64,000 bases of DNA from Anaerolineaceae bacterium (GTDB taxonomy: Bacteria; Chloroflexota; Anaerolineae; Anaerolineales; Anaerolineaceae), in NCBI GenBank assembly GCA_029975475.1, contig JARKPB010000003.1:258067-322066 (forward strand), written 5' to 3'. A program made the position numbers and the translations under genes. Below the pieces are notes generated by a model. It had not been told where the DNA came from. It did no database searches and worked only from the letters and a program-made list of their open reading frames with translations. Of this stretch, positions 1 to 64,000 are shown in pieces; position 1 is the stretch's first letter, and each line of letters opens with the position of its first letter.

Positions 1-1221
1 CACCGCCCTGACAACATCCGCAAAGTTCACCCGGGCGGCGCGGTGCTTCTCCTCAAGCGAGTTGTCCGGCGCTTCGAGAACGCTGCGGGCCAGGACGAAC
101 TGCCCCTGAAGCCGGGCCAGGATATCCCGCTGGGCGGCATCCCATTGAATCGTGGGGGCTTTGGAGATTTCTTCAAATGCTTCTTTTGCCAGGCGCAGCG
201 GACGGCGCAATTCCCGCCGCAAGGAGCGCATTAAGTCATCCCGGACGCGGGCGGAGAAGGCGGCGTCTTCAGCCAGGATTTGCAGCGAACGAGCGCGTTC
301 TTCAACCGCCCGAAAAAGGCGCGCATTGACCAGCGAGATGGAAGCGTAATCCGAGACCGCATCCAGGAGATGCTGCTCGCTGGGCGTGAAGGCGGCCGCG
401 GCCCTGCGCATCATCACCAGCAGGCCAATCACTTCTTTTTGCACCTTAACCGGCACAATTAACGCGGATTGTCCCAGGCTGGCAATCTTAAAACGCTTTA
501 ATGGTTCGCCGTGGATACTTAACGGCTCACCAGACATCGCCACCAGCGAACTGATGCCGTCATCCCAGGGCTGATGCGGACTGAGATTCATGGATGCGGG
601 TAAATTTTGACTGGCGGCCAGCAAATAAGAGTTGCCTTTTTCTTCCTTTAGCAAAAACCAGCCCAGATCTGCCTGGGTTACTTTGACCGCGCCTTCGACA
701 ATTTTTCCGAAAAGCTGGGCCTGGTCGGTGATCGAGGTGACCGCTTTGCCAACCGCGAAAATCGTGGTCAGCTCGCGCACGCGCGCCTGCAGCTCCTGGT
801 TCATTTGCTGGAGCTGGCGGGCAAGGCGTTCGCGCTCCCGGCGCTCATGCACGCCGCGCAGGGCGCGTTCGACCACGGTGATCACTTCCGCCTCGCGCAG
901 AGGCCAGGTCATGGTATCTACAGCGCCGAGCCGGAAGGCCTGGATCACATCCGATTCCATCCCCTTATGCGCCAGCACAATCACAGGCAGATCAACCCCC
1001 TGGGAGCTGAGCGCGACCAGCAAATCCTTGCCGCTCAAACCGGGCAGGTTCAGGTCCACAATCATCACATCTGGCGCAAGCTGAAGCGAGCGGGCGATGG
1101 CGCTGTTGACATCCGGCACGACAAAATATTGATAACCGGCTGCCTGTAAAGCCTGCTTCCCGATCAGATCGCTGATCACCGGATCATTTTCAACCAGCAA
1201 AACTCGGTCGCGCGAATCCAT
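1..1221 (-). CDS. Response-regulator receiver + GAF-like + HisKA-like segment protein (N-terminus complete; C-terminus runs off the left window edge)
   Basis: Hand translation of the minus strand from ATG 1221-1219 gives MDSRDRVLLVENDPVISDLIGKQALQAAGYQYFVVPDVNSAIARSLQLAPDVMIVDLNLPGLSGKDLLVALSSQGVDLPVIVLAHKG, a CheY-like receiver. The frame stays open for all 407 codons to position 1. It is missing from the ORF track because it has no stop codon in the window. Confidence 0.8.
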   Translation of the reverse strand, partial: MDSRDRVLLVENDPVISDLIGKQALQAAGYQYFVVPDVNSAIARSLQLAPDVMIVDLNLPGLSGKDLLVALSSQGVDLPVIVLAHKGMESDVIQAFRLGAVDTMTWPLREAEVITVVERALRGVHERRERERLARQLQQMNQELQARVRELTTIFAVGKAVTSITDQAQLFGKIVEGAVKVTQADLGWFLLKEEKGNSYLLAASQNLPASMNLSPHQPWDDGISSLVAMSGEPLSIHGEPLKRFKIASLGQSALIVPVKVQKEVIGLLVMMRRAAAAFTPSEQHLLDAVSDYASISLVNARLFRAVEERARSLQILAEDAAFSARVRDDLMRSLRRELRRPLRLAKEAFEEISKAPTIQWDAAQRDILARLQGQFVLARSVLEAPDNSLEEKHRAARVNFADVVRAV

Positions 1222-1345
1222 TGGCTTAATGATCCATCATAGCATAAACAAACCGGGCTGGAATTGAAATACCCCGGGCAAAAGAAATGCCCGTTGATAA
1301 CAACAACGCAATCGTAAACATTATATAAGAGTTCGGCGAAAACGC

Positions 1346-1375
1346 TTGACGTTAAAAGAAGCCCATGCGTAGAAT
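1346..1375 (+). promoter_or_regulatory. Sigma70-like promoter for the J-protein operon
   Basis: TTGACG (1346-1351), 18-nt spacer, TAGAAT (1370-1375). The ATG at 1383 lies 7 nt after the -10 element. Confidence 0.4.
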
Positions 1376-1382
1376 CATCAGC

Positions 1383-2273
1383 ATGGAATATAAGGATTAT
1401 TATAAAACCCTGGGTGTGGATAAGAATGCCAGCGCGGAAGAGATTAAAAAAGCCTTCCGCAAGCAGGCGCTTAAGTATCATCCCGACCGCAACCCCGGGA
1501 ATAAACAGGCTGAGGAAAAGTTTAAAGAGTTAAACGAAGCCTACGAAGTCCTCAGCGACGCGGAAAAACGCAGGCGCTACGACCAGCTGGGAGATTCATA
1601 CACTGCCTGGCAGCAGCGCGGGGGCAGCCCGGGGAACTTCAACTGGGACCAGTGGGGCAGCGCCCGTCAGGTGAGCGCGGAAGAACTGGATGAAATGTTC
1701 GGCGGTTTTTCCGATTTCTTCAGTTTTATCTTTGGCGGGATGCCCCAGCAAGGCCGAAGCCAGCGGGCAGCCCGCCCGCAGCGCCGGCCGGCCGCTTACG
1801 AGCATAAACTGACCATCAGCCTGATGGAAGCCTACCACGGCAGCGAAAGGCTGCTGGAAATTGACAACCGCCGCTATCAGGTGAAAATCCCCGCCGGCGC
1901 AAAGACCGGCACGAAAATTCGCCTGGCCGGGATCGGCCCCGGCGGCGGAAGCGATCTTTACCTGGTGGTCGAAGTGGCGTCTGACCCGCGCTTTGAACGC
2001 AGCGGCGACGACCTTACCACCGAGGCGAAAATCGATCTTTTGACGGCGGTGCTCGGCGGGGAAATTCCGGTCGAGACCCCTTCGGGAAAGGTCTTGCTCA
2101 CCATTCCGCCCGGAACGCAGCCCGGTCAAAAGTTCCGCCTGGCAGGGCGCGGCATGCCGCGCCTCAGAGCGCCCGACAGTCATGGAGATCTGTACGTCAT
2201 CGTCAAAGTGGAGATACCGAGAAAGCTCTCGCCGCAGCAGCGGGAATTATATGAAAAATTAAGCCGTCTTTAA
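1383..2273 (+). CDS. J-domain co-chaperone, CbpA-like (DnaJ without zinc finger)
   Basis: [39 protein letters not shown] contains the HPD motif. DnaJ C-terminal beta domains follow ([20 protein letters not shown]). No CxxCxGxG zinc-finger repeats are present. Start trimmed to the ATG at 1383. Confidence 0.85.
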
Positions 2274-2324
2274 CCCTTAAGTCGTACACTGAATTAGGAA
2301 AATACTCTTTTTGAGGGTAAAAAT

Positions 2325-3488
2325 ATGAAGCGCATGCTTATGCTTTTCGCACTCGGGATCATGGTGCTGGCATTAATGGCCTGCACCATTTCTATCCCGG
2401 CCATTAAAGTTAACAGTCCGTCAGAAGTTACCAGCGCGACCCAGACGGCCGCTCCCCCGTCCGCGGTGGTCATAAACCCGGCTCCTGAAGTGCTGGCTTC
2501 GGAAGAAACCCTGGTGCAGCTTTACGCACTGGTCAATCCGGGGGTGGTATCGATCCGCACGCTGACCGCCACCGGCGGCGCGCAGGGTTCGGGATTTGTT
2601 TATGACAGCGAGGGCCACATCATCACCAACTACCATGTGGTCGAAGGAGCGGATCAGCTGGAAGTGGCTTTCTCCTCCGGGTTAAAAGTCCGCGGTAAAG
2701 TGATCGGCACCGATCTGGATTCCGATCTCGCCGTGATCAAAGTGGATGCCCCGGCCAGCGAACTTCACCCCCTGGCGCTGGGCGACTCTGACCAGGTCAA
2801 AGTTGGCCAGACGGTGGTCGCGATTGGCAACCCGTTTGGCCTGAGCGGCACGATGACGGTTGGGATTGTCTCTGCCAAGGGACGCACACTGGATTCCATG
2901 CGGGATTCGGGGAACGGACGTCCGTTCTCAGCCGGCGACATCATTCAAACGGACGCTGCCATCAATCCCGGCAACTCCGGCGGACCGTTGATCAATTTGC
3001 GCGGCGAAGTCATCGCCATTAACCGGGCGATTCGCACCAACAATTCAACCCTGGGCGGAGAACCGAGCAATTCCGGGGTCGGTTTCAGCATCTCAATTAA
3101 TATTGCCAAGCGGGTGGTCCCGGCCTTGATCAAAGACGGTAAATACGATTACCCCTATCTGGGAATCAGCAGTATGGACGATATCACCCTGATGGCTGCC
3201 GAAGCCCTGGGCTTGCCGCAAACAAGCGGCGCATACGTGACCCAGGTGGTCAAGGACGGCCCGGCTGATAAAGCTGGCATCCGCGCCGGGACGATCCCTA
3301 CCGATATCAGCGGTTTGAACAAAGGCGGCGATCTGATCATCGCGATTGACGGCCGGCCGATTCGCAACTTCGGGGAACTGCTGTCGTACCTGATCACACA
3401 AAAGGGCCCCGGCGATCAGGTGGTTTTGACGGTTTTACGCGATAATAAACAACAGGAGGTGACGGTAACACTTGGAAAGCGCCCCTGA
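2325..3488 (+). CDS. HtrA/DegP-family serine protease with C-terminal PDZ domain, probable lipoprotein
   Basis: Trypsin-like catalytic motifs HVVEGA, DSDLAVIKV and GNSGGPLINLRGEVIAIN. PDZ-like tail (GAYVTQVVKDGPADKAGIRAGT). N-terminal signal peptide with an LMAC lipobox-like site. Confidence 0.9.
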   Translation: MKRMLMLFALGIMVLALMACTISIPAIKVNSPSEVTSATQTAAPPSAVVINPAPEVLASEETLVQLYALVNPGVVSIRTLTATGGAQGSGFVYDSEGHIITNYHVVEGADQLEVAFSSGLKVRGKVIGTDLDSDLAVIKVDAPASELHPLALGDSDQVKVGQTVVAIGNPFGLSGTMTVGIVSAKGRTLDSMRDSGNGRPFSAGDIIQTDAAINPGNSGGPLINLRGEVIAINRAIRTNNSTLGGEPSNSGVGFSISINIAKRVVPALIKDGKYDYPYLGISSMDDITLMAAEALGLPQTSGAYVTQVVKDGPADKAGIRAGTIPTDISGLNKGGDLIIAIDGRPIRNFGELLSYLITQKGPGDQVVLTVLRDNKQQEVTVTLGKRP

Positions 3489-3528
3489 CAAGGGCAGAAC
3501 ATTCACAAAAAACCGCCTAGGAGGAGTT

Positions 3529-4629
3529 ATGCTTACGGAAAGCCACCTGCGGGAAATGCTCGCATTTTCCGCATCTGAACCGGTATTAAGCGTGTACCTC
3601 AACACCGAGCCAGGCAGCGGCAGCGCGGAGTCCCACCGGCTGCGGCTGCGCGCCCTGCTAAAGAATATCAATCTTCCGCAGGACACGGCGGCTGTGGAGC
3701 GGTATATGGATCATGAGTACGCCTGGACGGGCAGGGGTGTCGCCATTTTCTCCTGCGCTCCGCTGGGCTACCTAAAAGTTTTTCCGCTGGCGCTTCCGGT
3801 GCGCGACCTGGTCCTGGTCAGCGACCGCCCGGCGGTAAAACCTCTGGCGGGCCTGTTTGAGAATTACAGCGGCTACGGTGTGGTTTTGATCGATAAACAA
3901 GGCGCGCGGTTGTTTTCATTCAATTTGGGGGAATTGAGCGAACAGGAAGGTTTCCTGGGAGAAGAAGTCAAACATACCAAGCTTGGCGGCGCTTCCAGTT
4001 TTCCGGGGCGACGCGGCGGAATCGCCGGGCGCACCCGCTACGCGGATGAACTGGTCGAAAGGAATATGAAGGAAGCGGCCGCTTTCGCTGCGCGGTTCTT
4101 TGAGAATCAGCATATTCGCCGCATACTGATTGGCGGCAGCGAAGACAATGTTTCCCAGTTCCGCAGCTATCTGCCAAAAGCCTGGCAGAGTCTGATTGTG
4201 GGCACGTTTCGGATGGGCATGACCGCCAGCCACGCGGAAGTGCTGGCCGAAGCGCTTCGCCTGGGCGGAGAAGCTGAGCGCCAGCGCGAAAACCACCTGG
4301 TTGAAGAGACAATTACGGCCGCCAAAAAAGAAGCCGGAGCGGTTATTGGATTGCCGGCCAGCCTGGAGGCGGTCAATGAAAAACGCGTGCAGCTGCTGCT
4401 GGTCAGCGATGGATATCACCAGGCCGGCTACCAGTGCACTGCCTGCGGACGGTTAACGGTGTACGCGGAACGGGAATGCAGCGCCTGTCAGGGCAAGATG
4501 GCGGCCATTGAGGATGTGATTGAAGCCGCGGTGAACAGCGTCCTGCGTTCAGGGGGCGAAGTGGAAGTCGTCCACCAGAACGATGCGCTGGATGATATCG
4601 GCCGTATGGCTGCCCGGCTGCGATATTGA
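3529..4629 (+). CDS. Bacterial eRF1-like (baeRF / Vms1-like release factor superfamily) protein with C-terminal CxxC...CxxC zinc ribbon
   Basis: The central segment VKHTKLGGASSFPGRRGGIAGRTRYADELVERNMKEAA resembles, by eye and from memory of the eRF1 sequence, its GGQ-loop region (KKHGRGGQSALRFARLR...RKVAE). CTACGRLTVYAERECSACQG forms the zinc ribbon. GGAGGA RBS lies 2 nt before the ATG at 3529. Confidence 0.6.
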   Translation: MLTESHLREMLAFSASEPVLSVYLNTEPGSGSAESHRLRLRALLKNINLPQDTAAVERYMDHEYAWTGRGVAIFSCAPLGYLKVFPLALPVRDLVLVSDRPAVKPLAGLFENYSGYGVVLIDKQGARLFSFNLGELSEQEGFLGEEVKHTKLGGASSFPGRRGGIAGRTRYADELVERNMKEAAAFAARFFENQHIRRILIGGSEDNVSQFRSYLPKAWQSLIVGTFRMGMTASHAEVLAEALRLGGEAERQRENHLVEETITAAKKEAGAVIGLPASLEAVNEKRVQLLLVSDGYHQAGYQCTACGRLTVYAERECSACQGKMAAIEDVIEAAVNSVLRSGGEVEVVHQNDALDDIGRMAARLRY

Positions 4630-4647
4630 AGCGATCTAACCCGACAA

Positions 4648-4689
4648 AAACTCTCCCTGCATATCGGCGCAGGGAGAGTTTATTTTTAT
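4648..4689. terminator. Bidirectional intrinsic terminator between convergent genes
   Basis: 13-bp stem AAACTCTCCCTGC / GCAGGGAGAGTTT with an 8-nt loop. T-runs follow on both strands. Confidence 0.7.
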
Positions 4690-4702
4690 ATTTCGCCAAC
4701 CA

Positions 4703-5425
4703 TCAGCGCAGGCTGTCGCTGATCATGGCCAAATTCTCGTTCAATTTGCGCAGCTCTTCCAGCGCTTTTTCAGTGTCGTTGCCCAGGAAGGAGCGCACGC
4801 GCAGGAGACGCTGGCCCAGCCCTTTGGCGAGCTCATCAGAGGGTAATAACGGCTCAAGAAGTTTGAGATCCTTGTCCGCCAGCGCCAGCGCCAGGCGCGC
4901 GGTTGGTTCGTCATCCGTCACCAGCCCAAACCGCGCGAAAGTAACATCCATCTGCAATTTAAAGAGCTGAATGGTCAAATTAGCCTGGTCCAGCTTGGCT
5001 GTGGCAGCCCGATACTCAGCCTGCAGCCGGGTAAATTCCGCTTTCGCCGTCTCCAGCTCAGAGCGGGTGGCGGACAAATCCCCCTGACTGGTCTCCAGTC
5101 TGGCCTGGGTTTCGTTTAACTGAGCGCTCAACTCTCTGGCTTTCAGATCAGCGGGGGCAGCAGCCAGGAAATAAACCAGCGCCGCCCCGGCCAGCAAACC
5201 GGTCAGAAACAACGCCGTCCATTGAACCCAGACAATCTTATAGAAAGGCGTTGGGCTGGGTTTTGCCGGCGCGGGCTGGTATTCGGGCAGTTTTACCGGA
5301 GCGGGTTCCGGCTGCGCTTCCAGCGGGGGGTGAACTTCGGCCGCCGATGCGGAGCTCTCCCCTTCTGGCGAGGGAACAGGAACAGCCGCTCCCACTGAAG
5401 TTGTATCATCTGTCTTTTTTGCCAT
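4703..5425 (-). CDS. Membrane-anchored coiled-coil protein, function unknown
   Basis: Start taken at MAKKTDDTT (ATG 5425-5423). Pro/Ala-rich N-terminus, one TM helix (WTALFLTGLLAGAALVYFLAAA), then heptad-like repeats (LNETQARLETSQGDLSATRSELETAKAEFTRLQAEY). The longer ORF-track version overlaps murJ. Confidence 0.6.
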   Translation of the reverse strand: MAKKTDDTTSVGAAVPVPSPEGESSASAAEVHPPLEAQPEPAPVKLPEYQPAPAKPSPTPFYKIVWVQWTALFLTGLLAGAALVYFLAAAPADLKARELSAQLNETQARLETSQGDLSATRSELETAKAEFTRLQAEYRAATAKLDQANLTIQLFKLQMDVTFARFGLVTDDEPTARLALALADKDLKLLEPLLPSDELAKGLGQRLLRVRSFLGNDTEKALEELRKLNENLAMISDSLR

Positions 5426-5519
5426 GAGCACCATCCTTTTGCAATTTAACGATATTCCGTTTAGAACCAGTATATCCGGTCCAACGGCTTCCCGCAACGG
5501 GAATGTTATAATCACCCTG

Positions 5520-7133
5520 ATGTCTTCCGTTGAATCCGGGAATAGTGTAAGCGCCAACCGCCAGATCGCCCGCGCCGCCGGCACGGTCATGCTGGCGTTT
5601 ATCCTCAGCAACCTGGTGGGCCTGGTGCGCGGCATATTGATCTACCGCGCCTTTGGCACCAGCGCTGAACTGGATTCTTTCAACGCCGCCAACCGGGTCA
5701 CCGAAGTCCTGTTCAATCTGATCGCCGGCGGCGCGCTGGGCTCGGCGTTTATCCCGACCTTTACCGGCTTTCTCACCCGCGGCGATAAACCCGGCGCCTG
5801 GAAACTGGCTGCCAGTATTGCCAATATCCTGATCGTGGTGCTGACCGGAATCTCCGCTCTGGCGGCCCTTTTCGCCCCACAGGTCGTGCGCTACGGATTA
5901 TTTCTTCTTAATCCCGGCGGCAGCCCGGGGCAGGAAGCGTTAACCGTCGACCTGCTGCGTATTCTCCTGCCCAGCGTGGTCATCTTCGGCCTGAGCGGCC
6001 TGGTGATGGGCATCCTCAACGCGCATCAAAAATTTCTCATCCCAGCCCTCGCGCCGGTGATGTATTCGCTCGGTATGATCATCGGGGTCCTGTTTTTTCC
6101 GCCAGCCTGGGGAATCTTTCGTCTGGCCTGGGGCGCGCTGGCCGGTTCAGGGCTGCATTTACTGGTGCAGCTGCCCTCCCTCTTCCGCCTCAAGGTTCAG
6201 TACTGGCGGGGTTTCAACTGGGGCAATCCGGCGGTGCGCGAGGTGGCGCGCCTGTTCCTCCCGCGGGTTTTTGGTGTGGCGGTGGTCCAGCTCAACTTTA
6301 TCGTCAATACCATTCTCGCCCTCAACCAGCCTGAAGGGAGCGTCTCTTCGATCAGCCTGGCGTTCAGCCTGATGCTGATGCCGCAGATGGCGATTGCCCA
6401 GTCGATCGCCATCGCTTCCCTACCCGCTTTTTCCGCTCAGGTGGCATCGGGCAGGTTCGCTGAGATGCGGGCTTCGCTGGCCGCGACCCTGCGCGGAGTC
6501 CTGCTGCTCGCCGTACCGGCTGCGGCCGGGCTGATTCTGCTGCGCCAGCCGCTCATCCGGCTGTTATACGAAGACGGGGCGGTCTTTACCAGCCGCTCAA
6601 CCGAGATGGTCGCCTGGGCTTTGCTATGGTATGCGCTCGGGCTGGTCGGCCACAGCGTGGTAGAAATCATCAGCCGGGCATTTTACGCCCTGCACGACAC
6701 CCGCACCCCCGTGCTGGTCGGGGCGGCTGCTATGAGTCTGAATGTCCTCTTCAGTCTGCTGTTCTCGCGCCTTTTCCTGCAAGCCGGGTGGATGCCGCAC
6801 GGCGGTCTGGCGCTGGCCAATGCCCTGGCCACCACCCTGGAAATGGCCGCGCTCCTCATCTTGATGCGCCGCCGGTTAGATGGACTGGATGGAAAACAGG
6901 TACTGGATGCGTTCTGGAAAGCGCTGCTGGCCGCGCTGCTGATGTCCGCCGGTCTGGCTGCCTGGCTGCGCTGGCTGCCGGCTTCATCCACGGCTGTGGT
7001 GGCGCTTGGCGGCGTAGTGCTCGGGACATTTATCTACGGCGGAATGGCAGCAGCCCTGCGCGTTACTGAATTCAACCGGCTGCTGAACGCCCTGCGCCGT
7101 CTGGCCGGCAAACGCCTGTTATCGGGGAATTGA
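5520..7133 (+). CDS. murJ: Lipid II flippase MurJ/MviN
   Basis: ANRQIARAAGTVMLAFILSNLVGLVRGILIYRAFGTSAELDSFNAANRVTEVLFNLIAGGALGSAFIPTF is a typical MurJ N-terminus. About 14 TM segments. Start trimmed to the ATG at 5520, 7 nt after TATAAT. Confidence 0.88.
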   Translation: MSSVESGNSVSANRQIARAAGTVMLAFILSNLVGLVRGILIYRAFGTSAELDSFNAANRVTEVLFNLIAGGALGSAFIPTFTGFLTRGDKPGAWKLAASIANILIVVLTGISALAALFAPQVVRYGLFLLNPGGSPGQEALTVDLLRILLPSVVIFGLSGLVMGILNAHQKFLIPALAPVMYSLGMIIGVLFFPPAWGIFRLAWGALAGSGLHLLVQLPSLFRLKVQYWRGFNWGNPAVREVARLFLPRVFGVAVVQLNFIVNTILALNQPEGSVSSISLAFSLMLMPQMAIAQSIAIASLPAFSAQVASGRFAEMRASLAATLRGVLLLAVPAAAGLILLRQPLIRLLYEDGAVFTSRSTEMVAWALLWYALGLVGHSVVEIISRAFYALHDTRTPVLVGAAAMSLNVLFSLLFSRLFLQAGWMPHGGLALANALATTLEMAALLILMRRRLDGLDGKQVLDAFWKALLAALLMSAGLAAWLRWLPASSTAVVALGGVVLGTFIYGGMAAALRVTEFNRLLNALRRLAGKRLLSGN

Positions 7134-7137
7134 GAGG

Positions 7138-7776
7138 ATGCAGATTCGCCCTGCCCGGCCTTCGGATGCTGAAGCGGCTGCGCCGTTGATCGCCCTGAGC
7201 ATGGGCGGCTTTGGGGAAGCAGTGCTGGGGCTGAATGATCCCGCGCGGCAGCTGCGCGCGCTACGCTGGTTCTTCGCGCAAACTGGCAGCCGCTTTAGCC
7301 ACGACTGCAGCGCGGTCGCCGAGCAGAACGGCCAAATTGTCGGCATTCTGGTGGCGTATCCAGCCGCGGAAAGCGAAGCGCGCAACAACCGCCTGGCGCG
7401 CCAGATGCGCGGTGTTTACTCCCTCCTGGAGATCCTCCAAATTGTCTGGCTGTCTCTGCCCGCGCTCCGGCTGCCGGAGGTCTTTCCGGGAGAGTTTTAC
7501 ACCGCCAACCTGGCGGTTGACCCCGCCTGGCAGGGGCACGGGATCGGCAGCGCTCTTTTGAAGCATGCCGAGCGGCTGGCGGTGAAATTCGGCCTGGAAA
7601 CCTGCTCCTTGAATGTCGATTCCCAAAATCCGCGCGCCAGAGCGCTGTATGAACGCCAGGGATACCGGCTCGCCCAATCTTTCTTTACCCCTCATCTTCA
7701 AGCGCGTTATCACAGCAGCGGGTTTGATCACCTGGTAAAACCAATCTTTGACAGGAGACCCAAAACCGATGAATGA
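7138..7776 (+). CDS. GNAT-family N-acetyltransferase
   Basis: Acetyl-CoA-binding motif region LAVDPAWQGHGIGSALLKHAERLA. Size and layout are typical of GNAT. Confidence 0.8.
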   Translation: MQIRPARPSDAEAAAPLIALSMGGFGEAVLGLNDPARQLRALRWFFAQTGSRFSHDCSAVAEQNGQIVGILVAYPAAESEARNNRLARQMRGVYSLLEILQIVWLSLPALRLPEVFPGEFYTANLAVDPAWQGHGIGSALLKHAERLAVKFGLETCSLNVDSQNPRARALYERQGYRLAQSFFTPHLQARYHSSGFDHLVKPIFDRRPKTDE

Positions 7777-8515
7777 TGATATTGGACCGCGTTTTATGCG
7801 CGAGACCGCCAGCCGCCATACTCCCTCGGCCCAGGAACAGGGCCTGCCGCAGCCGCCGCTGGAACTGGAGTATCCGGTTACTGCTGCCCTGATTCCCCTG
7901 CCCGCGCCCGGGACAATCCGGACCCCCGCGCTGGATGTGCGCGAAGCGATTGAAAGGCGCATGACCCTGCGGCGGTACCAGGACGCGCCAATCCGGCTTG
8001 AGGAACTGGCATTTCTGCTCTGGGCCACGCAAGGGGTCAAACGGGTGACTGACCGCCCGGCCACGCTGCGCACTGTGCCCTCGGCGGGAGCGCGCCACGC
8101 CTTTGAAACCTACCTGCTTATCAACAGGGTTGAAAGCCTGACACCGGGCCTGTACCGGTATATCGCGCTGGAACACGCCCTGCTGCAAGTGCAGACATCG
8201 CCCGGGCTGGATGATGCGATCACCGCGGACTGTTACGACCAGCAAATGGTCAAACACTGCGCCGTTTTCTTCATCTGGGCCGCGGTGGCTGAACGCATGA
8301 CCTGGCGCTACGGGCAGCGCGGCTACCGCTACCTGCATCTGGATGCCGGGCATGTTTGCCAGAATCTGTACCTGGCGGCTGAAGCGCTGGATTGCGGAGT
8401 CTGCGCGGTGGCAGCGTTTAACGACGCGGCCTTGAATCACACCCTGGGCTTTGATGGTGAAAAGATTTTTACGATATACTGCGCTTCGCTGGGTAAAAAA
8501 ATCCCTTCCGCCTGA
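7769..8515 (+). CDS. SagB/ThcOx-type nitroreductase-fold dehydrogenase (stand-alone)
   Basis: REAIERRMTLRRYQDAPIRLEELAFLLWATQGVKRV...LRTVPSAGARHAFETYLLINRVESLTPGLYRY...GYRYLHLDAGHVCQNLYLAAEAL matches the SagB-type nitroreductase pattern. Overlaps the GNAT stop by 8 nt. Confidence 0.7.
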   Translation: MNDDIGPRFMRETASRHTPSAQEQGLPQPPLELEYPVTAALIPLPAPGTIRTPALDVREAIERRMTLRRYQDAPIRLEELAFLLWATQGVKRVTDRPATLRTVPSAGARHAFETYLLINRVESLTPGLYRYIALEHALLQVQTSPGLDDAITADCYDQQMVKHCAVFFIWAAVAERMTWRYGQRGYRYLHLDAGHVCQNLYLAAEALDCGVCAVAAFNDAALNHTLGFDGEKIFTIYCASLGKKIPSA

Positions 8516-8640
8516 CGCTCAACCAGGTCTATTTTAAGAACCCTTAAATAATCAGCCCGCCGGCGAAACTTTAACTTTCGCGCAGCGGGCTGATGCTATA
8601 ATGAGGTCATCCAAGCGGCAGCATCTTAACGGCAGTTCTG

Positions 8641-11600
8641 ATGACATTTGCACACCTTCACGTCCATACTGAATACTCGCTCCTGGATGGGTTCAGCAAC
8701 ATTAAGAAGTTGATGAAGCGCGTTCAGGAGTTAAACATGCCAGCGGTAGCCATCACCGATCACGGCACAATGTTCGGCGTGGTGGAATTTTTTAACGCCG
8801 CCCGCGCTGCCGGGATCAAGCCCATTATCGGGCTGGAAGCCTACCTGGCTCCGCGCGGTATGACGGACCGCGATCCGCAGCTGGATAAGCACGCCAGCCA
8901 CCTTTTATTGCTGGCTGAAAACCAGACCGGCTATCAAAATCTCTTAAAAATCGCTTCGGCGGCGCAGCTGGACGGTTTTTATTACACCCCGCGAATCGAC
9001 CGGGAATTCCTCGCCAGCCACGCGGAGGGCTTGATCGCCACTTCGGGCTGCATGGCCGCTGAAATTCCCCGAACCATTCAGCAAAAAGGTCTTGAAGCGG
9101 CGCGCCAGAAGCTGGACTGGTACTACGATGTTTTCGGCCCGGACCGGTTCTTTCTGGAGCTGCAGGAGCACGATATACCGGAGCTGACCCAGATTAACAA
9201 AGCGCTGATGGAAATGGGGCCGCGCTATCAGGCGCGCTATATTGCTACCAACGACACCCATTACATCATGCCGGAAGACGCGCGCTATCAGGATGTGCTG
9301 CTGGCCATTCAAACCGGCGCTTTGTTAACCGACACGAACCGTTTCCGCATGTCTGGAAACAGCTACTATCTGCGCACACCGGAAGAAATGGCGGCGCTGT
9401 TTGCCGAAGTGCCTGAAGCGATCAGCAACACCCTGCTGATTGCCGAGCGTTGTAATGTTGACCTGACTCCGCAAGGCTATCACCTGCCGCTCTTTGAAGT
9501 TCCGGAGGGCTACACACCGGAAACTTATCTGCGCAGTCTGTGTGAAGCCGGGCTGGAGCGCTGTTACGGCGAGCGCGCCAACAGTCCGGAAATCCGCCAG
9601 CGGCTGGATTATGAGCTGGGCGTCATCCACCAGATGGGATTTGACGCGTATTTTCTCATCGTCTGGGATCTGTGCCGCTACGCGCAGGAGAACAATATCT
9701 GGTATAACGCGCGCGGTTCGGCGGCGGGTTCGATGGTCGCTTACACCCTCAACATTACCCTGGTTGAGCCGCTGGAACACGGCCTGATCTTTGAGCGCTT
9801 CCTGAACCCGGCGCGCGTCTCCATGCCGGATATTGACCTGGATTTTCAAGACGACAAACGCGCGCAAATGATGGAATACTGCGCCCGACGTTACGGTGAT
9901 GACCGGGTCGCCCAGATTATCACCTTCGGCACCATGGGCGCTCGCGGCGCAATCCGCGATGTCGGCCGGGTGATGGATATCCCGCTTTCCGAAGTCGACC
10001 GCGTAACCAAGTTAATCCCCAACACACAGGGAAAAAATTTCACCATCCCGGAAGCGCTGGAACAAATCCCGGATCTGCAGCGGGTTTACGAAGAAACCGG
10101 GTACATTCGCGAACTGATTGATACCGCGAAAAATATGGAAGGCGCGGTGCGCAACGCCGGCACTCACGCCGCCGGGGTCATCATCACCGATAAGCCGATC
10201 ATCGAATACGCTCCCCTTCACCGGCCGACCAGCGGATCGGAAGAAAACCCGATAAAGACCGTGGTTCAATTTGAAATGTCCATTGTAGATGCCCTGGGGC
10301 TGCTCAAGGTGGACTTTCTCGGCCTGGCCACGCTGACCATCATGCAGCGCGCCTGCGAATTGATCCGGAACCGGACCGGTAAAGAATATCACCTGCGCAA
10401 CATCCCCGTGGATGATCCCGAAACCTTCGAATTCATCAGCCGCGGACACACAGCCGGCGTCTTCCAACTGGAAGGCACGGGGATGACCCGTTACATCACC
10501 CAGATGAAACCGAAAAACCTGGCGCACATTATCGCCATGGTCGCCCTGTACCGTCCCGGCCCGCTGGAATTTATCCCCCAGTACATCCGCCGCATGCACA
10601 ATGAAGAAACGGTGGAATACCGCCATCCGGCGCTTGAATCGATCTTCAAGGAAACCTACGGGATCGCCATCTACCAGGAACAGTTAATGTTCGCGGCCAT
10701 GCAGCTTGCCGGCTATTCGGCTTCTGAAGCCGACGATTTGCGCAAAGCCGTCGCCAAGAAAAAAGCCGATTCGTTGATGAAGCACCGCGAAAAGTTCATT
10801 CATGGCGCCTCAAAGAACGGCATACCGGCTGAAACCGCCGGAGAGATCTTCACCGACTGGGAGAATTTCGCCCGTTACGGCTTCAATAAAAGCCACGCGG
10901 CTGATTACGGCATTATCGCCGTTCAAACCGCCTACCTCAAAGCGCATTACCCCACCGAATACATGACCGCCCTGCTCAGCGCGACCAAGAACGAGACCGA
11001 AAAAATCGCGTTCTACGTCGCTGACGCGCGTTCGATGGGAGTGGATGTGCTCCCGCCGGATATCAACACCAGCACCTGGGATTTCAGCATCGAAGATCGT
11101 CCGAATCAGAAACCGGCCATTCGGTTTGGCCTTGGCGCGATCAAAAATGTTGGCCAGGGACCGGTGGAATTGATCCTGCAGGCTCGCAAGGACGGACCTT
11201 TCGTTGACCTGAACGACTTTGCCCGGCGGGTGGATCTGCGCGTGGTGGGCAAGCGCGCTCTGGAGAGTCTGATCCGCGTCGGCGCGCTGGATTCCTTCGG
11301 GAACCGCCGCGCCCTGCTGGAAGCCCTCGACCGCATCATCGCGGTCAGCTCAAGCCATTTCCGCGCTTTGAACAGCGGACAGATGAGCTTCTTTGGTACA
11401 GTCGCAGGCGTAGAAGAAGAGATCGTCCTGCCCAGCGTGTCTTCCCTTGACCAACGCGAATTGCTGGAATGGGAGCGCGACCTAATCGGGTTATACGTGT
11501 CGGATCACCCGCTCACGCCCTACCTGCCCGCCCTGCAGCGCAAGGTCAGCCATTTTTCCGGCCAGCTGGCAGAAGCAGCCCCCAGGCAAAAAGTCGTGGT

Positions 11601-12531
11601 GGCCGGCATGATCGCCAGCTATCGCAACATTACCACAAAGAACGGAAACTCGATGGGGGTTGTTATAATCGAAGACATCCAGGGCAAGATCGAGGTGGTT
11701 TGCTTTCCGCGCACCTGGAAAGAATACAGCGCCCTGATCCAGCGCGATCGGGTTATCGGCGTGGAAGGCAAAGTGGATAATGATTCCAGCGAGGCGAAGG
11801 TGCTGGCTGACCGCATCTGGCTGGAAACCCTGTCCGAAACCGGCCCGGAGGACGCGCAACCGGCGGACAACTTAATGGCTGAATGGTCTGATGAGGTTGA
11901 GACAGCGTTGGAAAACGACTTTTCCCCCGCGGAAATCCGCGATCAGCAGCCGATGGCATACAGCGCGGACATGCCGCCCGAACCGCCCGACTGGCACTTG
12001 ATACCCCAGCCGCTGGAAAGCGCGCCAGCGGAAAACCGCGCTGGCGAACCCCGGGTTCTTCCGGCAGCGGGTAACCCCCCGGCTGACAGCCCTGCGGTTG
12101 AACCCCCGGTTTCCATGCCAGAACAGCCCGCTGCTCCGGCCGCGGAGAACAAACCGGCGGGACAGGTCCTCCCGGCTGTCGGGGGAGAGGTCTCCAGAGA
12201 GCACAGCGGTTTTATCCCCATCGGCTTTCTTGTCTCGCCGACCATCAGCCCGATCAGCAGCAAACCGGAAGACGGACCGCGCATGTTGACGATTATCCTG
12301 CGCGCCAGCGGCGAAGCCGAGCGCGATGCGCGCCGCATCCGCCGGATCTGCCTGATGCTGCGCTCCAGCCCCGGCAAGGACCGCTTTTCCTTCCTGGTGT
12401 TTGAAAACGGCCACCGCTACCTGGTGGAATTTCCAAATGACACGATTGGTCTGACGCCAGATGTGCTCCGAAAATTGATCGAAATGGTCGGCGAAGAGAA
12501 CATCCGCGTCGAAACCATTCAATTCCAGTAA
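8641..12531 (+). CDS. dnaE: DNA polymerase III alpha subunit DnaE with a long Pro-rich linker before the C-terminal tail domain
   Basis: PHP domain FAHLHVHTEYSLLDGF. Polymerase core motifs GVFQLEG, YRPGP and FNKSHAADY. OB fold at VVVAGMIASYRNITTKNGNSMGVVIIED. Confidence 0.95.
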   Translation: MTFAHLHVHTEYSLLDGFSNIKKLMKRVQELNMPAVAITDHGTMFGVVEFFNAARAAGIKPIIGLEAYLAPRGMTDRDPQLDKHASHLLLLAENQTGYQNLLKIASAAQLDGFYYTPRIDREFLASHAEGLIATSGCMAAEIPRTIQQKGLEAARQKLDWYYDVFGPDRFFLELQEHDIPELTQINKALMEMGPRYQARYIATNDTHYIMPEDARYQDVLLAIQTGALLTDTNRFRMSGNSYYLRTPEEMAALFAEVPEAISNTLLIAERCNVDLTPQGYHLPLFEVPEGYTPETYLRSLCEAGLERCYGERANSPEIRQRLDYELGVIHQMGFDAYFLIVWDLCRYAQENNIWYNARGSAAGSMVAYTLNITLVEPLEHGLIFERFLNPARVSMPDIDLDFQDDKRAQMMEYCARRYGDDRVAQIITFGTMGARGAIRDVGRVMDIPLSEVDRVTKLIPNTQGKNFTIPEALEQIPDLQRVYEETGYIRELIDTAKNMEGAVRNAGTHAAGVIITDKPIIEYAPLHRPTSGSEENPIKTVVQFEMSIVDALGLLKVDFLGLATLTIMQRACELIRNRTGKEYHLRNIPVDDPETFEFISRGHTAGVFQLEGTGMTRYITQMKPKNLAHIIAMVALYRPGPLEFIPQYIRRMHNEETVEYRHPALESIFKETYGIAIYQEQLMFAAMQLAGYSASEADDLRKAVAKKKADSLMKHREKFIHGASKNGIPAETAGEIFTDWENFARYGFNKSHAADYGIIAVQTAYLKAHYPTEYMTALLSATKNETEKIAFYVADARSMGVDVLPPDINTSTWDFSIEDRPNQKPAIRFGLGAIKNVGQGPVELILQARKDGPFVDLNDFARRVDLRVVGKRALESLIRVGALDSFGNRRALLEALDRIIAVSSSHFRALNSGQMSFFGTVAGVEEEIVLPSVSSLDQRELLEWERDLIGLYVSDHPLTPYLPALQRKVSHFSGQLAEAAPRQKVVVAGMIASYRNITTKNGNSMGVVIIEDIQGKIEVVCFPRTWKEYSALIQRDRVIGVEGKVDNDSSEAKVLADRIWLETLSETGPEDAQPADNLMAEWSDEVETALENDFSPAEIRDQQPMAYSADMPPEPPDWHLIPQPLESAPAENRAGEPRVLPAAGNPPADSPAVEPPVSMPEQPAAPAAENKPAGQVLPAVGGEVSREHSGFIPIGFLVSPTISPISSKPEDGPRMLTIILRASGEAERDARRIRRICLMLRSSPGKDRFSFLVFENGHRYLVEFPNDTIGLTPDVLRKLIEMVGEENIRVETIQFQ

Positions 12532-12545
12532 TGCAGGGATGACTT

Positions 12546-13532
12546 ATGGACAACTTGATACGAAAATACAACACCATCGGGGTGCTCACCTCGGGTGGAG
12601 ATGCCCCTGGCATGAACCCGTGTATCCGCGCGGTTGTGCGCACTGCCCTGAACCACGGCATAAAAGTGCTGGGGGTGGAAGAAGGCCTGGAAGGTTTGAT
12701 CCACGGCCAGTTCCGGCCCATGGGCGCCCGCGATGTGGGCGGAATCCTGCAGCGCGGCGGCACCATCCTGCAAACTGCGCGCAGCAAGGAGTTTCAGACG
12801 CCGCGCGGCCAGCGCGAAGCCATCCGGCAAATGAGCAATGCCGGGATGGACGGCCTGATTATCATCGGCGGAGACGGTTCGCTGCATGCCGCCCAGGCGC
12901 TTTCCGAGCAGGGTGTGGATGTGGTCGGCATCCCCGGCAGCATTGACAACGATATTTACGGCACCGATATGTGCATCGGGGTGGACACCGCGCTTAACAC
13001 CATCGTAGACGCGATTGACAAACTGCGCGACACCGCCTCCAGCCATAACCGCGCTTTCCTGGTCGAAACCATGGGCCGTCATTCCGGTTACCTGGCTGTC
13101 CAGGCGGGGATCGTTACCGGCGCGGAGATGGTCCTGATCCCGGAGGTATCCACATCGGCTGATCAGGTCGCCCGCGCGATTGAAGACGCCTATCGGCGCG
13201 GAAAAACCCATGCGATTGTGGTCGTGGCAGAAGGCGCGCAGCCCAACGCGCAGGAACTGGGCCGTTTGATTGACGCTCAGGATCTGGGGTTCACCGCCCG
13301 GGTGACGATTCTGGGGCATATCCAGCGCGGCGGCAAACCCTCTGCCTTTGACCGCCTGCTGGCCACGCGTTTTGGCGTGCGCGCGGTGGAATTCCTCTTG
13401 CAGGGGAAAGCGGGGACGATGACCGGGCTGCGCGGGCGAGAGATCGAGCCCGTTCCGTTGACGGAAGTCATCAATCAACAGCGTGCGCCAGCCAGAGAAT
13501 ATATTGAAATGGCAGCCATGCTGGCCAGATAA
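12546..13532 (+). CDS. pfkA: ATP-dependent 6-phosphofructokinase
   Basis: IGVLTSGGDAPGMNPCIRAVV, IIIGGDGS, GIPGSIDNDI, VETMGRHSGYLA and LGHIQRGG motifs. Confidence 0.93.
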   Translation: MDNLIRKYNTIGVLTSGGDAPGMNPCIRAVVRTALNHGIKVLGVEEGLEGLIHGQFRPMGARDVGGILQRGGTILQTARSKEFQTPRGQREAIRQMSNAGMDGLIIIGGDGSLHAAQALSEQGVDVVGIPGSIDNDIYGTDMCIGVDTALNTIVDAIDKLRDTASSHNRAFLVETMGRHSGYLAVQAGIVTGAEMVLIPEVSTSADQVARAIEDAYRRGKTHAIVVVAEGAQPNAQELGRLIDAQDLGFTARVTILGHIQRGGKPSAFDRLLATRFGVRAVEFLLQGKAGTMTGLRGREIEPVPLTEVINQQRAPAREYIEMAAMLAR

Positions 13533-13616
13533 GCGCAACAAAATTGCAACTTTTCCCCCCTTGCGTGGGGTTTTCGTATCCATAAATAAATGTAAAATTA
13601 AAAATAGGACGATTAC

Positions 13617-13657
13617 AACCTGCCAAAATTTGTTTTTTTCTGGCAGGTTCATTTTTA
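13617..13657 (+). terminator. Hairpin plus T-run in the AT-rich spacer between pfkA and the giant ORF
   Basis: 9-bp stem AACCTGCCA / TGGCAGGTT with a 15-nt T-rich loop, followed by CATTTTT. Confidence 0.45.
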
Positions 13658-13696
13658 ATTTGCATCGATATCCCCGCTGATAGAAGGATGCCGTCA

Positions 13697-16600
13697 ATGA
13701 ATCAATTCTCCCCCAAAAAACTGAGAGACTTCATCCAAAAAGTACGCTTCGTTCGTATTCTTAGTCGGAGTACCCTGCTGCTGGCGGTGCTGCTGGCGGC
13801 GGTTGGTCAGCCGCTTCGCCAGGCTGAAGCCGCACCGCTGCAGGCAGCGGTCGCTTCCGTCAGCCTGCCGGGCGGCACGGCAGAAATCTTAATGGGCGAG
13901 AATTTTACTTTCGACGCTGTGTTTCAAAACCCCAGCACGGAAGTAGGGTACGGCCCTTTCATTGACCTCATCTTTCCTGTTACTGGAAAAGACGGCGCTG
14001 GCGCTGAAATTGACGACGGCATCGACTTCCTTTCCGCCACCTACCTGGGGGTTAACCTGACCCGCGTTGTTCAAACTTTCCCGGATGACGGGATTGGCTG
14101 CGTCCCGCACCCATACGCGCGCGACGCCAGCAATTTGCCCGTCCAGGTCTGCGGAACACCGGGCGACAAGCTGGTTACCCTTCAGCTGCCGTTTGGTTCG
14201 CTGGTGCCGTCCCAACCCGATCTGGTCGCGAGCATCACGGCCAAACTTTCCCCGCTGGCGGACGTCGGAGCGGGCAACGAGTTGCTCATCCGCGCCCGCG
14301 GGGGCTACCAGTTTGGCAATGACGAACTGGATAACCCCGCCAGCGACCCGAGCATCCTCGGCAGCTGGGACGAATGGTATATCCGGCCGACATTATTGCG
14401 GTTAACCAAATCCTACATCGGCCCCGAAGATGAAACCGCCACCGGACCAAACTACCCGCGCCAATACCGGATCACGGTTGACATCGCCGACACACAGACC
14501 CTCACCGATCTTGACCTGACTGACGTACTGCCCATCAACATGCAGTACGTCAGAGTGGTCAGCACAACCATCCGCGGCACGCCAACCGCGACCAGCGCCG
14601 TTTCCACCCCGAGCACGTCTTCACCGGGCGGCACGCTCACCCGCCGTTTTGCCTCCGTTACCGGAACGACCGCGGCCAACGACGCCGAAATGGTCTTCGA
14701 ATTTTATATCCCCCTGCGTGACCTGAATAACGCTTACGTGCTGCCGCCCGCGAACGGGGATGACCGCCCTTCGGAAGACGACGCCAAAGCCAGCGGAACC
14801 TGGGACCCCACCGATCCGCGCGATGATCCCGTCCCGCCTGATCCTTTCCCGATCGTGGTGACGGACGCGCGCCCGGTTGATCACACCCTGTGGGATAAAT
14901 CCATCGCCATCCAAAAAACGGTCGCCACCGTTCCATACGGCGGCCAACCCCAGCCGGGCAAGGTCCTGGAATACACGCTCAACATCCAGATTTCTGATTA
15001 CTTCGCCTTTGATAACCTGATCATTACCGATATTATTTCTGACGGACAGCTGTGGGATGCCACGTTTGCTCCTTCCCTGTCTGTCACCGGGAACAATTTT
15101 AACCTGAGCGAGGCTGATTTCAACCGCGCGAACTACAGCGATCCGATCGCCCCCAGCGGGGATGGAACCACCCAGGTCACCTTTAATCTCTCGGCGGAAT
15201 TGCTCTCCCGCGGGGAGCCGACCGGCCGGCTGGTCGGCGGTTGTATTCCAATGTCAGATACCCGTCAGACCGGCGGCACGGGCGGCGGGGACCCGAACTG
15301 CGCCGCCTACAACACAGGCAACACAGTCGCAACGGTAAAATTCCGCACTGTGATCCAAAACGAATTCCTCGCCGATACCAGTCCGAATTCCCAGTCCGTC
15401 GATCAGGGAGATGTCCTCGATAACCGCGTGACCATTAGCGGGCGGGTGTTGAATGTCAGCAATCTGAGCCCCTACGTTCCAAACGCGTTTGAGGATGACG
15501 ACAGCAGCGCGGGTGTCCAGATCCGGCGCGGCGCCCTGGTCAAGACCATTTACGCCAAGAACGGCGTGGCTTGCGACCCGCAGCCCTGCACCAATGTTCA
15601 GGCTGCCCCGGGTGAAACCATTACCTACCGCTTTACCTACGCCCTGCCCACCAGCGACGTGGAGGACATGCGCTTTACCGATTTTCTGCCCCTGCCCATC
15701 TTCCGCTCGGCTGAAGTCACCACCTTTGACGATGTGGTCAGTTCCGCGCCGCCAGCGGCCGGCCACGCTAAGTTTGGCCCGACCGACACCTTCCGGGCAA
15801 AATCCTCAATCGTCCCGACCATTACCACCAGCGTTCCTCAGAACAGCATCACTTTCAATTACGGTGATTATGACAACAGCATTCCGCCCACTCCAGAAAC
15901 GGTGGATATCCTTTTCACGGTTACCACGCGCAATGATCCTTTCGCGGACGGGCTCTTCCTGACCAATCAGGTACAGGCTTTTGAAGGCTCAACCAACGCT
16001 TCCAGCCAGACCGCCAACAGCATCGTCCAGATCCAGATCGCCGAGCCGAATGTCATGATCCGTAAAGGTGTGGTCTGGAGCGATAACGCGTCAGCCGTGT
16101 TCAGCCCGAACCCGCCTTACCCGCCCGCGGTAAGTTTCAGCGGCAGCGGCTGTTCGCGCTTTAGCGGGACGATCAACTCGCTCCTGCTGCAAAATTCCAG
16201 CGTATTTATCAGCGATATCTCCGGGCTGGACGGCGGCGACCGGGCCACCTATGCGATCATCATTGAGAATCAGGGGTCAAGCTTCCGCGGCGCGTACGAT
16301 GTTACCGTGAAAGACCTCCTCCCGCCGAATACCACCTATGTGCCCGGCAGCCTGTGCGTTACTGACGGCACTGGCACAGCCTTACCCTACACCGCGCTGA
16401 GCGGCGGCCTGACCGGTGATGGTATCCAGATTGATGATCCCAGCCTTGACCAGGGCGGCCTGAGCGCCTATTCGGAGACCAGCGGTAAGAACATAGCGGT
16501 CATCACCTTCGACGTCACCCTTAACAGCAGTTTTCCGGCTGACTCCAGCGCCACAAACACCGCCACACTGACGCGCTTCGCTTCCACGGAAGGAGGCCCG

Positions 16601-19600
16601 AACTTTATCCCGGGCGGAAAGAGCGATCAGGCTGATCTCAGCACCATTCCGCCCCAGGTCCGCAAAGACCTGGACAGCACCAGCCTGGAGAATGCCAGCA
16701 ATACCCGCGAGCAGGCTGCCATTGGCGAACTGGCGACTTACTCCGTTCAAATCACGGTCCCGGAAGGCACGACCCTGAATACGCGCCTGCGCGATATCCT
16801 GCCGGCCGGGATGGTCTTTGTCAGGTGTCTGAGTATCAGCGCGCCCGGCGGGGTGAGCACCAACCTGCCCGGTGGGTTTGCTTCTGCCTGCCCGGTCGTG
16901 CCCCAGGATCCGGCGGTCAACCCGACCGTCAGCGCGGACGGGCAGACCGTTGAATTCTCCCTGGGTGATCTGACCAACACCAACAACACGCCGGAACCAG
17001 AAGTCCTCACCCTGACCTACCAGGCGGTTGTGAGGAATATCAGTTCCAACAATGAAGGCACCACGCTGACCAATAACGCCACCCTTTTCTGGGATTCTGG
17101 CAGCGCTTCGGACGCGGGCGACACGCTCACGATCGTAGAACCGCTGGTCATCATCACGAAAAGCGCCTCGCCCACATCCGGAGACGGCGGCGATACGATT
17201 ACCTTCACGGTTGAACTCACCGCTGTCAGCGGGGCGAACCGCACCGACGCCTACAACGTGGTCTTTGCGGATTTGATCCCGGCGGGAATGAGTTACGTCA
17301 ACAACTCGCTGGCTTTCGTCCCCGGCGGCGGACGCATTGCCCCGACAACCATCAACGGCGCAAGCGGGCCGAGTATCTCCGCTGCCTGGGACAAACTGGC
17401 TCCCGGGCAAACCTCACGCCTGACCTTTGACGCTACTCTGACCTACGCGGTTACGCCAACTCAGGCGATCACCAACACCGGGCTGGTGACCTACACCAGC
17501 CTGCCCGGGTCGCAGCCGGGTCCGCTCAGTATTTACGGCAGCCACGTCTGCGAACGCACCGGCGACAACACGCAGCTGTGCGGCGGATCGGCCAATGATT
17601 ATTACGCCGCTGACCCGGAAACGGTTTCGGTTTTCAATGCTCAGATAAATAAAACGCTCAAAGAGACATCCGAAGCCCATACTGGCGGCGAAAACGTGGT
17701 GATTGGCGAGGTGGCAACCTACGAAGTTAAGATTACCGTTCCTGAAGGCTCGCTCCCTGCCGCTCAGTTAAGGGATATCCTGCCCTCCGGCATGGCTTTT
17801 GTCAAATGCGTCGGGCTGGATGTTCCGGCTGGCGTGACCACCGACCTGCCTGGCGGTTTTCCGGCGGCCTGCCCGCTTATCCCAGAAAATCCGGCCGTGA
17901 ACCCCACAGTCAGCGCGGATGCGCGCACCATCACCTTCAACTTTGGGAACATCAGCAACAGCAACAATTCCGCCGAGGCAGAAGTCATCACGCTGACCTA
18001 TCAGGCGATTGTGACCAACATCAGCACCAACGATGCCGGCGATACCCTGACCAATACCGCGCGCTTTAGCTGGACAGGCGGCAGCGTCAGCACCAGCGGC
18101 CCGACTCTAACCATTCTGGAACCGCGCATTGACGTCCAGAAAGCCGTAGCGGTTGGCGGGGCGGGCGGTGCGGCGGGCGACCCGGTTACCTACACGGTCA
18201 CCCTGCGCCACCCCACCCCGATGATCCCCGGTGATATTGACGCTTTTGACCTGGAGCTGAATGATCCGCTGCCGGTCTCGCCGATTACCGGCAACTCGCT
18301 GATTGAATTCAGCGGTTCGCCCACCATCACGGTGGTTGATTCTGGCGGTTCGGTGGACAGCAGCTACTTCGAAATGGTGGGCAGCAACGCGACCGGCTGG
18401 ACCCTGCGGACCAGGGCGGGCAGCGAAATTGACTTCCCTTACAGCCCGATTCGCACCATCACCATCTCCGTAACCGGCACCCTTTCCTACCAGGCACCGC
18501 TCGGCAGCGCGGTCTCCAATACCGCCACCGGCCGCTGGACCAGCATCAACGGCAGCCTGCCGGATCTCTCGGTGTATACCAGCGATGACACCGAACGCAA
18601 TGGATCACAAAGCCCGGCGCACAACGATTATATGGACACCGGCAGCGTAAGCTTCAACGTGCTCAACCCCGGAGTCAGCAAGGTCATCACCGACACCAAC
18701 CAGAGTTTTACCAGCGGCAGCAACGTCGCCATTGGCGAAATCATCACATACCGCGTCACCTACGCTGTGCCGCAGGGCACGGCTTACGAGTTCCGCTCGG
18801 TGGACACGCTGGATAACGGCCTGGCTTTTGTCGACTGCGTCAGCGTCAGCAACCCGGACGGCCGCCTGACCGCGTCCAACGGCTTCAGCTGCGCCAACGC
18901 GACCTACAACGACGCCACCCGCACCATGACCGTGGATTTCGGCAACCTGACCAACAACGATACCGACCCGCTCACCACCGAGCAGATCGTGCTGGATTAC
19001 ACTGTTGTGGTGCTTAACAACAGCGTTACCAACCGCGGCAGCGCGTTCAACAACGCGGTCACCCTCTCCTGGCGCGAAGCGCCGGTCACCGGCACCCTGC
19101 GCTCGGTCAGCGGCAGCGCCCCGGATGTAACCGTGGTGGAGCCGACCATCACCATCTCAAAAACCCGCACCCCCACAACCGGGGACGCCGGCAACACCAT
19201 CACTTTTACAATCGATCTGACCGCATCGAACACCGCCAATACCACTGACGCTTACAACGTGGTCTTCAGCGATGCCATCCCCACCGGCATGACTTATGTG
19301 AATGGTTCGCTGGCTTTTGTGTCCGGCAGCGGACGCATTGCGCCGACTACCATAAACGGCGCTACCGGTCCCAACATCTCCGCCAGCTGGGACGTGCTAT
19401 CCCCCGGCCAGACCTCGCGGCTGACCTTCCAGGTCACCCTGGACAGCAACGTCTTCCCCACCCAGTCCATCACCAATACCGGCGTGGTCACCTACACCAG
19501 CCTGCCCGGCACGGTCGCCGGACCCCTGACTACCCACAGCACAGATGGCTGCGAACGCACGGGTGACAACACCCAGCCCTGCGGCGGGGCGAACAACGAT

Positions 19601-22600
19601 TTGCGCGCCACCAGCGCCACATCGGTTTCAGTCCCGAATGTCGCCATCAGCAAAGCCCTGTATGCCACCTCCGGAGCGCACACCACCGGCAACAATGTGA
19701 CCATCGGCGAAATCGTCACCTATGATCTGATCGTGACCCTGCCAGAAGGGGTAACACCCAACACCACACCTTCACTGCGGGTGACAGACCGTGTTCCAGC
19801 CGGGATGCAGTACGTCAACGGCAGCGGTCAGGTGATCCTGGGCACCTTTAACGGCACCGTTCCCGCCCCGACGATCTCACTGGTTACTTCTACGGGTAAC
19901 GGCGACGACGTCCGCTTCGATTTTGGACAGATCACCACCACGGACGATAACGTCACCACCAACAACAGCTTCACCATCCGCCTTCAGGTGCTTGTGCTGG
20001 ATGTGCCGGGCAATGTCGGTGTTGCCACCGGTCAGACCTCCCTGGTCAATGACGCTCAGGCTCGCTCCGGTACTGCCACGACCATTACCAGCAACACGAT
20101 CACCACGCCGGTGATCGAACCGCGCCTGACCATGACCAAATCGGTCAACCCGACCGCTGCCGCGGTCAACGACGTGGTCACCTACACCCTGGTGGTCCAG
20201 AACAACGGCCTGATGACCGCTTACGATGTTCTGATCACAGACCCGCTGTCTGAAACAGTATTCCAGGACATCACCTGCGGGACCATCCCCGCCGGCTTTA
20301 CCTGCTCCACTTCCTCTTCTGGCGGTATCACCACCATCCGACTGGAAAGCGACGGCAGTCCCAGCGGCGGCCAGATTGATGTCGGCGCGCCAAACGCCAA
20401 AACCTTCACCTTTACCGCCAAAGTCAAGGCGATCAGCAACGGCCAGGTGGTGCCCAACACCGCCACGATCGAAAATGAAACCACCTTCCCCGGCGTGGTC
20501 AGCGGGGAGCGCGACGAACCCAACGTCACCGCGAGCGCCAACCTGACCGGCATCGCCCCGGATGTGCGCATCCTGAAGACAGACGGTAAAACCAGTGTGA
20601 TCCCCGGTGAAACCATCGTCTACACCCTGACGGTGGATAACATCGGCACGCGGGTTACCGACAACGTGCGGGTTACCGAAACTGTGCCGACCCACACCAC
20701 CTTCCTGCCGGCTCACCCGGATAACGCCGGCTGGAGCTGCGCCGCAAACACCGCCGGCTCCACCTGCACCTACGACATCCCCGGCACGCTGGCGCTCAAC
20801 ACTCCGGTGGTGCTCAAATTTGCCGTTCAGGTGGACGCGGTTGTGCCAGCGGGCACGCTGCAGGTGGTCAACACAGCCAGCGCAGCGGATAACGGCAGCC
20901 ACGGGGCAGACATCAACCCCGCCAACAATTCCAGCACCGATACAGACACCCTGACCGCCGCTCCCAACGTCAGCGCCGTCAAGAGCGTCAGCCTGTATAA
21001 CGACGTCAACAGCGACGGGAATGCCAACCCCGGGGACACGCTGGAATACACCATCGTGCTCACCAATAACGGTAATCAGGATGCTTCCACAGTATCCTTC
21101 AGCGACAGCCTGGACACCAATCACGACCTGATCGTCGGCTCGGTAACCACCACGCGCGGCACGGTAACCAGCGGCAATACCGCGGGTGATACAGCAGTGG
21201 GGGTTAATGTTGGAACCTTACCCGGCGGTGGAGGCAGCGCGACGATTAAATTCCGCGTAATCGTTGACAGCCCTCTGGCGGCTGGTGTAACCGAAGCACG
21301 CAACCAGGGCTCGGCGAGCGGCGGGAATATCCCCAACACGCCGACCAACCGGGTGGATACTCCGCTCATCGCGGCGCCGGATCTCCAGATCAGCAAGGTG
21401 GATGATGTCGCCGGAGTAATCCCCGGGGATTCAGCCAACAACCAGATCACGTACACCATTACCTACGCCAACACCGGCAATCAGAACGCGACCGGCGTGG
21501 TCATCACCGAAACCGTCCCGGCCAACACCACTTACATCGCCAGCGGTTCTTCCGCCTGGTCGTGCGCCGACGGCGCTCCGGCCGGCACCACCTGCACCCT
21601 GACCATTGGCAACCTGACGGCTGGCGCGGCCCCGGCGAGCGCGGTGTTCAAAGTGCGCGTTAACAACACGGTTCCGGCAGGCGTCACGCAAATTAAGAAT
21701 ACCGTCACCATCGCGGATGACGGCGCCAACGGCGTTGACCCGACGCCCGAAAACAACACGGATGACGAAGATACGCCCGTGAGCGCTGAACCGGATGTCT
21801 ATGTGACCAAGGCGGATAACCCTGATCCGGTTACCCCGGGCGCCACCCTGGCGTACACGCTGACGGTCGGGAACCGCGGCAACCAGGGCGCGACCGGTGT
21901 GGAAGTCACCGAAACCGTCCCGGACAATACCACCTACGTGGCCAGCGGGTCTTCCGCCTGGTCGTGCGCCGACGGCGCTCCGGCCGGCACCACCTGTACC
22001 CTGACGATCGCCTCTCTGCCGGCTGGCAGCGGACAGTCGCTGGTCTTCCGGGTGGCTGTGAATAACCCGGTTCCTGCCGGAACAACCGGGCTGTCAAACT
22101 CGGTCAGCGTCAGGGATGATGGCTCAAATGGAACCGACCCGAACACAGACAACAACCGCGACAGCGAGCCAACCGATATCAACGCGGCCCCGGATTTAAC
22201 CCTTCAGAAGGGAGACGATGATATCACCGCCACACCGGACGGTACAATCACCTACACCATAAATTACAGCAACGTGGGCGATCAAGATGCGACCGGTGTG
22301 ACCATCACTGAGACCATTCCGGCCAATACCAACACGGTCGGCCTGACCAATAGCGGCTGGACCTGCAGCGGTACTTCAGCCGGGTCAACCTGTACCATTT
22401 CTATTGGCGACCTGGCAGGCAATGGCGGGTCTGGCACGGTCAATTTCACCGTGCGCGTCAACACGCCGCTGCCCGCGGGTGTGACTCAGATTGAGAATAC
22501 CGCCTCAATTGACGATGATCATCAAAACGGAATTGACCCGACCCCGAGCAACAACAGCGACAGCGAGGACACCCCTGTCAGTGCTGCCCCGGATATCGCC

Positions 22601-25600
22601 GCGGAAAAGAGCGTATCCCCAACCGGGGCGGTAAAACCGCTTGACATTCTCACGTACACCATCGTGATCACCAACAACGGCGATCAGGATGCTGCAGACG
22701 TCGTGTTTGAAGACTCGCCTGATCCCAACACGTTCCTGCGCGTCTTCTCCGTGTCCACCACCCAGGGCACCGTCATCACCGGAAACAACCCCGGCGACAG
22801 CAGCGTCCGCGTCAACCTGGGCACGATCAGCGGCGGCGGTGGAAGCGCAACAATCACCTTCCAGGCAATCGTTAAAGACCCGGCGGCTGCCGGTGTGGAT
22901 CAAGTGATAAACCAGGGCAAGGTTTCTGGCAGCAACTTCCCGGATGAAGATACCAACCAGGTGAATAACGACCTCACCGCTCAGCCTGACCTGGAGATCA
23001 CCAAGTCAGATGGCGATGTTACCACCGCTACCGGGCAGGTCATCACGTACACGCTGACCTACCGCAACACCGGCAACCAGGATGCCACCGGGGTGGTGAT
23101 CACCGAAACGATCCCGGAAAATACCCATACCGATGGGCTGACCAACACAGGCTGGACCTGCGGCGGTACTTCAGCCGGGTCCACCTGCACCTACACTATC
23201 GGAAACCTGGCCAGCGGCGGAGGCGGCGCGGTCACCTTTGTTGTGCGCGTCAATGATACCCTGCCTGCTGGCATCGATAAGATCGAGAACAGCGCCTCCA
23301 TCGCCGATGACGGCGCCAACGGGGATGACCCAACACCCGATAACAACAAAGATGATGAGGACACACCGGTGGCCGCCCTGCCCGATCTCTATGTGACCAA
23401 AGGCGATGACCCCGACCCGGTTACCCCGGGCAGCACAATCACCTATGACATCACCGTGGGCAACCAGGGCGACCAGGACGCGGCCGGTGTGGTCATCACC
23501 GAAACCGTCCCGGACAATACCACCTACGTGGCCAGCGGTTCTTCCGCCTGGAGCTGCGCCGACGGCGCCGCGGCCGGCACTACCTGCACCCTGACCATTG
23601 CCTCCCTGCCGGCCGGCGAAAGCCGCGATCTGACTTTTATCGTCCGGGTCGCCTCTCCCTTCCCGGCGGGTGTCACCCAGGTACAGAACACGATCAGCGC
23701 AGCGGATGACGGAGAGAACGGCACCGACCCCAATCCCGACAACAACCGCGACAGCGAGCTGACCGACGTGACCGCCGCGCCTGATTTGCGCATCACCAAG
23801 ACGGACGGGGTCAGTCAGGTGGCGGCCGGTTCGCGCCTGACCTACACCATCACCCTGGACAACATCGGGGACAAAGTCGCCACCAACGTGGTGGTCACCG
23901 ATACCTACCCGGAACACACCACCTACGTCTCCAGCAGCCCGGAAGCCGCCAGCCACGACCCCGCCACCCGCACCCTGACCTGGGATCCGATTGACTCAGT
24001 CAGCCCGTCGGACGCCCCGCGCACCATCACGGTGGTGGTGGATGTCAACCAGCCGCTTGACCCGGCGGTCAGCAGCCTGACCAACACCGTGCGCGTGGAA
24101 GATGACGGCATGAACGGCAGCGACCCGGCGGACAACAACACCGCCACGGATGTGGACGCGGTTGGCGGAGGCGGCAAGATCCTGACCGGCACCGATATGT
24201 CTCACACCGGGGGCAGCGATGTCGCCATCGGCGAGATTGTGACCTACCAGATCAACCTGCTGGTCCGCCCCGGATCGCTGGAAGACCTGAAGCTGGTCGA
24301 CACGCTCGACCGCGGCCTGGCGTTGGTGGATTGCCAGGTCAGCGGCGATGCCAACCTGACCTCATCCAGCGGCGATTTTGCTGACTTTTGCAGCCTGCCG
24401 CCGGACGGCGTAATCTTTAAGGTTGGTCCCGAACCGGCTGGCAGCAGCGCTGATGTGGATCAAGGCCGCCAAATGATCCTGGACTTTGGCACGCTGACCA
24501 ATTCCGGCCTGACCGAAGGCAACCTGACCATCACCTACCGCGCGGTGGTGCTGAACTCCGCCGGAAATCGAAATGGAGCGGTGCTGAATAACAACGCGGT
24601 CTGGTCATGGAAAGGCGGGACAGTACCGCTCCCGCCGGTCAGCGTTACGGTTGTCGAGCCAACCCTGTCCATCGGGAAAGAGGCTTCTACCACGGTAGCC
24701 ACGCCGGGTTCGGTGATCACCTTCCGCCTGACCATTTCCAGCGCTCCAGGGAACAACCTGGAAGCCTACGACCTGCTGATGACCGACCTGCTGCCGGACG
24801 GCATGACCTATGTCGAAAATACTCTGAATTATGTGTCCGGCCAGATGCCTGACTACCTGGAATACCGTCTTCCCAACGAACTTCGCGCGGTCTGGAGCAG
24901 CTTTGACCCGCAGGGCGCGCCGACCGTGCTCGAGTTCAGCGTGAAAATCAACGGAAATCTGGGAGGCCGCAGAGATCTGCGCAACACAGCCAATCTGGAA
25001 TGGACCAGCCTGCCGCAGAACGTTTCGACTTCACGGACGACATTCAACCGGCTTGGGACCGAGCGGTCTTACGACCCGGGTTCAGAGGTTAACATCTATG
25101 GCGCCAGCGCCACAGTCAGCCTGAGCGTTCCATCGCGGCTGCCGGACACCGGTTTCGCTCCCGGTAAGGTCACCGACCTGCCGGAGCAGCCCGCCGATAA
25201 GGCTTACCAGCAAACCGGCGACCTGAGCCTGGAAATTCCAGCCCTCAAGGTCACTGTCCCCATCGTCGGCGTACCGCTGGTTAATGGAAAATGGGATTTG
25301 ACCTGGTTGAACCGCCAGGCCGGGTATCTGGAAGGAACAGCCTTCCCCACCTGGAACGGCAACACGGGTTTGACCGCGCATATCTTCACCAGCGACGGCG
25401 CTTCCGGTCCATTCCGCTATCTGGATAAACTGCGCTTTGGCGACCAGGTCCTCATCCACGCCTATGGAAAGAAGTACATCTACTCGGTCCGTCAGGTCCA
25501 GCGCGTCCAGCCCGGCGACCTCTCACCGCTGAAACACGAAGAGAAGCCCTGGCTGACTCTGCTGACCTGTGAAGATTACGATGCCGACAGCGGCTCCTTC

Positions 25601-25651
25601 CGCAGCCGTCTGGCGGTCCGCGCCGTGCTGATCCGCACGGAAGACGAATAA
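13697..25651 (+). CDS. Giant secreted repeat protein (~3984 aa): DUF11-like and isopeptide-pilin-like modules, ending in LPDTG plus a sortase-fold domain
   Basis: One uninterrupted frame. N-terminal signal/anchor region ILSRSTLLLAVLLAAVGQPLRQAEA. Repeated modules of the form xIGExxTYxxxxxVPEG and A-P-D-L-x-I-x-K...TYTxxxxNxGNQDA (conserved repeat domain, DUF11 style). C-terminal LPDTG and TLxTC-type sortase motifs. GAAGGA RBS lies before the ATG at 13697; the ATG at 13688 is an alternative start. Confidence 0.9.
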   Translation: MNQFSPKKLRDFIQKVRFVRILSRSTLLLAVLLAAVGQPLRQAEAAPLQAAVASVSLPGGTAEILMGENFTFDAVFQNPSTEVGYGPFIDLIFPVTGKDGAGAEIDDGIDFLSATYLGVNLTRVVQTFPDDGIGCVPHPYARDASNLPVQVCGTPGDKLVTLQLPFGSLVPSQPDLVASITAKLSPLADVGAGNELLIRARGGYQFGNDELDNPASDPSILGSWDEWYIRPTLLRLTKSYIGPEDETATGPNYPRQYRITVDIADTQTLTDLDLTDVLPINMQYVRVVSTTIRGTPTATSAVSTPSTSSPGGTLTRRFASVTGTTAANDAEMVFEFYIPLRDLNNAYVLPPANGDDRPSEDDAKASGTWDPTDPRDDPVPPDPFPIVVTDARPVDHTLWDKSIAIQKTVATVPYGGQPQPGKVLEYTLNIQISDYFAFDNLIITDIISDGQLWDATFAPSLSVTGNNFNLSEADFNRANYSDPIAPSGDGTTQVTFNLSAELLSRGEPTGRLVGGCIPMSDTRQTGGTGGGDPNCAAYNTGNTVATVKFRTVIQNEFLADTSPNSQSVDQGDVLDNRVTISGRVLNVSNLSPYVPNAFEDDDSSAGVQIRRGALVKTIYAKNGVACDPQPCTNVQAAPGETITYRFTYALPTSDVEDMRFTDFLPLPIFRSAEVTTFDDVVSSAPPAAGHAKFGPTDTFRAKSSIVPTITTSVPQNSITFNYGDYDNSIPPTPETVDILFTVTTRNDPFADGLFLTNQVQAFEGSTNASSQTANSIVQIQIAEPNVMIRKGVVWSDNASAVFSPNPPYPPAVSFSGSGCSRFSGTINSLLLQNSSVFISDISGLDGGDRATYAIIIENQGSSFRGAYDVTVKDLLPPNTTYVPGSLCVTDGTGTALPYTALSGGLTGDGIQIDDPSLDQGGLSAYSETSGKNIAVITFDVTLNSSFPADSSATNTATLTRFASTEGGPNFIPGGKSDQADLSTIPPQVRKDLDSTSLENASNTREQAAIGELATYSVQITVPEGTTLNTRLRDILPAGMVFVRCLSISAPGGVSTNLPGGFASACPVVPQDPAVNPTVSADGQTVEFSLGDLTNTNNTPEPEVLTLTYQAVVRNISSNNEGTTLTNNATLFWDSGSASDAGDTLTIVEPLVIITKSASPTSGDGGDTITFTVELTAVSGANRTDAYNVVFADLIPAGMSYVNNSLAFVPGGGRIAPTTINGASGPSISAAWDKLAPGQTSRLTFDATLTYAVTPTQAITNTGLVTYTSLPGSQPGPLSIYGSHVCERTGDNTQLCGGSANDYYAADPETVSVFNAQINKTLKETSEAHTGGENVVIGEVATYEVKITVPEGSLPAAQLRDILPSGMAFVKCVGLDVPAGVTTDLPGGFPAACPLIPENPAVNPTVSADARTITFNFGNISNSNNSAEAEVITLTYQAIVTNISTNDAGDTLTNTARFSWTGGSVSTSGPTLTILEPRIDVQKAVAVGGAGGAAGDPVTYTVTLRHPTPMIPGDIDAFDLELNDPLPVSPITGNSLIEFSGSPTITVVDSGGSVDSSYFEMVGSNATGWTLRTRAGSEIDFPYSPIRTITISVTGTLSYQAPLGSAVSNTATGRWTSINGSLPDLSVYTSDDTERNGSQSPAHNDYMDTGSVSFNVLNPGVSKVITDTNQSFTSGSNVAIGEIITYRVTYAVPQGTAYEFRSVDTLDNGLAFVDCVSVSNPDGRLTASNGFSCANATYNDATRTMTVDFGNLTNNDTDPLTTEQIVLDYTVVVLNNSVTNRGSAFNNAVTLSWREAPVTGTLRSVSGSAPDVTVVEPTITISKTRTPTTGDAGNTITFTIDLTASNTANTTDAYNVVFSDAIPTGMTYVNGSLAFVSGSGRIAPTTINGATGPNISASWDVLSPGQTSRLTFQVTLDSNVFPTQSITNTGVVTYTSLPGTVAGPLTTHSTDGCERTGDNTQPCGGANNDLRATSATSVSVPNVAISKALYATSGAHTTGNNVTIGEIVTYDLIVTLPEGVTPNTTPSLRVTDRVPAGMQYVNGSGQVILGTFNGTVPAPTISLVTSTGNGDDVRFDFGQITTTDDNVTTNNSFTIRLQVLVLDVPGNVGVATGQTSLVNDAQARSGTATTITSNTITTPVIEPRLTMTKSVNPTAAAVNDVVTYTLVVQNNGLMTAYDVLITDPLSETVFQDITCGTIPAGFTCSTSSSGGITTIRLESDGSPSGGQIDVGAPNAKTFTFTAKVKAISNGQVVPNTATIENETTFPGVVSGERDEPNVTASANLTGIAPDVRILKTDGKTSVIPGETIVYTLTVDNIGTRVTDNVRVTETVPTHTTFLPAHPDNAGWSCAANTAGSTCTYDIPGTLALNTPVVLKFAVQVDAVVPAGTLQVVNTASAADNGSHGADINPANNSSTDTDTLTAAPNVSAVKSVSLYNDVNSDGNANPGDTLEYTIVLTNNGNQDASTVSFSDSLDTNHDLIVGSVTTTRGTVTSGNTAGDTAVGVNVGTLPGGGGSATIKFRVIVDSPLAAGVTEARNQGSASGGNIPNTPTNRVDTPLIAAPDLQISKVDDVAGVIPGDSANNQITYTITYANTGNQNATGVVITETVPANTTYIASGSSAWSCADGAPAGTTCTLTIGNLTAGAAPASAVFKVRVNNTVPAGVTQIKNTVTIADDGANGVDPTPENNTDDEDTPVSAEPDVYVTKADNPDPVTPGATLAYTLTVGNRGNQGATGVEVTETVPDNTTYVASGSSAWSCADGAPAGTTCTLTIASLPAGSGQSLVFRVAVNNPVPAGTTGLSNSVSVRDDGSNGTDPNTDNNRDSEPTDINAAPDLTLQKGDDDITATPDGTITYTINYSNVGDQDATGVTITETIPANTNTVGLTNSGWTCSGTSAGSTCTISIGDLAGNGGSGTVNFTVRVNTPLPAGVTQIENTASIDDDHQNGIDPTPSNNSDSEDTPVSAAPDIAAEKSVSPTGAVKPLDILTYTIVITNNGDQDAADVVFEDSPDPNTFLRVFSVSTTQGTVITGNNPGDSSVRVNLGTISGGGGSATITFQAIVKDPAAAGVDQVINQGKVSGSNFPDEDTNQVNNDLTAQPDLEITKSDGDVTTATGQVITYTLTYRNTGNQDATGVVITETIPENTHTDGLTNTGWTCGGTSAGSTCTYTIGNLASGGGGAVTFVVRVNDTLPAGIDKIENSASIADDGANGDDPTPDNNKDDEDTPVAALPDLYVTKGDDPDPVTPGSTITYDITVGNQGDQDAAGVVITETVPDNTTYVASGSSAWSCADGAAAGTTCTLTIASLPAGESRDLTFIVRVASPFPAGVTQVQNTISAADDGENGTDPNPDNNRDSELTDVTAAPDLRITKTDGVSQVAAGSRLTYTITLDNIGDKVATNVVVTDTYPEHTTYVSSSPEAASHDPATRTLTWDPIDSVSPSDAPRTITVVVDVNQPLDPAVSSLTNTVRVEDDGMNGSDPADNNTATDVDAVGGGGKILTGTDMSHTGGSDVAIGEIVTYQINLLVRPGSLEDLKLVDTLDRGLALVDCQVSGDANLTSSSGDFADFCSLPPDGVIFKVGPEPAGSSADVDQGRQMILDFGTLTNSGLTEGNLTITYRAVVLNSAGNRNGAVLNNNAVWSWKGGTVPLPPVSVTVVEPTLSIGKEASTTVATPGSVITFRLTISSAPGNNLEAYDLLMTDLLPDGMTYVENTLNYVSGQMPDYLEYRLPNELRAVWSSFDPQGAPTVLEFSVKINGNLGGRRDLRNTANLEWTSLPQNVSTSRTTFNRLGTERSYDPGSEVNIYGASATVSLSVPSRLPDTGFAPGKVTDLPEQPADKAYQQTGDLSLEIPALKVTVPIVGVPLVNGKWDLTWLNRQAGYLEGTAFPTWNGNTGLTAHIFTSDGASGPFRYLDKLRFGDQVLIHAYGKKYIYSVRQVQRVQPGDLSPLKHEEKPWLTLLTCEDYDADSGSFRSRLAVRAVLIRTEDE
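16650..20110 (+). repeat. Coding repeats: alternating ~160-aa A modules (IGE..TY...PEG) and ~170-aa B/C modules
   Basis: A modules start near 16650, 17635, 18660 and 19630, with a fifth near 24170. B modules at 17130-17640 and 19135-19630 are clearly paralogous, e.g. TSGDGGDTITFTVELTAVSGANRTDAYNVVFADLIPAGMSYVNNSLAFVPGGGRIAPTTINGASGP versus TTGDAGNTITFTIDLTASNTANTTDAYNVVFSDAIPTGMTYVNGSLAFVSGSGRIAPTTINGATGP. Both carry a CERTGDNTQxCGG loop. Confidence 0.8.
20110..24165 (+). repeat. Ten tandem ~395-415-nt (~132-138 aa) DUF11-type coding repeats
   Basis: Units begin near 20110, 20550, 20955, 21371, 21785, 22184, 22583, 22979, 23375 and 23774, each with an (A/I)xP(D/N/R)(L/V/I)xxxK boundary. The DNA stretches at ~21911-22030 and ~23501-23620 are about 90% identical by eye. 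Confidence 0.85.
25139..25651 (+). other. LPDTG motif (25139-25153) followed by the sortase-fold catalytic domain of the giant ORF
   Basis: LPDTGFAPGKVTDLPEQPADKAYQQTGDLSLEIPALKVTVPIVGVP...GNTGLTAHIF...PWLTLLTCEDYD...RLAVRAVLIRTEDE-stop. Candidate His, TLxTC Cys and Arg occur in sortase order. No hydrophobic helix or basic tail follows LPDTG. Confidence 0.7.
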
Positions 25652-25668
25652 CCTGCGAATAATGATGA

Positions 25669-25706
25669 AAACGAAGTCCCCGGGCTATCCGGGGACTTCG
25701 TTTCTC
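25669..25706. terminator. Bidirectional intrinsic terminator between the giant ORF and lysS
   Basis: 15-bp stem AAACGAAGTCCCCGG / CCGGGGACTTCGTTT with a 5-nt loop. T-rich flanks on both strands. Confidence 0.75.
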
Positions 25707-25715
25707 TTGATCAAC

Positions 25716-27245
25716 CTACTCTTCGCTGTCACGTTCGCGCAGCGGCGGGAAGAGGATCACCTCGCGGATGCTGCGGTGGCCGGTCAAGAGCATGACCAGC
25801 CGGTCAATCCCCATGCCAAAACCCCCGTTTGGCGGCATGCCGTAAGACATGGCTCGCAGGTAATCTTCATCCATCGGGTGGCGTTCCTCATCATCGGCTT
25901 GATAATCCCTGCCCATCTCCAGAAAACGCGCTTCCTGATCGAGGGGATCATTTAATTCGGTAAAAGCGTTGCAAAGTTCCATCCCGCCGATAAAGCCTTC
26001 GAAGCGCTCGACCGTCGTCGGGTCGCCCGGTTTGCTCTTTGCCAGCGGCGAGATATCGCGCGGATAGTCATACAGAAAGGTCGGCTGAATAAAAGTTGGT
26101 TCCAGGTAATCACCCAGGAGCGTGTCAATCAACTTACCGCGAGCGGTGCCGGGCTTAAACTTCATGCCTTTGGATTCCATCACCGCAGCCAGGCTGGCAT
26201 CGTCCGGGTAGAGGTTGATGTCAATTCCGGTGGCTTCAATCAGTCCCTCGCGTAAATTGACCCGCCGCCATGGAGGAGTGAGGTCAATCTCATGGCCGTT
26301 GAATGTAAACTGGCGCGACCCAAGCACCCGGTCTGCCACGTACACCAGCATCTCTTCGGTCAGGTCCATCACGGTCAGATAATTGGCGTGCGCCATGTAA
26401 AATTCCAGCTGGGTAAACTCAGGATTATGCTTGTAAGACACGCCCTCATTGCGGAAATCGCGCCCGATTTCATAGACGCGTTCCAGTCCGCCTACCAGCA
26501 GCCGTTTGAGGTAAAGCTCAAAAGAGATGCGCAGATAAAGATCCTGGTGAAGCTGGTTGTGGTGGGTGATAAAGGGTCGGGCCGCCGCGCCGCCGTAAAT
26601 TGGTTGAAGAATGGGGGTCTCGACTTCAAGAAATCCGCGCGCATCAAGAAATGCTCGCAGCGCGGAAATCACCGCCGCCCGGGTGCGAAAAATCTGGCGG
26701 ACATGCGGGTTTACCGCCAGATCCGCGTAGCGCTGGCGATAACGGCTTTCCGGGTCGCTGAGGGTGGCGTGGCGAACCACCTGACCGTCCACCACCTCGT
26801 CTTTCGCGGCCGGTAAGGGGGTGATGGCTTTGGCGAGCATCCGAAAAGCGGCCACCTGCAGGGTGATTTCGCCCGTGCGGGTGCGGAACATCGTTCCGCG
26901 AGCCTCGATAAAATCGCCCAAATCAAAATCTTCGGCGAATCGCTTCATTTCAGATTCGCCCAGCTCGTTGATGCGGAAAAATAACTGCAGCCTGCCAGCC
27001 CCGTCCTCGATATGGGCAAATGCGATCTTGCCCATCAAGCGGGTCGCGCGCAGCCGCCCGCCGACGATCACCTCGACCAGCTGGGTGCTGCCTGAGCGTT
27101 CCGCTTCTTCAAACAGGCGCACGGCTTCCGCGCTGCTGTGCTTGACGTCTGAGCGGGTGGGATAAGGTTCAATCCCCGCGGCGCGCATGCGCGAGATTTT
27201 CTCCAGGCGAATCTTCTCCAGTTCATTCCATTCCATACGATCCAT
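25716..27245 (-). CDS. lysS: Lysine--tRNA ligase (class II)
   Basis: N-terminal OB anticodon-binding domain ([31 protein letters not shown]). Class II motifs FRNEG and [16 protein letters not shown]. Confidence 0.95.
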
Positions 27246-27287
27246 CCTTCAACAGAATTGAGGCGCTTATCCGCACAACTATACCAT

Positions 27288-27324
27288 AAAAAAAGCCCCG
27301 TCCGATCTGACTGACGGGCGGGGC
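27288..27324 (-). terminator. Intrinsic terminator after greA (possibly partial, ahead of lysS)
   Basis: Minus-strand CCCGTC...GACGGGG hairpin followed by a T7 run (the plus-strand A-run at 27288-27294). Confidence 0.55.
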
Positions 27325-27341
27325 GCTCTGGCCAATAACGC

Positions 27342-27809
27342 TCATTCCACCTTGCGGATAACCACGGTGAACGACCCGTCCGGGGCTTCAACAACGACCT
27401 TATCTCCGGCCTTTCGGCCAAGCAATGCCTTTCCCAGCGGGGATTCATTGGAAATCCGGCCCTCAACCGGGTTCGCTTCAGCCGCCCCGACAATCAGGTA
27501 CTGCTCGTCGGTTTTGGACCCTTCTTCTCGAATGGTCACTTTCGAACCCACCACCACCGCGTCTTTGCTCACTTCCGCTTCATCAATCACGCGGGCGGTC
27601 GCCAGTAAAATATCCAGCTCTTTGATGCGTCCTTCCACAAACGCCTGTTCGTTTTTGGCGGCCTCATATTCGGCGTTATCAATCAGTTCACCGCCGTCCA
27701 TGGCTTCATGCAGCCGCTGGGCGATTTCTTCCCGCTTTACCGTACGTAAAAAATCGAGCTCTTCTTGAAGTTTATTGTAGCCTTCACGAGTCAAGAAAGT
27801 CGTAGGCAT
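27342..27809 (-). CDS. greA: Transcription elongation factor GreA
   Basis: MPTTFLTREGYNKLQEELDFLRTVKREEIAQRLHEAMDGGELIDNAEYEAAKNEQAFVEGRIKEL is the coiled-coil N-terminal domain. A C-terminal FKBP-like domain follows. 155 aa. Confidence 0.95.
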   Translation of the reverse strand: MPTTFLTREGYNKLQEELDFLRTVKREEIAQRLHEAMDGGELIDNAEYEAAKNEQAFVEGRIKELDILLATARVIDEAEVSKDAVVVGSKVTIREEGSKTDEQYLIVGAAEANPVEGRISNESPLGKALLGRKAGDKVVVEAPDGSFTVVIRKVE

Positions 27810-27917
27810 ACCCTCTATCCTTTTATCCAGACGATTGTTTTACCGTAAATTCAGCCCCTGTCGTATGCTTTTACCGGGGTTAAAAGCAAAAGAACCACCC
27901 CAACAGGAGCGATTACC

Positions 27918-27945
27918 TAAAAAAATACCAGCGCATAGCGCGTGG
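27918..27945 (-). terminator. Promoter-proximal hairpin plus U7 in the greA leader (attenuator-like)
   Basis: The minus-strand RNA would read CCACGCGC-UAU-GCGCUGG-UAUUUUUUUA. It starts about 3 nt after the predicted TSS and lies about 108 nt upstream of the greA ATG. Confidence 0.45.
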
Positions 27946-27954
27946 AGTTTCAAA

Positions 27955-27983
27955 ATAATAACATATTTTTAACCCGAATGCAA
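27955..27983 (-). promoter_or_regulatory. Sigma70-like promoter for greA
   Basis: On the minus strand: TTGCAT (27983-27978), 17-nt spacer, TATTAT (27960-27955). Confidence 0.45.
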
Positions 27984-28048
27984 GTTCTAGTCAATTGAAG
28001 CGCTGAGGAGCGGTTTTCCGGGTATAATCAGCCCGTTTGCGGGCTGCC

Positions 28049-28651
28049 ATGCAGATCTTCACCACGCTGTTAATTTCGATTGGACTGGCAATGGACGCCT
28101 TCGCGGTTTCCATCGGCGTTGGCACGACTGACCGTTCCTCTGACCGCGGCGCCGTCTTCCGCCTGGCTTTTCATTTTGGCCTCTTTCAGGGATTGATGAC
28201 CTTCCTCGGCTGGCTGGCCGGCAGCACCGTCGCCAGCCTGATCGCGGGCATTGACCACTGGGTCGCCATGGCGCTGCTGGCCTGGGTCGGCGTGCGGATG
28301 ATCCTGCAGGGCTTGAGCCAGGAAGAGCAGCCAGGCTGTCCTGATCCATCCCGCGGCGGGACCCTGATGATGCTGTGCATCGCAACCAGCCTGGACGCCA
28401 TGGCTGTGGGCCTCGGCCTGGCAATGATCAATGTAGATATACTCAGCGCTTCGCTTTCCATTGGTTTCATCACCCTGGGGCTCTCGCTGCTCGGGCTGCT
28501 GCTGGGCTCCCGGCTGGGCAGGCGGTTTGGCAGGCGGATGGAAGTGGTCGGCGGGATTATCCTGAACCTGATTGGCCTGCGCATTCTGCTCACCCACCTG
28601 TTCCCCGCGCTGGAACCCGCCCTCTTGACATTTATCGCCTTTCAGGCATAA
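28049..28651 (+). CDS. mntP: Manganese efflux pump MntP (DUF204 x2)
   Basis: MQIFTTLLISIGLAMDAFAVSIG, with a second repeat CIATSLDAMAVGLG. Six TM segments, about 200 aa. Confidence 0.85.
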   Translation: MQIFTTLLISIGLAMDAFAVSIGVGTTDRSSDRGAVFRLAFHFGLFQGLMTFLGWLAGSTVASLIAGIDHWVAMALLAWVGVRMILQGLSQEEQPGCPDPSRGGTLMMLCIATSLDAMAVGLGLAMINVDILSASLSIGFITLGLSLLGLLLGSRLGRRFGRRMEVVGGIILNLIGLRILLTHLFPALEPALLTFIAFQA

Positions 28652-28669
28652 TTGAGCCAATATTAAACA

Positions 28670-28935
28670 GCCCTGACAGAGGAAAGTAAGCTGAAGGAAG
28701 CCGCCAGGGATGCGGACGCGCAGACTGAAACGTCCGCTCGGTGAAAACCAGCTGAAGTTCCCTCTCGAGCCGCTCAGGTGAACATGATTCGATCAGTAGT
28801 CTGAGCCGCCCTGCCAGCGTTATCCGGGCAGCCAATCGCCGCAAGGCCGTTGGACAGAGCGGGCTGCGCCGGGCGCAGCCAAAAAGGGTGGTACCGCGGG
28901 AATGCTTCCCGTCCCTTACAGGGACGGGTTCTTCA
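28670..28935 (+). promoter_or_regulatory. T-box leader (Phe) with terminator/antiterminator upstream of pheST
   Basis: Conserved T-box AGGGTGGTACCGCGG at 28885-28899. Terminator stem CCCGTCCC / GGGACGGG at 28908-28928, followed by TTCTTCATTT. The T-box 3' side CGGGA can pair with TCCCG of the terminator 5' arm, forming the antiterminator. Candidate UUC specifier at 28758-28760 within GAAGUUCCC. Confidence 0.75.
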
Positions 28936-28958
28936 TTTAACTAATTATTGAGGTGAGC

Positions 28959-29999
28959 ATGTCAGAACACGAAATCTTTGCCCGACTCAAAGAAATCCAG
29001 CGCCAGGGGCTGGAGGCCCTGCAAAAGGTCCAGGACGAAGCCAGCCTGCAGACCTGGCGCACCGCCCATCTGGGCCGCTCGTCAGCGGTTATGCAGATCT
29101 TCTCCGGCCTGGGCAGCCTGGATAAGGAGCTGCGCCCGCAGGTTGGCCAGCAGGCGAACCTGGTCAAACAGGCGCTGGAAAGCGCCTACGCGCAGCGTGA
29201 AGAGCAAATCAAAGCCGCCAGCCTGCAGCGCGCCCTGACCAGCGAAAAGCTGGATGTCAGCCTTCCCGGCCGCCGCCGGCCGCTGGGGCGGCTGCATCCC
29301 GCCACCCAGGTGCTCAACGAGATCTGCCAGGTCTTCGTGGAAATGGGCTTCCAGATTTACCGGTCTCCCGAAGTCGAGACCGATGTGTTGAACTTTGAAC
29401 TGCTCAACATCCCCGCCCACCACCCTGCCCGCGATATGTGGGACACGTTTCACACCACCAGCCCGGGCATTTTGCTGCGCACGCACACATCGCCGGGTCA
29501 AATCCGCCTGATGCGCGAAGCCTGCCCGGAACCCATCCGCGCCATCCTGCCCGGGATGTGCTACCGCTACGAACAGACAGATGCCAGCCATGAAAGCCAG
29601 TTCAACCAGATTGAGCTGCTGGCGGTCGGCAAAGGCATCACCTTTGGCGATCTGAAAGGGACTTTAGACCAGTTCGCGGTGCGCATGTTCGGCGAAGGCG
29701 TACGCACCCGCCTGCGCCCGTCCTACTTTCCATTCACCGAACCGAGCGCTGAGCTGGATGTGCAGTGCTTTTTATGCGCTGGCAAAGGTTGCACCGTCTG
29801 CAAAGGCACCGGCTGGCTGGAACTGGGCGGCTGCGGGATGGTTCACCCGGTCGTCCTGCAAAACGGCGGTTACGATCCTGAAATTTATTCCGGGTTCGCT
29901 GCCGGTCTCGGCCCGGAACGCGTGGCCATGATGCGCTACCGCATTGAAGACATCCGTTCATTCTGGGCGAATGACCTTCGCTTCCTGGAACAATTTTAG
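28959..29999 (+). CDS. pheS: Phenylalanine--tRNA ligase alpha subunit
   Basis: Class II core: HPARDMWDTF, MCYRYEQTDASHESQFNQIE and GFAAGLGPERVAMM. GAGGTG RBS before the ATG at 28959. Confidence 0.95.
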   Translation: MSEHEIFARLKEIQRQGLEALQKVQDEASLQTWRTAHLGRSSAVMQIFSGLGSLDKELRPQVGQQANLVKQALESAYAQREEQIKAASLQRALTSEKLDVSLPGRRRPLGRLHPATQVLNEICQVFVEMGFQIYRSPEVETDVLNFELLNIPAHHPARDMWDTFHTTSPGILLRTHTSPGQIRLMREACPEPIRAILPGMCYRYEQTDASHESQFNQIELLAVGKGITFGDLKGTLDQFAVRMFGEGVRTRLRPSYFPFTEPSAELDVQCFLCAGKGCTVCKGTGWLELGGCGMVHPVVLQNGGYDPEIYSGFAAGLGPERVAMMRYRIEDIRSFWANDLRFLEQF

Positions 30000-30008
30000 G
30001 AGATCGGC

Positions 30009-32564
30009 ATGAAAATTCCACTTTCCTGGCTTAAAGAGTACATTGATATCGAATTAAACCTCGAGGAACTGGCCCGCACGCTGACCCTGGCCGGGCTGGA
30101 AGTCGAGGAAATCCGCCTGGCCGGGCTGCCGAAACCCGCGGCGGATCGGTATATGTTCAAATACACCGGCCTTTCCTGGGACCGCGAACATTTTGTTGTG
30201 GCGCAGATTGATGAAGTCATGCCCCATCCCAACGCTGATCGGCTGACCCTCTGCCGGCTGAACGATGGCCAGCAAGAACTGATCGTGCTGACCGGGGCGC
30301 CAAATCTGTTTGAATACAAAGGCGCCGGTCCTCTGGCCAGACCGCTGAAGGTTGCCTACGCCCGCGAAGGCGCCACCCTCTACGACGGCCATCAGCCGGG
30401 TGAAGTCCTCACCACCCTGAAGCGGGTAAAGATCCGCGGGGTCGAGTCTTTTTCCATGGTTTGCTCGGAAAAAGAACTGGGCATCTCTGAAGAACACGAG
30501 GGAATTATCCTGCTGGATGCTGACGCCCCCACCGGGATGCCGCTGGTGGATTATCTCGGCGATGCGGTCCTGGTCATCAGCATTCTGCCGAACATGATCC
30601 GCAATGCCAGCGTGATCGGTGTGGCGCGGGAACTTTCCGCTCTAACCGGCAAACCGCTGCGCCAGCCCGGAGCCGGGCTGCTGGAAGCCGCCCGTCTGGC
30701 CGCGCTGACCGGCGGCGAACCAATCGACGGCAAAGCTGCGGTTCAAATTACCGAAGCGGAGCTTAACCCCCGCTTTGTCCTCGGACTGATACGCGGGGTG
30801 GAACCGCGCCCCAGCCCTTACCGCGTCCAGCACCGCCTGCGCCTGGCCGGGATGCGCCCGATCAACAGCATCGTGGATGCCACCAATTACGTCATGCTGG
30901 AAACCGGGGAGCCGCTGCACGCTTTTGATTATGATGTGCTGATCCGCCGCGCGGGCGGAAAACCCCCGACAATCATTACCCGCCGGGCGCAAAAAGGCGA
31001 AAAACTCACCACACTGGACGGAGTGGAGCGCACCCTGGACGACTTTACCATCCTGGTAACCGATACCGCCGGGCCGCTTTCGCTGGCCGGCGTGATGGGC
31101 GGGATGGAAAGCGAAGTAACCGAAAACACCCGCAATGTCCTGCTTGAAGGCGCTTCCTGGAATTTTGTTAATATCCGCCGCACTGCCTTCAGCCAGCGCC
31201 TGAGTTCCGAAGCCGGGTACCGCTTCTCGCGCGGGGTCCACCCCGCGCTGGCTGAAATTGGCGTAATGCTGGGGCTGGCGCGCATGGCTGCCTGGTCCGG
31301 CGGGCAGATCGCCCCCGGTTTGGTCGATGCTTACCCTCTGCCGCCCGTTGATCCGATCATCTCGCTCAGCCCTGCGGACGTGCGCCGGATCCTGGGGATT
31401 AACCTGTCTCCAGAAGAAATCGCCGCGCTGCTGGAACGGCTGGGATTCACCTGCCGCACGACCGAAAACGCCGTGCTGGTGCAGACCCCGCCGCACCGGC
31501 TGGATATCAGTGAGGGCAGCATGGGAAAGGCAGATCTACTGGAAGAAATTGCGCGCATTTATGGTTATGAACGCATCCCCGCCGCCCGCCTGGCAGAGCC
31601 GCTGCCGCCTCCGCGGCCAACCCCCGATCTTCAACTGGAGGCGCGGGTGCGAGAAGGATTGGCGCGCCTGGGCCTGCAGGAAATCGTCAGCTACCGCATG
31701 ACCACCCCGGAGCGCGAGGCGCGTCTGGCTGCCCCGGATGCGCCGGCTGAACCGCAGGCGTATATCCGCCTGCTCAACCCGATCACCCCGGAACGCTCGG
31801 TCATGCGCCGCAGCCTGCTTTCCAGCGTGCTGGATGCCGCTGAACGCAATTTGCGCGTGCGCGATCCGTTGATGCTTTTTGAAATCGGCCCGGTTTTCCT
31901 GCCAACCGGCGAAGGTCAGCTGCCTGAAGAGCCGCAGCGCCTGGCAATCCTGTTCAGCGGCAGCGCCGGATTGCCAGCCTGGGATCAGCCGGCCCCGCGC
32001 AAGCTTGATTTCTACGACCTTAAAGGCGCCCTGGAAAGCCTGCTGGAGCGTTTGCACATCCCCGCCCTGGCTTTTGAACCCGCGGCTGAAGGTCCTTACC
32101 ACCCCGGAAAATGCGCCCTTATCACCAGCGGCGGTCAGCGGCTGGGTATCTTTGGCGAGCTGCACCCGCTGGTGAAAGAGCGCTTTGACCTGGGCCCTGC
32201 GCCGGTGGTTTGCGCCGAACTGGAATTAAGCGCCTTACTGGCGGCTGCGCCGGCGCGGTTTGAAACCGCCAGCGTCTCCAGCTACCCGCCTGTGCTGGAA
32301 GATATCGCTGTGGTCGTGGATGAAAGCCTGCCAGCCGAGCAAGTGGCTGCCTTGATCCGCCAGACCGGCGGGCGTTTACTGGTCGGGCTGCGCCTGTTCG
32401 ATGTCTTTCGCGGCGAACAAATCGGCGCCGGCAAGAAAAGCCTGGCTTACGCGCTGACCTATCAGGCTCCCGATCACACCCTCAACGAGAAAGAAGCGGC
32501 ACAAATTCGTCAGCGCATTATCCGCCGCCTTGAGCAAGAATTAGGCGCCAAACTGCGCGGTTAA
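30009..32564 (+). CDS. pheT: Phenylalanine--tRNA ligase beta subunit
   Basis: MKIPLSWLKEYIDIE start. tRNA-binding OB domain, B3/4 and B5 regions, and the C-terminal FDVFRGEQIGAGKKSLAYALTYQA anticodon-binding-like domain. Confidence 0.95.
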   Translation: MKIPLSWLKEYIDIELNLEELARTLTLAGLEVEEIRLAGLPKPAADRYMFKYTGLSWDREHFVVAQIDEVMPHPNADRLTLCRLNDGQQELIVLTGAPNLFEYKGAGPLARPLKVAYAREGATLYDGHQPGEVLTTLKRVKIRGVESFSMVCSEKELGISEEHEGIILLDADAPTGMPLVDYLGDAVLVISILPNMIRNASVIGVARELSALTGKPLRQPGAGLLEAARLAALTGGEPIDGKAAVQITEAELNPRFVLGLIRGVEPRPSPYRVQHRLRLAGMRPINSIVDATNYVMLETGEPLHAFDYDVLIRRAGGKPPTIITRRAQKGEKLTTLDGVERTLDDFTILVTDTAGPLSLAGVMGGMESEVTENTRNVLLEGASWNFVNIRRTAFSQRLSSEAGYRFSRGVHPALAEIGVMLGLARMAAWSGGQIAPGLVDAYPLPPVDPIISLSPADVRRILGINLSPEEIAALLERLGFTCRTTENAVLVQTPPHRLDISEGSMGKADLLEEIARIYGYERIPAARLAEPLPPPRPTPDLQLEARVREGLARLGLQEIVSYRMTTPEREARLAAPDAPAEPQAYIRLLNPITPERSVMRRSLLSSVLDAAERNLRVRDPLMLFEIGPVFLPTGEGQLPEEPQRLAILFSGSAGLPAWDQPAPRKLDFYDLKGALESLLERLHIPALAFEPAAEGPYHPGKCALITSGGQRLGIFGELHPLVKERFDLGPAPVVCAELELSALLAAAPARFETASVSSYPPVLEDIAVVVDESLPAEQVAALIRQTGGRLLVGLRLFDVFRGEQIGAGKKSLAYALTYQAPDHTLNEKEAAQIRQRIIRRLEQELGAKLRG

Positions 32565-32585
32565 ATAGTGTTTTTGGAAGAAATA

Positions 32586-32619
32586 ACTGGTCAGGTTTTC
32601 CCTGGCCAGTTTTATTATT
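32586..32619 (+). terminator. Intrinsic terminator after pheT
   Basis: Stem ACTGGTCAGG / CCTGGCCAGT (one G-U pair), loop TTTTC, then TTTATTATT. Confidence 0.65.
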
Positions 32620-32702
32620 CGTCAATTTGTCAGACAACTCTTCTCAAATTACCCGGCTTCCGGTAACATTATGCCAACCCAATCAAGCTTTAGAGGTGAA
32701 CG

Positions 32703-33779
32703 ATGAGCGACACCCGCGTGCGTCTGTGGCAGATGGAACTGGCCCATCCGGTCATGCCGGCTGCCGGACCCAATGTGCAAGATTCAGCCGCCCTGCGCGC
32801 CGCAGCCGAAGGCGGCGCCGCTGCCCTGGTCAGCAAAACCATTTCCGCGCGCGCGGCGGTTATCCCCCACCCCAACATGGCGGATCTCAAGAGCCACTTT
32901 CTCAACACGGAATTGTGGTCGGAACTGCCCCCCGAAGCGTGGGTGGAGCGCGAACTGCCGGCGGTTCGCGAGATCGGCCTGCCGTTGATCATCAGCCTGG
33001 GTTACAGCGCGGCCGACATCGCCGCGGTCGCGCCGCGCGTGCGCCCGTTTGCCGACGCGGTCGAATTAAGCACCCATTATGTCGGTAATGATCCCGGCCC
33101 CATGCAAGACGCCATCCGCGCAGCCAAAGATGCCCTGAACGTGCCTGTTCTGGTCAAATTAAGCCCCTTCCGTGAAATCGGTCTGGCAGCCGAAGCGGCC
33201 GCGAACGCTGGAGCAGACGGCATTGTGGCGGTGAACTCGTTCGGCCCCGCCCTGGGAATCGATATCGAGAACGGCGGGCGGTTGTGGATGGGGGGCAAAG
33301 GCTACGGCTGGATGTCCGGGCCTGCCCTCAAACCCATCGCCCTGCGCGCGGTTTTTGATATCGCCCGCAGCGTGGACCTGCCCGTCATCGGGGTGGGCGG
33401 GATCAGCCGCGGCAGCGATGTGGTTGAATACTTGATGGCGGGCGCCAGCGCTGTGCAGGTCTGCACCGCCGCCATCACCCGCGGCCCGACTGTTTACGGA
33501 CGCATCGCGGCTGAACTCAACACCTGGATGGAAAAGCACGGCTACAGCGACATCGCCGCGCTGCGCGGGCTGGCGCTGCACCAGGCCGCCCCGCTGATGA
33601 GCCTACCGCCGCAATTATCTCCGGAAATCTGCACCGGCTGCGGCCTGTGCGTCACTTCCTGCGTTTACAATGCCCTCTACCTGGAAGAGAAAAGCATCCA
33701 CCTGCGTGCCGACCGCTGCGCGCGCTGCGGGCTGTGCCTCTCCCGCTGCCCCAGCAATGCCCTGTCATTCGCCGGATAG
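32703..33779 (+). CDS. Dihydroorotate/dihydropyrimidine dehydrogenase-like flavoprotein with C-terminal 2x[4Fe-4S] ferredoxin domain (PreA-like)
   Basis: TIM-barrel DHOD-family motifs (VSKTIS, VKLSP, NSFGP, GVGGI). C-terminal CTGCGLCVTSC and CARCGLCLSRCP clusters. Confidence 0.75.
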   Translation: MSDTRVRLWQMELAHPVMPAAGPNVQDSAALRAAAEGGAAALVSKTISARAAVIPHPNMADLKSHFLNTELWSELPPEAWVERELPAVREIGLPLIISLGYSAADIAAVAPRVRPFADAVELSTHYVGNDPGPMQDAIRAAKDALNVPVLVKLSPFREIGLAAEAAANAGADGIVAVNSFGPALGIDIENGGRLWMGGKGYGWMSGPALKPIALRAVFDIARSVDLPVIGVGGISRGSDVVEYLMAGASAVQVCTAAITRGPTVYGRIAAELNTWMEKHGYSDIAALRGLALHQAAPLMSLPPQLSPEICTGCGLCVTSCVYNALYLEEKSIHLRADRCARCGLCLSRCPSNALSFAG

Positions 33780-33803
33780 ATTTTTTGGAAGAATTAATTC
33801 TAT

Positions 33804-33841
33804 AAACAAGTCCCCGATGATCGATCGGGGACTTGTTTTAT
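33804..33841. terminator. Intrinsic terminator hairpin between convergent genes
   Basis: 15-bp stem AAACAAGTCCCCGAT / ATCGGGGACTTGTTT with a 5-nt loop, followed by TTTTATT. Confidence 0.7.
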
Positions 33842-33886
33842 TCGGTTCGCTATCAATCCCGGCGTCAGTTAACCATCAGACTCGAT

Positions 33887-36121
33887 TTACCGCACCTGAG
33901 CCTGATAAATGGTATCGCCAAAGGCGATGTAGAAAATATTCCCTGGAGCGGCCGCGAAAGCCGTGGGGGTCATCCCGGCCAGCGATGTGCCGTCTTGCAT
34001 GCGCATCACCAGCACCCGGTCCAGATTAAGTTTCAGGCTGAAGCGATAAATCGCGTTATTCTGCGAATCCAGGACGTAGATCGAATCGCGGTTGGCGGAA
34101 AGCGCCAGACGGGTAAAAAGGGCGTTTTCAAAACGGGTCACGCTTCGGGTTTCGCCCTGACGCGCGTCGGTCAGCGCGGCTGGATCGCGGCAGCCGCCGT
34201 CTTTAATCGCCGGCACCGTGCTGTATGTGCACTGCACCAACTCGCCGCTGTCGCGCAGCAAGAACAGTTCACCGGCGTTTATCACCATGTCAACAAACGT
34301 ATCGAAACGGGCGGGTACCTGTCCGCTAAAAAATGGTCCGGGCGGATTATCAAACTGCCCGCGGTCGCCGTCATAACGCCACAGCGCGTTTTTTTCCGCG
34401 TCCAGAACATGCATCACATCGCGGTTGAGGGTCATCAATTTCAGTTTTCCCCAGCCAATCATCGGAGAGGGCAGCATCACCGCCCGCGTGTCGGTTCCCG
34501 GTCCGCAGTACAGCAAAATCCCGTTGGCGTCCAGGGCGACCACCGCGGCGTTGAGGGCGTTGTTGATTTCCAGGGGCGCCAGGTCGATCAATGGAGCGAT
34601 GGTGAGCGCGCCCATCTGTCCCGGGCCGCAGGTAAATGATTTGTCCAGGACAAAACCGATATTGGTTGAAATCAGGCGAAAAACCGCGCCGGATCTGTCA
34701 TCCAGCACGTACAAATCCTGCCCGGAAAACGCCATACGGCTGATTTGAACCGGCTGCGGAAAGGTGTCATTCATCGCCAGGCTCAACTCCAGCCTGGATA
34801 CGCCGTCGAGTGAATCCAGCGCGCTTTCAATCTGCAGCCGCGCTGCCCGCGTTTGATCGCTGATTCCGAACTGCTCCGCCCTCTCGAGCCAGTACTGCGC
34901 CTGCAGCCATGAATTCCTCCGCAAAGCCGGATCGTCGGTCGTTTGAGCCTGGACGGCGAATTGATTGGCCTGGGCCAGGTACACGCGCTGCTGTTCGCCG
35001 CGTCCGGTGCGCAAATAGATGGTGGTAGCCATCGCGACCACAACCAGCGGGATGGCAATTGTGATAAACCAGGCAGCCCCGCTGGAAAGCCCGGCTGGTT
35101 TCTCCGCGCTGCCGGGCAGCATGCGCATCCCCAGCCTGCCCAGGGCGCTTTTGATCTTTCCCCAGACCGCGCTGGCCCCGCTGGCGCTTTGAATGACCGC
35201 CCGCGCGGCTCTGGCTGCGTGTGGCGACGGCTGGCGCGGTGACGGGGGCGCGGCCCGGACAGCCGAAGCGGGCGGCGCAGACGGCGGCGGCGCGGCTGCG
35301 CCGCTCGTGGCCTCCTCCAAATCCTCATCAAAGGGCGGGGGTGAACTCGCAGGAGGTGCCGGGCGATCCGGCAGCGCGGCCGCAGACCGGGGCGGGACCG
35401 CCGCTTCGCGGGTTGGCTGCTGTCCTTCCAGGGCAGACCAGCGCCGCGGGATAATGCGCCCGCGTCCCGGTCCAGGTTGAATAAGCGCAAACTGCAGCCC
35501 GCTTCCCGCGTCCTGGATCAAGCGCCGCTTAAGCACATCCAGACTCAGCCGGGTCGCAGATTTTAAGAGTTCTTCGGACCAGATTGCCGGCGGATTGGCG
35601 CACAGAACCAACAGATCACCGGGTTGAATTTCCATCTGAGAATAGCGGATCAACGGCGCACGGCTGGTGCCCAGCGGTTGAGCAGCCGCCTCCGTATCAA
35701 AAAAAGTGCGAACGCCTCCCGAATTGATCAGGATCGCCCGCGTGGATCCCGCCTGGCCCAGATAAAGCAGCCCGCGCCGCACGACCGCCAGGTTTAGCAT
35801 TCCCGTGGCCCGCCAGCCTTCGCCAGCGGAACGCAGGTTTCGATTAAGAATGAAATTATTCAGGGCTTCAGCGGCCGCGCGCATCGCCGCCGTGACGGTC
35901 CCCGGCGTGGCGAAATAGCGCGCCCCCAGCTGCTCCAGCAATTCGCGCAGCTGTTCCGCGCTCATTGGCGCACTGCCTGAGAAGGTGAGCAGTATGCCCA
36001 GCAGATCTGCCTCACGGCCGCGGGCAGAGCGGCGCGGGGCTGCCGTTACCAGAAAATTTGGCAGCCCGGCTGCTTCTTTCCCGCCGGTCAGATTCAGGGT
36101 ATTGACAAAAAGATCATACAA
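33887..36121 (-). CDS. Membrane protein: degenerate PP2C/SpoIIE-like cytoplasmic domain, Pro/Ala-rich linker, one TM helix, repeat-rich (beta-propeller-like) outer domain
   Basis: The N-terminal ~230 aa carries the second half of the SpoIIE/PPM pattern (LNLAVVRRGLLYLGQAGSTRAILINSGG...PLG...IQPGDLLVLCANP). The metal-binding DxSGHG motif and the AGH His are absent. TM helix at AAWFITIAIPLVVVAMATTIYL. The C-terminal half has recurring LYVLD / MHVLD / IYVLD blades. Confidence 0.6.
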   Translation of the reverse strand: MYDLFVNTLNLTGGKEAAGLPNFLVTAAPRRSARGREADLLGILLTFSGSAPMSAEQLRELLEQLGARYFATPGTVTAAMRAAAEALNNFILNRNLRSAGEGWRATGMLNLAVVRRGLLYLGQAGSTRAILINSGGVRTFFDTEAAAQPLGTSRAPLIRYSQMEIQPGDLLVLCANPPAIWSEELLKSATRLSLDVLKRRLIQDAGSGLQFALIQPGPGRGRIIPRRWSALEGQQPTREAAVPPRSAAALPDRPAPPASSPPPFDEDLEEATSGAAAPPPSAPPASAVRAAPPSPRQPSPHAARAARAVIQSASGASAVWGKIKSALGRLGMRMLPGSAEKPAGLSSGAAWFITIAIPLVVVAMATTIYLRTGRGEQQRVYLAQANQFAVQAQTTDDPALRRNSWLQAQYWLERAEQFGISDQTRAARLQIESALDSLDGVSRLELSLAMNDTFPQPVQISRMAFSGQDLYVLDDRSGAVFRLISTNIGFVLDKSFTCGPGQMGALTIAPLIDLAPLEINNALNAAVVALDANGILLYCGPGTDTRAVMLPSPMIGWGKLKLMTLNRDVMHVLDAEKNALWRYDGDRGQFDNPPGPFFSGQVPARFDTFVDMVINAGELFLLRDSGELVQCTYSTVPAIKDGGCRDPAALTDARQGETRSVTRFENALFTRLALSANRDSIYVLDSQNNAIYRFSLKLNLDRVLVMRMQDGTSLAGMTPTAFAAAPGNIFYIAFGDTIYQAQVR

Positions 36122-36191
36122 AGCGCGTTTCCATCCTGACCCTTGGTCTAGGGCTGATTATACATTGAATTGAAAGACCCATTTTCTGCCT

Positions 36192-36220
36192 TTGCGGCAG
36201 ACAGCAGGATTGTCTATAAT
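36192..36220 (+). promoter_or_regulatory. Sigma70-like promoter for the HerA-like ATPase gene
   Basis: TTGCGG (36192-36197), 17-nt spacer, TATAAT (36215-36220). The -35 element overlaps the inverted repeat TCTGCC-N5-GGCAGA (36186-36202). Confidence 0.45.
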
Positions 36221-36267
36221 AGAGGAAGTCTGTATTGTTTGAAACTTCCAACCAGGATGGTGAAACC

Positions 36268-38730
36268 ATGTCTGATTCCAGAAAAGAATTCTTCATCGGC
36301 AGAATTTTCGACTCCAAGAATGGAAAGGTCACCGAGGAAAATGTCTTTTATGACCCGGCAGACCTCACCACCCACGGAATCGTGACTGGCATGACCGGGT
36401 CTGGCAAGACCGGTCTGTGTATCGCCATGCTTGAAGAAGCCGCTTTGCAGAAGATCCCGGCGATTATCATTGACCCGAAAGGCGATCTGACCAATTTACT
36501 GCTGCATTTCCCGGAGCTGCGCCCGCAGGACTTTCAACCCTGGCTCGACCCGGAATCCGCCCGCCGGGAGGGGAAGGAACTGGACGCGCTGGCAAAAGAA
36601 ACCGCCGAAAACTGGAAAAACGGCCTGGCTTCCTGGGGACTGGGCCGCGAGGACCTGATCGCGCTGGGTCAGGCGGCGGATTTTGAAATCTTCACCCCGG
36701 GTTCAACCGCCGGCAGCCCGGTCAGCATTTTATCTTCTTTCGCCCTGCCCGATCTCTCCTGGGAAGAGAACAAAGAACTGCTCCGCGAAAAAATCTCCAC
36801 GACCATCACCGCCGTGCTTGGGCTGGTCGGCATGAACAACATTGACCCCCTGCGGTCAAAAGAACACATTCTGCTGTCGAACATTCTTGAAAACGCCTGG
36901 ATCAACGGACATTCGCTCAGCCTGACCGACCTGATCATGCAGACTCAGGATCCCCCCTTTGATCGCCTGGGAGCCTTTCCGGTCGACAACCTCTTTCCCC
37001 AAAAAGAGCGGTTTGAGCTGGCCATGCTGCTCAATAATTTTCTGGCTTCACCATCTTTTCAGACCTGGCTGGAGGGCGTTCCGCTGGATATTGGGAATAT
37101 GCTGTTTTCGCCCGCAGGAAAGCCGCGCCACAACATCTTTTATATCGCCCACCTCAACGAGAGCGAGCGCATGTTTTTTGTAACCCTGCTGTTCGCCGCT
37201 GTGGAATCCTGGATGCGGGCCCAGCGCGGCACCAGCGCGCTGCGCGCTCTGGTCTACTTTGATGAAATCATGGGCTACCTGCCGCCAGTGGCCAACCCGC
37301 CCTCGCGCACGATCATGCTGCGCATGTTGAAACAGGCGCGCGCGTTCGGCGTGGGACTGCTGCTGGCCACCCAAAACCCCGTGGATGTGGACTACAAAGC
37401 GCTTTCGAATGCCGGCACCTGGCTGATCGGCCGCCTGCAAACGGATCAGGATAAACAGCGCCTGCTGGACGGTCTGCAGAGCGCGGCCGGCAATGTAGAC
37501 CGCCAGGTCTACGACCGCCTGATCTCCGGCTTAAAAAAGCGCGTCTTTTTGCTGCACAATGTGCACAATCCCGCGCCGGTGTTGCTGAGCAGCCGCTGGG
37601 CGATGAATTTTCTGGCCGGTCCGCTGACCCGCGAGCAGCTGCGCGATATGAAACCGCTGCAAAATCCATTATCCACCGCAGGGCAAAGCACCAGTCAGGT
37701 GGCCGCCGTTACCGGCGCTGCTGCTTCCAGCCGGGTTCAGCCGCTCAGCGGGCCTTCAGCCAGCCCGACCGGCAGGATCAGCAGCGCGAAACCCGCCGTT
37801 CCCGCCGGTCTGACGGAGTACTTTTACCCGCCAACCGCCCCATCGTCCGCGGGGAGCAAACCCGCAGCCATACTTTACCGCCCGGCCTTGCTGGCTCAGA
37901 GCGAAGTGCGCTACCTGAACCGCACCCTTAATCTCGATACCTCCCGCCGGTTGGCCGCGCTGGTCACCAACCTCAACGCCAATTACATCACCTGGGAAGA
38001 TCACGCCTGGGAGGCGCTGGACCCCAAATCGCTGCACGGCCAGCCGCTGCCCAACGCACAGTTCAGCGAACTCCCCGGCTGGCTGGCTGACGCGCGCCGG
38101 GTGCAATCCTATCAGAAGGATTTTGACGAATGGGTGTACCGCAATTCAGCCATCCGCCTGCGCAGCAATAAAGCCCTGGGGGTCAACGCCGGTCCTGAAA
38201 TGGCTCAGGGCGAGTTCATGAAACTGTGCAGCGAGGCCGCCCGCAAGCAGGCGGATCTGGAAATAGAAAAGGTCAAAAAGACCTTTACCGCCCGGGCAGC
38301 CGCGCTGGAGAAAAAGATCACCCTGCAGCAGCACGAGGTCAAAGAACAGCAGCAGGAAGTTGATCAACGCCGAATGGAGGAGCTGGGCGCGGGCGGCAAC
38401 CTGCTGCTTGGCTTGCTCACCGGCCGCCGGCGCAATATCAACACCAACCTCACCAAACGCCGCCTGACGAGCAAATCGGTCGCCCAGCTGGAAGGCGAAC
38501 AGAAAGAGCTGGATCTGCTGCTTAAAGAGCAGGCTGAGCTTCAGGCGCAGTTAGCCGCGGCGATAAAAGAAATTGAGGACCGCTGGGGCGACAAAGTCAT
38601 GGAAATCAGCGAAACCCCGCTCGCCCCGCAAAAAAAGGATATCTATTCGGATCTGTTCGGCATTGTCTGGCTGCCGTATTATATGAACGACGGACAGGAA
38701 ATCCCCGCTTTCGCGGCCGTGCAGCGGTAA
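36268..38730 (+). CDS. HerA/FtsK-superfamily P-loop ATPase (DUF87/DUF853-like) with a long C-terminal coiled-coil extension
   Basis: Walker A GIVTGMTGSGKTGLCIAMLEE. IIDPKGDL. Walker B ALVYFDEIMGY. LLLATQNPVDVDYKALSNAGTWLIGRLQTDQD. The C-terminal ~300 aa includes heptad-rich KQADLEIEKVKKTFTARAAALEKKITLQQHEVKEQQQEVDQRR. Confidence 0.7.
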   Translation: MSDSRKEFFIGRIFDSKNGKVTEENVFYDPADLTTHGIVTGMTGSGKTGLCIAMLEEAALQKIPAIIIDPKGDLTNLLLHFPELRPQDFQPWLDPESARREGKELDALAKETAENWKNGLASWGLGREDLIALGQAADFEIFTPGSTAGSPVSILSSFALPDLSWEENKELLREKISTTITAVLGLVGMNNIDPLRSKEHILLSNILENAWINGHSLSLTDLIMQTQDPPFDRLGAFPVDNLFPQKERFELAMLLNNFLASPSFQTWLEGVPLDIGNMLFSPAGKPRHNIFYIAHLNESERMFFVTLLFAAVESWMRAQRGTSALRALVYFDEIMGYLPPVANPPSRTIMLRMLKQARAFGVGLLLATQNPVDVDYKALSNAGTWLIGRLQTDQDKQRLLDGLQSAAGNVDRQVYDRLISGLKKRVFLLHNVHNPAPVLLSSRWAMNFLAGPLTREQLRDMKPLQNPLSTAGQSTSQVAAVTGAAASSRVQPLSGPSASPTGRISSAKPAVPAGLTEYFYPPTAPSSAGSKPAAILYRPALLAQSEVRYLNRTLNLDTSRRLAALVTNLNANYITWEDHAWEALDPKSLHGQPLPNAQFSELPGWLADARRVQSYQKDFDEWVYRNSAIRLRSNKALGVNAGPEMAQGEFMKLCSEAARKQADLEIEKVKKTFTARAAALEKKITLQQHEVKEQQQEVDQRRMEELGAGGNLLLGLLTGRRRNINTNLTKRRLTSKSVAQLEGEQKELDLLLKEQAELQAQLAAAIKEIEDRWGDKVMEISETPLAPQKKDIYSDLFGIVWLPYYMNDGQEIPAFAAVQR

Positions 38731-38769
38731 AGACCCGGAGAAATCTAACAAAATTCTGATACAAACCTC

Positions 38770-38798
38770 TTGACAGTGATTCTGCATCCCGCTATACT
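38770..38798 (+). promoter_or_regulatory. Strong sigma70-like promoter for the riboswitch and ATPase
   Basis: TTGACA (38770-38775), 17-nt spacer, TATACT (38793-38798). Confidence 0.65.
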
Positions 38799-38804
38799 CA
38801 ACCT

Positions 38805-38902
38805 GGAATTGGGGAGTAGCGTTCCCGCAAGGGAATCGGTTATCGTCAGTACGGAACAAGTTTCCCGGTAACCTGGATGCGCACGCGTTAGCGAGACCAA
38901 TA
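38805..38902 (+). ncRNA. yybP-ykoY (Mn2+) riboswitch aptamer
   Basis: 5' motif TTGGGGAGTAGCGT (38809-38822). 3' motif GTTAGCGAGACCAA (38887-38900). These match the two conserved halves of the family as I recall them (GGGGAGUAGCGU ... UUAGCAAGACC). The flanking TTGG / CCAA can close P1. Confidence 0.8.
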
Positions 38903-38925
38903 CACCAGCGTGTATTGGTCTTTTT
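38895..38925 (+). terminator. Riboswitch expression-platform terminator
   Basis: Stem GACCAATACAC / GTGTATTGGTC, loop CAGC, then T5. The 5' arm reuses the GACCAA of the aptamer P1 3' strand, so the two structures are mutually exclusive. Confidence 0.75.
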
Positions 38926-38957
38926 GGTTAATCCAGATCTTCAGTGAGGAGAAAACA

Positions 38958-41708
38958 ATGAGCGATCACTGGTTTGAAAAAACACCCGAAGAAGTATTGG
39001 CCGCCACCGGCAGCGACCTGCAAAACGGCCTGAGCAGCGCCGAAGCCGCCACCCGCCAGGCTCAATACGGGCCAAACGAGCTGATTGACCGCGGCACCAA
39101 AAGCCCGTGGAAAATCCTGCTGGAACAGCTTTCCGAAACGATGGTGGTGATCCTGCTGATAGCCGCAGCTATCACCTTTTTTCTGCAGGAATACAAAGAT
39201 GCCATTGCCATCCTGGTGATCGTGATTTTAAACTCTATTCTCGGTTTTACGCAGGAATACCGCGCCGAGCAGGCAATGGCGGCGCTGAAAAAAATGGCCG
39301 TGCCGCGCGTGCGCGTGCGCCGCGACGGGAAAGTGATGGAAATTCGCGCCCAGGAACTGGTTCCGGGCGATATCATCTTCCTGGAAGCCGGAAACGCCGT
39401 GCCTGCTGACGGATCCCTGGTAGAAAGCGCCAATCTGCGCATTCAGGAAGCCGTGCTGACCGGGGAATCAGAACCGGTTGAAAAAGATACCCGGCCGACG
39501 CGCAAAGAAAAACCCGCCCTGGGAGACCAGCACAACCGCATCTTTATGGGCACCCAGGTAACCTACGGCCGCGGCACCGCCGTGATCACCGAAACCGGCA
39601 TGAAAACCGAACTGGGTAAAATCGCGGATATGATCCAGTCCGTTGGCAGCGAAGCGACCCCGCTGCAGAAGCGGCTGTCGCAGCTTGGCAAGAGCCTGGC
39701 GGTTGCCGCACTCGTGATTGTGGTGGTCGTCTTTGCCCTTGGGCTGCTGCGCGGAGAAGACCCGCGCGTCATGTTCCTGACCGCCATCAGCATGGCGGTT
39801 GCCGCCGTCCCGGAAGGCCTGCCGGCGGTGGTAACCATTGCCCTGGCGCTCGGCGCCCAGCGCATGCTCAAACGCAATTCGCTGATTCGCAAGCTCCCCG
39901 CGGTTGAAACCCTCGGCTCGGTTACGACCATTTGCTCAGATAAAACCGGCACACTTACCGAGAACCGCATGACGGTGACGATGATTGATGTGGCCGGCAA
40001 CCGCCTGGATTTGCAGGAAACCTTACGCGAGCACAGCCCGGCGCTGAGCGCGTCCGAATCCACCGCCCCGGTGATTGACCAGAACAGCGCCGTGGCGATC
40101 ATGCTGACCGGAGGCGCGCTGTGCAACGACGCGGTGCTGGAACAGACCGAGCAGGGCTTCGCGGCCGTCGGCGATCCGACCGAGGGGGCGCTGGTCGTGG
40201 CCGCGGTGCGCGCGGGGTTGTGGAAAGACAAACTGGAAGCAGCCATGCCGCGCGTTTCCGAACTGCCCTTCGATTCTGACCGCAAGCGCATGACCACCGT
40301 TCACCGCGTCGCGGCTCCCGAACAGTTACCCGCCGCCCTGCGCAGTCTGCTCGCCTCGCCCAGCCTCGACCCTGGGGCAGCCTACATCGCCATCACCAAA
40401 GGCGCGGTGGATGGATTGCTCGATATATCCGACCGGGTATGGACGGAACAACATATTGAAAAAATGGACCCCGCCTGGCGGCAGCGGATTTTGGATGCCA
40501 ACAATGACCTGGCCCTCAAAGGAATGCGCGTGCTGGGTGTCGCCTTCCGGCAGTGCAGCGAGGAGCAAAGCAAAGCCGCCTGCGAACCGCTGGAGCAAGA
40601 CCTGATCTTTGTCGGGATGTTCGCGATGATTGATCCCGCCCGCCCGGAAGTAAAAGACGCCGTGGCGGTCGCCAAAGGAGCCGGTGTGCGCCCCATCATG
40701 ATCACCGGGGACCACCCGCTAACCGCGCTGTATATCGCCAAAGAACTGGGGATCGCCGAGAATGACGAAGTCATCACCGGAGCTCAACTGACCGAAATGG
40801 ATGACGACACCCTCAAAAAGCGGGTGCTGACAACCTCGGTTTTTGCCCGCGTTTCTCCCGAACACAAACTGCGCATCGTCAAAGCCTTACAGGAGCAGGG
40901 CCAGATCGCCGCGATGACCGGCGACGGCGTCAACGACGCTCCAGCGCTCAAGCGGGCGGATATCGGCGTGGCAATGGGGATCACCGGGACAGACGTCTCC
41001 AAAGAGGCGGCGGACATGGTCTTACTGGATGACAACTTCGCCACGATTGTCTCAGCCGTCCAGGAAGGCCGGCGCATCTACGAAAATATCCGCAAATTTA
41101 TCAAGTACACCATGACGTCCAACTTTGGCGAGATCGTCGTCATGCTCGCCGGTCCGTTCGTCGGTCTGGGCTTACCGTTGCTGCCCTTGCAAATTCTTTG
41201 GGTGAATCTGGTGACCGACGGGCTTCCCGGCCTGGCGCTGACCCAGGAACCGGCGGAACCGGGCACCATGCGCAGACCGCCGCGCAGCCCCAAGGAGCAT
41301 ATCTTCAGCCGCGGCCTGGGACTGGATGTGCTCTGGATCGGCGCACTGATGGGAGCTGCCTCGCTGCTGGTCGGCCTGTGGGCTTTCAACGCCAACCTGA
41401 CACAGACCTGGCAAACCATGGTCTTCACCACCTTGACCCTGGCTCAAATGGGCAACGCCCTCGCCACCCGTTCAGAAAGCCAGACCCTGCTGGAAGCGGG
41501 CATCTTCACCAACAAATCGCTGCTTGGCGCGGTTTTGCTGACCTTTATTCTGCAGATGGCCGTTATTTATGTCCCCTTCCTGCAGGCCATCTTCCGGACG
41601 ACCGCGCTCAATTTGACCGAACTGGCGATCAGCCTTGGCGCCAGTCTGATAGTGCTGCTGGCAATTGACGCGGTTAAGTTAATCAAACGCCGCTTCGCTG
41701 CGCGCTGA
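38958..41708 (+). CDS. P-type cation-transporting ATPase (type II, Ca2+/Mn2+-like)
   Basis: LTGESEPV actuator motif. ICSDKTGTLTEN phosphorylation site. MITGDHPLTA and MTGDGVNDAPALKRADIGVAMG hinge. About 10 TM segments. GAGGAG RBS before the ATG at 38958. Confidence 0.93.
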   Translation: MSDHWFEKTPEEVLAATGSDLQNGLSSAEAATRQAQYGPNELIDRGTKSPWKILLEQLSETMVVILLIAAAITFFLQEYKDAIAILVIVILNSILGFTQEYRAEQAMAALKKMAVPRVRVRRDGKVMEIRAQELVPGDIIFLEAGNAVPADGSLVESANLRIQEAVLTGESEPVEKDTRPTRKEKPALGDQHNRIFMGTQVTYGRGTAVITETGMKTELGKIADMIQSVGSEATPLQKRLSQLGKSLAVAALVIVVVVFALGLLRGEDPRVMFLTAISMAVAAVPEGLPAVVTIALALGAQRMLKRNSLIRKLPAVETLGSVTTICSDKTGTLTENRMTVTMIDVAGNRLDLQETLREHSPALSASESTAPVIDQNSAVAIMLTGGALCNDAVLEQTEQGFAAVGDPTEGALVVAAVRAGLWKDKLEAAMPRVSELPFDSDRKRMTTVHRVAAPEQLPAALRSLLASPSLDPGAAYIAITKGAVDGLLDISDRVWTEQHIEKMDPAWRQRILDANNDLALKGMRVLGVAFRQCSEEQSKAACEPLEQDLIFVGMFAMIDPARPEVKDAVAVAKGAGVRPIMITGDHPLTALYIAKELGIAENDEVITGAQLTEMDDDTLKKRVLTTSVFARVSPEHKLRIVKALQEQGQIAAMTGDGVNDAPALKRADIGVAMGITGTDVSKEAADMVLLDDNFATIVSAVQEGRRIYENIRKFIKYTMTSNFGEIVVMLAGPFVGLGLPLLPLQILWVNLVTDGLPGLALTQEPAEPGTMRRPPRSPKEHIFSRGLGLDVLWIGALMGAASLLVGLWAFNANLTQTWQTMVFTTLTLAQMGNALATRSESQTLLEAGIFTNKSLLGAVLLTFILQMAVIYVPFLQAIFRTTALNLTELAISLGASLIVLLAIDAVKLIKRRFAAR

Positions 41709-41723
41709 TCCGATCATCAAGGA

Positions 41724-41760
41724 CAGAGGCCGTCTGTAAATCAACAGGCGGCCTCTTTTT
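41724..41760 (+). terminator. Intrinsic terminator after the P-type ATPase
   Basis: Stem AGAGGCCGTCTGT / ACAGGCGGCCTCT (one G-U pair), loop AAATCA, then TTTTT. Confidence 0.75.
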
Positions 41761-41902
41761 AACCCGCAGTCATTACCCTCTTGCGAATATCCTTTGGTGC
41801 GCAACGCTCAGCCCGCTGGTCAGCCTGGCTAACCGGGACCGCCCGCTGGATGATGCCTGCCCTGGGATCAGGATCGCATTCATCCCGCCTGGATGTGTAC
41901 GG

Positions 41903-44900
41903 CTAGCCGCCGCCAAGAAATTCAAACGAAATTTTCTTCTGGGCGGCCGAAATGGGACTGAAAGCCTGTTTCAAAATTTCCTGCTGGGTATACCCCAGCC
42001 TGTTGATTTGAACCAGATTTTGCGGCGGCTTTCCCGCTGTAATCGCCTCAATTTGAGCCTGCAGCCGCAGCTGGGTGAGGAACTCGTACGCTGCGGACAT
42101 CTCGTCCCTGGTAGCCGGATGAAGCAGGCCGCGCTCGACCAGCGCTTCCAGACGCTCGAGCGTGTGGGTCTGGCTGAGCTGGTAGCGCAGGCTGTAAAGG
42201 CGCGCGAAGCTCACCAGCGGCATCATGGCGTCTTTCAGATTTAGCTCCCCGGCGCGCTCGCTCGACCCGCTGCCAAGATAGATGTTTCCGGGCAGGCGGA
42301 TGGGCGGCTTGAAGCTGAGCGCGTTTTGCGCCAGGTGATAAAACACAGCATTTTCACCGGACAAAGCCGTGTTGACATACGTCCGCAGAGCAGCCGCCAG
42401 TTCGCTTTCCCCGTACACAGCCCGGAAATCAAAGAAGATGCTGATCTGAAGAATTTCCTCCGGCTCAGATCGGGCCAGCCAGGCGTCAATCCCGTCCTTC
42501 CAGCCCTGCAGAGACCGGCACCAGCGGGGATTCCTGGCCATAACTCCTCCGCGGCAGGCGGCGTAACCGGCTTCTTCCAGACCTTTGCAGACCCATTCGC
42601 CCAGGCGCAGGAAGTACGGCTGAAGCGTTTCTTCTTTTTGCCCGTCTTCAGCCAGAAAAATAATCCCGTTATCCTGGTCTGTAAGCAGGGTTTGTTCCTT
42701 GCGCCCCTGACTGCCCATGGCGATAAAAGCAAACGGCGCCGGCGGCGGCCCAAGAGCATCCAGCCCCAGTTCGATGAACCGCCGGCTGGCCGCATCACAG
42801 GTTGAAGCCAGCATGCCGGTCACATACTGCGGACGCGCGCTGCTCTCCAGCAGCGCCCGCGCCAGCAGCGGCGCTCGCTGGCTGCATTGAACAATTTCCG
42901 CGGCTGATCCCGACCGCTCGATTTCCCGGGTCAGAACGATTGGACCATACCGCCTGAACTGAACCAGAGATTTGCTGTCCACCAGGCCAACGATCCGTCC
43001 ATCCTGGGCTTCCACCGCCAGATGACGGACCCCTCTCTCTTCCATGAGCATCAACGCCTCGTAGAGATGAGCCGTGTCCGCAATTTTTACCAGCGGCGCG
43101 GTCATCACCGCGTGAGCAGGAAGGCTTAAGCTGGCCTGCTCGGCCAGTACCCGAGCGCGCAGGTCGTGATCCGTAACGATCCCAACCGCCGTGCCTGGCT
43201 GGCTTTCAATCAATACCGCGCTGACCTGACGGGCCGACATCAAGCGCGCCAATTGTCCGACCGGTGTATCCATCGGGACGCGCAGCGCGTCCTGACACAG
43301 GCTGGTCACCGTTTCATGCAGGAATAAAAGCGAGGATTGCAGTCTGGCGATGATTTCTTCCTGATTCTGACGCTGCTGAAACTCGCGGGAAACATCCTCC
43401 AGAATACCTGAAACTGCTTCGGGGCTGCCGTCCTCCGCCAGCGCCAGAGCGGCAGAAAGCGCCACCGCCCGGCCGGCGGTTGAGTCACCCTGCGGCTGCA
43501 GCACCAAGCGGAAAACGGTCCCGTCGCGGATTAGTTGACGGTAAAACTCATTGAATGATTCGCGTTCCGGGAATAAATCCGCCAGCGCGCGCGGCTGGCG
43601 AACGCCCAGGACCGAATCCATCAGCGCCCACCCGGCCGGGTTGACCGCCAGGAACGGGCAGCGCCGCTGCGCTCTGGCGCGGAAGATTCCAAGCGGTGCG
43701 GCCAGGGCGGCCATTCCCAGATCCTCCTGGTTCTGATCGGCCGGTTTCCGGCGCACATCCCTGGCCAGCAAAATAAGCCCATCCTGACCGGCGTAATGAA
43801 CCGGGTTAACCGCCAGGATGCATTCCATCAGGCTGCCGTCCGCCCGGCGCAGCAACCCTTCCATCGGTTTTCCGGCCGCCTGCTCGCTTCGGCTGGATAA
43901 ATGGATCTGATCCCAGATGGGTTGATTCTCCTCCTCGAGCGGCAGCACATCTTCCAGTTCTAAAAAGTCCAGCTGATGCGGATGGTAGCCCAGAATTTGC
44001 AGGAAGATCGGGTTGGCGTATCGGCAGCGGCCGTCCAAAACAAATAATGTGCCTTCCGTCGCCGCCTCGACCAGGCTCTGGTAGCGCTCGGTCGATTCCC
44101 TCAGCGTATCCACGACTTCCTGACGCTGCCGCTCAATCCGCAGGCTTTGCTGCAGCACAAACAAGAGCAGCAGCACGATTACCCCGGAGATCGCCAGGAT
44201 GGTGTTCACCAGCCCCTGCTCAATTCGAGCGATTTCAGCCGCGACATCGTCAATATAAATGCCGGTGCCAATAATCCATCCCCACGGTTCAAAACCCTTG
44301 ACATAAGATTCTTTCGGTTCCAGGCGGTTGGGATCGTCCTTCCACTGCCAGACATAATCAATGTAGCCTTCGCCCTGAGACTTTACCAGGCTGGCAAATT
44401 CGACAAAAATGCGAGCCCCGCGCGCATCGGTAAAATTTTTAAGTGACTGGCCGTTCAGGTCAGATCGATAAGGGTGCATGATCATGCGCGGTGAGGTATC
44501 CTGGATCCAGAAATAATCCAGCCCTTCGGGTCCGTAACGCAGCGCCTCGATCCGTTTCGCGGCCTGGCGCTGAGCCTGTTCGAGGGTTAGCTCCCCGCGG
44601 AGCACATCCGCCTGATAAGACGCCAGGATACTCCAGGCTGAATTGGTCAATTCGCGAATCAGCTCGCGCTTCCGATCCATCAGGCTCTGTTCAAAGGAAG
44701 GCATGACAAAGCCCCAGATCACGCCCAAAAACAGGAGAATCGCCGTGAGGGTTGGCAGGAAAATGCGCAAAGCGTATGAACGCCGGCGGAAATGCTGCGG
44801 GGTGGTGCGGTCGTCTGCCGCGCCGCCGGCAGCCGGCGAGGACGGCTTGCTGCGTTCGGCAGCAAAAGCGCCCAGCCCCGGGGAATTCAGCAGCGCAGTT

Positions 44901-45619
44901 CGAAAACGTTCCCAGTCTTCGCGGGGAAAAGCCACCGCGTACGTCTGACGCTCTTTTCCGGCTGTTCCGTGAACATCACTGCCCGCGCTGATGAGAAGAT
45001 GATATTTCTCAGCCAGCTGGCGCAGACGCTCCTGCTGTTCCGGGCTGTAAGGGCTGTAAACCGCTTCAATGCCGTCCAGCCCCAGGTCAACCAGCGCTTT
45101 CAGCACCGCTTCCAGCCGGAGCGGGTCATCAAACACTGTGAAGGGATGCGCCAGGAATGCCAGACCGCCCGCGCAGTGAATCAAGGAAATCGCCTGCTCC
45201 ATTTCAAGATAACCCTGGGGAGCCGCGCTGCCCTCTGCCGGAGCGCGGTCATCCGCGCGGTGAGCGCTGCCCGCTTTGCGCAGCGAACCGGCGATGCTGA
45301 TCACTTCCAGGGTGTGCGTCTGGCGCAGGGATTGCAGCGTGGCCAGCAATTCCGGGTGCTGCGGATCAAAGCCGTATCCCAGCAGGTGGACTTCACGATT
45401 TTGATAACGGGCGGTTAATTCAACCCCGCTTAAGAAGGCGATCCCGTGTTTTTTCAGAGCTTCCTGAAAGCGCGGCAGCCCTTCGAGGCTGTCGTGATCC
45501 GTTAACGCGGCAAAGCGCACCCCGGCGGCGGCCAGGTTAGCGGCCAGGGCTTCAGGGGTCTGATCGCCGTCGCTGAATATTGTGTGGCTGTGAAAATTAA
45601 CCAGGACTGTTTCGCCCAT
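41903..45619 (-). CDS. Multidomain sensor protein: PHP phosphoesterase, TM, sCache, TM, PAS region, CBS pair, DUF294 nucleotidyltransferase plus DUF294_C
   Basis: PHP: VNFHSHTIFSDGD...LTDHDS...AHP...SAGSDVHG. Cache: YFWIQDTSPRMIMHPYRSDLNGQSL...GYIDYVWQWKDDPNRLEPKESYVKGFEPWGWIIGTGIYIDDV, flanked by two TM helices. CBS: GIVTDHDLRARVL...RHLAVEAQDGRIVGLVDSKSLV. NTase: FAFIAMGSQGRKEQTLLTDQDNGIIF. Start trimmed to the ATG at 45619. Confidence 0.75.
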   Translation of the reverse strand: MGETVLVNFHSHTIFSDGDQTPEALAANLAAAGVRFAALTDHDSLEGLPRFQEALKKHGIAFLSGVELTARYQNREVHLLGYGFDPQHPELLATLQSLRQTHTLEVISIAGSLRKAGSAHRADDRAPAEGSAAPQGYLEMEQAISLIHCAGGLAFLAHPFTVFDDPLRLEAVLKALVDLGLDGIEAVYSPYSPEQQERLRQLAEKYHLLISAGSDVHGTAGKERQTYAVAFPREDWERFRTALLNSPGLGAFAAERSKPSSPAAGGAADDRTTPQHFRRRSYALRIFLPTLTAILLFLGVIWGFVMPSFEQSLMDRKRELIRELTNSAWSILASYQADVLRGELTLEQAQRQAAKRIEALRYGPEGLDYFWIQDTSPRMIMHPYRSDLNGQSLKNFTDARGARIFVEFASLVKSQGEGYIDYVWQWKDDPNRLEPKESYVKGFEPWGWIIGTGIYIDDVAAEIARIEQGLVNTILAISGVIVLLLLFVLQQSLRIERQRQEVVDTLRESTERYQSLVEAATEGTLFVLDGRCRYANPIFLQILGYHPHQLDFLELEDVLPLEEENQPIWDQIHLSSRSEQAAGKPMEGLLRRADGSLMECILAVNPVHYAGQDGLILLARDVRRKPADQNQEDLGMAALAAPLGIFRARAQRRCPFLAVNPAGWALMDSVLGVRQPRALADLFPERESFNEFYRQLIRDGTVFRLVLQPQGDSTAGRAVALSAALALAEDGSPEAVSGILEDVSREFQQRQNQEEIIARLQSSLLFLHETVTSLCQDALRVPMDTPVGQLARLMSARQVSAVLIESQPGTAVGIVTDHDLRARVLAEQASLSLPAHAVMTAPLVKIADTAHLYEALMLMEERGVRHLAVEAQDGRIVGLVDSKSLVQFRRYGPIVLTREIERSGSAAEIVQCSQRAPLLARALLESSARPQYVTGMLASTCDAASRRFIELGLDALGPPPAPFAFIAMGSQGRKEQTLLTDQDNGIIFLAEDGQKEETLQPYFLRLGEWVCKGLEEAGYAACRGGVMARNPRWCRSLQGWKDGIDAWLARSEPEEILQISIFFDFRAVYGESELAAALRTYVNTALSGENAVFYHLAQNALSFKPPIRLPGNIYLGSGSSERAGELNLKDAMMPLVSFARLYSLRYQLSQTHTLERLEALVERGLLHPATRDEMSAAYEFLTQLRLQAQIEAITAGKPPQNLVQINRLGYTQQEILKQAFSPISAAQKKISFEFLGGG

Positions 45620-45654
45620 CCAAAAATCCTCGCGCAACCTGTCATTACTATACC

Positions 45655-45697
45655 TTAAAAATCAGGCCGGACGCCCTCCGCGGTCATCCGGCCTGAT
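45655..45697 (-). terminator. Hairpin plus T-run after actP
   Basis: Minus-strand stem ATCAGGCCGGA / TCCGGCCTGAT with a 15-nt loop, followed by TTTT. Confidence 0.5.
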
Positions 45698-45705
45698 CCC
45701 GGTGG

Positions 45706-47598
45706 TTACGCCGCTGATTTTGTTTTTTGAGTCAGGAGTGAAACCACCACCAGGGTGATAAAACTGAGGGGGATCGAGATGATACCCGGATTACTGATCG
45801 GTATCGGCGCATCCAGCGGATTTAACCCGTAAAGGGTATACAGCTCCGGTGATAGCGCGATCAGCGCCAGCGAAGACAGCATCCCGGTGAGAATCGAAGC
45901 GGCGATCCCGCGAGCGGTGGTCTTCTTCCAGAACAGCAGCATGACAATCGCCGGCAAATTGGCTGAGGCAGCCACCGCGAATGCCAGGCCGACCAGGAAG
46001 GACACATTCATCCCCTTGAAGAGGATACCGAGCAGGATCGCGATACCGCCGATCACGAAAGCAGAGATCTTGCCAGCCCGGACTTTTTGCCGGTCATCCA
46101 TTTTAAACTTAAAAAAGCGGTCAAACAGATCATGCGCCACCGCGCCCGAAGCCGCCACGATTAAACCGCTGACCGTTCCCAGCACAGTGGCAAACGCGAT
46201 CGCGGAGATGACCGCGAAGAGAATTTCGCTGAAAGACCGTGCCAGAAGCGGCGCTGCCATGTTGCTGTCCGCCGGATTCAGGCTGCCGTTGACCATGGCG
46301 CCCAGCCCCATGAACAGGGTCAGAATATAGAAAAAGCCGATCGCGGCGATCGCCACAATGGTAGATTTCCGCGCGCTGGCCGGGCTGGGAACGGTGTAAT
46401 AGCGGATCAGGATGTGCGGAAGCGCTGCCGTGCCCAGGAAGAGCGCCAGCATCAAGGAGAGGAAGTCTAACCGCTCAAAGAATGTACCTTCGAGTTTAAA
46501 CTTCAGGCCGGGGCGCATGATCCGGTCGCCGGAGACCAGTTTGGGATAGTAGACGGTTACCTTGTGGCCTTCACTGTCAGTAAACGCGCTAGATTTCCAG
46601 GTCTTGACCAGCGTACCCTTGTCGGTGATATCCGCCAGGAACTCGAATACAGAAAGCGGGCCGGTTTTTACATTGGTCTCGCCGCGAACGGCTTCCAGGT
46701 TGCCCACCTGGCGCAATTGATTGCTTTCTGAGGCTGGCGCGCCGTTGATCCATTTACCGTCCGGTCTGACGACCACGTACTGCCCCTCTTCCAGCGTCAA
46801 CCCGCCATCCGATTCGACCGCGTGCCACCAGGAATCCTTTCCGTCTTTTTGCAGCCTGACAAACTCCAGCCCCCCCTTCACCTGCTGGATCTCAACCACC
46901 GTGTACGCCGGATCAGCCACCTGAATGTCCGCGCCGCTGCGGGTGGCGGCCAGCTTGGCGTATGGATATAATTCAACTTTCCCGCCCTGGTCAGGGTGGG
47001 TGGTAAGGCCGCGCGCGACCACCGCGCCCACCAGAATGGTAGAGAAAATGATCAACAGCGCGCCTTTCAGGAACTGCACATAGGTCGTGGAGGCCATCCC
47101 GGCTGTGGCGACGATGGTGATCACAATCGCGCCCACCATCAACACCCCCCAGGCATGCGGAATGCCCAGCAGCGGCTCGACCAGCACGCCCGCGCCAACC
47201 ATCTGGGGGATCAGATAGCAGATAGATACCACCAGCGTGCTGATGGCAGCCGCCAGTTTGATTCCGCGCGAGTTGTAATTGGCGTCCACCGCGTCGGTAA
47301 AGGTGTATTTACCCAGGCGCTTGAGCGGTTCGGCTACCACAAACAGCGCCACCACCCACCCGGCCAGGTAACCGATCGAATATAAAAACCCGTCATAACC
47401 GATGGTCGCGATCAGGCCGCAAATTCCCAGGAAGGACGCGGCGGAAAGATAATCACCGGCAAAGGCAATCCCGTTCACCCCCCAGTGAATTTTCCCGCCC
47501 GCCGCGTAATATCCGCTGGATGTTCGCGTTTTGTTTCCCAGATAAAAGGACAGACCAACAACCAGGACAACAAAGAGGACAAAAATGAGGATCGCCAT
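45706..47598 (-). CDS. actP: Cation/acetate symporter ActP-like (SSS family) with a large extramembrane insertion
   Basis: SSGYYAAGGKIHWGVNGIAFAGDYLSAASFLG, and GTAALPHILIRYYT (compare E. coli GLPHILMRFFT). Sits immediately downstream of a DUF485 gene, as in yjcH-actP. Start at the ATG at 47598. Confidence 0.85.
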   Translation of the reverse strand: MAILIFVLFVVLVVGLSFYLGNKTRTSSGYYAAGGKIHWGVNGIAFAGDYLSAASFLGICGLIATIGYDGFLYSIGYLAGWVVALFVVAEPLKRLGKYTFTDAVDANYNSRGIKLAAAISTLVVSICYLIPQMVGAGVLVEPLLGIPHAWGVLMVGAIVITIVATAGMASTTYVQFLKGALLIIFSTILVGAVVARGLTTHPDQGGKVELYPYAKLAATRSGADIQVADPAYTVVEIQQVKGGLEFVRLQKDGKDSWWHAVESDGGLTLEEGQYVVVRPDGKWINGAPASESNQLRQVGNLEAVRGETNVKTGPLSVFEFLADITDKGTLVKTWKSSAFTDSEGHKVTVYYPKLVSGDRIMRPGLKFKLEGTFFERLDFLSLMLALFLGTAALPHILIRYYTVPSPASARKSTIVAIAAIGFFYILTLFMGLGAMVNGSLNPADSNMAAPLLARSFSEILFAVISAIAFATVLGTVSGLIVAASGAVAHDLFDRFFKFKMDDRQKVRAGKISAFVIGGIAILLGILFKGMNVSFLVGLAFAVAASANLPAIVMLLFWKKTTARGIAASILTGMLSSLALIALSPELYTLYGLNPLDAPIPISNPGIISIPLSFITLVVVSLLTQKTKSAA

Positions 47599-47603
47599 GA
47601 GGT

Positions 47604-47891
47604 TTATTCCTGCCCCTTTTCCAGATTTTTGTAATATGCTTCTTTTCGCCGGCACAGCCAGTCATAAATCAACGCTTCTGCCAGCGCCACAATGATTAGC
47701 GCAAAACCATACACGGTTGCCAGGTTCAAGCCGGCAAAAACCACCTCCGCCATCGCCTGGGGTTTGAGCAGGTTGATGGCGACAAATGAGGCGTAAAATA
47801 ACGCGTACGCCAGGAACATCCAGATGCCGAGGCGTACTTTAAATGGACTCGCAGGGTCTTTCCCTGCCGGGGTTGCGGGCTCGTGTAACAC
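47604..47891 (-). CDS. DUF485 (YjcH-like) small inner-membrane protein
   Basis: 95 aa with two TM helices (LGIWMFLAYALFYASFVAINLL and LATVYGFALIIVALAEALIY). GTG start. Stop lies 5 nt before actP. Confidence 0.75.
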   Translation of the reverse strand: MLHEPATPAGKDPASPFKVRLGIWMFLAYALFYASFVAINLLKPQAMAEVVFAGLNLATVYGFALIIVALAEALIYDWLCRRKEAYYKNLEKGQE

Positions 47892-48070
47892 AGCGGCAGC
47901 TCCTATTCATTATGTCTGGGGATAAGTTTTCTAATTATATATTAATCTTGTCAAAAACCATAACGAAATTCTATTTTGTTAGGTCAGATGCGCCCACCTG
48001 AACACACAGCCGGCGGCCCACCCCCATCACCCGGCCGGGCAATTTCAACCAGATCCGGAGCGAAGATGAA

Positions 48071-49084
48071 TTAAGCGTTTGGGAAAGCCCGGCGGTACGC
48101 CGCGATGACGGCATCCCAGCGCTGGTTGGCTGCTGCATCAATTGTCTGGCGCGCCGGGTCGCCCTCAAACCAGGCCAGCGAGCGGCGCACCCCCTCGGAC
48201 CAGGTTACCTTGCAGTTGAGTTCGGGAACGTAGCGCTTGATTTTACTGTTATCAAAGATCACGCTGTTGGCTTTGTCCCCGATCAGAGAACCGGTGTAGT
48301 GCCCGTCATAAGCGGCCAGCAGGTCAGACGGGATATGCACAAAATCCGCCTCCACCCCGACCGCCCGCGCGGTTTCGGCATAAATTTGATTCCAGGTCAA
48401 GACTTCTTCTGAAGTGATATGAAAGGCTTCGCCCAGGGCAGCGGGGTTGCCAAATAAACCCACCATCCCGACCGCGAAATCGGCATTCCAGGTTAATACC
48501 CACAGCGAAGTCCCGTCGCCGGGGATAATCACCGGCTGTCTGGTTTTCATCCGTTGGATGACCGTGTAGGGGTGCTGCCATGAGTTGACCGCCAGCGGAA
48601 TTTGCGTAGGCCCGTAGGTGAGCGAAGGCCGGATCACGGTCGCTGGAAACTTTCGGTCTTGCCAGGCCTGCATCAGGCGCGCTTCGCAGGCAATCTTATC
48701 GCGCGAATATTGCCAGTAGGGATTATCCAGCGGGGTTTCTTCGGTAATCCGGTAATGGCGCGGCGGCTTCTGATAGGCGCTGGCTGAGCTGATAAATAGA
48801 AACTGGCCGCAGCGCCCTTCAAACACGGCCAGGTCGCGCTCAATATCCGCCGGGGTATAAGCGATCCAGTCCACCACCACATCAAACTCTTCTCCCGCCA
48901 GCGCGCTGCGGACGGCCTCCGCGCCGGCCTGCACATCCGCCCGCACCAGCCGCGCGCCAGCCGGAGGCGCATACTTCTCCGACTGAGATCGATTCAGGAG
49001 CGTCAGGTCGTGGCCGCGCTGCACCGCCAGTTCCGAGCAGGCGGAAGAAATTAACCCGGTCCCGCCGATAAAGAGGACCTTCAT
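48071..49084 (-). CDS. NAD-dependent epimerase/dehydratase (extended SDR) family protein
   Basis: MKVLFIGGTGLISSA Rossmann GxxGxxG. YxxxK region YWQYSRDKIACE. Confidence 0.8.
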   Translation of the reverse strand: MKVLFIGGTGLISSACSELAVQRGHDLTLLNRSQSEKYAPPAGARLVRADVQAGAEAVRSALAGEEFDVVVDWIAYTPADIERDLAVFEGRCGQFLFISSASAYQKPPRHYRITEETPLDNPYWQYSRDKIACEARLMQAWQDRKFPATVIRPSLTYGPTQIPLAVNSWQHPYTVIQRMKTRQPVIIPGDGTSLWVLTWNADFAVGMVGLFGNPAALGEAFHITSEEVLTWNQIYAETARAVGVEADFVHIPSDLLAAYDGHYTGSLIGDKANSVIFDNSKIKRYVPELNCKVTWSEGVRRSLAWFEGDPARQTIDAAANQRWDAVIAAYRRAFPNA

Positions 49085-49087
49085 CTC

Positions 49088-50155
49088 TTACCTCCTCGTC
49101 TTTTCCGCCGGCAAACTAACCAGCTGCCCGGCAAGCAAAGCCAGATCTTCTGGTATCGGGATCTGCTCCACCTGGCCGTTGTCTGCCAGTACCGCCATCT
49201 GCGGGTCAACCGCCAGCCGGGCTGAGAGCGGCGCTGCGCAAGCCCTGGCGGTCTCTTCCGCGTGGCTGGGTCCAAAGATTTCATGCGCTTTGCCCGTATC
49301 CGGGCAGCGGTAATAGCTCATGTTTTCCACCACCCCGATCACCGGGATGGAGAGCTTTTCCAGCAGACCGTAAGCCTTTTGCACCACCATTCCGGCCAGC
49401 GCCTGCGGGGTGGTCACCATCACCGCGGCCGATACCGGCAGCGCCTGCATGACCGTCAGGGTCGCGTCTCCGGTGCCCGGAGGTAAGTCGACCAGTAAAA
49501 CATCCAGCCTGCCCCAGAGCACATCCTTCCAAAACTGGTGAATGGTCCCGGTAATTAACGGGCCGCGCCAGATAACCGCCTGGGTCTCCTCAGCCAGCAG
49601 CAGATTGGTTGAAATCACCCGAATGCCGCTGCGCGTGGCAGCCGGCAAAATACCCTGCGGGCCGCCGCGCAGTCCGCCCGATGGCAGCCCGAACAAACGC
49701 GGGATGCTCGGCCCGGTGATGTCAGCGTCCAGGATGCCAACTTTTTTTTCCTGTCGGGCTAGCGCGCAGGCCAACAGCGCTGTTACTGAAGACTTGCCCA
49801 CCCCGCCTTTGCCGCTGAGCACAGCCACAACCCGTTCGATCCGGCTCATGTGGTTCAATTGCGGCAAAACCGGCGCCGCGCTGCCCATAACCGCCCGGCG
49901 TTCTTCATCGGTCATCGCGCCTAATGCAACATCCACCGAACGCACCCCTTCCAGAGCTTCCACCGCCTGCCGGGCGTTTGCTTTTAATTGCTCGCGCAGC
50001 GGACAGCTGGCCACCGTCAACGCCAGGGTGAAGGACACCGCCCCCTGCGGGCTGACCGAGAGATCGCGAATCATGTTCAATTCGACCAGATTTTTCCCCA
50101 GTTCGGGGTCAATTACCCTGCTCAGGGCGTCTCGCACCGTTTGCTCATTCAGCAT
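49088..50155 (-). CDS. Mrp/NBP35/ApbC-family Fe-S cluster carrier ATPase with N-terminal DUF59
   Basis: DUF59: VRDALSRVIDPELGKNLVELNMI. Deviant Walker A: VLSGKGGVGKSSVTALLA. LLVDLPPGTGD. CPDTGK Cys motif. Confidence 0.9.
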   Translation of the reverse strand: MLNEQTVRDALSRVIDPELGKNLVELNMIRDLSVSPQGAVSFTLALTVASCPLREQLKANARQAVEALEGVRSVDVALGAMTDEERRAVMGSAAPVLPQLNHMSRIERVVAVLSGKGGVGKSSVTALLACALARQEKKVGILDADITGPSIPRLFGLPSGGLRGGPQGILPAATRSGIRVISTNLLLAEETQAVIWRGPLITGTIHQFWKDVLWGRLDVLLVDLPPGTGDATLTVMQALPVSAAVMVTTPQALAGMVVQKAYGLLEKLSIPVIGVVENMSYYRCPDTGKAHEIFGPSHAEETARACAAPLSARLAVDPQMAVLADNGQVEQIPIPEDLALLAGQLVSLPAEKTRR

Positions 50156-50253
50156 CGCCGTTCCTCCAGGTTCAAAATCTCATTTTACCCCATTCGGGCA
50201 GCCGGCGGCTTTTGTGATTTTCACATCCTGCGTACAATTATTCCAAGGGTATT

Positions 50254-51846
50254 ATGGAATCGCCCCGCTTCCACCCGCGCGAATGGGTCTTTGTGTTTTT
50301 GGCCGGTCTGGCCATCCTGCTGGCAGCCAGCCTGCCGTTTCTTTCCGGCTGGCTCTTTCCGGCTGGGGGAGCGGTTTACACCGGCGCCGCAGTGGCCGCC
50401 CCGGACTATTACTCCTATCTGGCAAAAATTCGCCAGGGCATGAACGGCAGCTGGAATTATCATCTAGCCTTCAGCAGCCAGCAGCACCCAGGCGCTCCGC
50501 TGTTTCTGTATTACCTGGCTCTCGGCCGCGCCGCGGACTGGCTGGGACTGGCGCCGCCGGCCGCCTATCACCTGGCGCGGCTGGTCAACAGCATGCTGTT
50601 CTTCGCCGCGCTTTACGCTTTCATTGGTCTCTTCAGCGAAAATCTCCGCGAACGCCGTTATCTGTTCTTCTTCACCGCGCTAACTTCCGGGCTGGGCTGG
50701 CTTTCGCTGCTGGCGGGTCACCTGACCACCAGCGACCTCAGCATTCCGGAATCCAATCCTTTTTACAGCCTGCTGGCCGCGGCGCATTTTCCGCTCAGCG
50801 CAGCTGCTGTGCTGATCTTCTTTCTGCTGCTCGCGCTGCCGCCGGCTGGCGCGCTGCGCCGGCGGATGACCATCTGGCTGCTGCTCGCGCTGATCTGCGC
50901 CCTGCTGATGTTCTTACAGCCCTTCCTGGCAGCGGTTTATCTCTCTGCGGGCGGTATCTATCTGCTGGCAGTCTGGAGACTGGAAGGCCGCTTTCCGGGG
51001 TTGATATTTTGGCGGCTGGTTGTGTCAACCGCTGTGTGCGCCTCGCTGGCCGTATGGACCTGGCAAACCCTCAGCCAGGATCCCTTTCTAATAAACTGGC
51101 AGCGCCAAAACTGGACCCCCTCACCTCCCGTCTGGGATTACCTGCTGGGCTTTGGGCTGCCGCTGCTGGCAGCCGGTTTCGGGCTGGTCTGGGCCTGGCG
51201 GCAAAAGCAGGCCCGCTGGTGGTTGATTTTTGGCTGGATCCTGGCGGCCGCCATTGGCCTGTACGCCCCCACCCTGCTGCAGCGCCGCTTCTCCCTCGGA
51301 TTGCACATCCCCATCGCCCTGCTGGGAGGAATGGGTGTGCTGCGGGTCTGGGCGTCCGGCAGGAGCCCGCGGCGGGCATCCGCCGTCGCGGCGGTATTTA
51401 TGATCCTCAGCGCGCTCACCAGCCTGTTGCTGGTCATTATTGGCTGGCTGGGTGTGCGCAGCGGAGATGAACGCGTGTACTTATCCCGTGATGAAGCGGC
51501 TGCTCTGACCTGGCTGGAGAACAACGCTGCCCCGCTCGAGGTTGCCAGCGGCAGCGACAGCCTGAACCAGTTCATCCCGGCTTTCACTGATCTGCGCGCG
51601 GTGAGCGGACACGCATTTGAAACCGCGGATTATCTGAAAACCGCAGCCCGCCTCGAAGACATCCTCTCCGGCCGCCTCAGCCCGACAGAGATGGCTGCCC
51701 AGCTGGCTGAATGGCGGGTCAGTTATCTGATCATCGGCCCGCGCGAAACCCGCCCGCTCGCCCCGCGCTGGGCTGAATTGCCGTTTCTTTCCCCGGTCTT
51801 CCAGTCCGGGACTGTCACCATCTACCGCATTACCCTGAACCATTAA
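50254..51846 (+). CDS. Polytopic membrane protein, GT-C-fold glycosyltransferase-like (ArnT/PMT-like layout) with a C-terminal soluble domain
   Basis: At least 11 hydrophobic segments, followed by a ~120-aa soluble tail (RVYLSRDEAAALTWLENNAAP...). The family assignment rests on architecture only. Confidence 0.5.
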   Translation: MESPRFHPREWVFVFLAGLAILLAASLPFLSGWLFPAGGAVYTGAAVAAPDYYSYLAKIRQGMNGSWNYHLAFSSQQHPGAPLFLYYLALGRAADWLGLAPPAAYHLARLVNSMLFFAALYAFIGLFSENLRERRYLFFFTALTSGLGWLSLLAGHLTTSDLSIPESNPFYSLLAAAHFPLSAAAVLIFFLLLALPPAGALRRRMTIWLLLALICALLMFLQPFLAAVYLSAGGIYLLAVWRLEGRFPGLIFWRLVVSTAVCASLAVWTWQTLSQDPFLINWQRQNWTPSPPVWDYLLGFGLPLLAAGFGLVWAWRQKQARWWLIFGWILAAAIGLYAPTLLQRRFSLGLHIPIALLGGMGVLRVWASGRSPRRASAVAAVFMILSALTSLLLVIIGWLGVRSGDERVYLSRDEAAALTWLENNAAPLEVASGSDSLNQFIPAFTDLRAVSGHAFETADYLKTAARLEDILSGRLSPTEMAAQLAEWRVSYLIIGPRETRPLAPRWAELPFLSPVFQSGTVTIYRITLNH

Positions 51847-51857
51847 GGAGGTCGAAT

Positions 51858-52898
51858 ATGCAAGAACAAAGAATGCTCAAGGGTCCCGGCCCGCTGCTCG
51901 ACCCGTTCGGAAACCTGGCAGATGTCGGCTGGGCGCGCCAGCCGCTGCTGGACTGCAACCTGGAAGCCATTAACATTTACAGCACGTTCAAGTTCTGGCA
52001 GCGTTTTCGCCTGAAACGCTGGGATTATTACGCTGTCACCACCCCAACCCATTTCTTCTCATTCACCCTGGGAGATATTGGTTACCTTGGCCAGGTTTTT
52101 GCCTACGTGATTGAGTTCGCGACAAAACGCGTCCATGAGGAAACGCTGACCATCCCGCTTTCAAAAGGGATCTGGCTGCCGCGCAACAGTACCGAAGGCA
52201 ACAGCTTCTTTGATAACGGAAAAGTGTCCATGCGCTTTCAGGCATTGCCTGGCGAGCGGAAAATCACGGTGAACTGGCCGGGCTTTGACGGGGCTGGTTT
52301 GAACGCTGAAATTCGTCTGGCGCTGGCTGAAGAGCATGAATCAACCGTTATCGTCATTCCCATGCCCAACCGCCGTTTTTATTACAACCGCAAGATCAAC
52401 TGCATGCCCGCCAGCGGATGGGTGGAGCACCTCGGCCAGCGCTACACGCTCGAAGCGCAAACCTGCCTGGGCAACCTGGACTGGGGCCGCGGCATCTGGG
52501 AATACAATTCCTTCTGGGTGTGGGCCAGCGCTTCCGGTTTTCTGGCCGACCGGCGCACCATCGGCCTGAACCTCGGTTTTGGTTTTGGCGACACCTCGGC
52601 GGCCACAGAAAACACCCTGATCGTCAACGGCAAAGTCCACAAACTCGGCGCGGTGGATTTCAGGTACAACCGTCCCAATTACAGCGCTCCCTGGCGCATG
52701 ACCAGCGCCGATGGGCGCCTGGATCTGACCTTCACCCCCTTCCTGGAGCGCCTCGCCCGCACTGATTTTATCCTGCTTTCCAGCGAGGTCCACCAGATGT
52801 TCGGGCGCTACAACGGCACGGCGGTATTAGACAACGGAGAAAAAATCACCATCAATGATCTGACCGGCTTCGCCGAGGAACACCACGCCCGCTGGTGA
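51858..52898 (+). CDS. DUF2804-like protein
   Basis: LLDPFGNLADVGWARQPLLDCNL...RLKRWDYYAVTTPTHFFSFTLGDIGYLGQVFAYVIEF matches my memory of the DUF2804 N-terminal pattern (KRWDYW...). About 346 aa. 11-nt gap after the upstream gene. Confidence 0.55.
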   Translation: MQEQRMLKGPGPLLDPFGNLADVGWARQPLLDCNLEAINIYSTFKFWQRFRLKRWDYYAVTTPTHFFSFTLGDIGYLGQVFAYVIEFATKRVHEETLTIPLSKGIWLPRNSTEGNSFFDNGKVSMRFQALPGERKITVNWPGFDGAGLNAEIRLALAEEHESTVIVIPMPNRRFYYNRKINCMPASGWVEHLGQRYTLEAQTCLGNLDWGRGIWEYNSFWVWASASGFLADRRTIGLNLGFGFGDTSAATENTLIVNGKVHKLGAVDFRYNRPNYSAPWRMTSADGRLDLTFTPFLERLARTDFILLSSEVHQMFGRYNGTAVLDNGEKITINDLTGFAEEHHARW

Positions 52899-52917
52899 TC
52901 CCCTGCTTAAACCCGAT

Positions 52918-52944
52918 ATGCCCGCCAGCCGGCGGGCATTTTTT
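52918..52944 (+). terminator. Intrinsic terminator after the DUF2804 gene
   Basis: Stem ATGCCCGCC / GGCGGGCAT, loop AGCC, then T6. Confidence 0.8.
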
Positions 52945-53014
52945 AGCCAACTTTTCACTGAGGCAAGCTCAGGCAGGTATAATAAGAGGCATTCCTTCAT
53001 GAAGAGGTGGTAAT

Positions 53015-53911
53015 ATGATCAACAGCCCTTCAGTCACAGACGCCGAACGTTCTCGCGCCATCCGGTTGATCAAATACCTGCTCTTCAGCGCGACGCTGGT
53101 ACCAGCGGCGTTGGCCGGCGGCATCGCCCTCAGCCGCGGCAGCCTGCGGATATCAGAATGGCTGCTGGCCGCTTTCGGGCTGCTCATCGGCCAGGCTGGC
53201 GGTGATTACCTCTATTATTACTTTACCCACTATCACACCGACAGCCGCGACGCCCATACCAAAATTTTCGCGGGATGGCGTCCGCTGTTCACCCCGGGCT
53301 GGATCCCCCAGCAGCGCACCCTGCTGGCCGGTATCCTTTGCCTTGCTCTGGATGCGCTCATCGGGCTGTATTTTCTCTCGCGCTACGGTCTGCCGGTCCT
53401 CTGGCTGGCGCTGGCCGGAGCCGCGGCTGCTTTTCTTTTCACGCCGTTAATGCTGCGAGGTTTAAAGGAACCGGTGGTCTTCCTGACCTTTGGTCCGCTC
53501 TGCCTGTACGGTATGGTGTACGTCCTCACCGGTGATCTTTCGCCGCGCACCGTTTTGATCTCCCTGCCAGTCGGCTTTCTGGTGACCATCGTGGCTTACC
53601 TGAAAGGAGCCCGCTACCGGGTGGAGGAAGAAAACGGCAGCGCGATTGTCATGCGCCTGGACGTGCGAATTCTGGCCGGGCTGCTGGCGGCTGCTTACCT
53701 GAGCATCCTGGCCGGGGTGCTACTGGGCTGGTTTACCCCCTGGGCGCTGCTGACCGCCCTGACCATCCCCCAGGCCGCGGACTTCACCCGCAAGGCCGCC
53801 CGAAAAAAGACCATCGCCGATTATCTCTGGTTGACAGTCGCCGCGCAAATTGTTTTTATTGAAACCGGGCTGCTCCTGACCCTGTCATTTCTTCTTCCAA
53901 AAATTATCTGA
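53015..53911 (+). CDS. UbiA-fold prenyltransferase paralogue with degenerate Asp-rich motifs
   Basis: Aligns along its length with the downstream UbiA-family gene. Motif 1 reads GDYLYYYF instead of DFVDDYFD. Motif 2 reads RYRVEEENGSAI instead of DVPDDIKSGKRT. Confidence 0.65.
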   Translation: MINSPSVTDAERSRAIRLIKYLLFSATLVPAALAGGIALSRGSLRISEWLLAAFGLLIGQAGGDYLYYYFTHYHTDSRDAHTKIFAGWRPLFTPGWIPQQRTLLAGILCLALDALIGLYFLSRYGLPVLWLALAGAAAAFLFTPLMLRGLKEPVVFLTFGPLCLYGMVYVLTGDLSPRTVLISLPVGFLVTIVAYLKGARYRVEEENGSAIVMRLDVRILAGLLAAAYLSILAGVLLGWFTPWALLTALTIPQAADFTRKAARKKTIADYLWLTVAAQIVFIETGLLLTLSFLLPKII

Positions 53912-53925
53912 CAAAGAGGCGAGGT

Positions 53926-54825
53926 ATGAAACGCTGGTTGATAACCTGGTTCAAGGCTGCCCGCGCGCCCTTTTTAGTGGTCAGCCTGCTGCCAGCCCTG
54001 CTGGGGGGCGTAATGGCAGCCGCGCGCGGCAGTTTTGATGTCGGAATCTTCCTGTTTGCCACCCTGGGTGTGGTAATGGCGCACTCCGCTGCGGATTTTG
54101 TGGATGACTATTTTGACTTCAAGAAAGGCAACCTGGGGAATAAAGTCCAGCAGTTCCACGACAGCCCGCTTATCAGCGGTGAGGTGTCCCTCAACCAGGT
54201 GCTGATTGCCATCGGGATCTGCCTGCTGGCGGCCTTTCTATCCGGCGTTTATGTGCTGGTCAAAGTTGGGCTGCCGGTGGTCATCCTGGTAGCCGCCGGG
54301 CTGTTTATTGTTTTCTTCTATACCTCGCCGCCGCTCAGGCTCAACTACCGCGGTCTGGGGGAGACCCTGCTCTTCCTGGCTTTCGGCCCTTTGATCGTGG
54401 TTGGAATCGTCTACGTCTTGAGCGGATCTTTCAGCTGGGAAGCCCTGGTAGTGTCGCTTGTGCCGGGAATCTTCACCATGAACGTTGGCATTGTCAGCAA
54501 CACCTTTGACGTCCCGGATGACATCAAATCCGGCAAGCGCACCCTGCCGGTGCGCTTTGGTCAGGCCTTCGCGGTGCGCCTGATGGCGGTCGATTCAATC
54601 ACAGCCTATCTGGCGGTCGCGCTGGGGGCTGCATTCGGTTTGCTGCCGGCCTGGTCGTGGCTGGCGCTGCTCACGATACCCCTTGCCTGGAATGCTGTGC
54701 AGCACGCCAGCCGGTATAACGAGGAAACACACTACGCCCCGGCTATGGGCCGCGCGATCGCGCTTTCCGCGCTGGCCACGCTGGCGCTGACAGCGGCTTA
54801 CGCGCTTACCCTGTGGGCAGGATAA
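53926..54825 (+). CDS. UbiA-family (MenA-like) polyprenyltransferase
   Basis: HSAADFVDDYFDFKKG (first Asp-rich motif) and FDVPDDIKSGKRTLPVRFG (second motif). About 8-9 TM helices. Confidence 0.8.
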   Translation: MKRWLITWFKAARAPFLVVSLLPALLGGVMAAARGSFDVGIFLFATLGVVMAHSAADFVDDYFDFKKGNLGNKVQQFHDSPLISGEVSLNQVLIAIGICLLAAFLSGVYVLVKVGLPVVILVAAGLFIVFFYTSPPLRLNYRGLGETLLFLAFGPLIVVGIVYVLSGSFSWEALVVSLVPGIFTMNVGIVSNTFDVPDDIKSGKRTLPVRFGQAFAVRLMAVDSITAYLAVALGAAFGLLPAWSWLALLTIPLAWNAVQHASRYNEETHYAPAMGRAIALSALATLALTAAYALTLWAG

Positions 54826-54836
54826 TTTTCGGCTGA

Positions 54837-55484
54837 CTAGAAGGGTAAAAAGAAGCGGTCGCGGGCGTTGCCCGGTAACCGCTTACGCAAAACGGTTTCA
54901 ACCTGAGACCGGGCCAGCCACTCATCGCGCAGGATAGCATAAATCACATCATCAACCCACCGCCCTTTGAGCAGCAGGCTTTTCACGTGATACGCCTCGC
55001 GGCGCAGGCCCAGGCGTTCCAGCAGGGCGATGGAGCGTTGATTCTCCGGATCCACCGAAGCAGTAACGCGGTGTTTATTGAGCTGCCCAAAACAATAATT
55101 CAACACCGCCGTCAAACCCTCAGCCGCATAACCGCAGCCCCAGTACGCGCGCGCAAGACTGTAGCCAATTTCAATTTGCGCTCCATCGGGTAAAAAATGC
55201 AGCCCGATATCGCCGATCAGGCGGTTTTCCTCCCTCAGACACATACCAACCTGAAACCAGGTATCTGGCGTATCCGGTATGACCTCCTGCATGGCGCGCA
55301 AAAAATCTTCGACCGACTCCAGCGTGGGCGGAGCCCAGCCCTGGTAGCAGGCCACCTCTGGATCGCTGCGGTAAGCGAAAAATGGATCGCGGTCTTCGAT
55401 GATCAGCGGGCGAATGATTAAACGTTCGGTGATTAACGGCTCGAAAGAAGAACCCATGGAAAGAGGGGAAGCGTCCGCGCTCAT
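54837..55484 (-). CDS. GNAT acetyltransferase, RimJ/RimL-like
   Basis: ERLIIRPLIIEDRDPFFAY...IGYSLARAYWGCGYAAEGLTAVLNYCF...HRVTASVDPENQRSIALLERLG. Start trimmed to the ATG at 55484. Confidence 0.8.
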   Translation of the reverse strand: MSADASPLSMGSSFEPLITERLIIRPLIIEDRDPFFAYRSDPEVACYQGWAPPTLESVEDFLRAMQEVIPDTPDTWFQVGMCLREENRLIGDIGLHFLPDGAQIEIGYSLARAYWGCGYAAEGLTAVLNYCFGQLNKHRVTASVDPENQRSIALLERLGLRREAYHVKSLLLKGRWVDDVIYAILRDEWLARSQVETVLRKRLPGNARDRFFLPF

Positions 55485-55714
55485 TTTGGTTCTGCCAGTT
55501 CGCGCAAAGACAGTTGGCCGTCGCGCGCGCTGCCGCCGGGCCGGGCGGTGATGACCAGGAAGGGACCCAGCACCGGCAGGCAAATCGCCAGCGCGCCCCA
55601 GGCGGCATATCCGGCCAGGCTCAGGTCGCGTTTGCGCAAATAAAGCAGCGCCGCTGCCGCCATCACCAGAGCGAAAACCGCCAGCAAAATGCGCAGAAGG
55701 ATGCGTGCGTCCAT
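55481..55714 (-). CDS. Small two-TM membrane protein (77 aa), hypothetical
   Basis: Two hydrophobic helices (ILLAVFALVMAAAALLYL and AAWGALAICLPVLGPFLVI). 4-nt ATGA overlap with the downstream GNAT gene suggests coupling. Confidence 0.4.
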   Translation of the reverse strand: MDARILLRILLAVFALVMAAAALLYLRKRDLSLAGYAAWGALAICLPVLGPFLVITARPGGSARDGQLSLRELAEPK

Positions 55715-55751
55715 ACCAGTATATTGTACATATTTTCTATCATCTACGCAA

Positions 55752-55781
55752 GAAAAATCCCCGCCTGAAAATCAGGCGGGG
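55752..55781 (-). terminator. Intrinsic terminator after the frl-like operon
   Basis: Minus-strand stem CCCCGCCTGA / TCAGGCGGGG with a 3-nt loop, then ATTTTTCT. Confidence 0.7.
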
Positions 55782-55807
55782 CAAAGCAAGGAGAGAAACG
55801 GGATGAT

Positions 55808-56692
55808 TCAACCCCGCAGGCCGCCGGCCGCCAGACCGCGAATAAACTGACGCTGGGTGGCGAGGAAGAGAACGATCATCGGGACCGCTGAAATAATGAT
55901 CCCGGCCATAATCACCGTATACTGTTCCCGCAGCGCGCCGCTGAAGGCCATCAGCCCGACCGGTATGGTTTTCAGTTTTTCGCTGGTGATAAAGGTAAGC
56001 CCGAACATGAACTCGTTCCAGACCCGCATCGCCTCCAGAAGTGCGGCGGAAGCCAGGATCGGGCGGCAAAGGGGAATGACCACGTGCCGGAAAATCCCCA
56101 TGATGGACGCGCCGTCAATTGTTGCGGCTTCCTCAAAATCGCGCGGCAGCCCCAGCATGTACGAACGAATCAGGAAGGTGGTAAACGGAATACCGTAAGC
56201 CACATTGGGCAAAATCATTGCCCAGTAGGTGTTGTACAGCCCCAGGCCGCTCAGAATCCGAAAGAGCGGGATTAAACTCACTTCCGGCGCCAGCATTAAC
56301 CCGCCCAGGATGAAGAAGAGTAAAAATGTATCCCCCTTAAAGCGGAAACGCGCCAGGCCGTAAGCCGCCAGCATCGAGATCCCTAAAACCAGGACCACCG
56401 ATATCGTGGTCACGATCACGCTGTTCAGGATATAGCGGGCGATTCCGTAATTCCACGCCGCCTGGTAATTCTGGTAACGCCAGACTTTGGGTAAAGCCCA
56501 GGATTGATCAAAAAGTTGAATATCCGTCTTGAAGGAATTTACAAAGACCCAGATCAACGGGTAAATGGCGACAACCAGTAAGATGCCGAACAACAGGTAC
56601 ACCAGCAATCTGTTAATCGAACCCTCAAGAGAAACGCGGTAAAACCGACGCATGCGCACATTGAAAGGCGTTTTTGAATGTTCCATGTTCAC
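55808..56692 (-). CDS. Carbohydrate ABC transporter permease (MalG-like)
   Basis: EAA loop: FEEAATIDGASIMGIFRHVVIPLCRP. Six TM segments. Confidence 0.88.
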   Translation of the reverse strand: MNMEHSKTPFNVRMRRFYRVSLEGSINRLLVYLLFGILLVVAIYPLIWVFVNSFKTDIQLFDQSWALPKVWRYQNYQAAWNYGIARYILNSVIVTTISVVLVLGISMLAAYGLARFRFKGDTFLLFFILGGLMLAPEVSLIPLFRILSGLGLYNTYWAMILPNVAYGIPFTTFLIRSYMLGLPRDFEEAATIDGASIMGIFRHVVIPLCRPILASAALLEAMRVWNEFMFGLTFITSEKLKTIPVGLMAFSGALREQYTVIMAGIIISAVPMIVLFLATQRQFIRGLAAGGLRG

Positions 56693-57582
56693 GACTCCTT
56701 TCCAGTGCGGCCAATTCGCAGTTGAATAAAAGTCAGGGCAAAGGTGATGACAAACAGCAAGGTCGCCAGGGCGGAGGCGTACCCCATTTCGTCATTGCGA
56801 AAACCAACCCGGTAGAGATAACCGCCCAGTGTGTTGCTGGCATTGTTGGGGCCGCCGGCGGTCATCACCCAGACAATATCAAAGACTTTGAACCCGCCAA
56901 TTACAGTGATGGTCGTCAGCACCAGAATTGTTTCCCGGATCATCGGGATGGTGATGTTAAAGAACTGCTGCATCGCAGACGCGCCGTCGATTCTCGCGGC
57001 TTCATACAGCTCTTCTGGGATGGCCTGGATGGCCACAATAAACAGAATCATACAGTAGCCGACCCACTGCCATTGAGAGACACCGATCACCGCGAAAATC
57101 GCCGTGGATTCCTCACCCAGCCAGGCATGCGCCAGGTTCCCCAGCCCGATCGCGCGCAGGAATTGATTGATCAGGCCCGAATTCGGGCTGTAGATTAACT
57201 GCCAGGTGATGCCAACCACGGTAACAGCCAGGACGCTTGGCAGGAAAAACGCGCTGCGGAAGATCGAACCCCAGCGCGGGCGGATCACCCTGGATTCAAG
57301 AATTGCGGCGAGGATTAATGCGAAAAATACCTGAAATGCCACCGAGATAAGCGCATAAAGAACATTGTTGCGCAGGGCGATCGGAATGATTTTGTCGTTT
57401 AAAATCCGCGCGTAATTATCCAGACCGATGTACTTCAGAGTGGGATCGATCGAACTCCAGCAAAAAAGGCTGTAATAAATATTTTCGACCACGGGGATGT
57501 ACACAAAAACCAGCATGATGACCACCGCGGGGATAATCAACAGATAGGGGGTTATCCATCTTTTCCATCGGTACGTTTTCAT
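56689..57582 (-). CDS. Carbohydrate ABC transporter permease (MalF-like)
   Basis: EAA loop: LYEAARIDGASAMQQFFNITIPMIRE. Six TM segments. 4-nt overlap with the next permease gene. Confidence 0.88.
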   Translation of the reverse strand: MKTYRWKRWITPYLLIIPAVVIMLVFVYIPVVENIYYSLFCWSSIDPTLKYIGLDNYARILNDKIIPIALRNNVLYALISVAFQVFFALILAAILESRVIRPRWGSIFRSAFFLPSVLAVTVVGITWQLIYSPNSGLINQFLRAIGLGNLAHAWLGEESTAIFAVIGVSQWQWVGYCMILFIVAIQAIPEELYEAARIDGASAMQQFFNITIPMIRETILVLTTITVIGGFKVFDIVWVMTAGGPNNASNTLGGYLYRVGFRNDEMGYASALATLLFVITFALTFIQLRIGRTGKES

Positions 57583-57653
57583 TCCAGATCCTCTCCCAGG
57601 CGTACGCGGGGGATGCAGGCACCAGGTCCTGCACCCCCCAAAGGATTTATTTC

Positions 57654-58967
57654 TTACTTTAACTCAGACTGGACCGTAACGGCAATATCGTGCACTTCCT
57701 TCATAACCTCTTCCGGAGTCTTTGAACCGGTCAGCAGCGCCTGCATACCCGGCAGATAGACTTCCACGATCTTAATATTCATGTCGGTGTCCATCCACAG
57801 CGCCATGCCAGAGGCTGCGTTAATCTGAGCCAGGCCGCCGCGAACGCTGGGCAGCGAATTATCTTCGGTCACCGCGCCTACCGCCGCGCTCGGGATGCCC
57901 AGGCGCTTGACATATTCATACCCCATTTCCGGGCTGGTAACAAACTTGAGGAAGTCAATTGCTTCAGCCGGATGTTTGGTCTTGCCGTACACCATGAAAC
58001 CGTCCGGAGCGCCGGTAATCAGTTTGGGATCGCCTTTACCGCCCGTCCCGCCCGGCAGCTGGAAGTACCCAAACCAGTCATCGCCGCGATCCTGCGCCAG
58101 CGTGGCAAACTCTTCCAGTTCCAGGTAGAACATGGCCGCTTTTCCTGCGATGAACGAGGAGCGGGCGTTAGAATGGCTGATGCCGTTCGCGCCGCTGTTG
58201 AAATAGCCCAGGTCGCCCAGCATCTTAAACCGGCGCAGCGCTTCCACGTAGCCCGGATCGGTGAACAGCGTGTTGGCGTCAGCGGTGAGCAAATAATCAC
58301 CCTTTAACGTCTCGGGATCCACCAGCTTGGCGTTGAAGTCGCCCACGTAATGCGCCGAAGCCCACGGGAATTCATTTCCAAACGCGATCGGGACTTCACC
58401 ATTCGCCTTAAGGGTTTCACAAACCGCCAGGAATTCATCCCAGGTGGTTGGAACGCTCAAATTGTATTTGGCGAAAATTTCTTTGTTGTAAGCCATGAAT
58501 TTGGCATTGATCCGCATGGGAACGCCGTAGATCTTTCCGTTGAGTTTGAAGGGTTCCACCGCAGCCATGACGATCTTGTCTTTCCAGTCGCTGTTCATCA
58601 TCGCATCGGTCAGATCCAGCGCCTGCCCGGCCCGCGCGAATTTCCAGGAAAATTCACCCGCCCAGGAGAAATAAATATCCGGCACATCGCCAGAGGCCAT
58701 CAGAACCCGGATCTTATCTTTGTAGGCTTCATCGGAAGCGGCTTCCATTTCAATCTTCACATTGGGATGAGCCTTTTCATATTCCGCGATGACGTAATTA
58801 TAGTAATCGAGCTGTTCGGGCTCCGGCCACTTGTGGAAGAAACGGATGGTCACTTTTTCGTCCTTGCTGCCGCCCGATTCTGTGCCGGCGGCAGGCGCGC
58901 CGCAGGCCGTTAAAACCAGGCTGGCCAGCAGCACAAGACTAACGAGAACTAACAACTTGCTTTTCAT
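57654..58967 (-). CDS. ABC transporter extracellular solute-binding lipoprotein (family 1)
   Basis: MKSKLLVLVSLVLLASLVLTACGAP has a lipobox. Typical sugar-SBP length. GGAGGA RBS before the ATG at 58967. Confidence 0.85.
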   Translation of the reverse strand: MKSKLLVLVSLVLLASLVLTACGAPAAGTESGGSKDEKVTIRFFHKWPEPEQLDYYNYVIAEYEKAHPNVKIEMEAASDEAYKDKIRVLMASGDVPDIYFSWAGEFSWKFARAGQALDLTDAMMNSDWKDKIVMAAVEPFKLNGKIYGVPMRINAKFMAYNKEIFAKYNLSVPTTWDEFLAVCETLKANGEVPIAFGNEFPWASAHYVGDFNAKLVDPETLKGDYLLTADANTLFTDPGYVEALRRFKMLGDLGYFNSGANGISHSNARSSFIAGKAAMFYLELEEFATLAQDRGDDWFGYFQLPGGTGGKGDPKLITGAPDGFMVYGKTKHPAEAIDFLKFVTSPEMGYEYVKRLGIPSAAVGAVTEDNSLPSVRGGLAQINAASGMALWMDTDMNIKIVEVYLPGMQALLTGSKTPEEVMKEVHDIAVTVQSELK

Positions 58968-59066
58968 TTTCTCCTCCGAACCATTTTGATTGGATGAACA
59001 CGCTTGAGCCAGATGGTTTTTTTCAACCGGCTCGCACCACACTACTGGCAGGACGCCAGAATGCTG

Positions 59067-59876
59067 CTAAAAAGATTGTCCATACCCAAAAGCCCCGTAA
59101 TGCTTGCAATTTTCTGCCGCAAAATGCGCCGCTTTTTGCAAAGCCGCCGGGATGGAATCACCTCCTGTATAGGAAACCAGAAAACAGGCCGCGAAGGCAT
59201 CGCCTGCGCCCAGGGTATCCACCACCTCTACCGGGATAATTCCCTGATGATAAAAGGTGCGTCCGTCAAATACCCAGGCGCCGTCCGCGCCGCGCGTGGC
59301 CAGCACCAGCTTTGGCCCCTGCGCCTGCATCCAGCGCATCAACGCAGGTTGTTCCCCTTCCGGAACGTCCGACAAAGAAAGAATGGCCACATCCACAAAC
59401 GGGAGGACCTGATGGAGGTAAGCTTCGTCATGGCGCTGCGAGAGGTCAAAGGAAAGCAGCTGGCTGGCTGCCCTTAACTCAGGCAATTGCTTTTCGATGT
59501 AGGAAAACACGCTGGTGTGAACGACATCAAAGCCCTGAATATAATCAAAGTCTTCTTTCTCCAGATGCAGCAGCTGACAGGCGCCGTTATCACCTTCACC
59601 AAAAACACGGTCGCCGTCAATCAGCGTGACGGTTGAGAATGCGGTCGGCAGGGTATCCACCCTCCGGCAGCGCGACAGATCCAATCCTTCCTCGGTTAAC
59701 ACCGAGTAAATGATCGTTCCGCGCTCATCATTCCCCAGCCAGCCCAGATAAGCCGCCGGGCAGCCCAGGCGTTTGGCAAGCACGGCCACATTGACCGCGT
59801 TCCCGCCAGGGTAGCGCTTGCGCTGATGAATGTACGTGTCTACAGTGTTGTCGCCTACGCCAATGACCTTGACCAT
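59067..59876 (-). CDS. PfkB-family kinase, fructoselysine 6-kinase (FrlD)-like
   Basis: MVKVIGVGDNTVDTY...GGNAVNVA...DTLGAGDAFAACF (PfkB signature). About 269 aa. Sits next to the SIS deglycase gene. Confidence 0.75.
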   Translation of the reverse strand: MVKVIGVGDNTVDTYIHQRKRYPGGNAVNVAVLAKRLGCPAAYLGWLGNDERGTIIYSVLTEEGLDLSRCRRVDTLPTAFSTVTLIDGDRVFGEGDNGACQLLHLEKEDFDYIQGFDVVHTSVFSYIEKQLPELRAASQLLSFDLSQRHDEAYLHQVLPFVDVAILSLSDVPEGEQPALMRWMQAQGPKLVLATRGADGAWVFDGRTFYHQGIIPVEVVDTLGAGDAFAACFLVSYTGGDSIPAALQKAAHFAAENCKHYGAFGYGQSF

Positions 59877-59878
59877 TT

Positions 59879-60895
59879 TTAATACTCAAATTTCCACATG
59901 TAGCGGCGGGTGGAAAGCGGATGGTTGTGCCAGACCGCCAGATGTTCCATCAGGCGTCCGGTCGCCGCTTCCAGCACAAAGGGAGCGAAAATCGGGCGAA
60001 CCTCTTTATCGATTCCGCGCATCTCAAAGTCTTTTGAATCATATACAATCAACCGTTCGGTGAACTTCTTGCAAAAACGGATCACCCGTTCGGCGATCGG
60101 GCGGCTCTCATCTTCCCCGACATATACCATCACCGGCACATCAGGAAGGACCACTTCAAACGGCCCGTGGAAAAATTCGGCGGCTTCGCCGGTGAAGGTA
60201 TGCATCCACTGCATTTCCATCATGACGCACACGCCGGTCACATAGGCGGCCGCATAACAGGGGCCCGATCCCAGCACCATGAAATAATCATCTTCGTGAT
60301 AAAGGCGCGCTTCTTCAATCGCGCGTTTGTCATTTGCGACGGCGGTCTCAAACAGCACTTCCGGCAGGGCTTCCAGATCTTTTAAGACTTTATCCGCCAG
60401 TTTCCAACCTTCCGCTTCCTTCGCAAAACCAGCCAGCAGCGCCATCAGCACGATAAATTTGGCCATATAGCCGTGGTCGCTTTTTCCGTAGCACAACGTT
60501 CCCGGAACAGCCTGGGCGAGGGGCGAATCTTCGGTTTGCGTAACCGCGGCCACTTTACACCCGTACGGCTTCACAAATTCAGCCGCCTGCAGCACTTCCG
60601 GCGTGGTTCCTGAATGAGAAGCCAGTATCACCAGGGAATTCGCGTCCAGTTTCGCCGGCGCCTGGTAGATAAATTCCGCGGGGAAGTAAAGGTGAAATTC
60701 CACCGTTTTGATATCGCGGTCAAGAAAATACTTGATGGCGCCCATCTCGCGGTTCGGCGCGCCGCAGCCCACCAGGAAAACCCGCCGGATACCCTGCCTG
60801 GCGAAATCAGCGCCCAGTCGGGCAGCAGCGTCTTTTAGAGAGGCCGCTTTCTCTAAATGAGACAGATACTCCTTTCGCTCCAGTTCAATCGCCAT
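59879..60895 (-). CDS. Double-SIS-domain protein, fructoselysine-6-phosphate deglycase (FrlB)-like
   Basis: VFLVGCGAP...ILASHSGTTPE (SIS motif) and a second SIS half. Start at the ATG at 60895. Confidence 0.75.
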   Translation of the reverse strand: MAIELERKEYLSHLEKAASLKDAAARLGADFARQGIRRVFLVGCGAPNREMGAIKYFLDRDIKTVEFHLYFPAEFIYQAPAKLDANSLVILASHSGTTPEVLQAAEFVKPYGCKVAAVTQTEDSPLAQAVPGTLCYGKSDHGYMAKFIVLMALLAGFAKEAEGWKLADKVLKDLEALPEVLFETAVANDKRAIEEARLYHEDDYFMVLGSGPCYAAAYVTGVCVMMEMQWMHTFTGEAAEFFHGPFEVVLPDVPVMVYVGEDESRPIAERVIRFCKKFTERLIVYDSKDFEMRGIDKEVRPIFAPFVLEAATGRLMEHLAVWHNHPLSTRRYMWKFEY

Positions 60896-60947
60896 ACAAC
60901 AACTCCTTTCAAAACTTTTCCGATAGACCACGCTCGAATTTGGCATA

Positions 60948-60959
60948 TGGTATATACCA
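60948..60959. promoter_or_regulatory. Candidate GntR/HutC operator upstream of the frlB-like gene
   Basis: Perfect 12-bp palindrome TGGTATATACCA. Identical to the copy at 61760-61771. Confidence 0.6.
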
Positions 60960-60979
60960 ACGTGGTATTTTTAAAAAGC

Positions 60980-61750
60980 CTATAAGGACCGGATCACCGC
61001 CGTGGAGTGAAACACAACCCGTTCGGGGTGATTGACTGATTTTAAGTATTCCACCGCCTGGTCGTTTTCATTGCTGATCACCGACCGCAGCAGGATGATC
61101 GGGCTGTTGGGCCGCAGCCCCAACAATTCCGCTTCTTCAGGGGTGGCGTAACTCATCTTTAAGGTCTCGTCATTTTTACTGACTTCAATTGCGTAGCGCT
61201 CGCGCAGGATCGCGTAGAGGGAAGTATTCTCAAGGGCAAAATCCTCCGCGCACAACCCGGGAACCAGCTTTTGAGGCAGGTAGCTGGTCTCGATGCAGAA
61301 CGGCGTCCCGTTTGCCAGCCGCAGACGGCGCAGCACCACCACCATCTCCCCCACCCGCAGCTGCAGCTTTTCGGCGATCTTAACCGGAGCCGGGATGATT
61401 TCAAACAATAACAGGCGCGAGCCGGGCGCGGCCCCGGTCATGCGCAGCATCTGAGTCAAACCCTGGGCAAATTCTTTGCCCACCCGTCGTAAAACCTGCG
61501 GCTGTTTGACGTAGGTGCCCTGGGTTGATCGTCTTTCCAGCAACCCGCGGCGGGTAAGATTTTCAACCGCCCGGCGAACGGTCATCCTGCTGACCCCCAG
61601 TGCCTCGGATAACTCGCGTTCAGATGGGATCTGATCCCCGGGCGAATATACCAGCCCCTCGATCATCTCTTTGAGCGAGGCTTCAACCTGCAGGTACAGC
61701 GGCACATGCAGGGGACCGTTCAGTTTGGGTAAATCTGTACCAGTTTGCAT
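60980..61750 (-). CDS. GntR-family (HutC/FrlR subfamily) transcriptional regulator with UTRA domain
   Basis: wHTH: GDQIPSERELSEALGVSRMTVRRAVENLTRRGLLERRSTQGTYV. UTRA-like C-terminal half. Confidence 0.88.
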   Translation of the reverse strand: MQTGTDLPKLNGPLHVPLYLQVEASLKEMIEGLVYSPGDQIPSERELSEALGVSRMTVRRAVENLTRRGLLERRSTQGTYVKQPQVLRRVGKEFAQGLTQMLRMTGAAPGSRLLLFEIIPAPVKIAEKLQLRVGEMVVVLRRLRLANGTPFCIETSYLPQKLVPGLCAEDFALENTSLYAILRERYAIEVSKNDETLKMSYATPEEAELLGLRPNSPIILLRSVISNENDQAVEYLKSVNHPERVVFHSTAVIRSL

Positions 61751-61759
61751 TTTGGTTCT

Positions 61760-61771
61760 TGGTATATACCA
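61760..61771. promoter_or_regulatory. Candidate GntR/HutC operator upstream of the regulator gene (autoregulation)
   Basis: Perfect palindrome TGGTATATACCA, 10 nt upstream of the GntR start codon. Confidence 0.6.
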
Positions 61772-61809
61772 ATATCTATTATAACGACAAATTTCAATTA
61801 ATCAAGATA

Positions 61810-61848
61810 CAAAAATCCCCGCCTGATGAACAGGCGGGGATCTGTTTT
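61810..61848 (-). terminator. Intrinsic terminator after gdhA
   Basis: Stem ATCCCCGCCTG / CAGGCGGGGAT with a 5-nt loop. TTTTTGT follows on the minus strand. Confidence 0.7.
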
Positions 61849-61861
61849 CTGTGCGCCGCGA

Positions 61862-63148
61862 TTAAATCCAGCCGCGCAGCTCCATCGCCTTGACCACACG
61901 GGCGATCGCGACCATGTAAGCCGCGTCGCGCATGTACACCTTTTCTTTCTGGCTCATTTCCAGCACGCCGTGGAAAGCCTGGGTCATCTTGGTATCCAGT
62001 TTTTCAAGCACTTCTTCTTTCGTCCAGTAGAAGTTCATGTCGTTCTGAACGCCTTCAAAGTACGAGCAGGTTACCCCGCCGGCGTTGCAGAGGAAATCGG
62101 GAATATCAAAGATGCCGCGTTTCTTGAAGACCTCATCCGCTTCCGGGGTTACCGGGCCGTTTGCGCCTTCAGCCACAATCTTGACCTTGCTGGAAATCTT
62201 ATCCACATTTTCAGCCGTGATCTGATTTTCAATCGCTGCCGGGATGAGCACATCCACTTCCTTGGTCAACCAGGCGTCCCCGGCTTCAATGGTGTAACCA
62301 GCCGCTTTGGCTTTGGCTTTGTCAATCGAGCCGTATTGATCGGTGATGGACATCAGGAAGCGCGGATCAACGCCATCGGCTTTGTAATAGGTATAGCTGG
62401 TCTTATCTTCGCGGTCGTAGCAGGAAACGCAGACCACTTTTCCTTTCAGGAATTCGATAAAACCAATCGCAGCGTACTGAGCCACATTCCCAAAGCCCTG
62501 AATGGAAGCGGTGCATTTGCTTGAATCCAGGCCCAGGTGCTTCATGGCTTCGCGCACGGTGTAAATCACGCCGAAGCCGGTCGCTTCGGTGCGCCCCAGC
62601 GAACCGCCGCCGCCGAGGGGTTTTCCGGTAATCACACCGGGGGTGTATTCGCCGCTCAAGCGGGAATATTCATCCATCATCCAGCCCATCATCTGCGGGG
62701 TGGTGCCGACATCCGGCGCCGGGACATCCTGGCGCGGGCCGATATTCTTCCACATTTGCTGAACCCAGCCGCGGCAGAGGCGTTCTTTTTCGCCGACTGA
62801 GAGGGTGGCCGGGTCGCAGATCACGCCGCCCTTACCGCCGCCCAGGGGAATGTCTGCCACGGCGCATTTCCAGGTCATCCAGGTCGCCAGAGCGCGCACG
62901 GTATCCAGCGTTTCGGCCGGATGGAAGCGGATCCCGCCCTTGTTCGGTCCGCGGGCATCATTATGTTGAACGCGGAAACCCTGAAAAACCTTAATGGTGC
63001 CGTCATCCATGCGCACAGGGATGCGGAAGGAATATTCCCGCAGCGGCCAGCGCAAGATTTCGCGCACCTGGGGGTCCAGCTTGAGCAGATCGGCGACGCC
63101 GTCAAACTGCCGCTGGGCCATTTCAAACGCATTGATATTGCTTGCCAT
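61862..63148 (-). CDS. gdhA: Glutamate dehydrogenase (Glu/Leu/Phe/Val dehydrogenase family)
   Basis: FQGFRVQHNDARGPNKGGIRFHP and ADIPLGGGKGGV (catalytic Lys region). GFGNVAQYAA Rossmann. Start trimmed to the ATG at 63148. Confidence 0.92.
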   Translation of the reverse strand: MASNINAFEMAQRQFDGVADLLKLDPQVREILRWPLREYSFRIPVRMDDGTIKVFQGFRVQHNDARGPNKGGIRFHPAETLDTVRALATWMTWKCAVADIPLGGGKGGVICDPATLSVGEKERLCRGWVQQMWKNIGPRQDVPAPDVGTTPQMMGWMMDEYSRLSGEYTPGVITGKPLGGGGSLGRTEATGFGVIYTVREAMKHLGLDSSKCTASIQGFGNVAQYAAIGFIEFLKGKVVCVSCYDREDKTSYTYYKADGVDPRFLMSITDQYGSIDKAKAKAAGYTIEAGDAWLTKEVDVLIPAAIENQITAENVDKISSKVKIVAEGANGPVTPEADEVFKKRGIFDIPDFLCNAGGVTCSYFEGVQNDMNFYWTKEEVLEKLDTKMTQAFHGVLEMSQKEKVYMRDAAYMVAIARVVKAMELRGWI

Positions 63149-63307
63149 CGTTTTTTCTCCTATCAGGCGATAAGGATGGAATGAATGGGATTTTGGCTGG
63201 CTGGAAGGGGCATTAAAATAGGCGGACACACCGGTGCCGTGCCCGCCGTCTCGCCTTTGGGTTGGAAAGGAAATCGCATCTTGCCCGCCCCATCCATTGA
63301 CAGTACT

Positions 63308-63336
63308 AGATTAACGGACTTGCAGGCTTCCGTCAA
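63308..63336 (-). promoter_or_regulatory. Sigma70-like promoter for gdhA
   Basis: On the minus strand: TTGACG (63336-63331), 17-nt spacer, TAATCT (63313-63308). This would give a ~150-nt leader. Confidence 0.35.
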
Positions 63337-63396
63337 GATGATAAAACTCCGAAGGAATCGGATGGTTGTCAGGTTGAGACCGCGTTTTGTCAGATT

Positions 63397-64000
63397 TCAG
63401 CGTTTCAAATTTCCAAGCTGACGCGCCAGTTCACGCCGTAAGATCTGCGGGTTAGCCCGGCCGGCGGCAGCGCGCATCACCTGGCCAAAAAACCAGTTGG
63501 CAAGCGTTTCTTTTCCGTTCAGGTAACTTTCAACTTCAGCCGGATTTTCCTCCAGCACCCGCGCAACCAGGGCGGTGATCACATCCGCGTCTGAGACCTG
63601 CTGCAGCCCGGAGGCAGCGATAATTTCGGCCGCCTCGCGCCCATCGCGCAGCATCTCGGCCAGGACGGCTTTGGCAGTGTTCTGATTGACCTGCCCGCTT
63701 TCAAGCATCTGAATCAACCCGGCGAAGGATGATGGGGTGATACGCAGCGCAGAAAACGGCTCGCCGCTGGCGTTCATCCAGGCGAATACCTCGCCCAGCA
63801 GATAGTTGGCTGCCAGCCGCGGCGCCGCTCCTGCAGCGACAGCGGCTTCATAAAAAGCCGCCGTTTCCGCTTCTTCAGCCAGCAAACGCGCGTCCACCGC
63901 GGCAAGCGCGTAGTTGTTCATGAAGCGCTGCTGCCGCGCGCGCGGCAGTTCGGGCATCTCCGCCGCCACTCGTTCGAGCCAGTCCGCGTCGACTACCAGC
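63397..64000 (-). CDS. gatB: Asp/Glu-tRNA amidotransferase subunit B, C-terminal part (5' end outside the window)
   Basis: GatB/YqeY tail domain: LLAEEAETAAFYEAAVAAGAAPRLAANYLLGEVFAWMN...NTAKAVLAEML...LANWFFGQVMRAAAGRANPQILRRELARQL. The frame stays open to the window edge. Confidence 0.8.
   Translation of the reverse strand, partial: LVVDADWLERVAAEMPELPRARQQRFMNNYALAAVDARLLAEEAETAAFYEAAVAAGAAPRLAANYLLGEVFAWMNASGEPFSALRITPSSFAGLIQMLESGQVNQNTAKAVLAEMLRDGREAAEIIAASGLQQVSDADVITALVARVLEENPAEVESYLNGKETLANWFFGQVMRAAAGRANPQILRRELARQLGNLKR

Follow-up and report, generated by a model that had tools for sequence, protein, structure and literature searches.

We analysed a window of 64,000 nucleotides (the whole stretch of DNA considered here) from an uncultured bacterium of the Anaerolineae (Chloroflexota). 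An open reading frame for 3987 amino acids runs through it without interruption; the public gene call begins at the second Met (nt 13697) and yields 3984 aa, which is the length given in the first-pass annotation of this DNA. The core of that annotation, namely that a giant secreted repeat protein carries a real sortase motif and an intact sortase fused to its C-terminus, is supported by our results. The order of parts is signal peptide, head of about 650 aa, stalk, LPDTG, linker, sortase domain and stop codon:

13688..25651, forward strand: whole gene for a giant secreted, fibrillar-adhesin-like protein (single ORF; Pfam and NCBIfam domain content; LPxTG and sortase domain at the end)
13688..13831, forward strand: predicted Sec signal peptide with basic n-region, TLLLAVLLAAVG h-region and AEA/AP cleavage site (read from the sequence; cleavage site inferred)
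13832..15787, forward strand: conserved N-terminal head, about residues 49-700 (no Pfam family; presumed functional or adhesive end)
15788..25126, forward strand: stalk of Ig-like isopeptide-type domains, about 3100 aa (Pfam/NCBIfam profiles; AF2 model of the last domain)
25139..25153, forward strand: LPDTG sortase recognition motif, residues 3818-3822 (predicted scissile bond Thr3821-Gly3822; family conservation)
25154..25228, forward strand: conserved 25-residue linker FAPGKVTDLPEQPADKAYQQTGDLS (matches in position the N-terminal extension that carries the lid in class C sortases)
25229..25630, forward strand: sortase catalytic domain, residues 3848-3981 (PF04203, TIGR01076, AF2, Foldseek)
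25379..25381, forward strand: catalytic His3898 in LTAHIF (aligns with the class C sortase His; invariant, 200/200)
25568..25570, forward strand: catalytic Cys3961 in TLLTC (aligns with TLLTC of 6ixz and 24rr; invariant, 200/200)
25607..25609, forward strand: catalytic Arg3974 (Cys+13), the first Arg of RLAVRAV (invariant, 200/200)
25649..25651, forward strand: stop codon, 6 residues past the Pfam domain end, with no TM segment or basic tail

The sole stretch of TM-grade hydrophobicity is the N-terminal signal region (Kyte-Doolittle maximum 1.94, residues 21-39). A hydropathy scan of the whole protein detected no such segment after the signal peptide, as expected from the earlier remark that the signal region is the only hydrophobic anchor. 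No Pfam family matches the head, even at E<=1; it shows 35-50% identity to 56 representatives in their N-termini, and its lysines K241, K410 and K619 are invariant and located at predicted domain starts. Up to about residue 2150 the stalk is mainly of the TIGR04226/GramPos_pilinBB type, followed by DUF11/DUF7507/DUF7619/DUF7927 repeats. Specifically, TIGR04226 matches 7 stretches (269 bits), DUF11 12 stretches (468.8 bits) and TIGR01451 14 stretches, with a GramPos_pilinBB match at residues 1682-1797; the last DUF11-like domain has its closing strand at residues 3805-3813 in the AF2 model. The upstream modules had been said to resemble isopeptide-forming pilin domains, with DUF11 (PF01345/TIGR01451) and TIGR04226 suggested as the profiles to run, and all of these found matches in the stalk. 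DUF11 has been identified experimentally as an isopeptide domain and named 'CLIPPER' (PMC12617251). By its domain content the protein is an isopeptide-stabilised fibrillar adhesin, the isopeptide bonds themselves being inferred.

LPDTG is the only [LIVM]P.[TSA]G string in the whole protein. Since 0.21 LPxTG motifs are expected by chance from the composition of 3987 aa, a lone occurrence is not significant by itself. What is above chance, judging from the aligned relatives, is that LPxTG is conserved and keeps a constant distance to the active site. In 200 diverse family members the L is kept in 90%, the P in 100%, the T in 99% and the G in 100%, and the x position is free (A, E, D, K, S, R, G, N, Q and others). 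The motif lies 140-145 residues before the catalytic Cys in 105 of 106 cases, 28-33 residues ahead of the catalytic core in all 116 representatives (50% identity clusters) and 57-60 residues ahead of the AGYLEGTAFP motif in 79 of the 80 genome loci. A fixed distance to the domain had been proposed as a check on the motif, and it is conserved in every relative examined; loss of the motif in orthologues, which would have counted against it, was not seen.

In the reference protein the stretch between the motif and the start of the Pfam domain is exactly 25 residues long (about 25 in the first-pass annotation, which had placed LPDTG at the same nucleotides), and the distance to the C-terminus is 170 residues. 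The linker is itself conserved: F in 98%, A in 92%, P in 96%, T3829 in 94% and Y3840 in 95% of the 200 members. Thus in the alignment the block xPxTG-FAP is conserved as strongly as the catalytic residues, and by this measure the motif behaves as a true substrate motif and not as a chance string. An AF2 model that includes the sortase domain gives the linker a pLDDT of 89-94. Conservation, spacing and pLDDT together fit a segment within the fold and not a flexible tether. The LPDTGFAPGK block has a pLDDT of 94 in the presence of the sortase domain and 70 in a control made of the last Ig domain and the motif without the sortase; as the control value is still 70, these values are no proof of docking. 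Note that in the AF2 model just four residues lie between the last strand of the Ig domain and LPDTG. After the motif come the polar linker and a 140-aa enzyme, with hydropathy below TM level, in place of a hydrophobic helix and basic tail. Profile searches with PF00746 and TIGR01167 gave no match to a canonical sorting signal, so on this point the profiles and the hydropathy both agree with the earlier reading, which had found neither such a signal nor a TM segment between motif and enzyme.

The enzyme domain matches Pfam Sortase PF04203 with 70.6 bits (cut-off 26.6) over profile positions 1-124 of 125, and TIGR01076 with 49.2 bits (cut-off 39.35). Its AF2 model (pLDDT 88.8, pTM 0.80) has the beta-barrel strand pattern and meets the criterion of an eight-stranded sortase fold. 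In a Foldseek search against the PDB the best 50 matches are all sortases (E from ~1e-10 to 1e-8, TM by target 0.52-0.79), and those at E ~1e-10 belong to classes E, D, C and A. The class C profile NF033745 reaches 46.3-51.6 bits and does not meet its cut-off of 160; the profiles of class D, E, F and GN sortases are equally far under theirs. The spacing between Cys3961 and Arg3974 (13) is the same as that of Cys184 and Arg197 in S. aureus SrtA. Membrane anchoring by an N-terminal signal-anchor or a C-terminal TM helix, usual for sortases, is absent. Based on the profiles, the fold model and the invariant triad the enzyme looks active; its activity as an LPxTG transpeptidase is inferred. The first-pass annotation had thus been right about a complete sortase fold at the C-terminus and had picked the correct His, Cys and Arg. 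Either the lack of a sortase profile match or a misalignment of these residues would have refuted it, and neither was found.

Misassembly is frequent in giant repeat genes and some database entries are fragmentary, e.g. P0057 in a frameshift-ridden contig, but the view that assembly or gene calling has joined two separate genes is refuted by an independent short-read assembly (Logan SRR23724704, contig in 7 samples) with 100% identity over window positions 23509-30227 and by uninterrupted fusions at 80/80 genome loci and in 116 representatives of full length that stem from different studies, and we consider it practically ruled out. The identity across the junction excludes the stop codon or frameshift between motif and enzyme that, according to the first-pass annotation, would have meant two genes. 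P0057 (194 aa) was also considered as a natural stand-alone form and rejected: its contig is full of fragmented ORFs, which makes it a frameshift artefact and not a natural split version.

The motif-sortase layout is common to hundreds of related species. The sortase domain invariably terminates the protein, leaving a tail of 0-12 aa in 116/116 representatives, and family members lack a TM segment like the reference protein does. Passenger length varies between about 100 aa and 6026 aa, and FG-GAP and further non-DUF11 types occur; the smallest passenger belongs to P0095, which is complete at 287 aa and has a signal peptide of its own. Going by this diversity of sequence, the module is portable and its passengers are interchangeable. 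Several genomes carry tandem or multiple paralogues. Neither a second sortase nor a canonical substrate with LPxTG, TM and basic tail was found in the window or in the ~1.2 Mb flanks of the 80 loci; the rest of the genomes was not covered. Clustering of the ORFs within 4 kb revealed no conserved accessory gene, the most widespread neighbour family being present at 13/80 loci. Without a TM segment, always C-terminal and with no sortase, substrate or partner nearby, the module appears autonomous. Neighbour families of up to 13 loci reflect local synteny. The product of the gene upstream of P0095 is a secreted repeat protein that lacks LPxTG and is therefore not an obvious trans substrate. MurJ is encoded within the window, and the organism accordingly makes peptidoglycan.

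Among solved structures the best matches are class C sortases (E 3e-11, 28-30% identity); the comparators were S. pneumoniae SrtC-1 2W1J, GBS SrtC1/SrtC2, C. perfringens SrtC 6IXZ and E. faecalis Ebp SrtC 24RR. Common to them and the fused enzyme are the beta-barrel fold, a His/Cys/Arg triad with TLxTC, and a conserved stretch some 20-27 residues ahead of beta-1 that in class C enzymes is a groove-filling mimic of LPxT (PMC3493515). According to crystal structures, this lid overlaps with LPAT as seen in complex with SrtA, proline upon proline (PMC3493515); hence the groove is within reach, in a substrate-like orientation, of a segment at that distance of about 20-27 residues from beta-1 on its upstream side. 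An ungapped phmmer alignment puts GFAPG of the linker opposite the GLDPF lid of 24rr, which means that LPDTG ends just before the lid position. More specifically, the lid residues align to A-P-G, six residues after L-P-D of the motif, and the register is for that reason only approximate. There are clear differences from class C: the DP[FWY] lid is replaced by GFAPG preceded by a perfect LPxTG, there is no N- or C-terminal TM anchor, the class C profile score stays below its cut-off (46-52 vs 160 bits), the enzyme is covalently joined to the C-terminus of its presumed substrate, and the module occurs in Chloroflexota and not in Bacillota or Actinomycetota.

With the canonical pathway (S. aureus SrtA and protein A) the fused protein has in common an L-P-x-T-G with free x, the catalytic residues, and a passenger made of a signal peptide and a stalk of Ig-like isopeptide domains. 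It differs in that substrate and enzyme are one polypeptide with a fixed 1:1 stoichiometry, no helix and basic tail follow the motif, and the enzyme has no membrane tether. In the BISOP tag the order is reportedly Srt-LPXTG-cargo, with the enzyme N-terminal to the motif. Engineered self-cleaving tags of this kind also hold sortase and LPXTG in one polypeptide, and they cleave themselves to release or ligate their cargo (PMC2901362); unlike them, the present fusion is natural and widespread, with the order cargo-LPxTG-sortase and a short, conserved and structured linker. Other DUF11/CLIPPER adhesins share the stalk domains and sometimes the 650-aa head as well (P0130, P0168, P0257; PMC12617251). 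These end in an LPXTG signal or in OmpA-like, Por_secre_tail or IPTL-CTERM-type tails, i.e. in a short tag on which a separate enzyme or machine acts, whereas the fused family has the motif and the enzyme itself. In other lineages the same head and DUF11 stalk are followed by a short tail of the IPTL-CTERM type, hydrophobic plus basic. By this comparison of domain orders, the fused module occupies the anchor slot of the adhesin.

A motif and a complete sortase without membrane anchor, laid out in the same way in hundreds of species, suggest that the protein probably attaches itself to the envelope. Our proposal, to which we give an even chance, is that the final 170 residues are a C-terminal anchoring module complete in itself, whose sortase cleaves its own LPxTG and transfers the adhesin; cleavage, geometry and acceptor are all inferred. 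After Sec export and removal of the signal peptide, the sortase domain would fold with LPxTG-FAP at or in its own substrate groove, as inferred from position and conservation, and the held segment would sit where the pseudo-substrate lid sits in class C. Cys3961 would then attack the Thr3821-Gly3822 bond. The products would be a mature adhesin of about 3770 residues (residues 49-3821), bound as a thioester to a separate fragment of 166 residues that starts with GFAPG. An amine of the envelope, most plausibly in the peptidoglycan stem peptide or lipid II, would resolve the thioester, leaving the C-terminus of the adhesin covalently attached and the spent sortase fragment released after one turnover per enzyme. 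Cleavage most likely takes place in cis and once, an inference for which no member of the family offers experimental data. The odds also seem to us balanced that the module stands in for two components, a substrate with LPxTG, TM and basic tail and a separate membrane-anchored sortase. Some features speak against this proposal. The four-residue gap between the Ig strand and LPDTG could hinder binding in the groove; the leaving Gly N-terminus remains tethered after cis cleavage and could reverse the reaction; and a sortase without membrane anchor has no obvious route to lipid II.

It is also conceivable, though in our opinion rather unlikely, that the sortase works in trans between copies: it would cleave the LPxTG of a neighbour and join it to a lysine of a third copy in the manner of class C, giving covalent fibres, or giant subunits cross-linked into a surface layer or sheath. 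Anaerolineae are filamentous, several genomes have tandem or multiple paralogues, the passenger consists of pilin-type isopeptide domains (TIGR04226 and GramPos_pilinBB), and the nearest relatives of solved structure polymerise pili. However, a YPK or [FYW]PK[NDG] pilin motif is absent from the protein and no adjacent pilin genes were found, and the only invariant lysines of the head are situated where intramolecular isopeptide lysines are expected, so that polymerisation is left without specific support. Mature N-termini of the relatives are not conserved, the class C cut-off is not reached, and a linker this rigid, conserved and short suggests that the motif is held on its own enzyme.

We also find it unlikely that self-cleavage serves release or maturation, the domain being a single-use protease whose thioester is resolved by water so that the adhesin is freed and not anchored; the sortase could then be, for example, an intramolecular secretion or folding aid that is removed after export. 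Sortases do slowly hydrolyse the acyl-enzyme when a nucleophile is absent, and no membrane anchor keeps the intermediate close to lipid II here. Cargo is likewise freed by self-cleavage in engineered sortase-LPXTG fusions (PMC2901362). Yet a giant isopeptide stalk is sensible only with one end fixed to the cell, and the protein has no other attachment once the signal peptide is gone. Homologous adhesins of other lineages have anchoring tails at the same position, and the strict transpeptidase Arg and the FAP after the scissile bond exceed the needs of a simple protease.

Distinctly unlikely is, in our judgement, an LPxTG-FAP that is never cleaved and acts as an autoinhibitory lid, with the sortase staying on the adhesin and acting on other or external targets. 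This would agree with the class C lid, a non-cleaved pseudo-substrate in the same position (PMC3493515), but known lids are DP[FWY] and not a perfect LPxTG, and it is precisely the positions read by a sortase (L, P, T, G) that are conserved while the ignored x is free. The 1.2 Mb of flanks contain no candidate trans substrates with sorting signals, and a 1:1 ratio of enzyme to a carrier of about 3800 residues is wasteful for a catalyst. Very unlikely, finally, is processing of the motif by a separate housekeeping sortase encoded elsewhere, the fused domain being discarded like the tail of a sorting signal or having another role. Stand-alone sortases elsewhere in the genomes are not excluded, but the surroundings of the 80 loci contain none, the precursor lacks a TM segment or basic tail that would keep it at the membrane for an enzyme acting in trans, and the catalytic triad of the fused domain is absolutely conserved. 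Three mechanisms had been considered in the first-pass annotation: action in cis, a pseudo-substrate lid and head-to-tail polymerisation. Our results favour the first, lend the second some positional support and give none that is specific to the third; we cannot exclude any of them.

The Hint domain of Hedgehog is C-terminal, transfers its passenger from a (thio)ester to cholesterol and acts once. The self-anchoring sortase proposed here would resemble it as a functional analogy only, in the attack at its own N-terminal boundary, the thioester, the external nucleophile and the single use; the fold and chemistry are unrelated and no homology is claimed. Going beyond anchoring, we raise tentatively, as a possibility that we would not call probable, that the module is an 'autosortase', a portable, membrane-independent, single-turnover, self-ligating domain with its passenger stored as a thioester. 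The acceptor could then be any suitable amine, be it on the cell wall, on a sheath, on an adjacent filament or even on a foreign surface, and the module would be by analogy a Hedgehog- or intein-type autoprocessing domain on a sortase fold. A corollary of this reading is that the pseudo-substrate lid of class C and the fused cis-substrate are evolutionary relatives. If this is true, autoinhibition of the enzyme would be linked to an ancestral or derived cis reaction.

Sortase biology is a two-component picture, in which a membrane-bound enzyme acts in trans on many substrates, and it has been studied almost entirely in Bacillota and Actinomycetota. Anaerolineae are abundant, mostly uncultured, filamentous bacteria that are common in sludge, sediments and hot springs. 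If self-anchoring is correct, they display their largest surface proteins by one-polypeptide, single-use sortase chemistry, which shows a way for a sortase to work without a membrane tether and gives a natural context to the puzzling pseudo-substrate lid of pilus sortases. It would also offer protein engineering a compact, naturally optimised cargo-LPxTG-sortase cassette for self-ligation.

Sortase chemistry and the adhesin stalk are already known; the natural substrate-sortase fusion is apparently undescribed in the literature that we found. Full-text literature on sortases, Chloroflexi/Anaerolineae and DUF11 yielded no description of one, only engineered fusions and general adhesin surveys. 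The supposition in the first-pass annotation that similar fusions may already be annotated is thus correct as far as database labels go, and not for the fusion as such. Pipelines that restrict their LPxTG search to the last 50 residues (PMC12617251, PMC9210967) are blind to the fused anchor because the motif is 170 residues from the C-terminus. Hundreds of the fusion proteins, adhesins of about 4000 residues among them, are listed in databases simply as 'sortase'.

The giant gene encodes an adhesin-like protein in which an LPDTG motif is followed by a fused sortase domain close to the stop codon. Its parts are as follows.

13688-25651 (+): giant open reading frame, a single unbroken frame of 3987 codons
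Residues 1-48 (+): Sec signal peptide with a cleavage site between AEA and AP, inferred by reading the sequence
13832-15787 (+), residues ~49-700: N-terminal head of ~650 aa, conserved, without a Pfam family
Remaining ~3100 residues: stalk with TIGR04226 ('isopeptide-forming fimbrial') in seven stretches, one GramPos_pilinBB, then DUF11/DUF7507/DUF7619/DUF7927 repeats
25139-25153 (+), residues 3818-3822: LPDTG, located by motif search of the protein
Residues 3848-3981 (+): sortase domain, PF04203 at 70.6 bits (cut-off 26.6) over profile positions 1-124 of 125
His3898, Cys3961 (in TLLTC) and Arg3974 (+): catalytic residues of the fused sortase

The first-pass annotation had put the protein at 3984 aa, which is its length from the second methionine (13697), where the public gene calls begin; from 13688 it has 3987 aa. 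Its placing of LPDTG and of a complete sortase fold about 25 residues further on is confirmed: exactly 25 residues separate the motif from the start of PF04203, TIGR01076 also scores above threshold (49.2, cut-off 39.35) and the stop codon comes six residues past the Pfam domain. The His, Cys and Arg that it had named are the catalytic residues listed here, and the isopeptide- or pilin-like character that it had seen in the upstream modules agrees with the profile matches in the stalk. Arg3974 is the first R of RLAVRAV and lies 13 residues after Cys3961, the spacing of S. aureus SrtA. Hydropathy of the giant protein likewise supports the claim that no membrane segment separates motif and enzyme, since no hydrophobic segment follows LPDTG and only the N-terminal signal region reaches TM grade. 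As a cell-wall sorting signal, LPDTG qualifies by its pentapeptide but not by what follows, the helix and basic tail being absent. To our knowledge all characterised sortases have a membrane anchor; the fused domain has none.

The fused domain belongs to the sortase family, as profile, triad and fold all agree. Modelled by AF2, the last 219 residues reach a pLDDT of 88.8 and a pTM of 0.80, and the 50 best PDB matches of this model are without exception sortases (classes E, D, C and A), with E values of about 1e-10 to 1e-8. The nearest solved structures by sequence are class C pilus sortases (E 3e-11). None of the class-specific NCBIfam models comes near its cut-off (class C 46-52 against 160; the others lower, with cut-offs of 140-166). 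Judged from sequence, the family forms a sortase clade of its own, which no curated model covers and which lies outside every defined class.

[LIVM]P.[TSA]G has only one instance in the giant protein, LPDTG itself, and with the size and composition of this protein chance alone would yield 0.21 LPxTG motifs. A lone LPxTG therefore proves nothing, and it is the conservation of the motif that carries the proof. The last 219 residues matched 367 clusters labelled 'sortase' or 'LPXTG-site transpeptidase family protein', with the organism names Anaerolineales or Thermanaerothrix. With each GTDB species represented by one genome, at least 592 loci were found, of which the best 80 were examined. All come from assemblies of Anaerolineae/Chloroflexota, the isolate Levilinea saccharolytica KIBI-1 among them, with two exceptions: an Acidithiobacillus ferrivorans MAG (L008, 3.8-kb contig) and a Phycisphaerae MAG (L070, 21.8-kb contig). 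Given these contig sizes and the 54-56% identity of their proteins to Anaerolineae proteins, mis-binning rather than horizontal transfer is the probable explanation. In 80/80 loci the sortase module ends a long unbroken ORF (352 to >3500 codons, many limited solely by the 10-kb flank), and in 79/80 xPxTG[FY] lies 57-60 residues upstream of AGYLEGTAFP. The sequences of the 149 top-ranking representatives to be had from a library clustered at 50% identity include 116 with the sortase core, 582 to 6026 aa in total length. In each of these 116 the core closes the protein, with 0-12 residues left after it, and xPxTG[FYWL] precedes it by 28-33 residues, so that the fixed distance for which the first-pass annotation had proposed a test is indeed found. 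Among 200 pooled sequences the motif is conserved at L (90%), P (100%), T (99%) and G (100%) while the x position is free (A 29%, E 16%, D 15%, others); F (98%), A (92%) and P (96%) follow, and the catalytic His, Cys and Arg are each at 100%. The motif is thus constrained as strongly as the active site, in the exact pattern that sortases read.

The passengers preceding the motif are mostly DUF11-type giants, others having FG-GAP or other domains. At the small end, P0095 is a complete 287-aa protein consisting of a signal peptide, ~100 residues, LPDTGFAPG and the sortase; such variety means that the module is portable. At L090 4444-6893 the P0095 gene begins 9 nt after the gene of a 525-aa secreted repeat protein without LPxTG. 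Paralogue expansion seems common in the family: three loci carry tandem pairs of fusion genes (L010 2303-20282; L020 2-13802; L035 2-11311), and some MAGs have copies on separate contigs (DYEC01, L014 and L080; CAVQSU01, L050 and L051). The head of the giant protein (residues ~49-700) matches no Pfam family even at E<=1, yet 56 representatives have N-termini that share 35-50% identity with it, and it seems to be a head domain of adhesins that has not been described. Among these representatives, P0130, P0168 and P0257, from other lineages, have no sortase and end in IPTL-CTERM-like hydrophobic/basic tails. Within the stalk, AF2 models the last DUF11-like domain with confidence, and the last strand of that domain stops four residues ahead of LPDTG. 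Crystallography recently revealed that DUF11 forms an isopeptide bond within the molecule, and the domain now bears the name CLIPPER (PMC12617251). Across 14001-24000 the giant gene has a GC skew that stays negative (-0.09 to -0.16), together with a positive AT skew, when compared with its flanks, which probably reflects the Thr/Asn/Asp/Val-rich repeat composition.

It is probable that the fused enzyme processes LPDTG, either in cis or between copies. More specifically, the favoured reading, to which we give an even chance, is that the module is a self-contained anchor acting by self-cleavage in cis and then envelope attachment, cleavage and acceptor both being inferred. After export, Cys3961 would attack its own chain between Thr3821 and Gly3822. 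The adhesin would then be held as a thioester on a 166-residue fragment with the new start GFAPG, until an envelope amine, probably of a peptidoglycan stem peptide, resolved it. This would leave the adhesin fixed by its C-terminus and the spent enzyme freed. The organism makes peptidoglycan, as murJ is encoded in the window. The self-contained anchor is supported by the intact catalytic residues, the substrate-like conservation of the motif, the rigid spacing, the structured linker and the missing membrane anchor. It is further supported by the interchangeable passengers and by the short hydrophobic-plus-basic sorting tail that homologous adhesins of other lineages carry at the same position.

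We cannot exclude that copies polymerise in trans into fibres, since the enzyme is class C-like and the stalk domains are pilin-like; this is unlikely, however, as the giant protein lacks a pilin motif and none of its lysines stands out as a candidate nucleophile. Self-cleavage that releases the adhesin is a doubtful alternative.

Little weight can be given to a third possibility, that LPDTG is a never-cleaved lid and the tethered sortase acts on other targets.

The 25-residue linker is conserved (FAP, T3829, Y3840) with a pLDDT of 89-94 in the AF2 model. The E. faecalis Ebp class C sortase (24rr), aligned with the family's sequence by phmmer without gaps, has GLDPF, the class C lid, opposite GFAPG. 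Cozzi et al. termed this lid a pseudo-substrate after showing that it and the LPAT peptide in complex with SrtA overlap, proline upon proline (PMC3493515). A segment this far before beta-1 can therefore fill the groove in substrate orientation. In contrast to the class C lid, the family's lid-position segment has a real LPxTG just before it. Docking of LPDTG in the sortase groove is only inferred, because the register is approximate (the motif Pro is six residues ahead of the aligned lid Pro) and the pLDDT of the motif block falls merely from 94 to 70 in a control model without the sortase domain.

Processing of LPDTG by a separate sortase is highly improbable: neither a second sortase nor canonical LPxTG substrates were found in the window or in 1.2 Mb of flanks of 80 loci. 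ORF clustering in these loci found no conserved partner gene beside the fusion genes, and these absences favour the self-contained anchor. Finally, an assembly artefact is refuted, because the same fusion recurs in all loci examined and the Logan assembly of another run (SRR23724704; contig in seven samples), 100% identical to window 23509-30227, spans the junction without the stop or frameshift that the first-pass annotation had allowed for.

In function, the module comes closest to the lid of class C sortases and to engineered self-cleaving sortase tags (PMC2901362), and by analogy alone to Hedgehog-type C-terminal autoprocessing domains. Full-text searches turned up no account of a natural fusion of substrate and sortase, nor of sortases in Anaerolineae; most subscription journals were outside their scope and an earlier mention is possible. 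Recent adhesin surveys seek LPxTG in the last 50 residues only (PMC12617251, PMC9210967), so the family's anchor would escape them. The parts of the module are familiar; unfamiliar are their covalent union, the lost membrane anchor and the implied single-turnover chemistry in cis.

The neighbours of the giant gene are housekeeping genes (dnaE, pfk, lysS, greA, pheST). Anaerolineae bacterium Ch5 (L078) has the order giant gene-lysS-greA in common with the window, with LysS 74% identical. Other features of the window are as follows.

2325-4629 (+): HtrA-like protease (Trypsin_2 and PDZ), then a bacterial archaeo-eukaryotic release-factor family 10 (baeRF) protein, stop and start overlapping
28664-28919 (+): T-box leader (RF00230, 104.8 bits, gathering score 93) directly 5' of pheS (28953-29999) and pheT
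33887-36121 (-): 744-aa ORF with no Pfam match in this analysis or the public gene call
36235-38730 (+): HerA/DUF87-like ATPase, divergent from the 744-aa ORF
41903-47655 (-): 1244-aa sensor (PHP, Cache, PAS, CBS, DUF294 nucleotidyltransferase) adjoining a sodium:solute symporter

The divergent pair at 33887-38730 may be an uncharacterised two-gene system.
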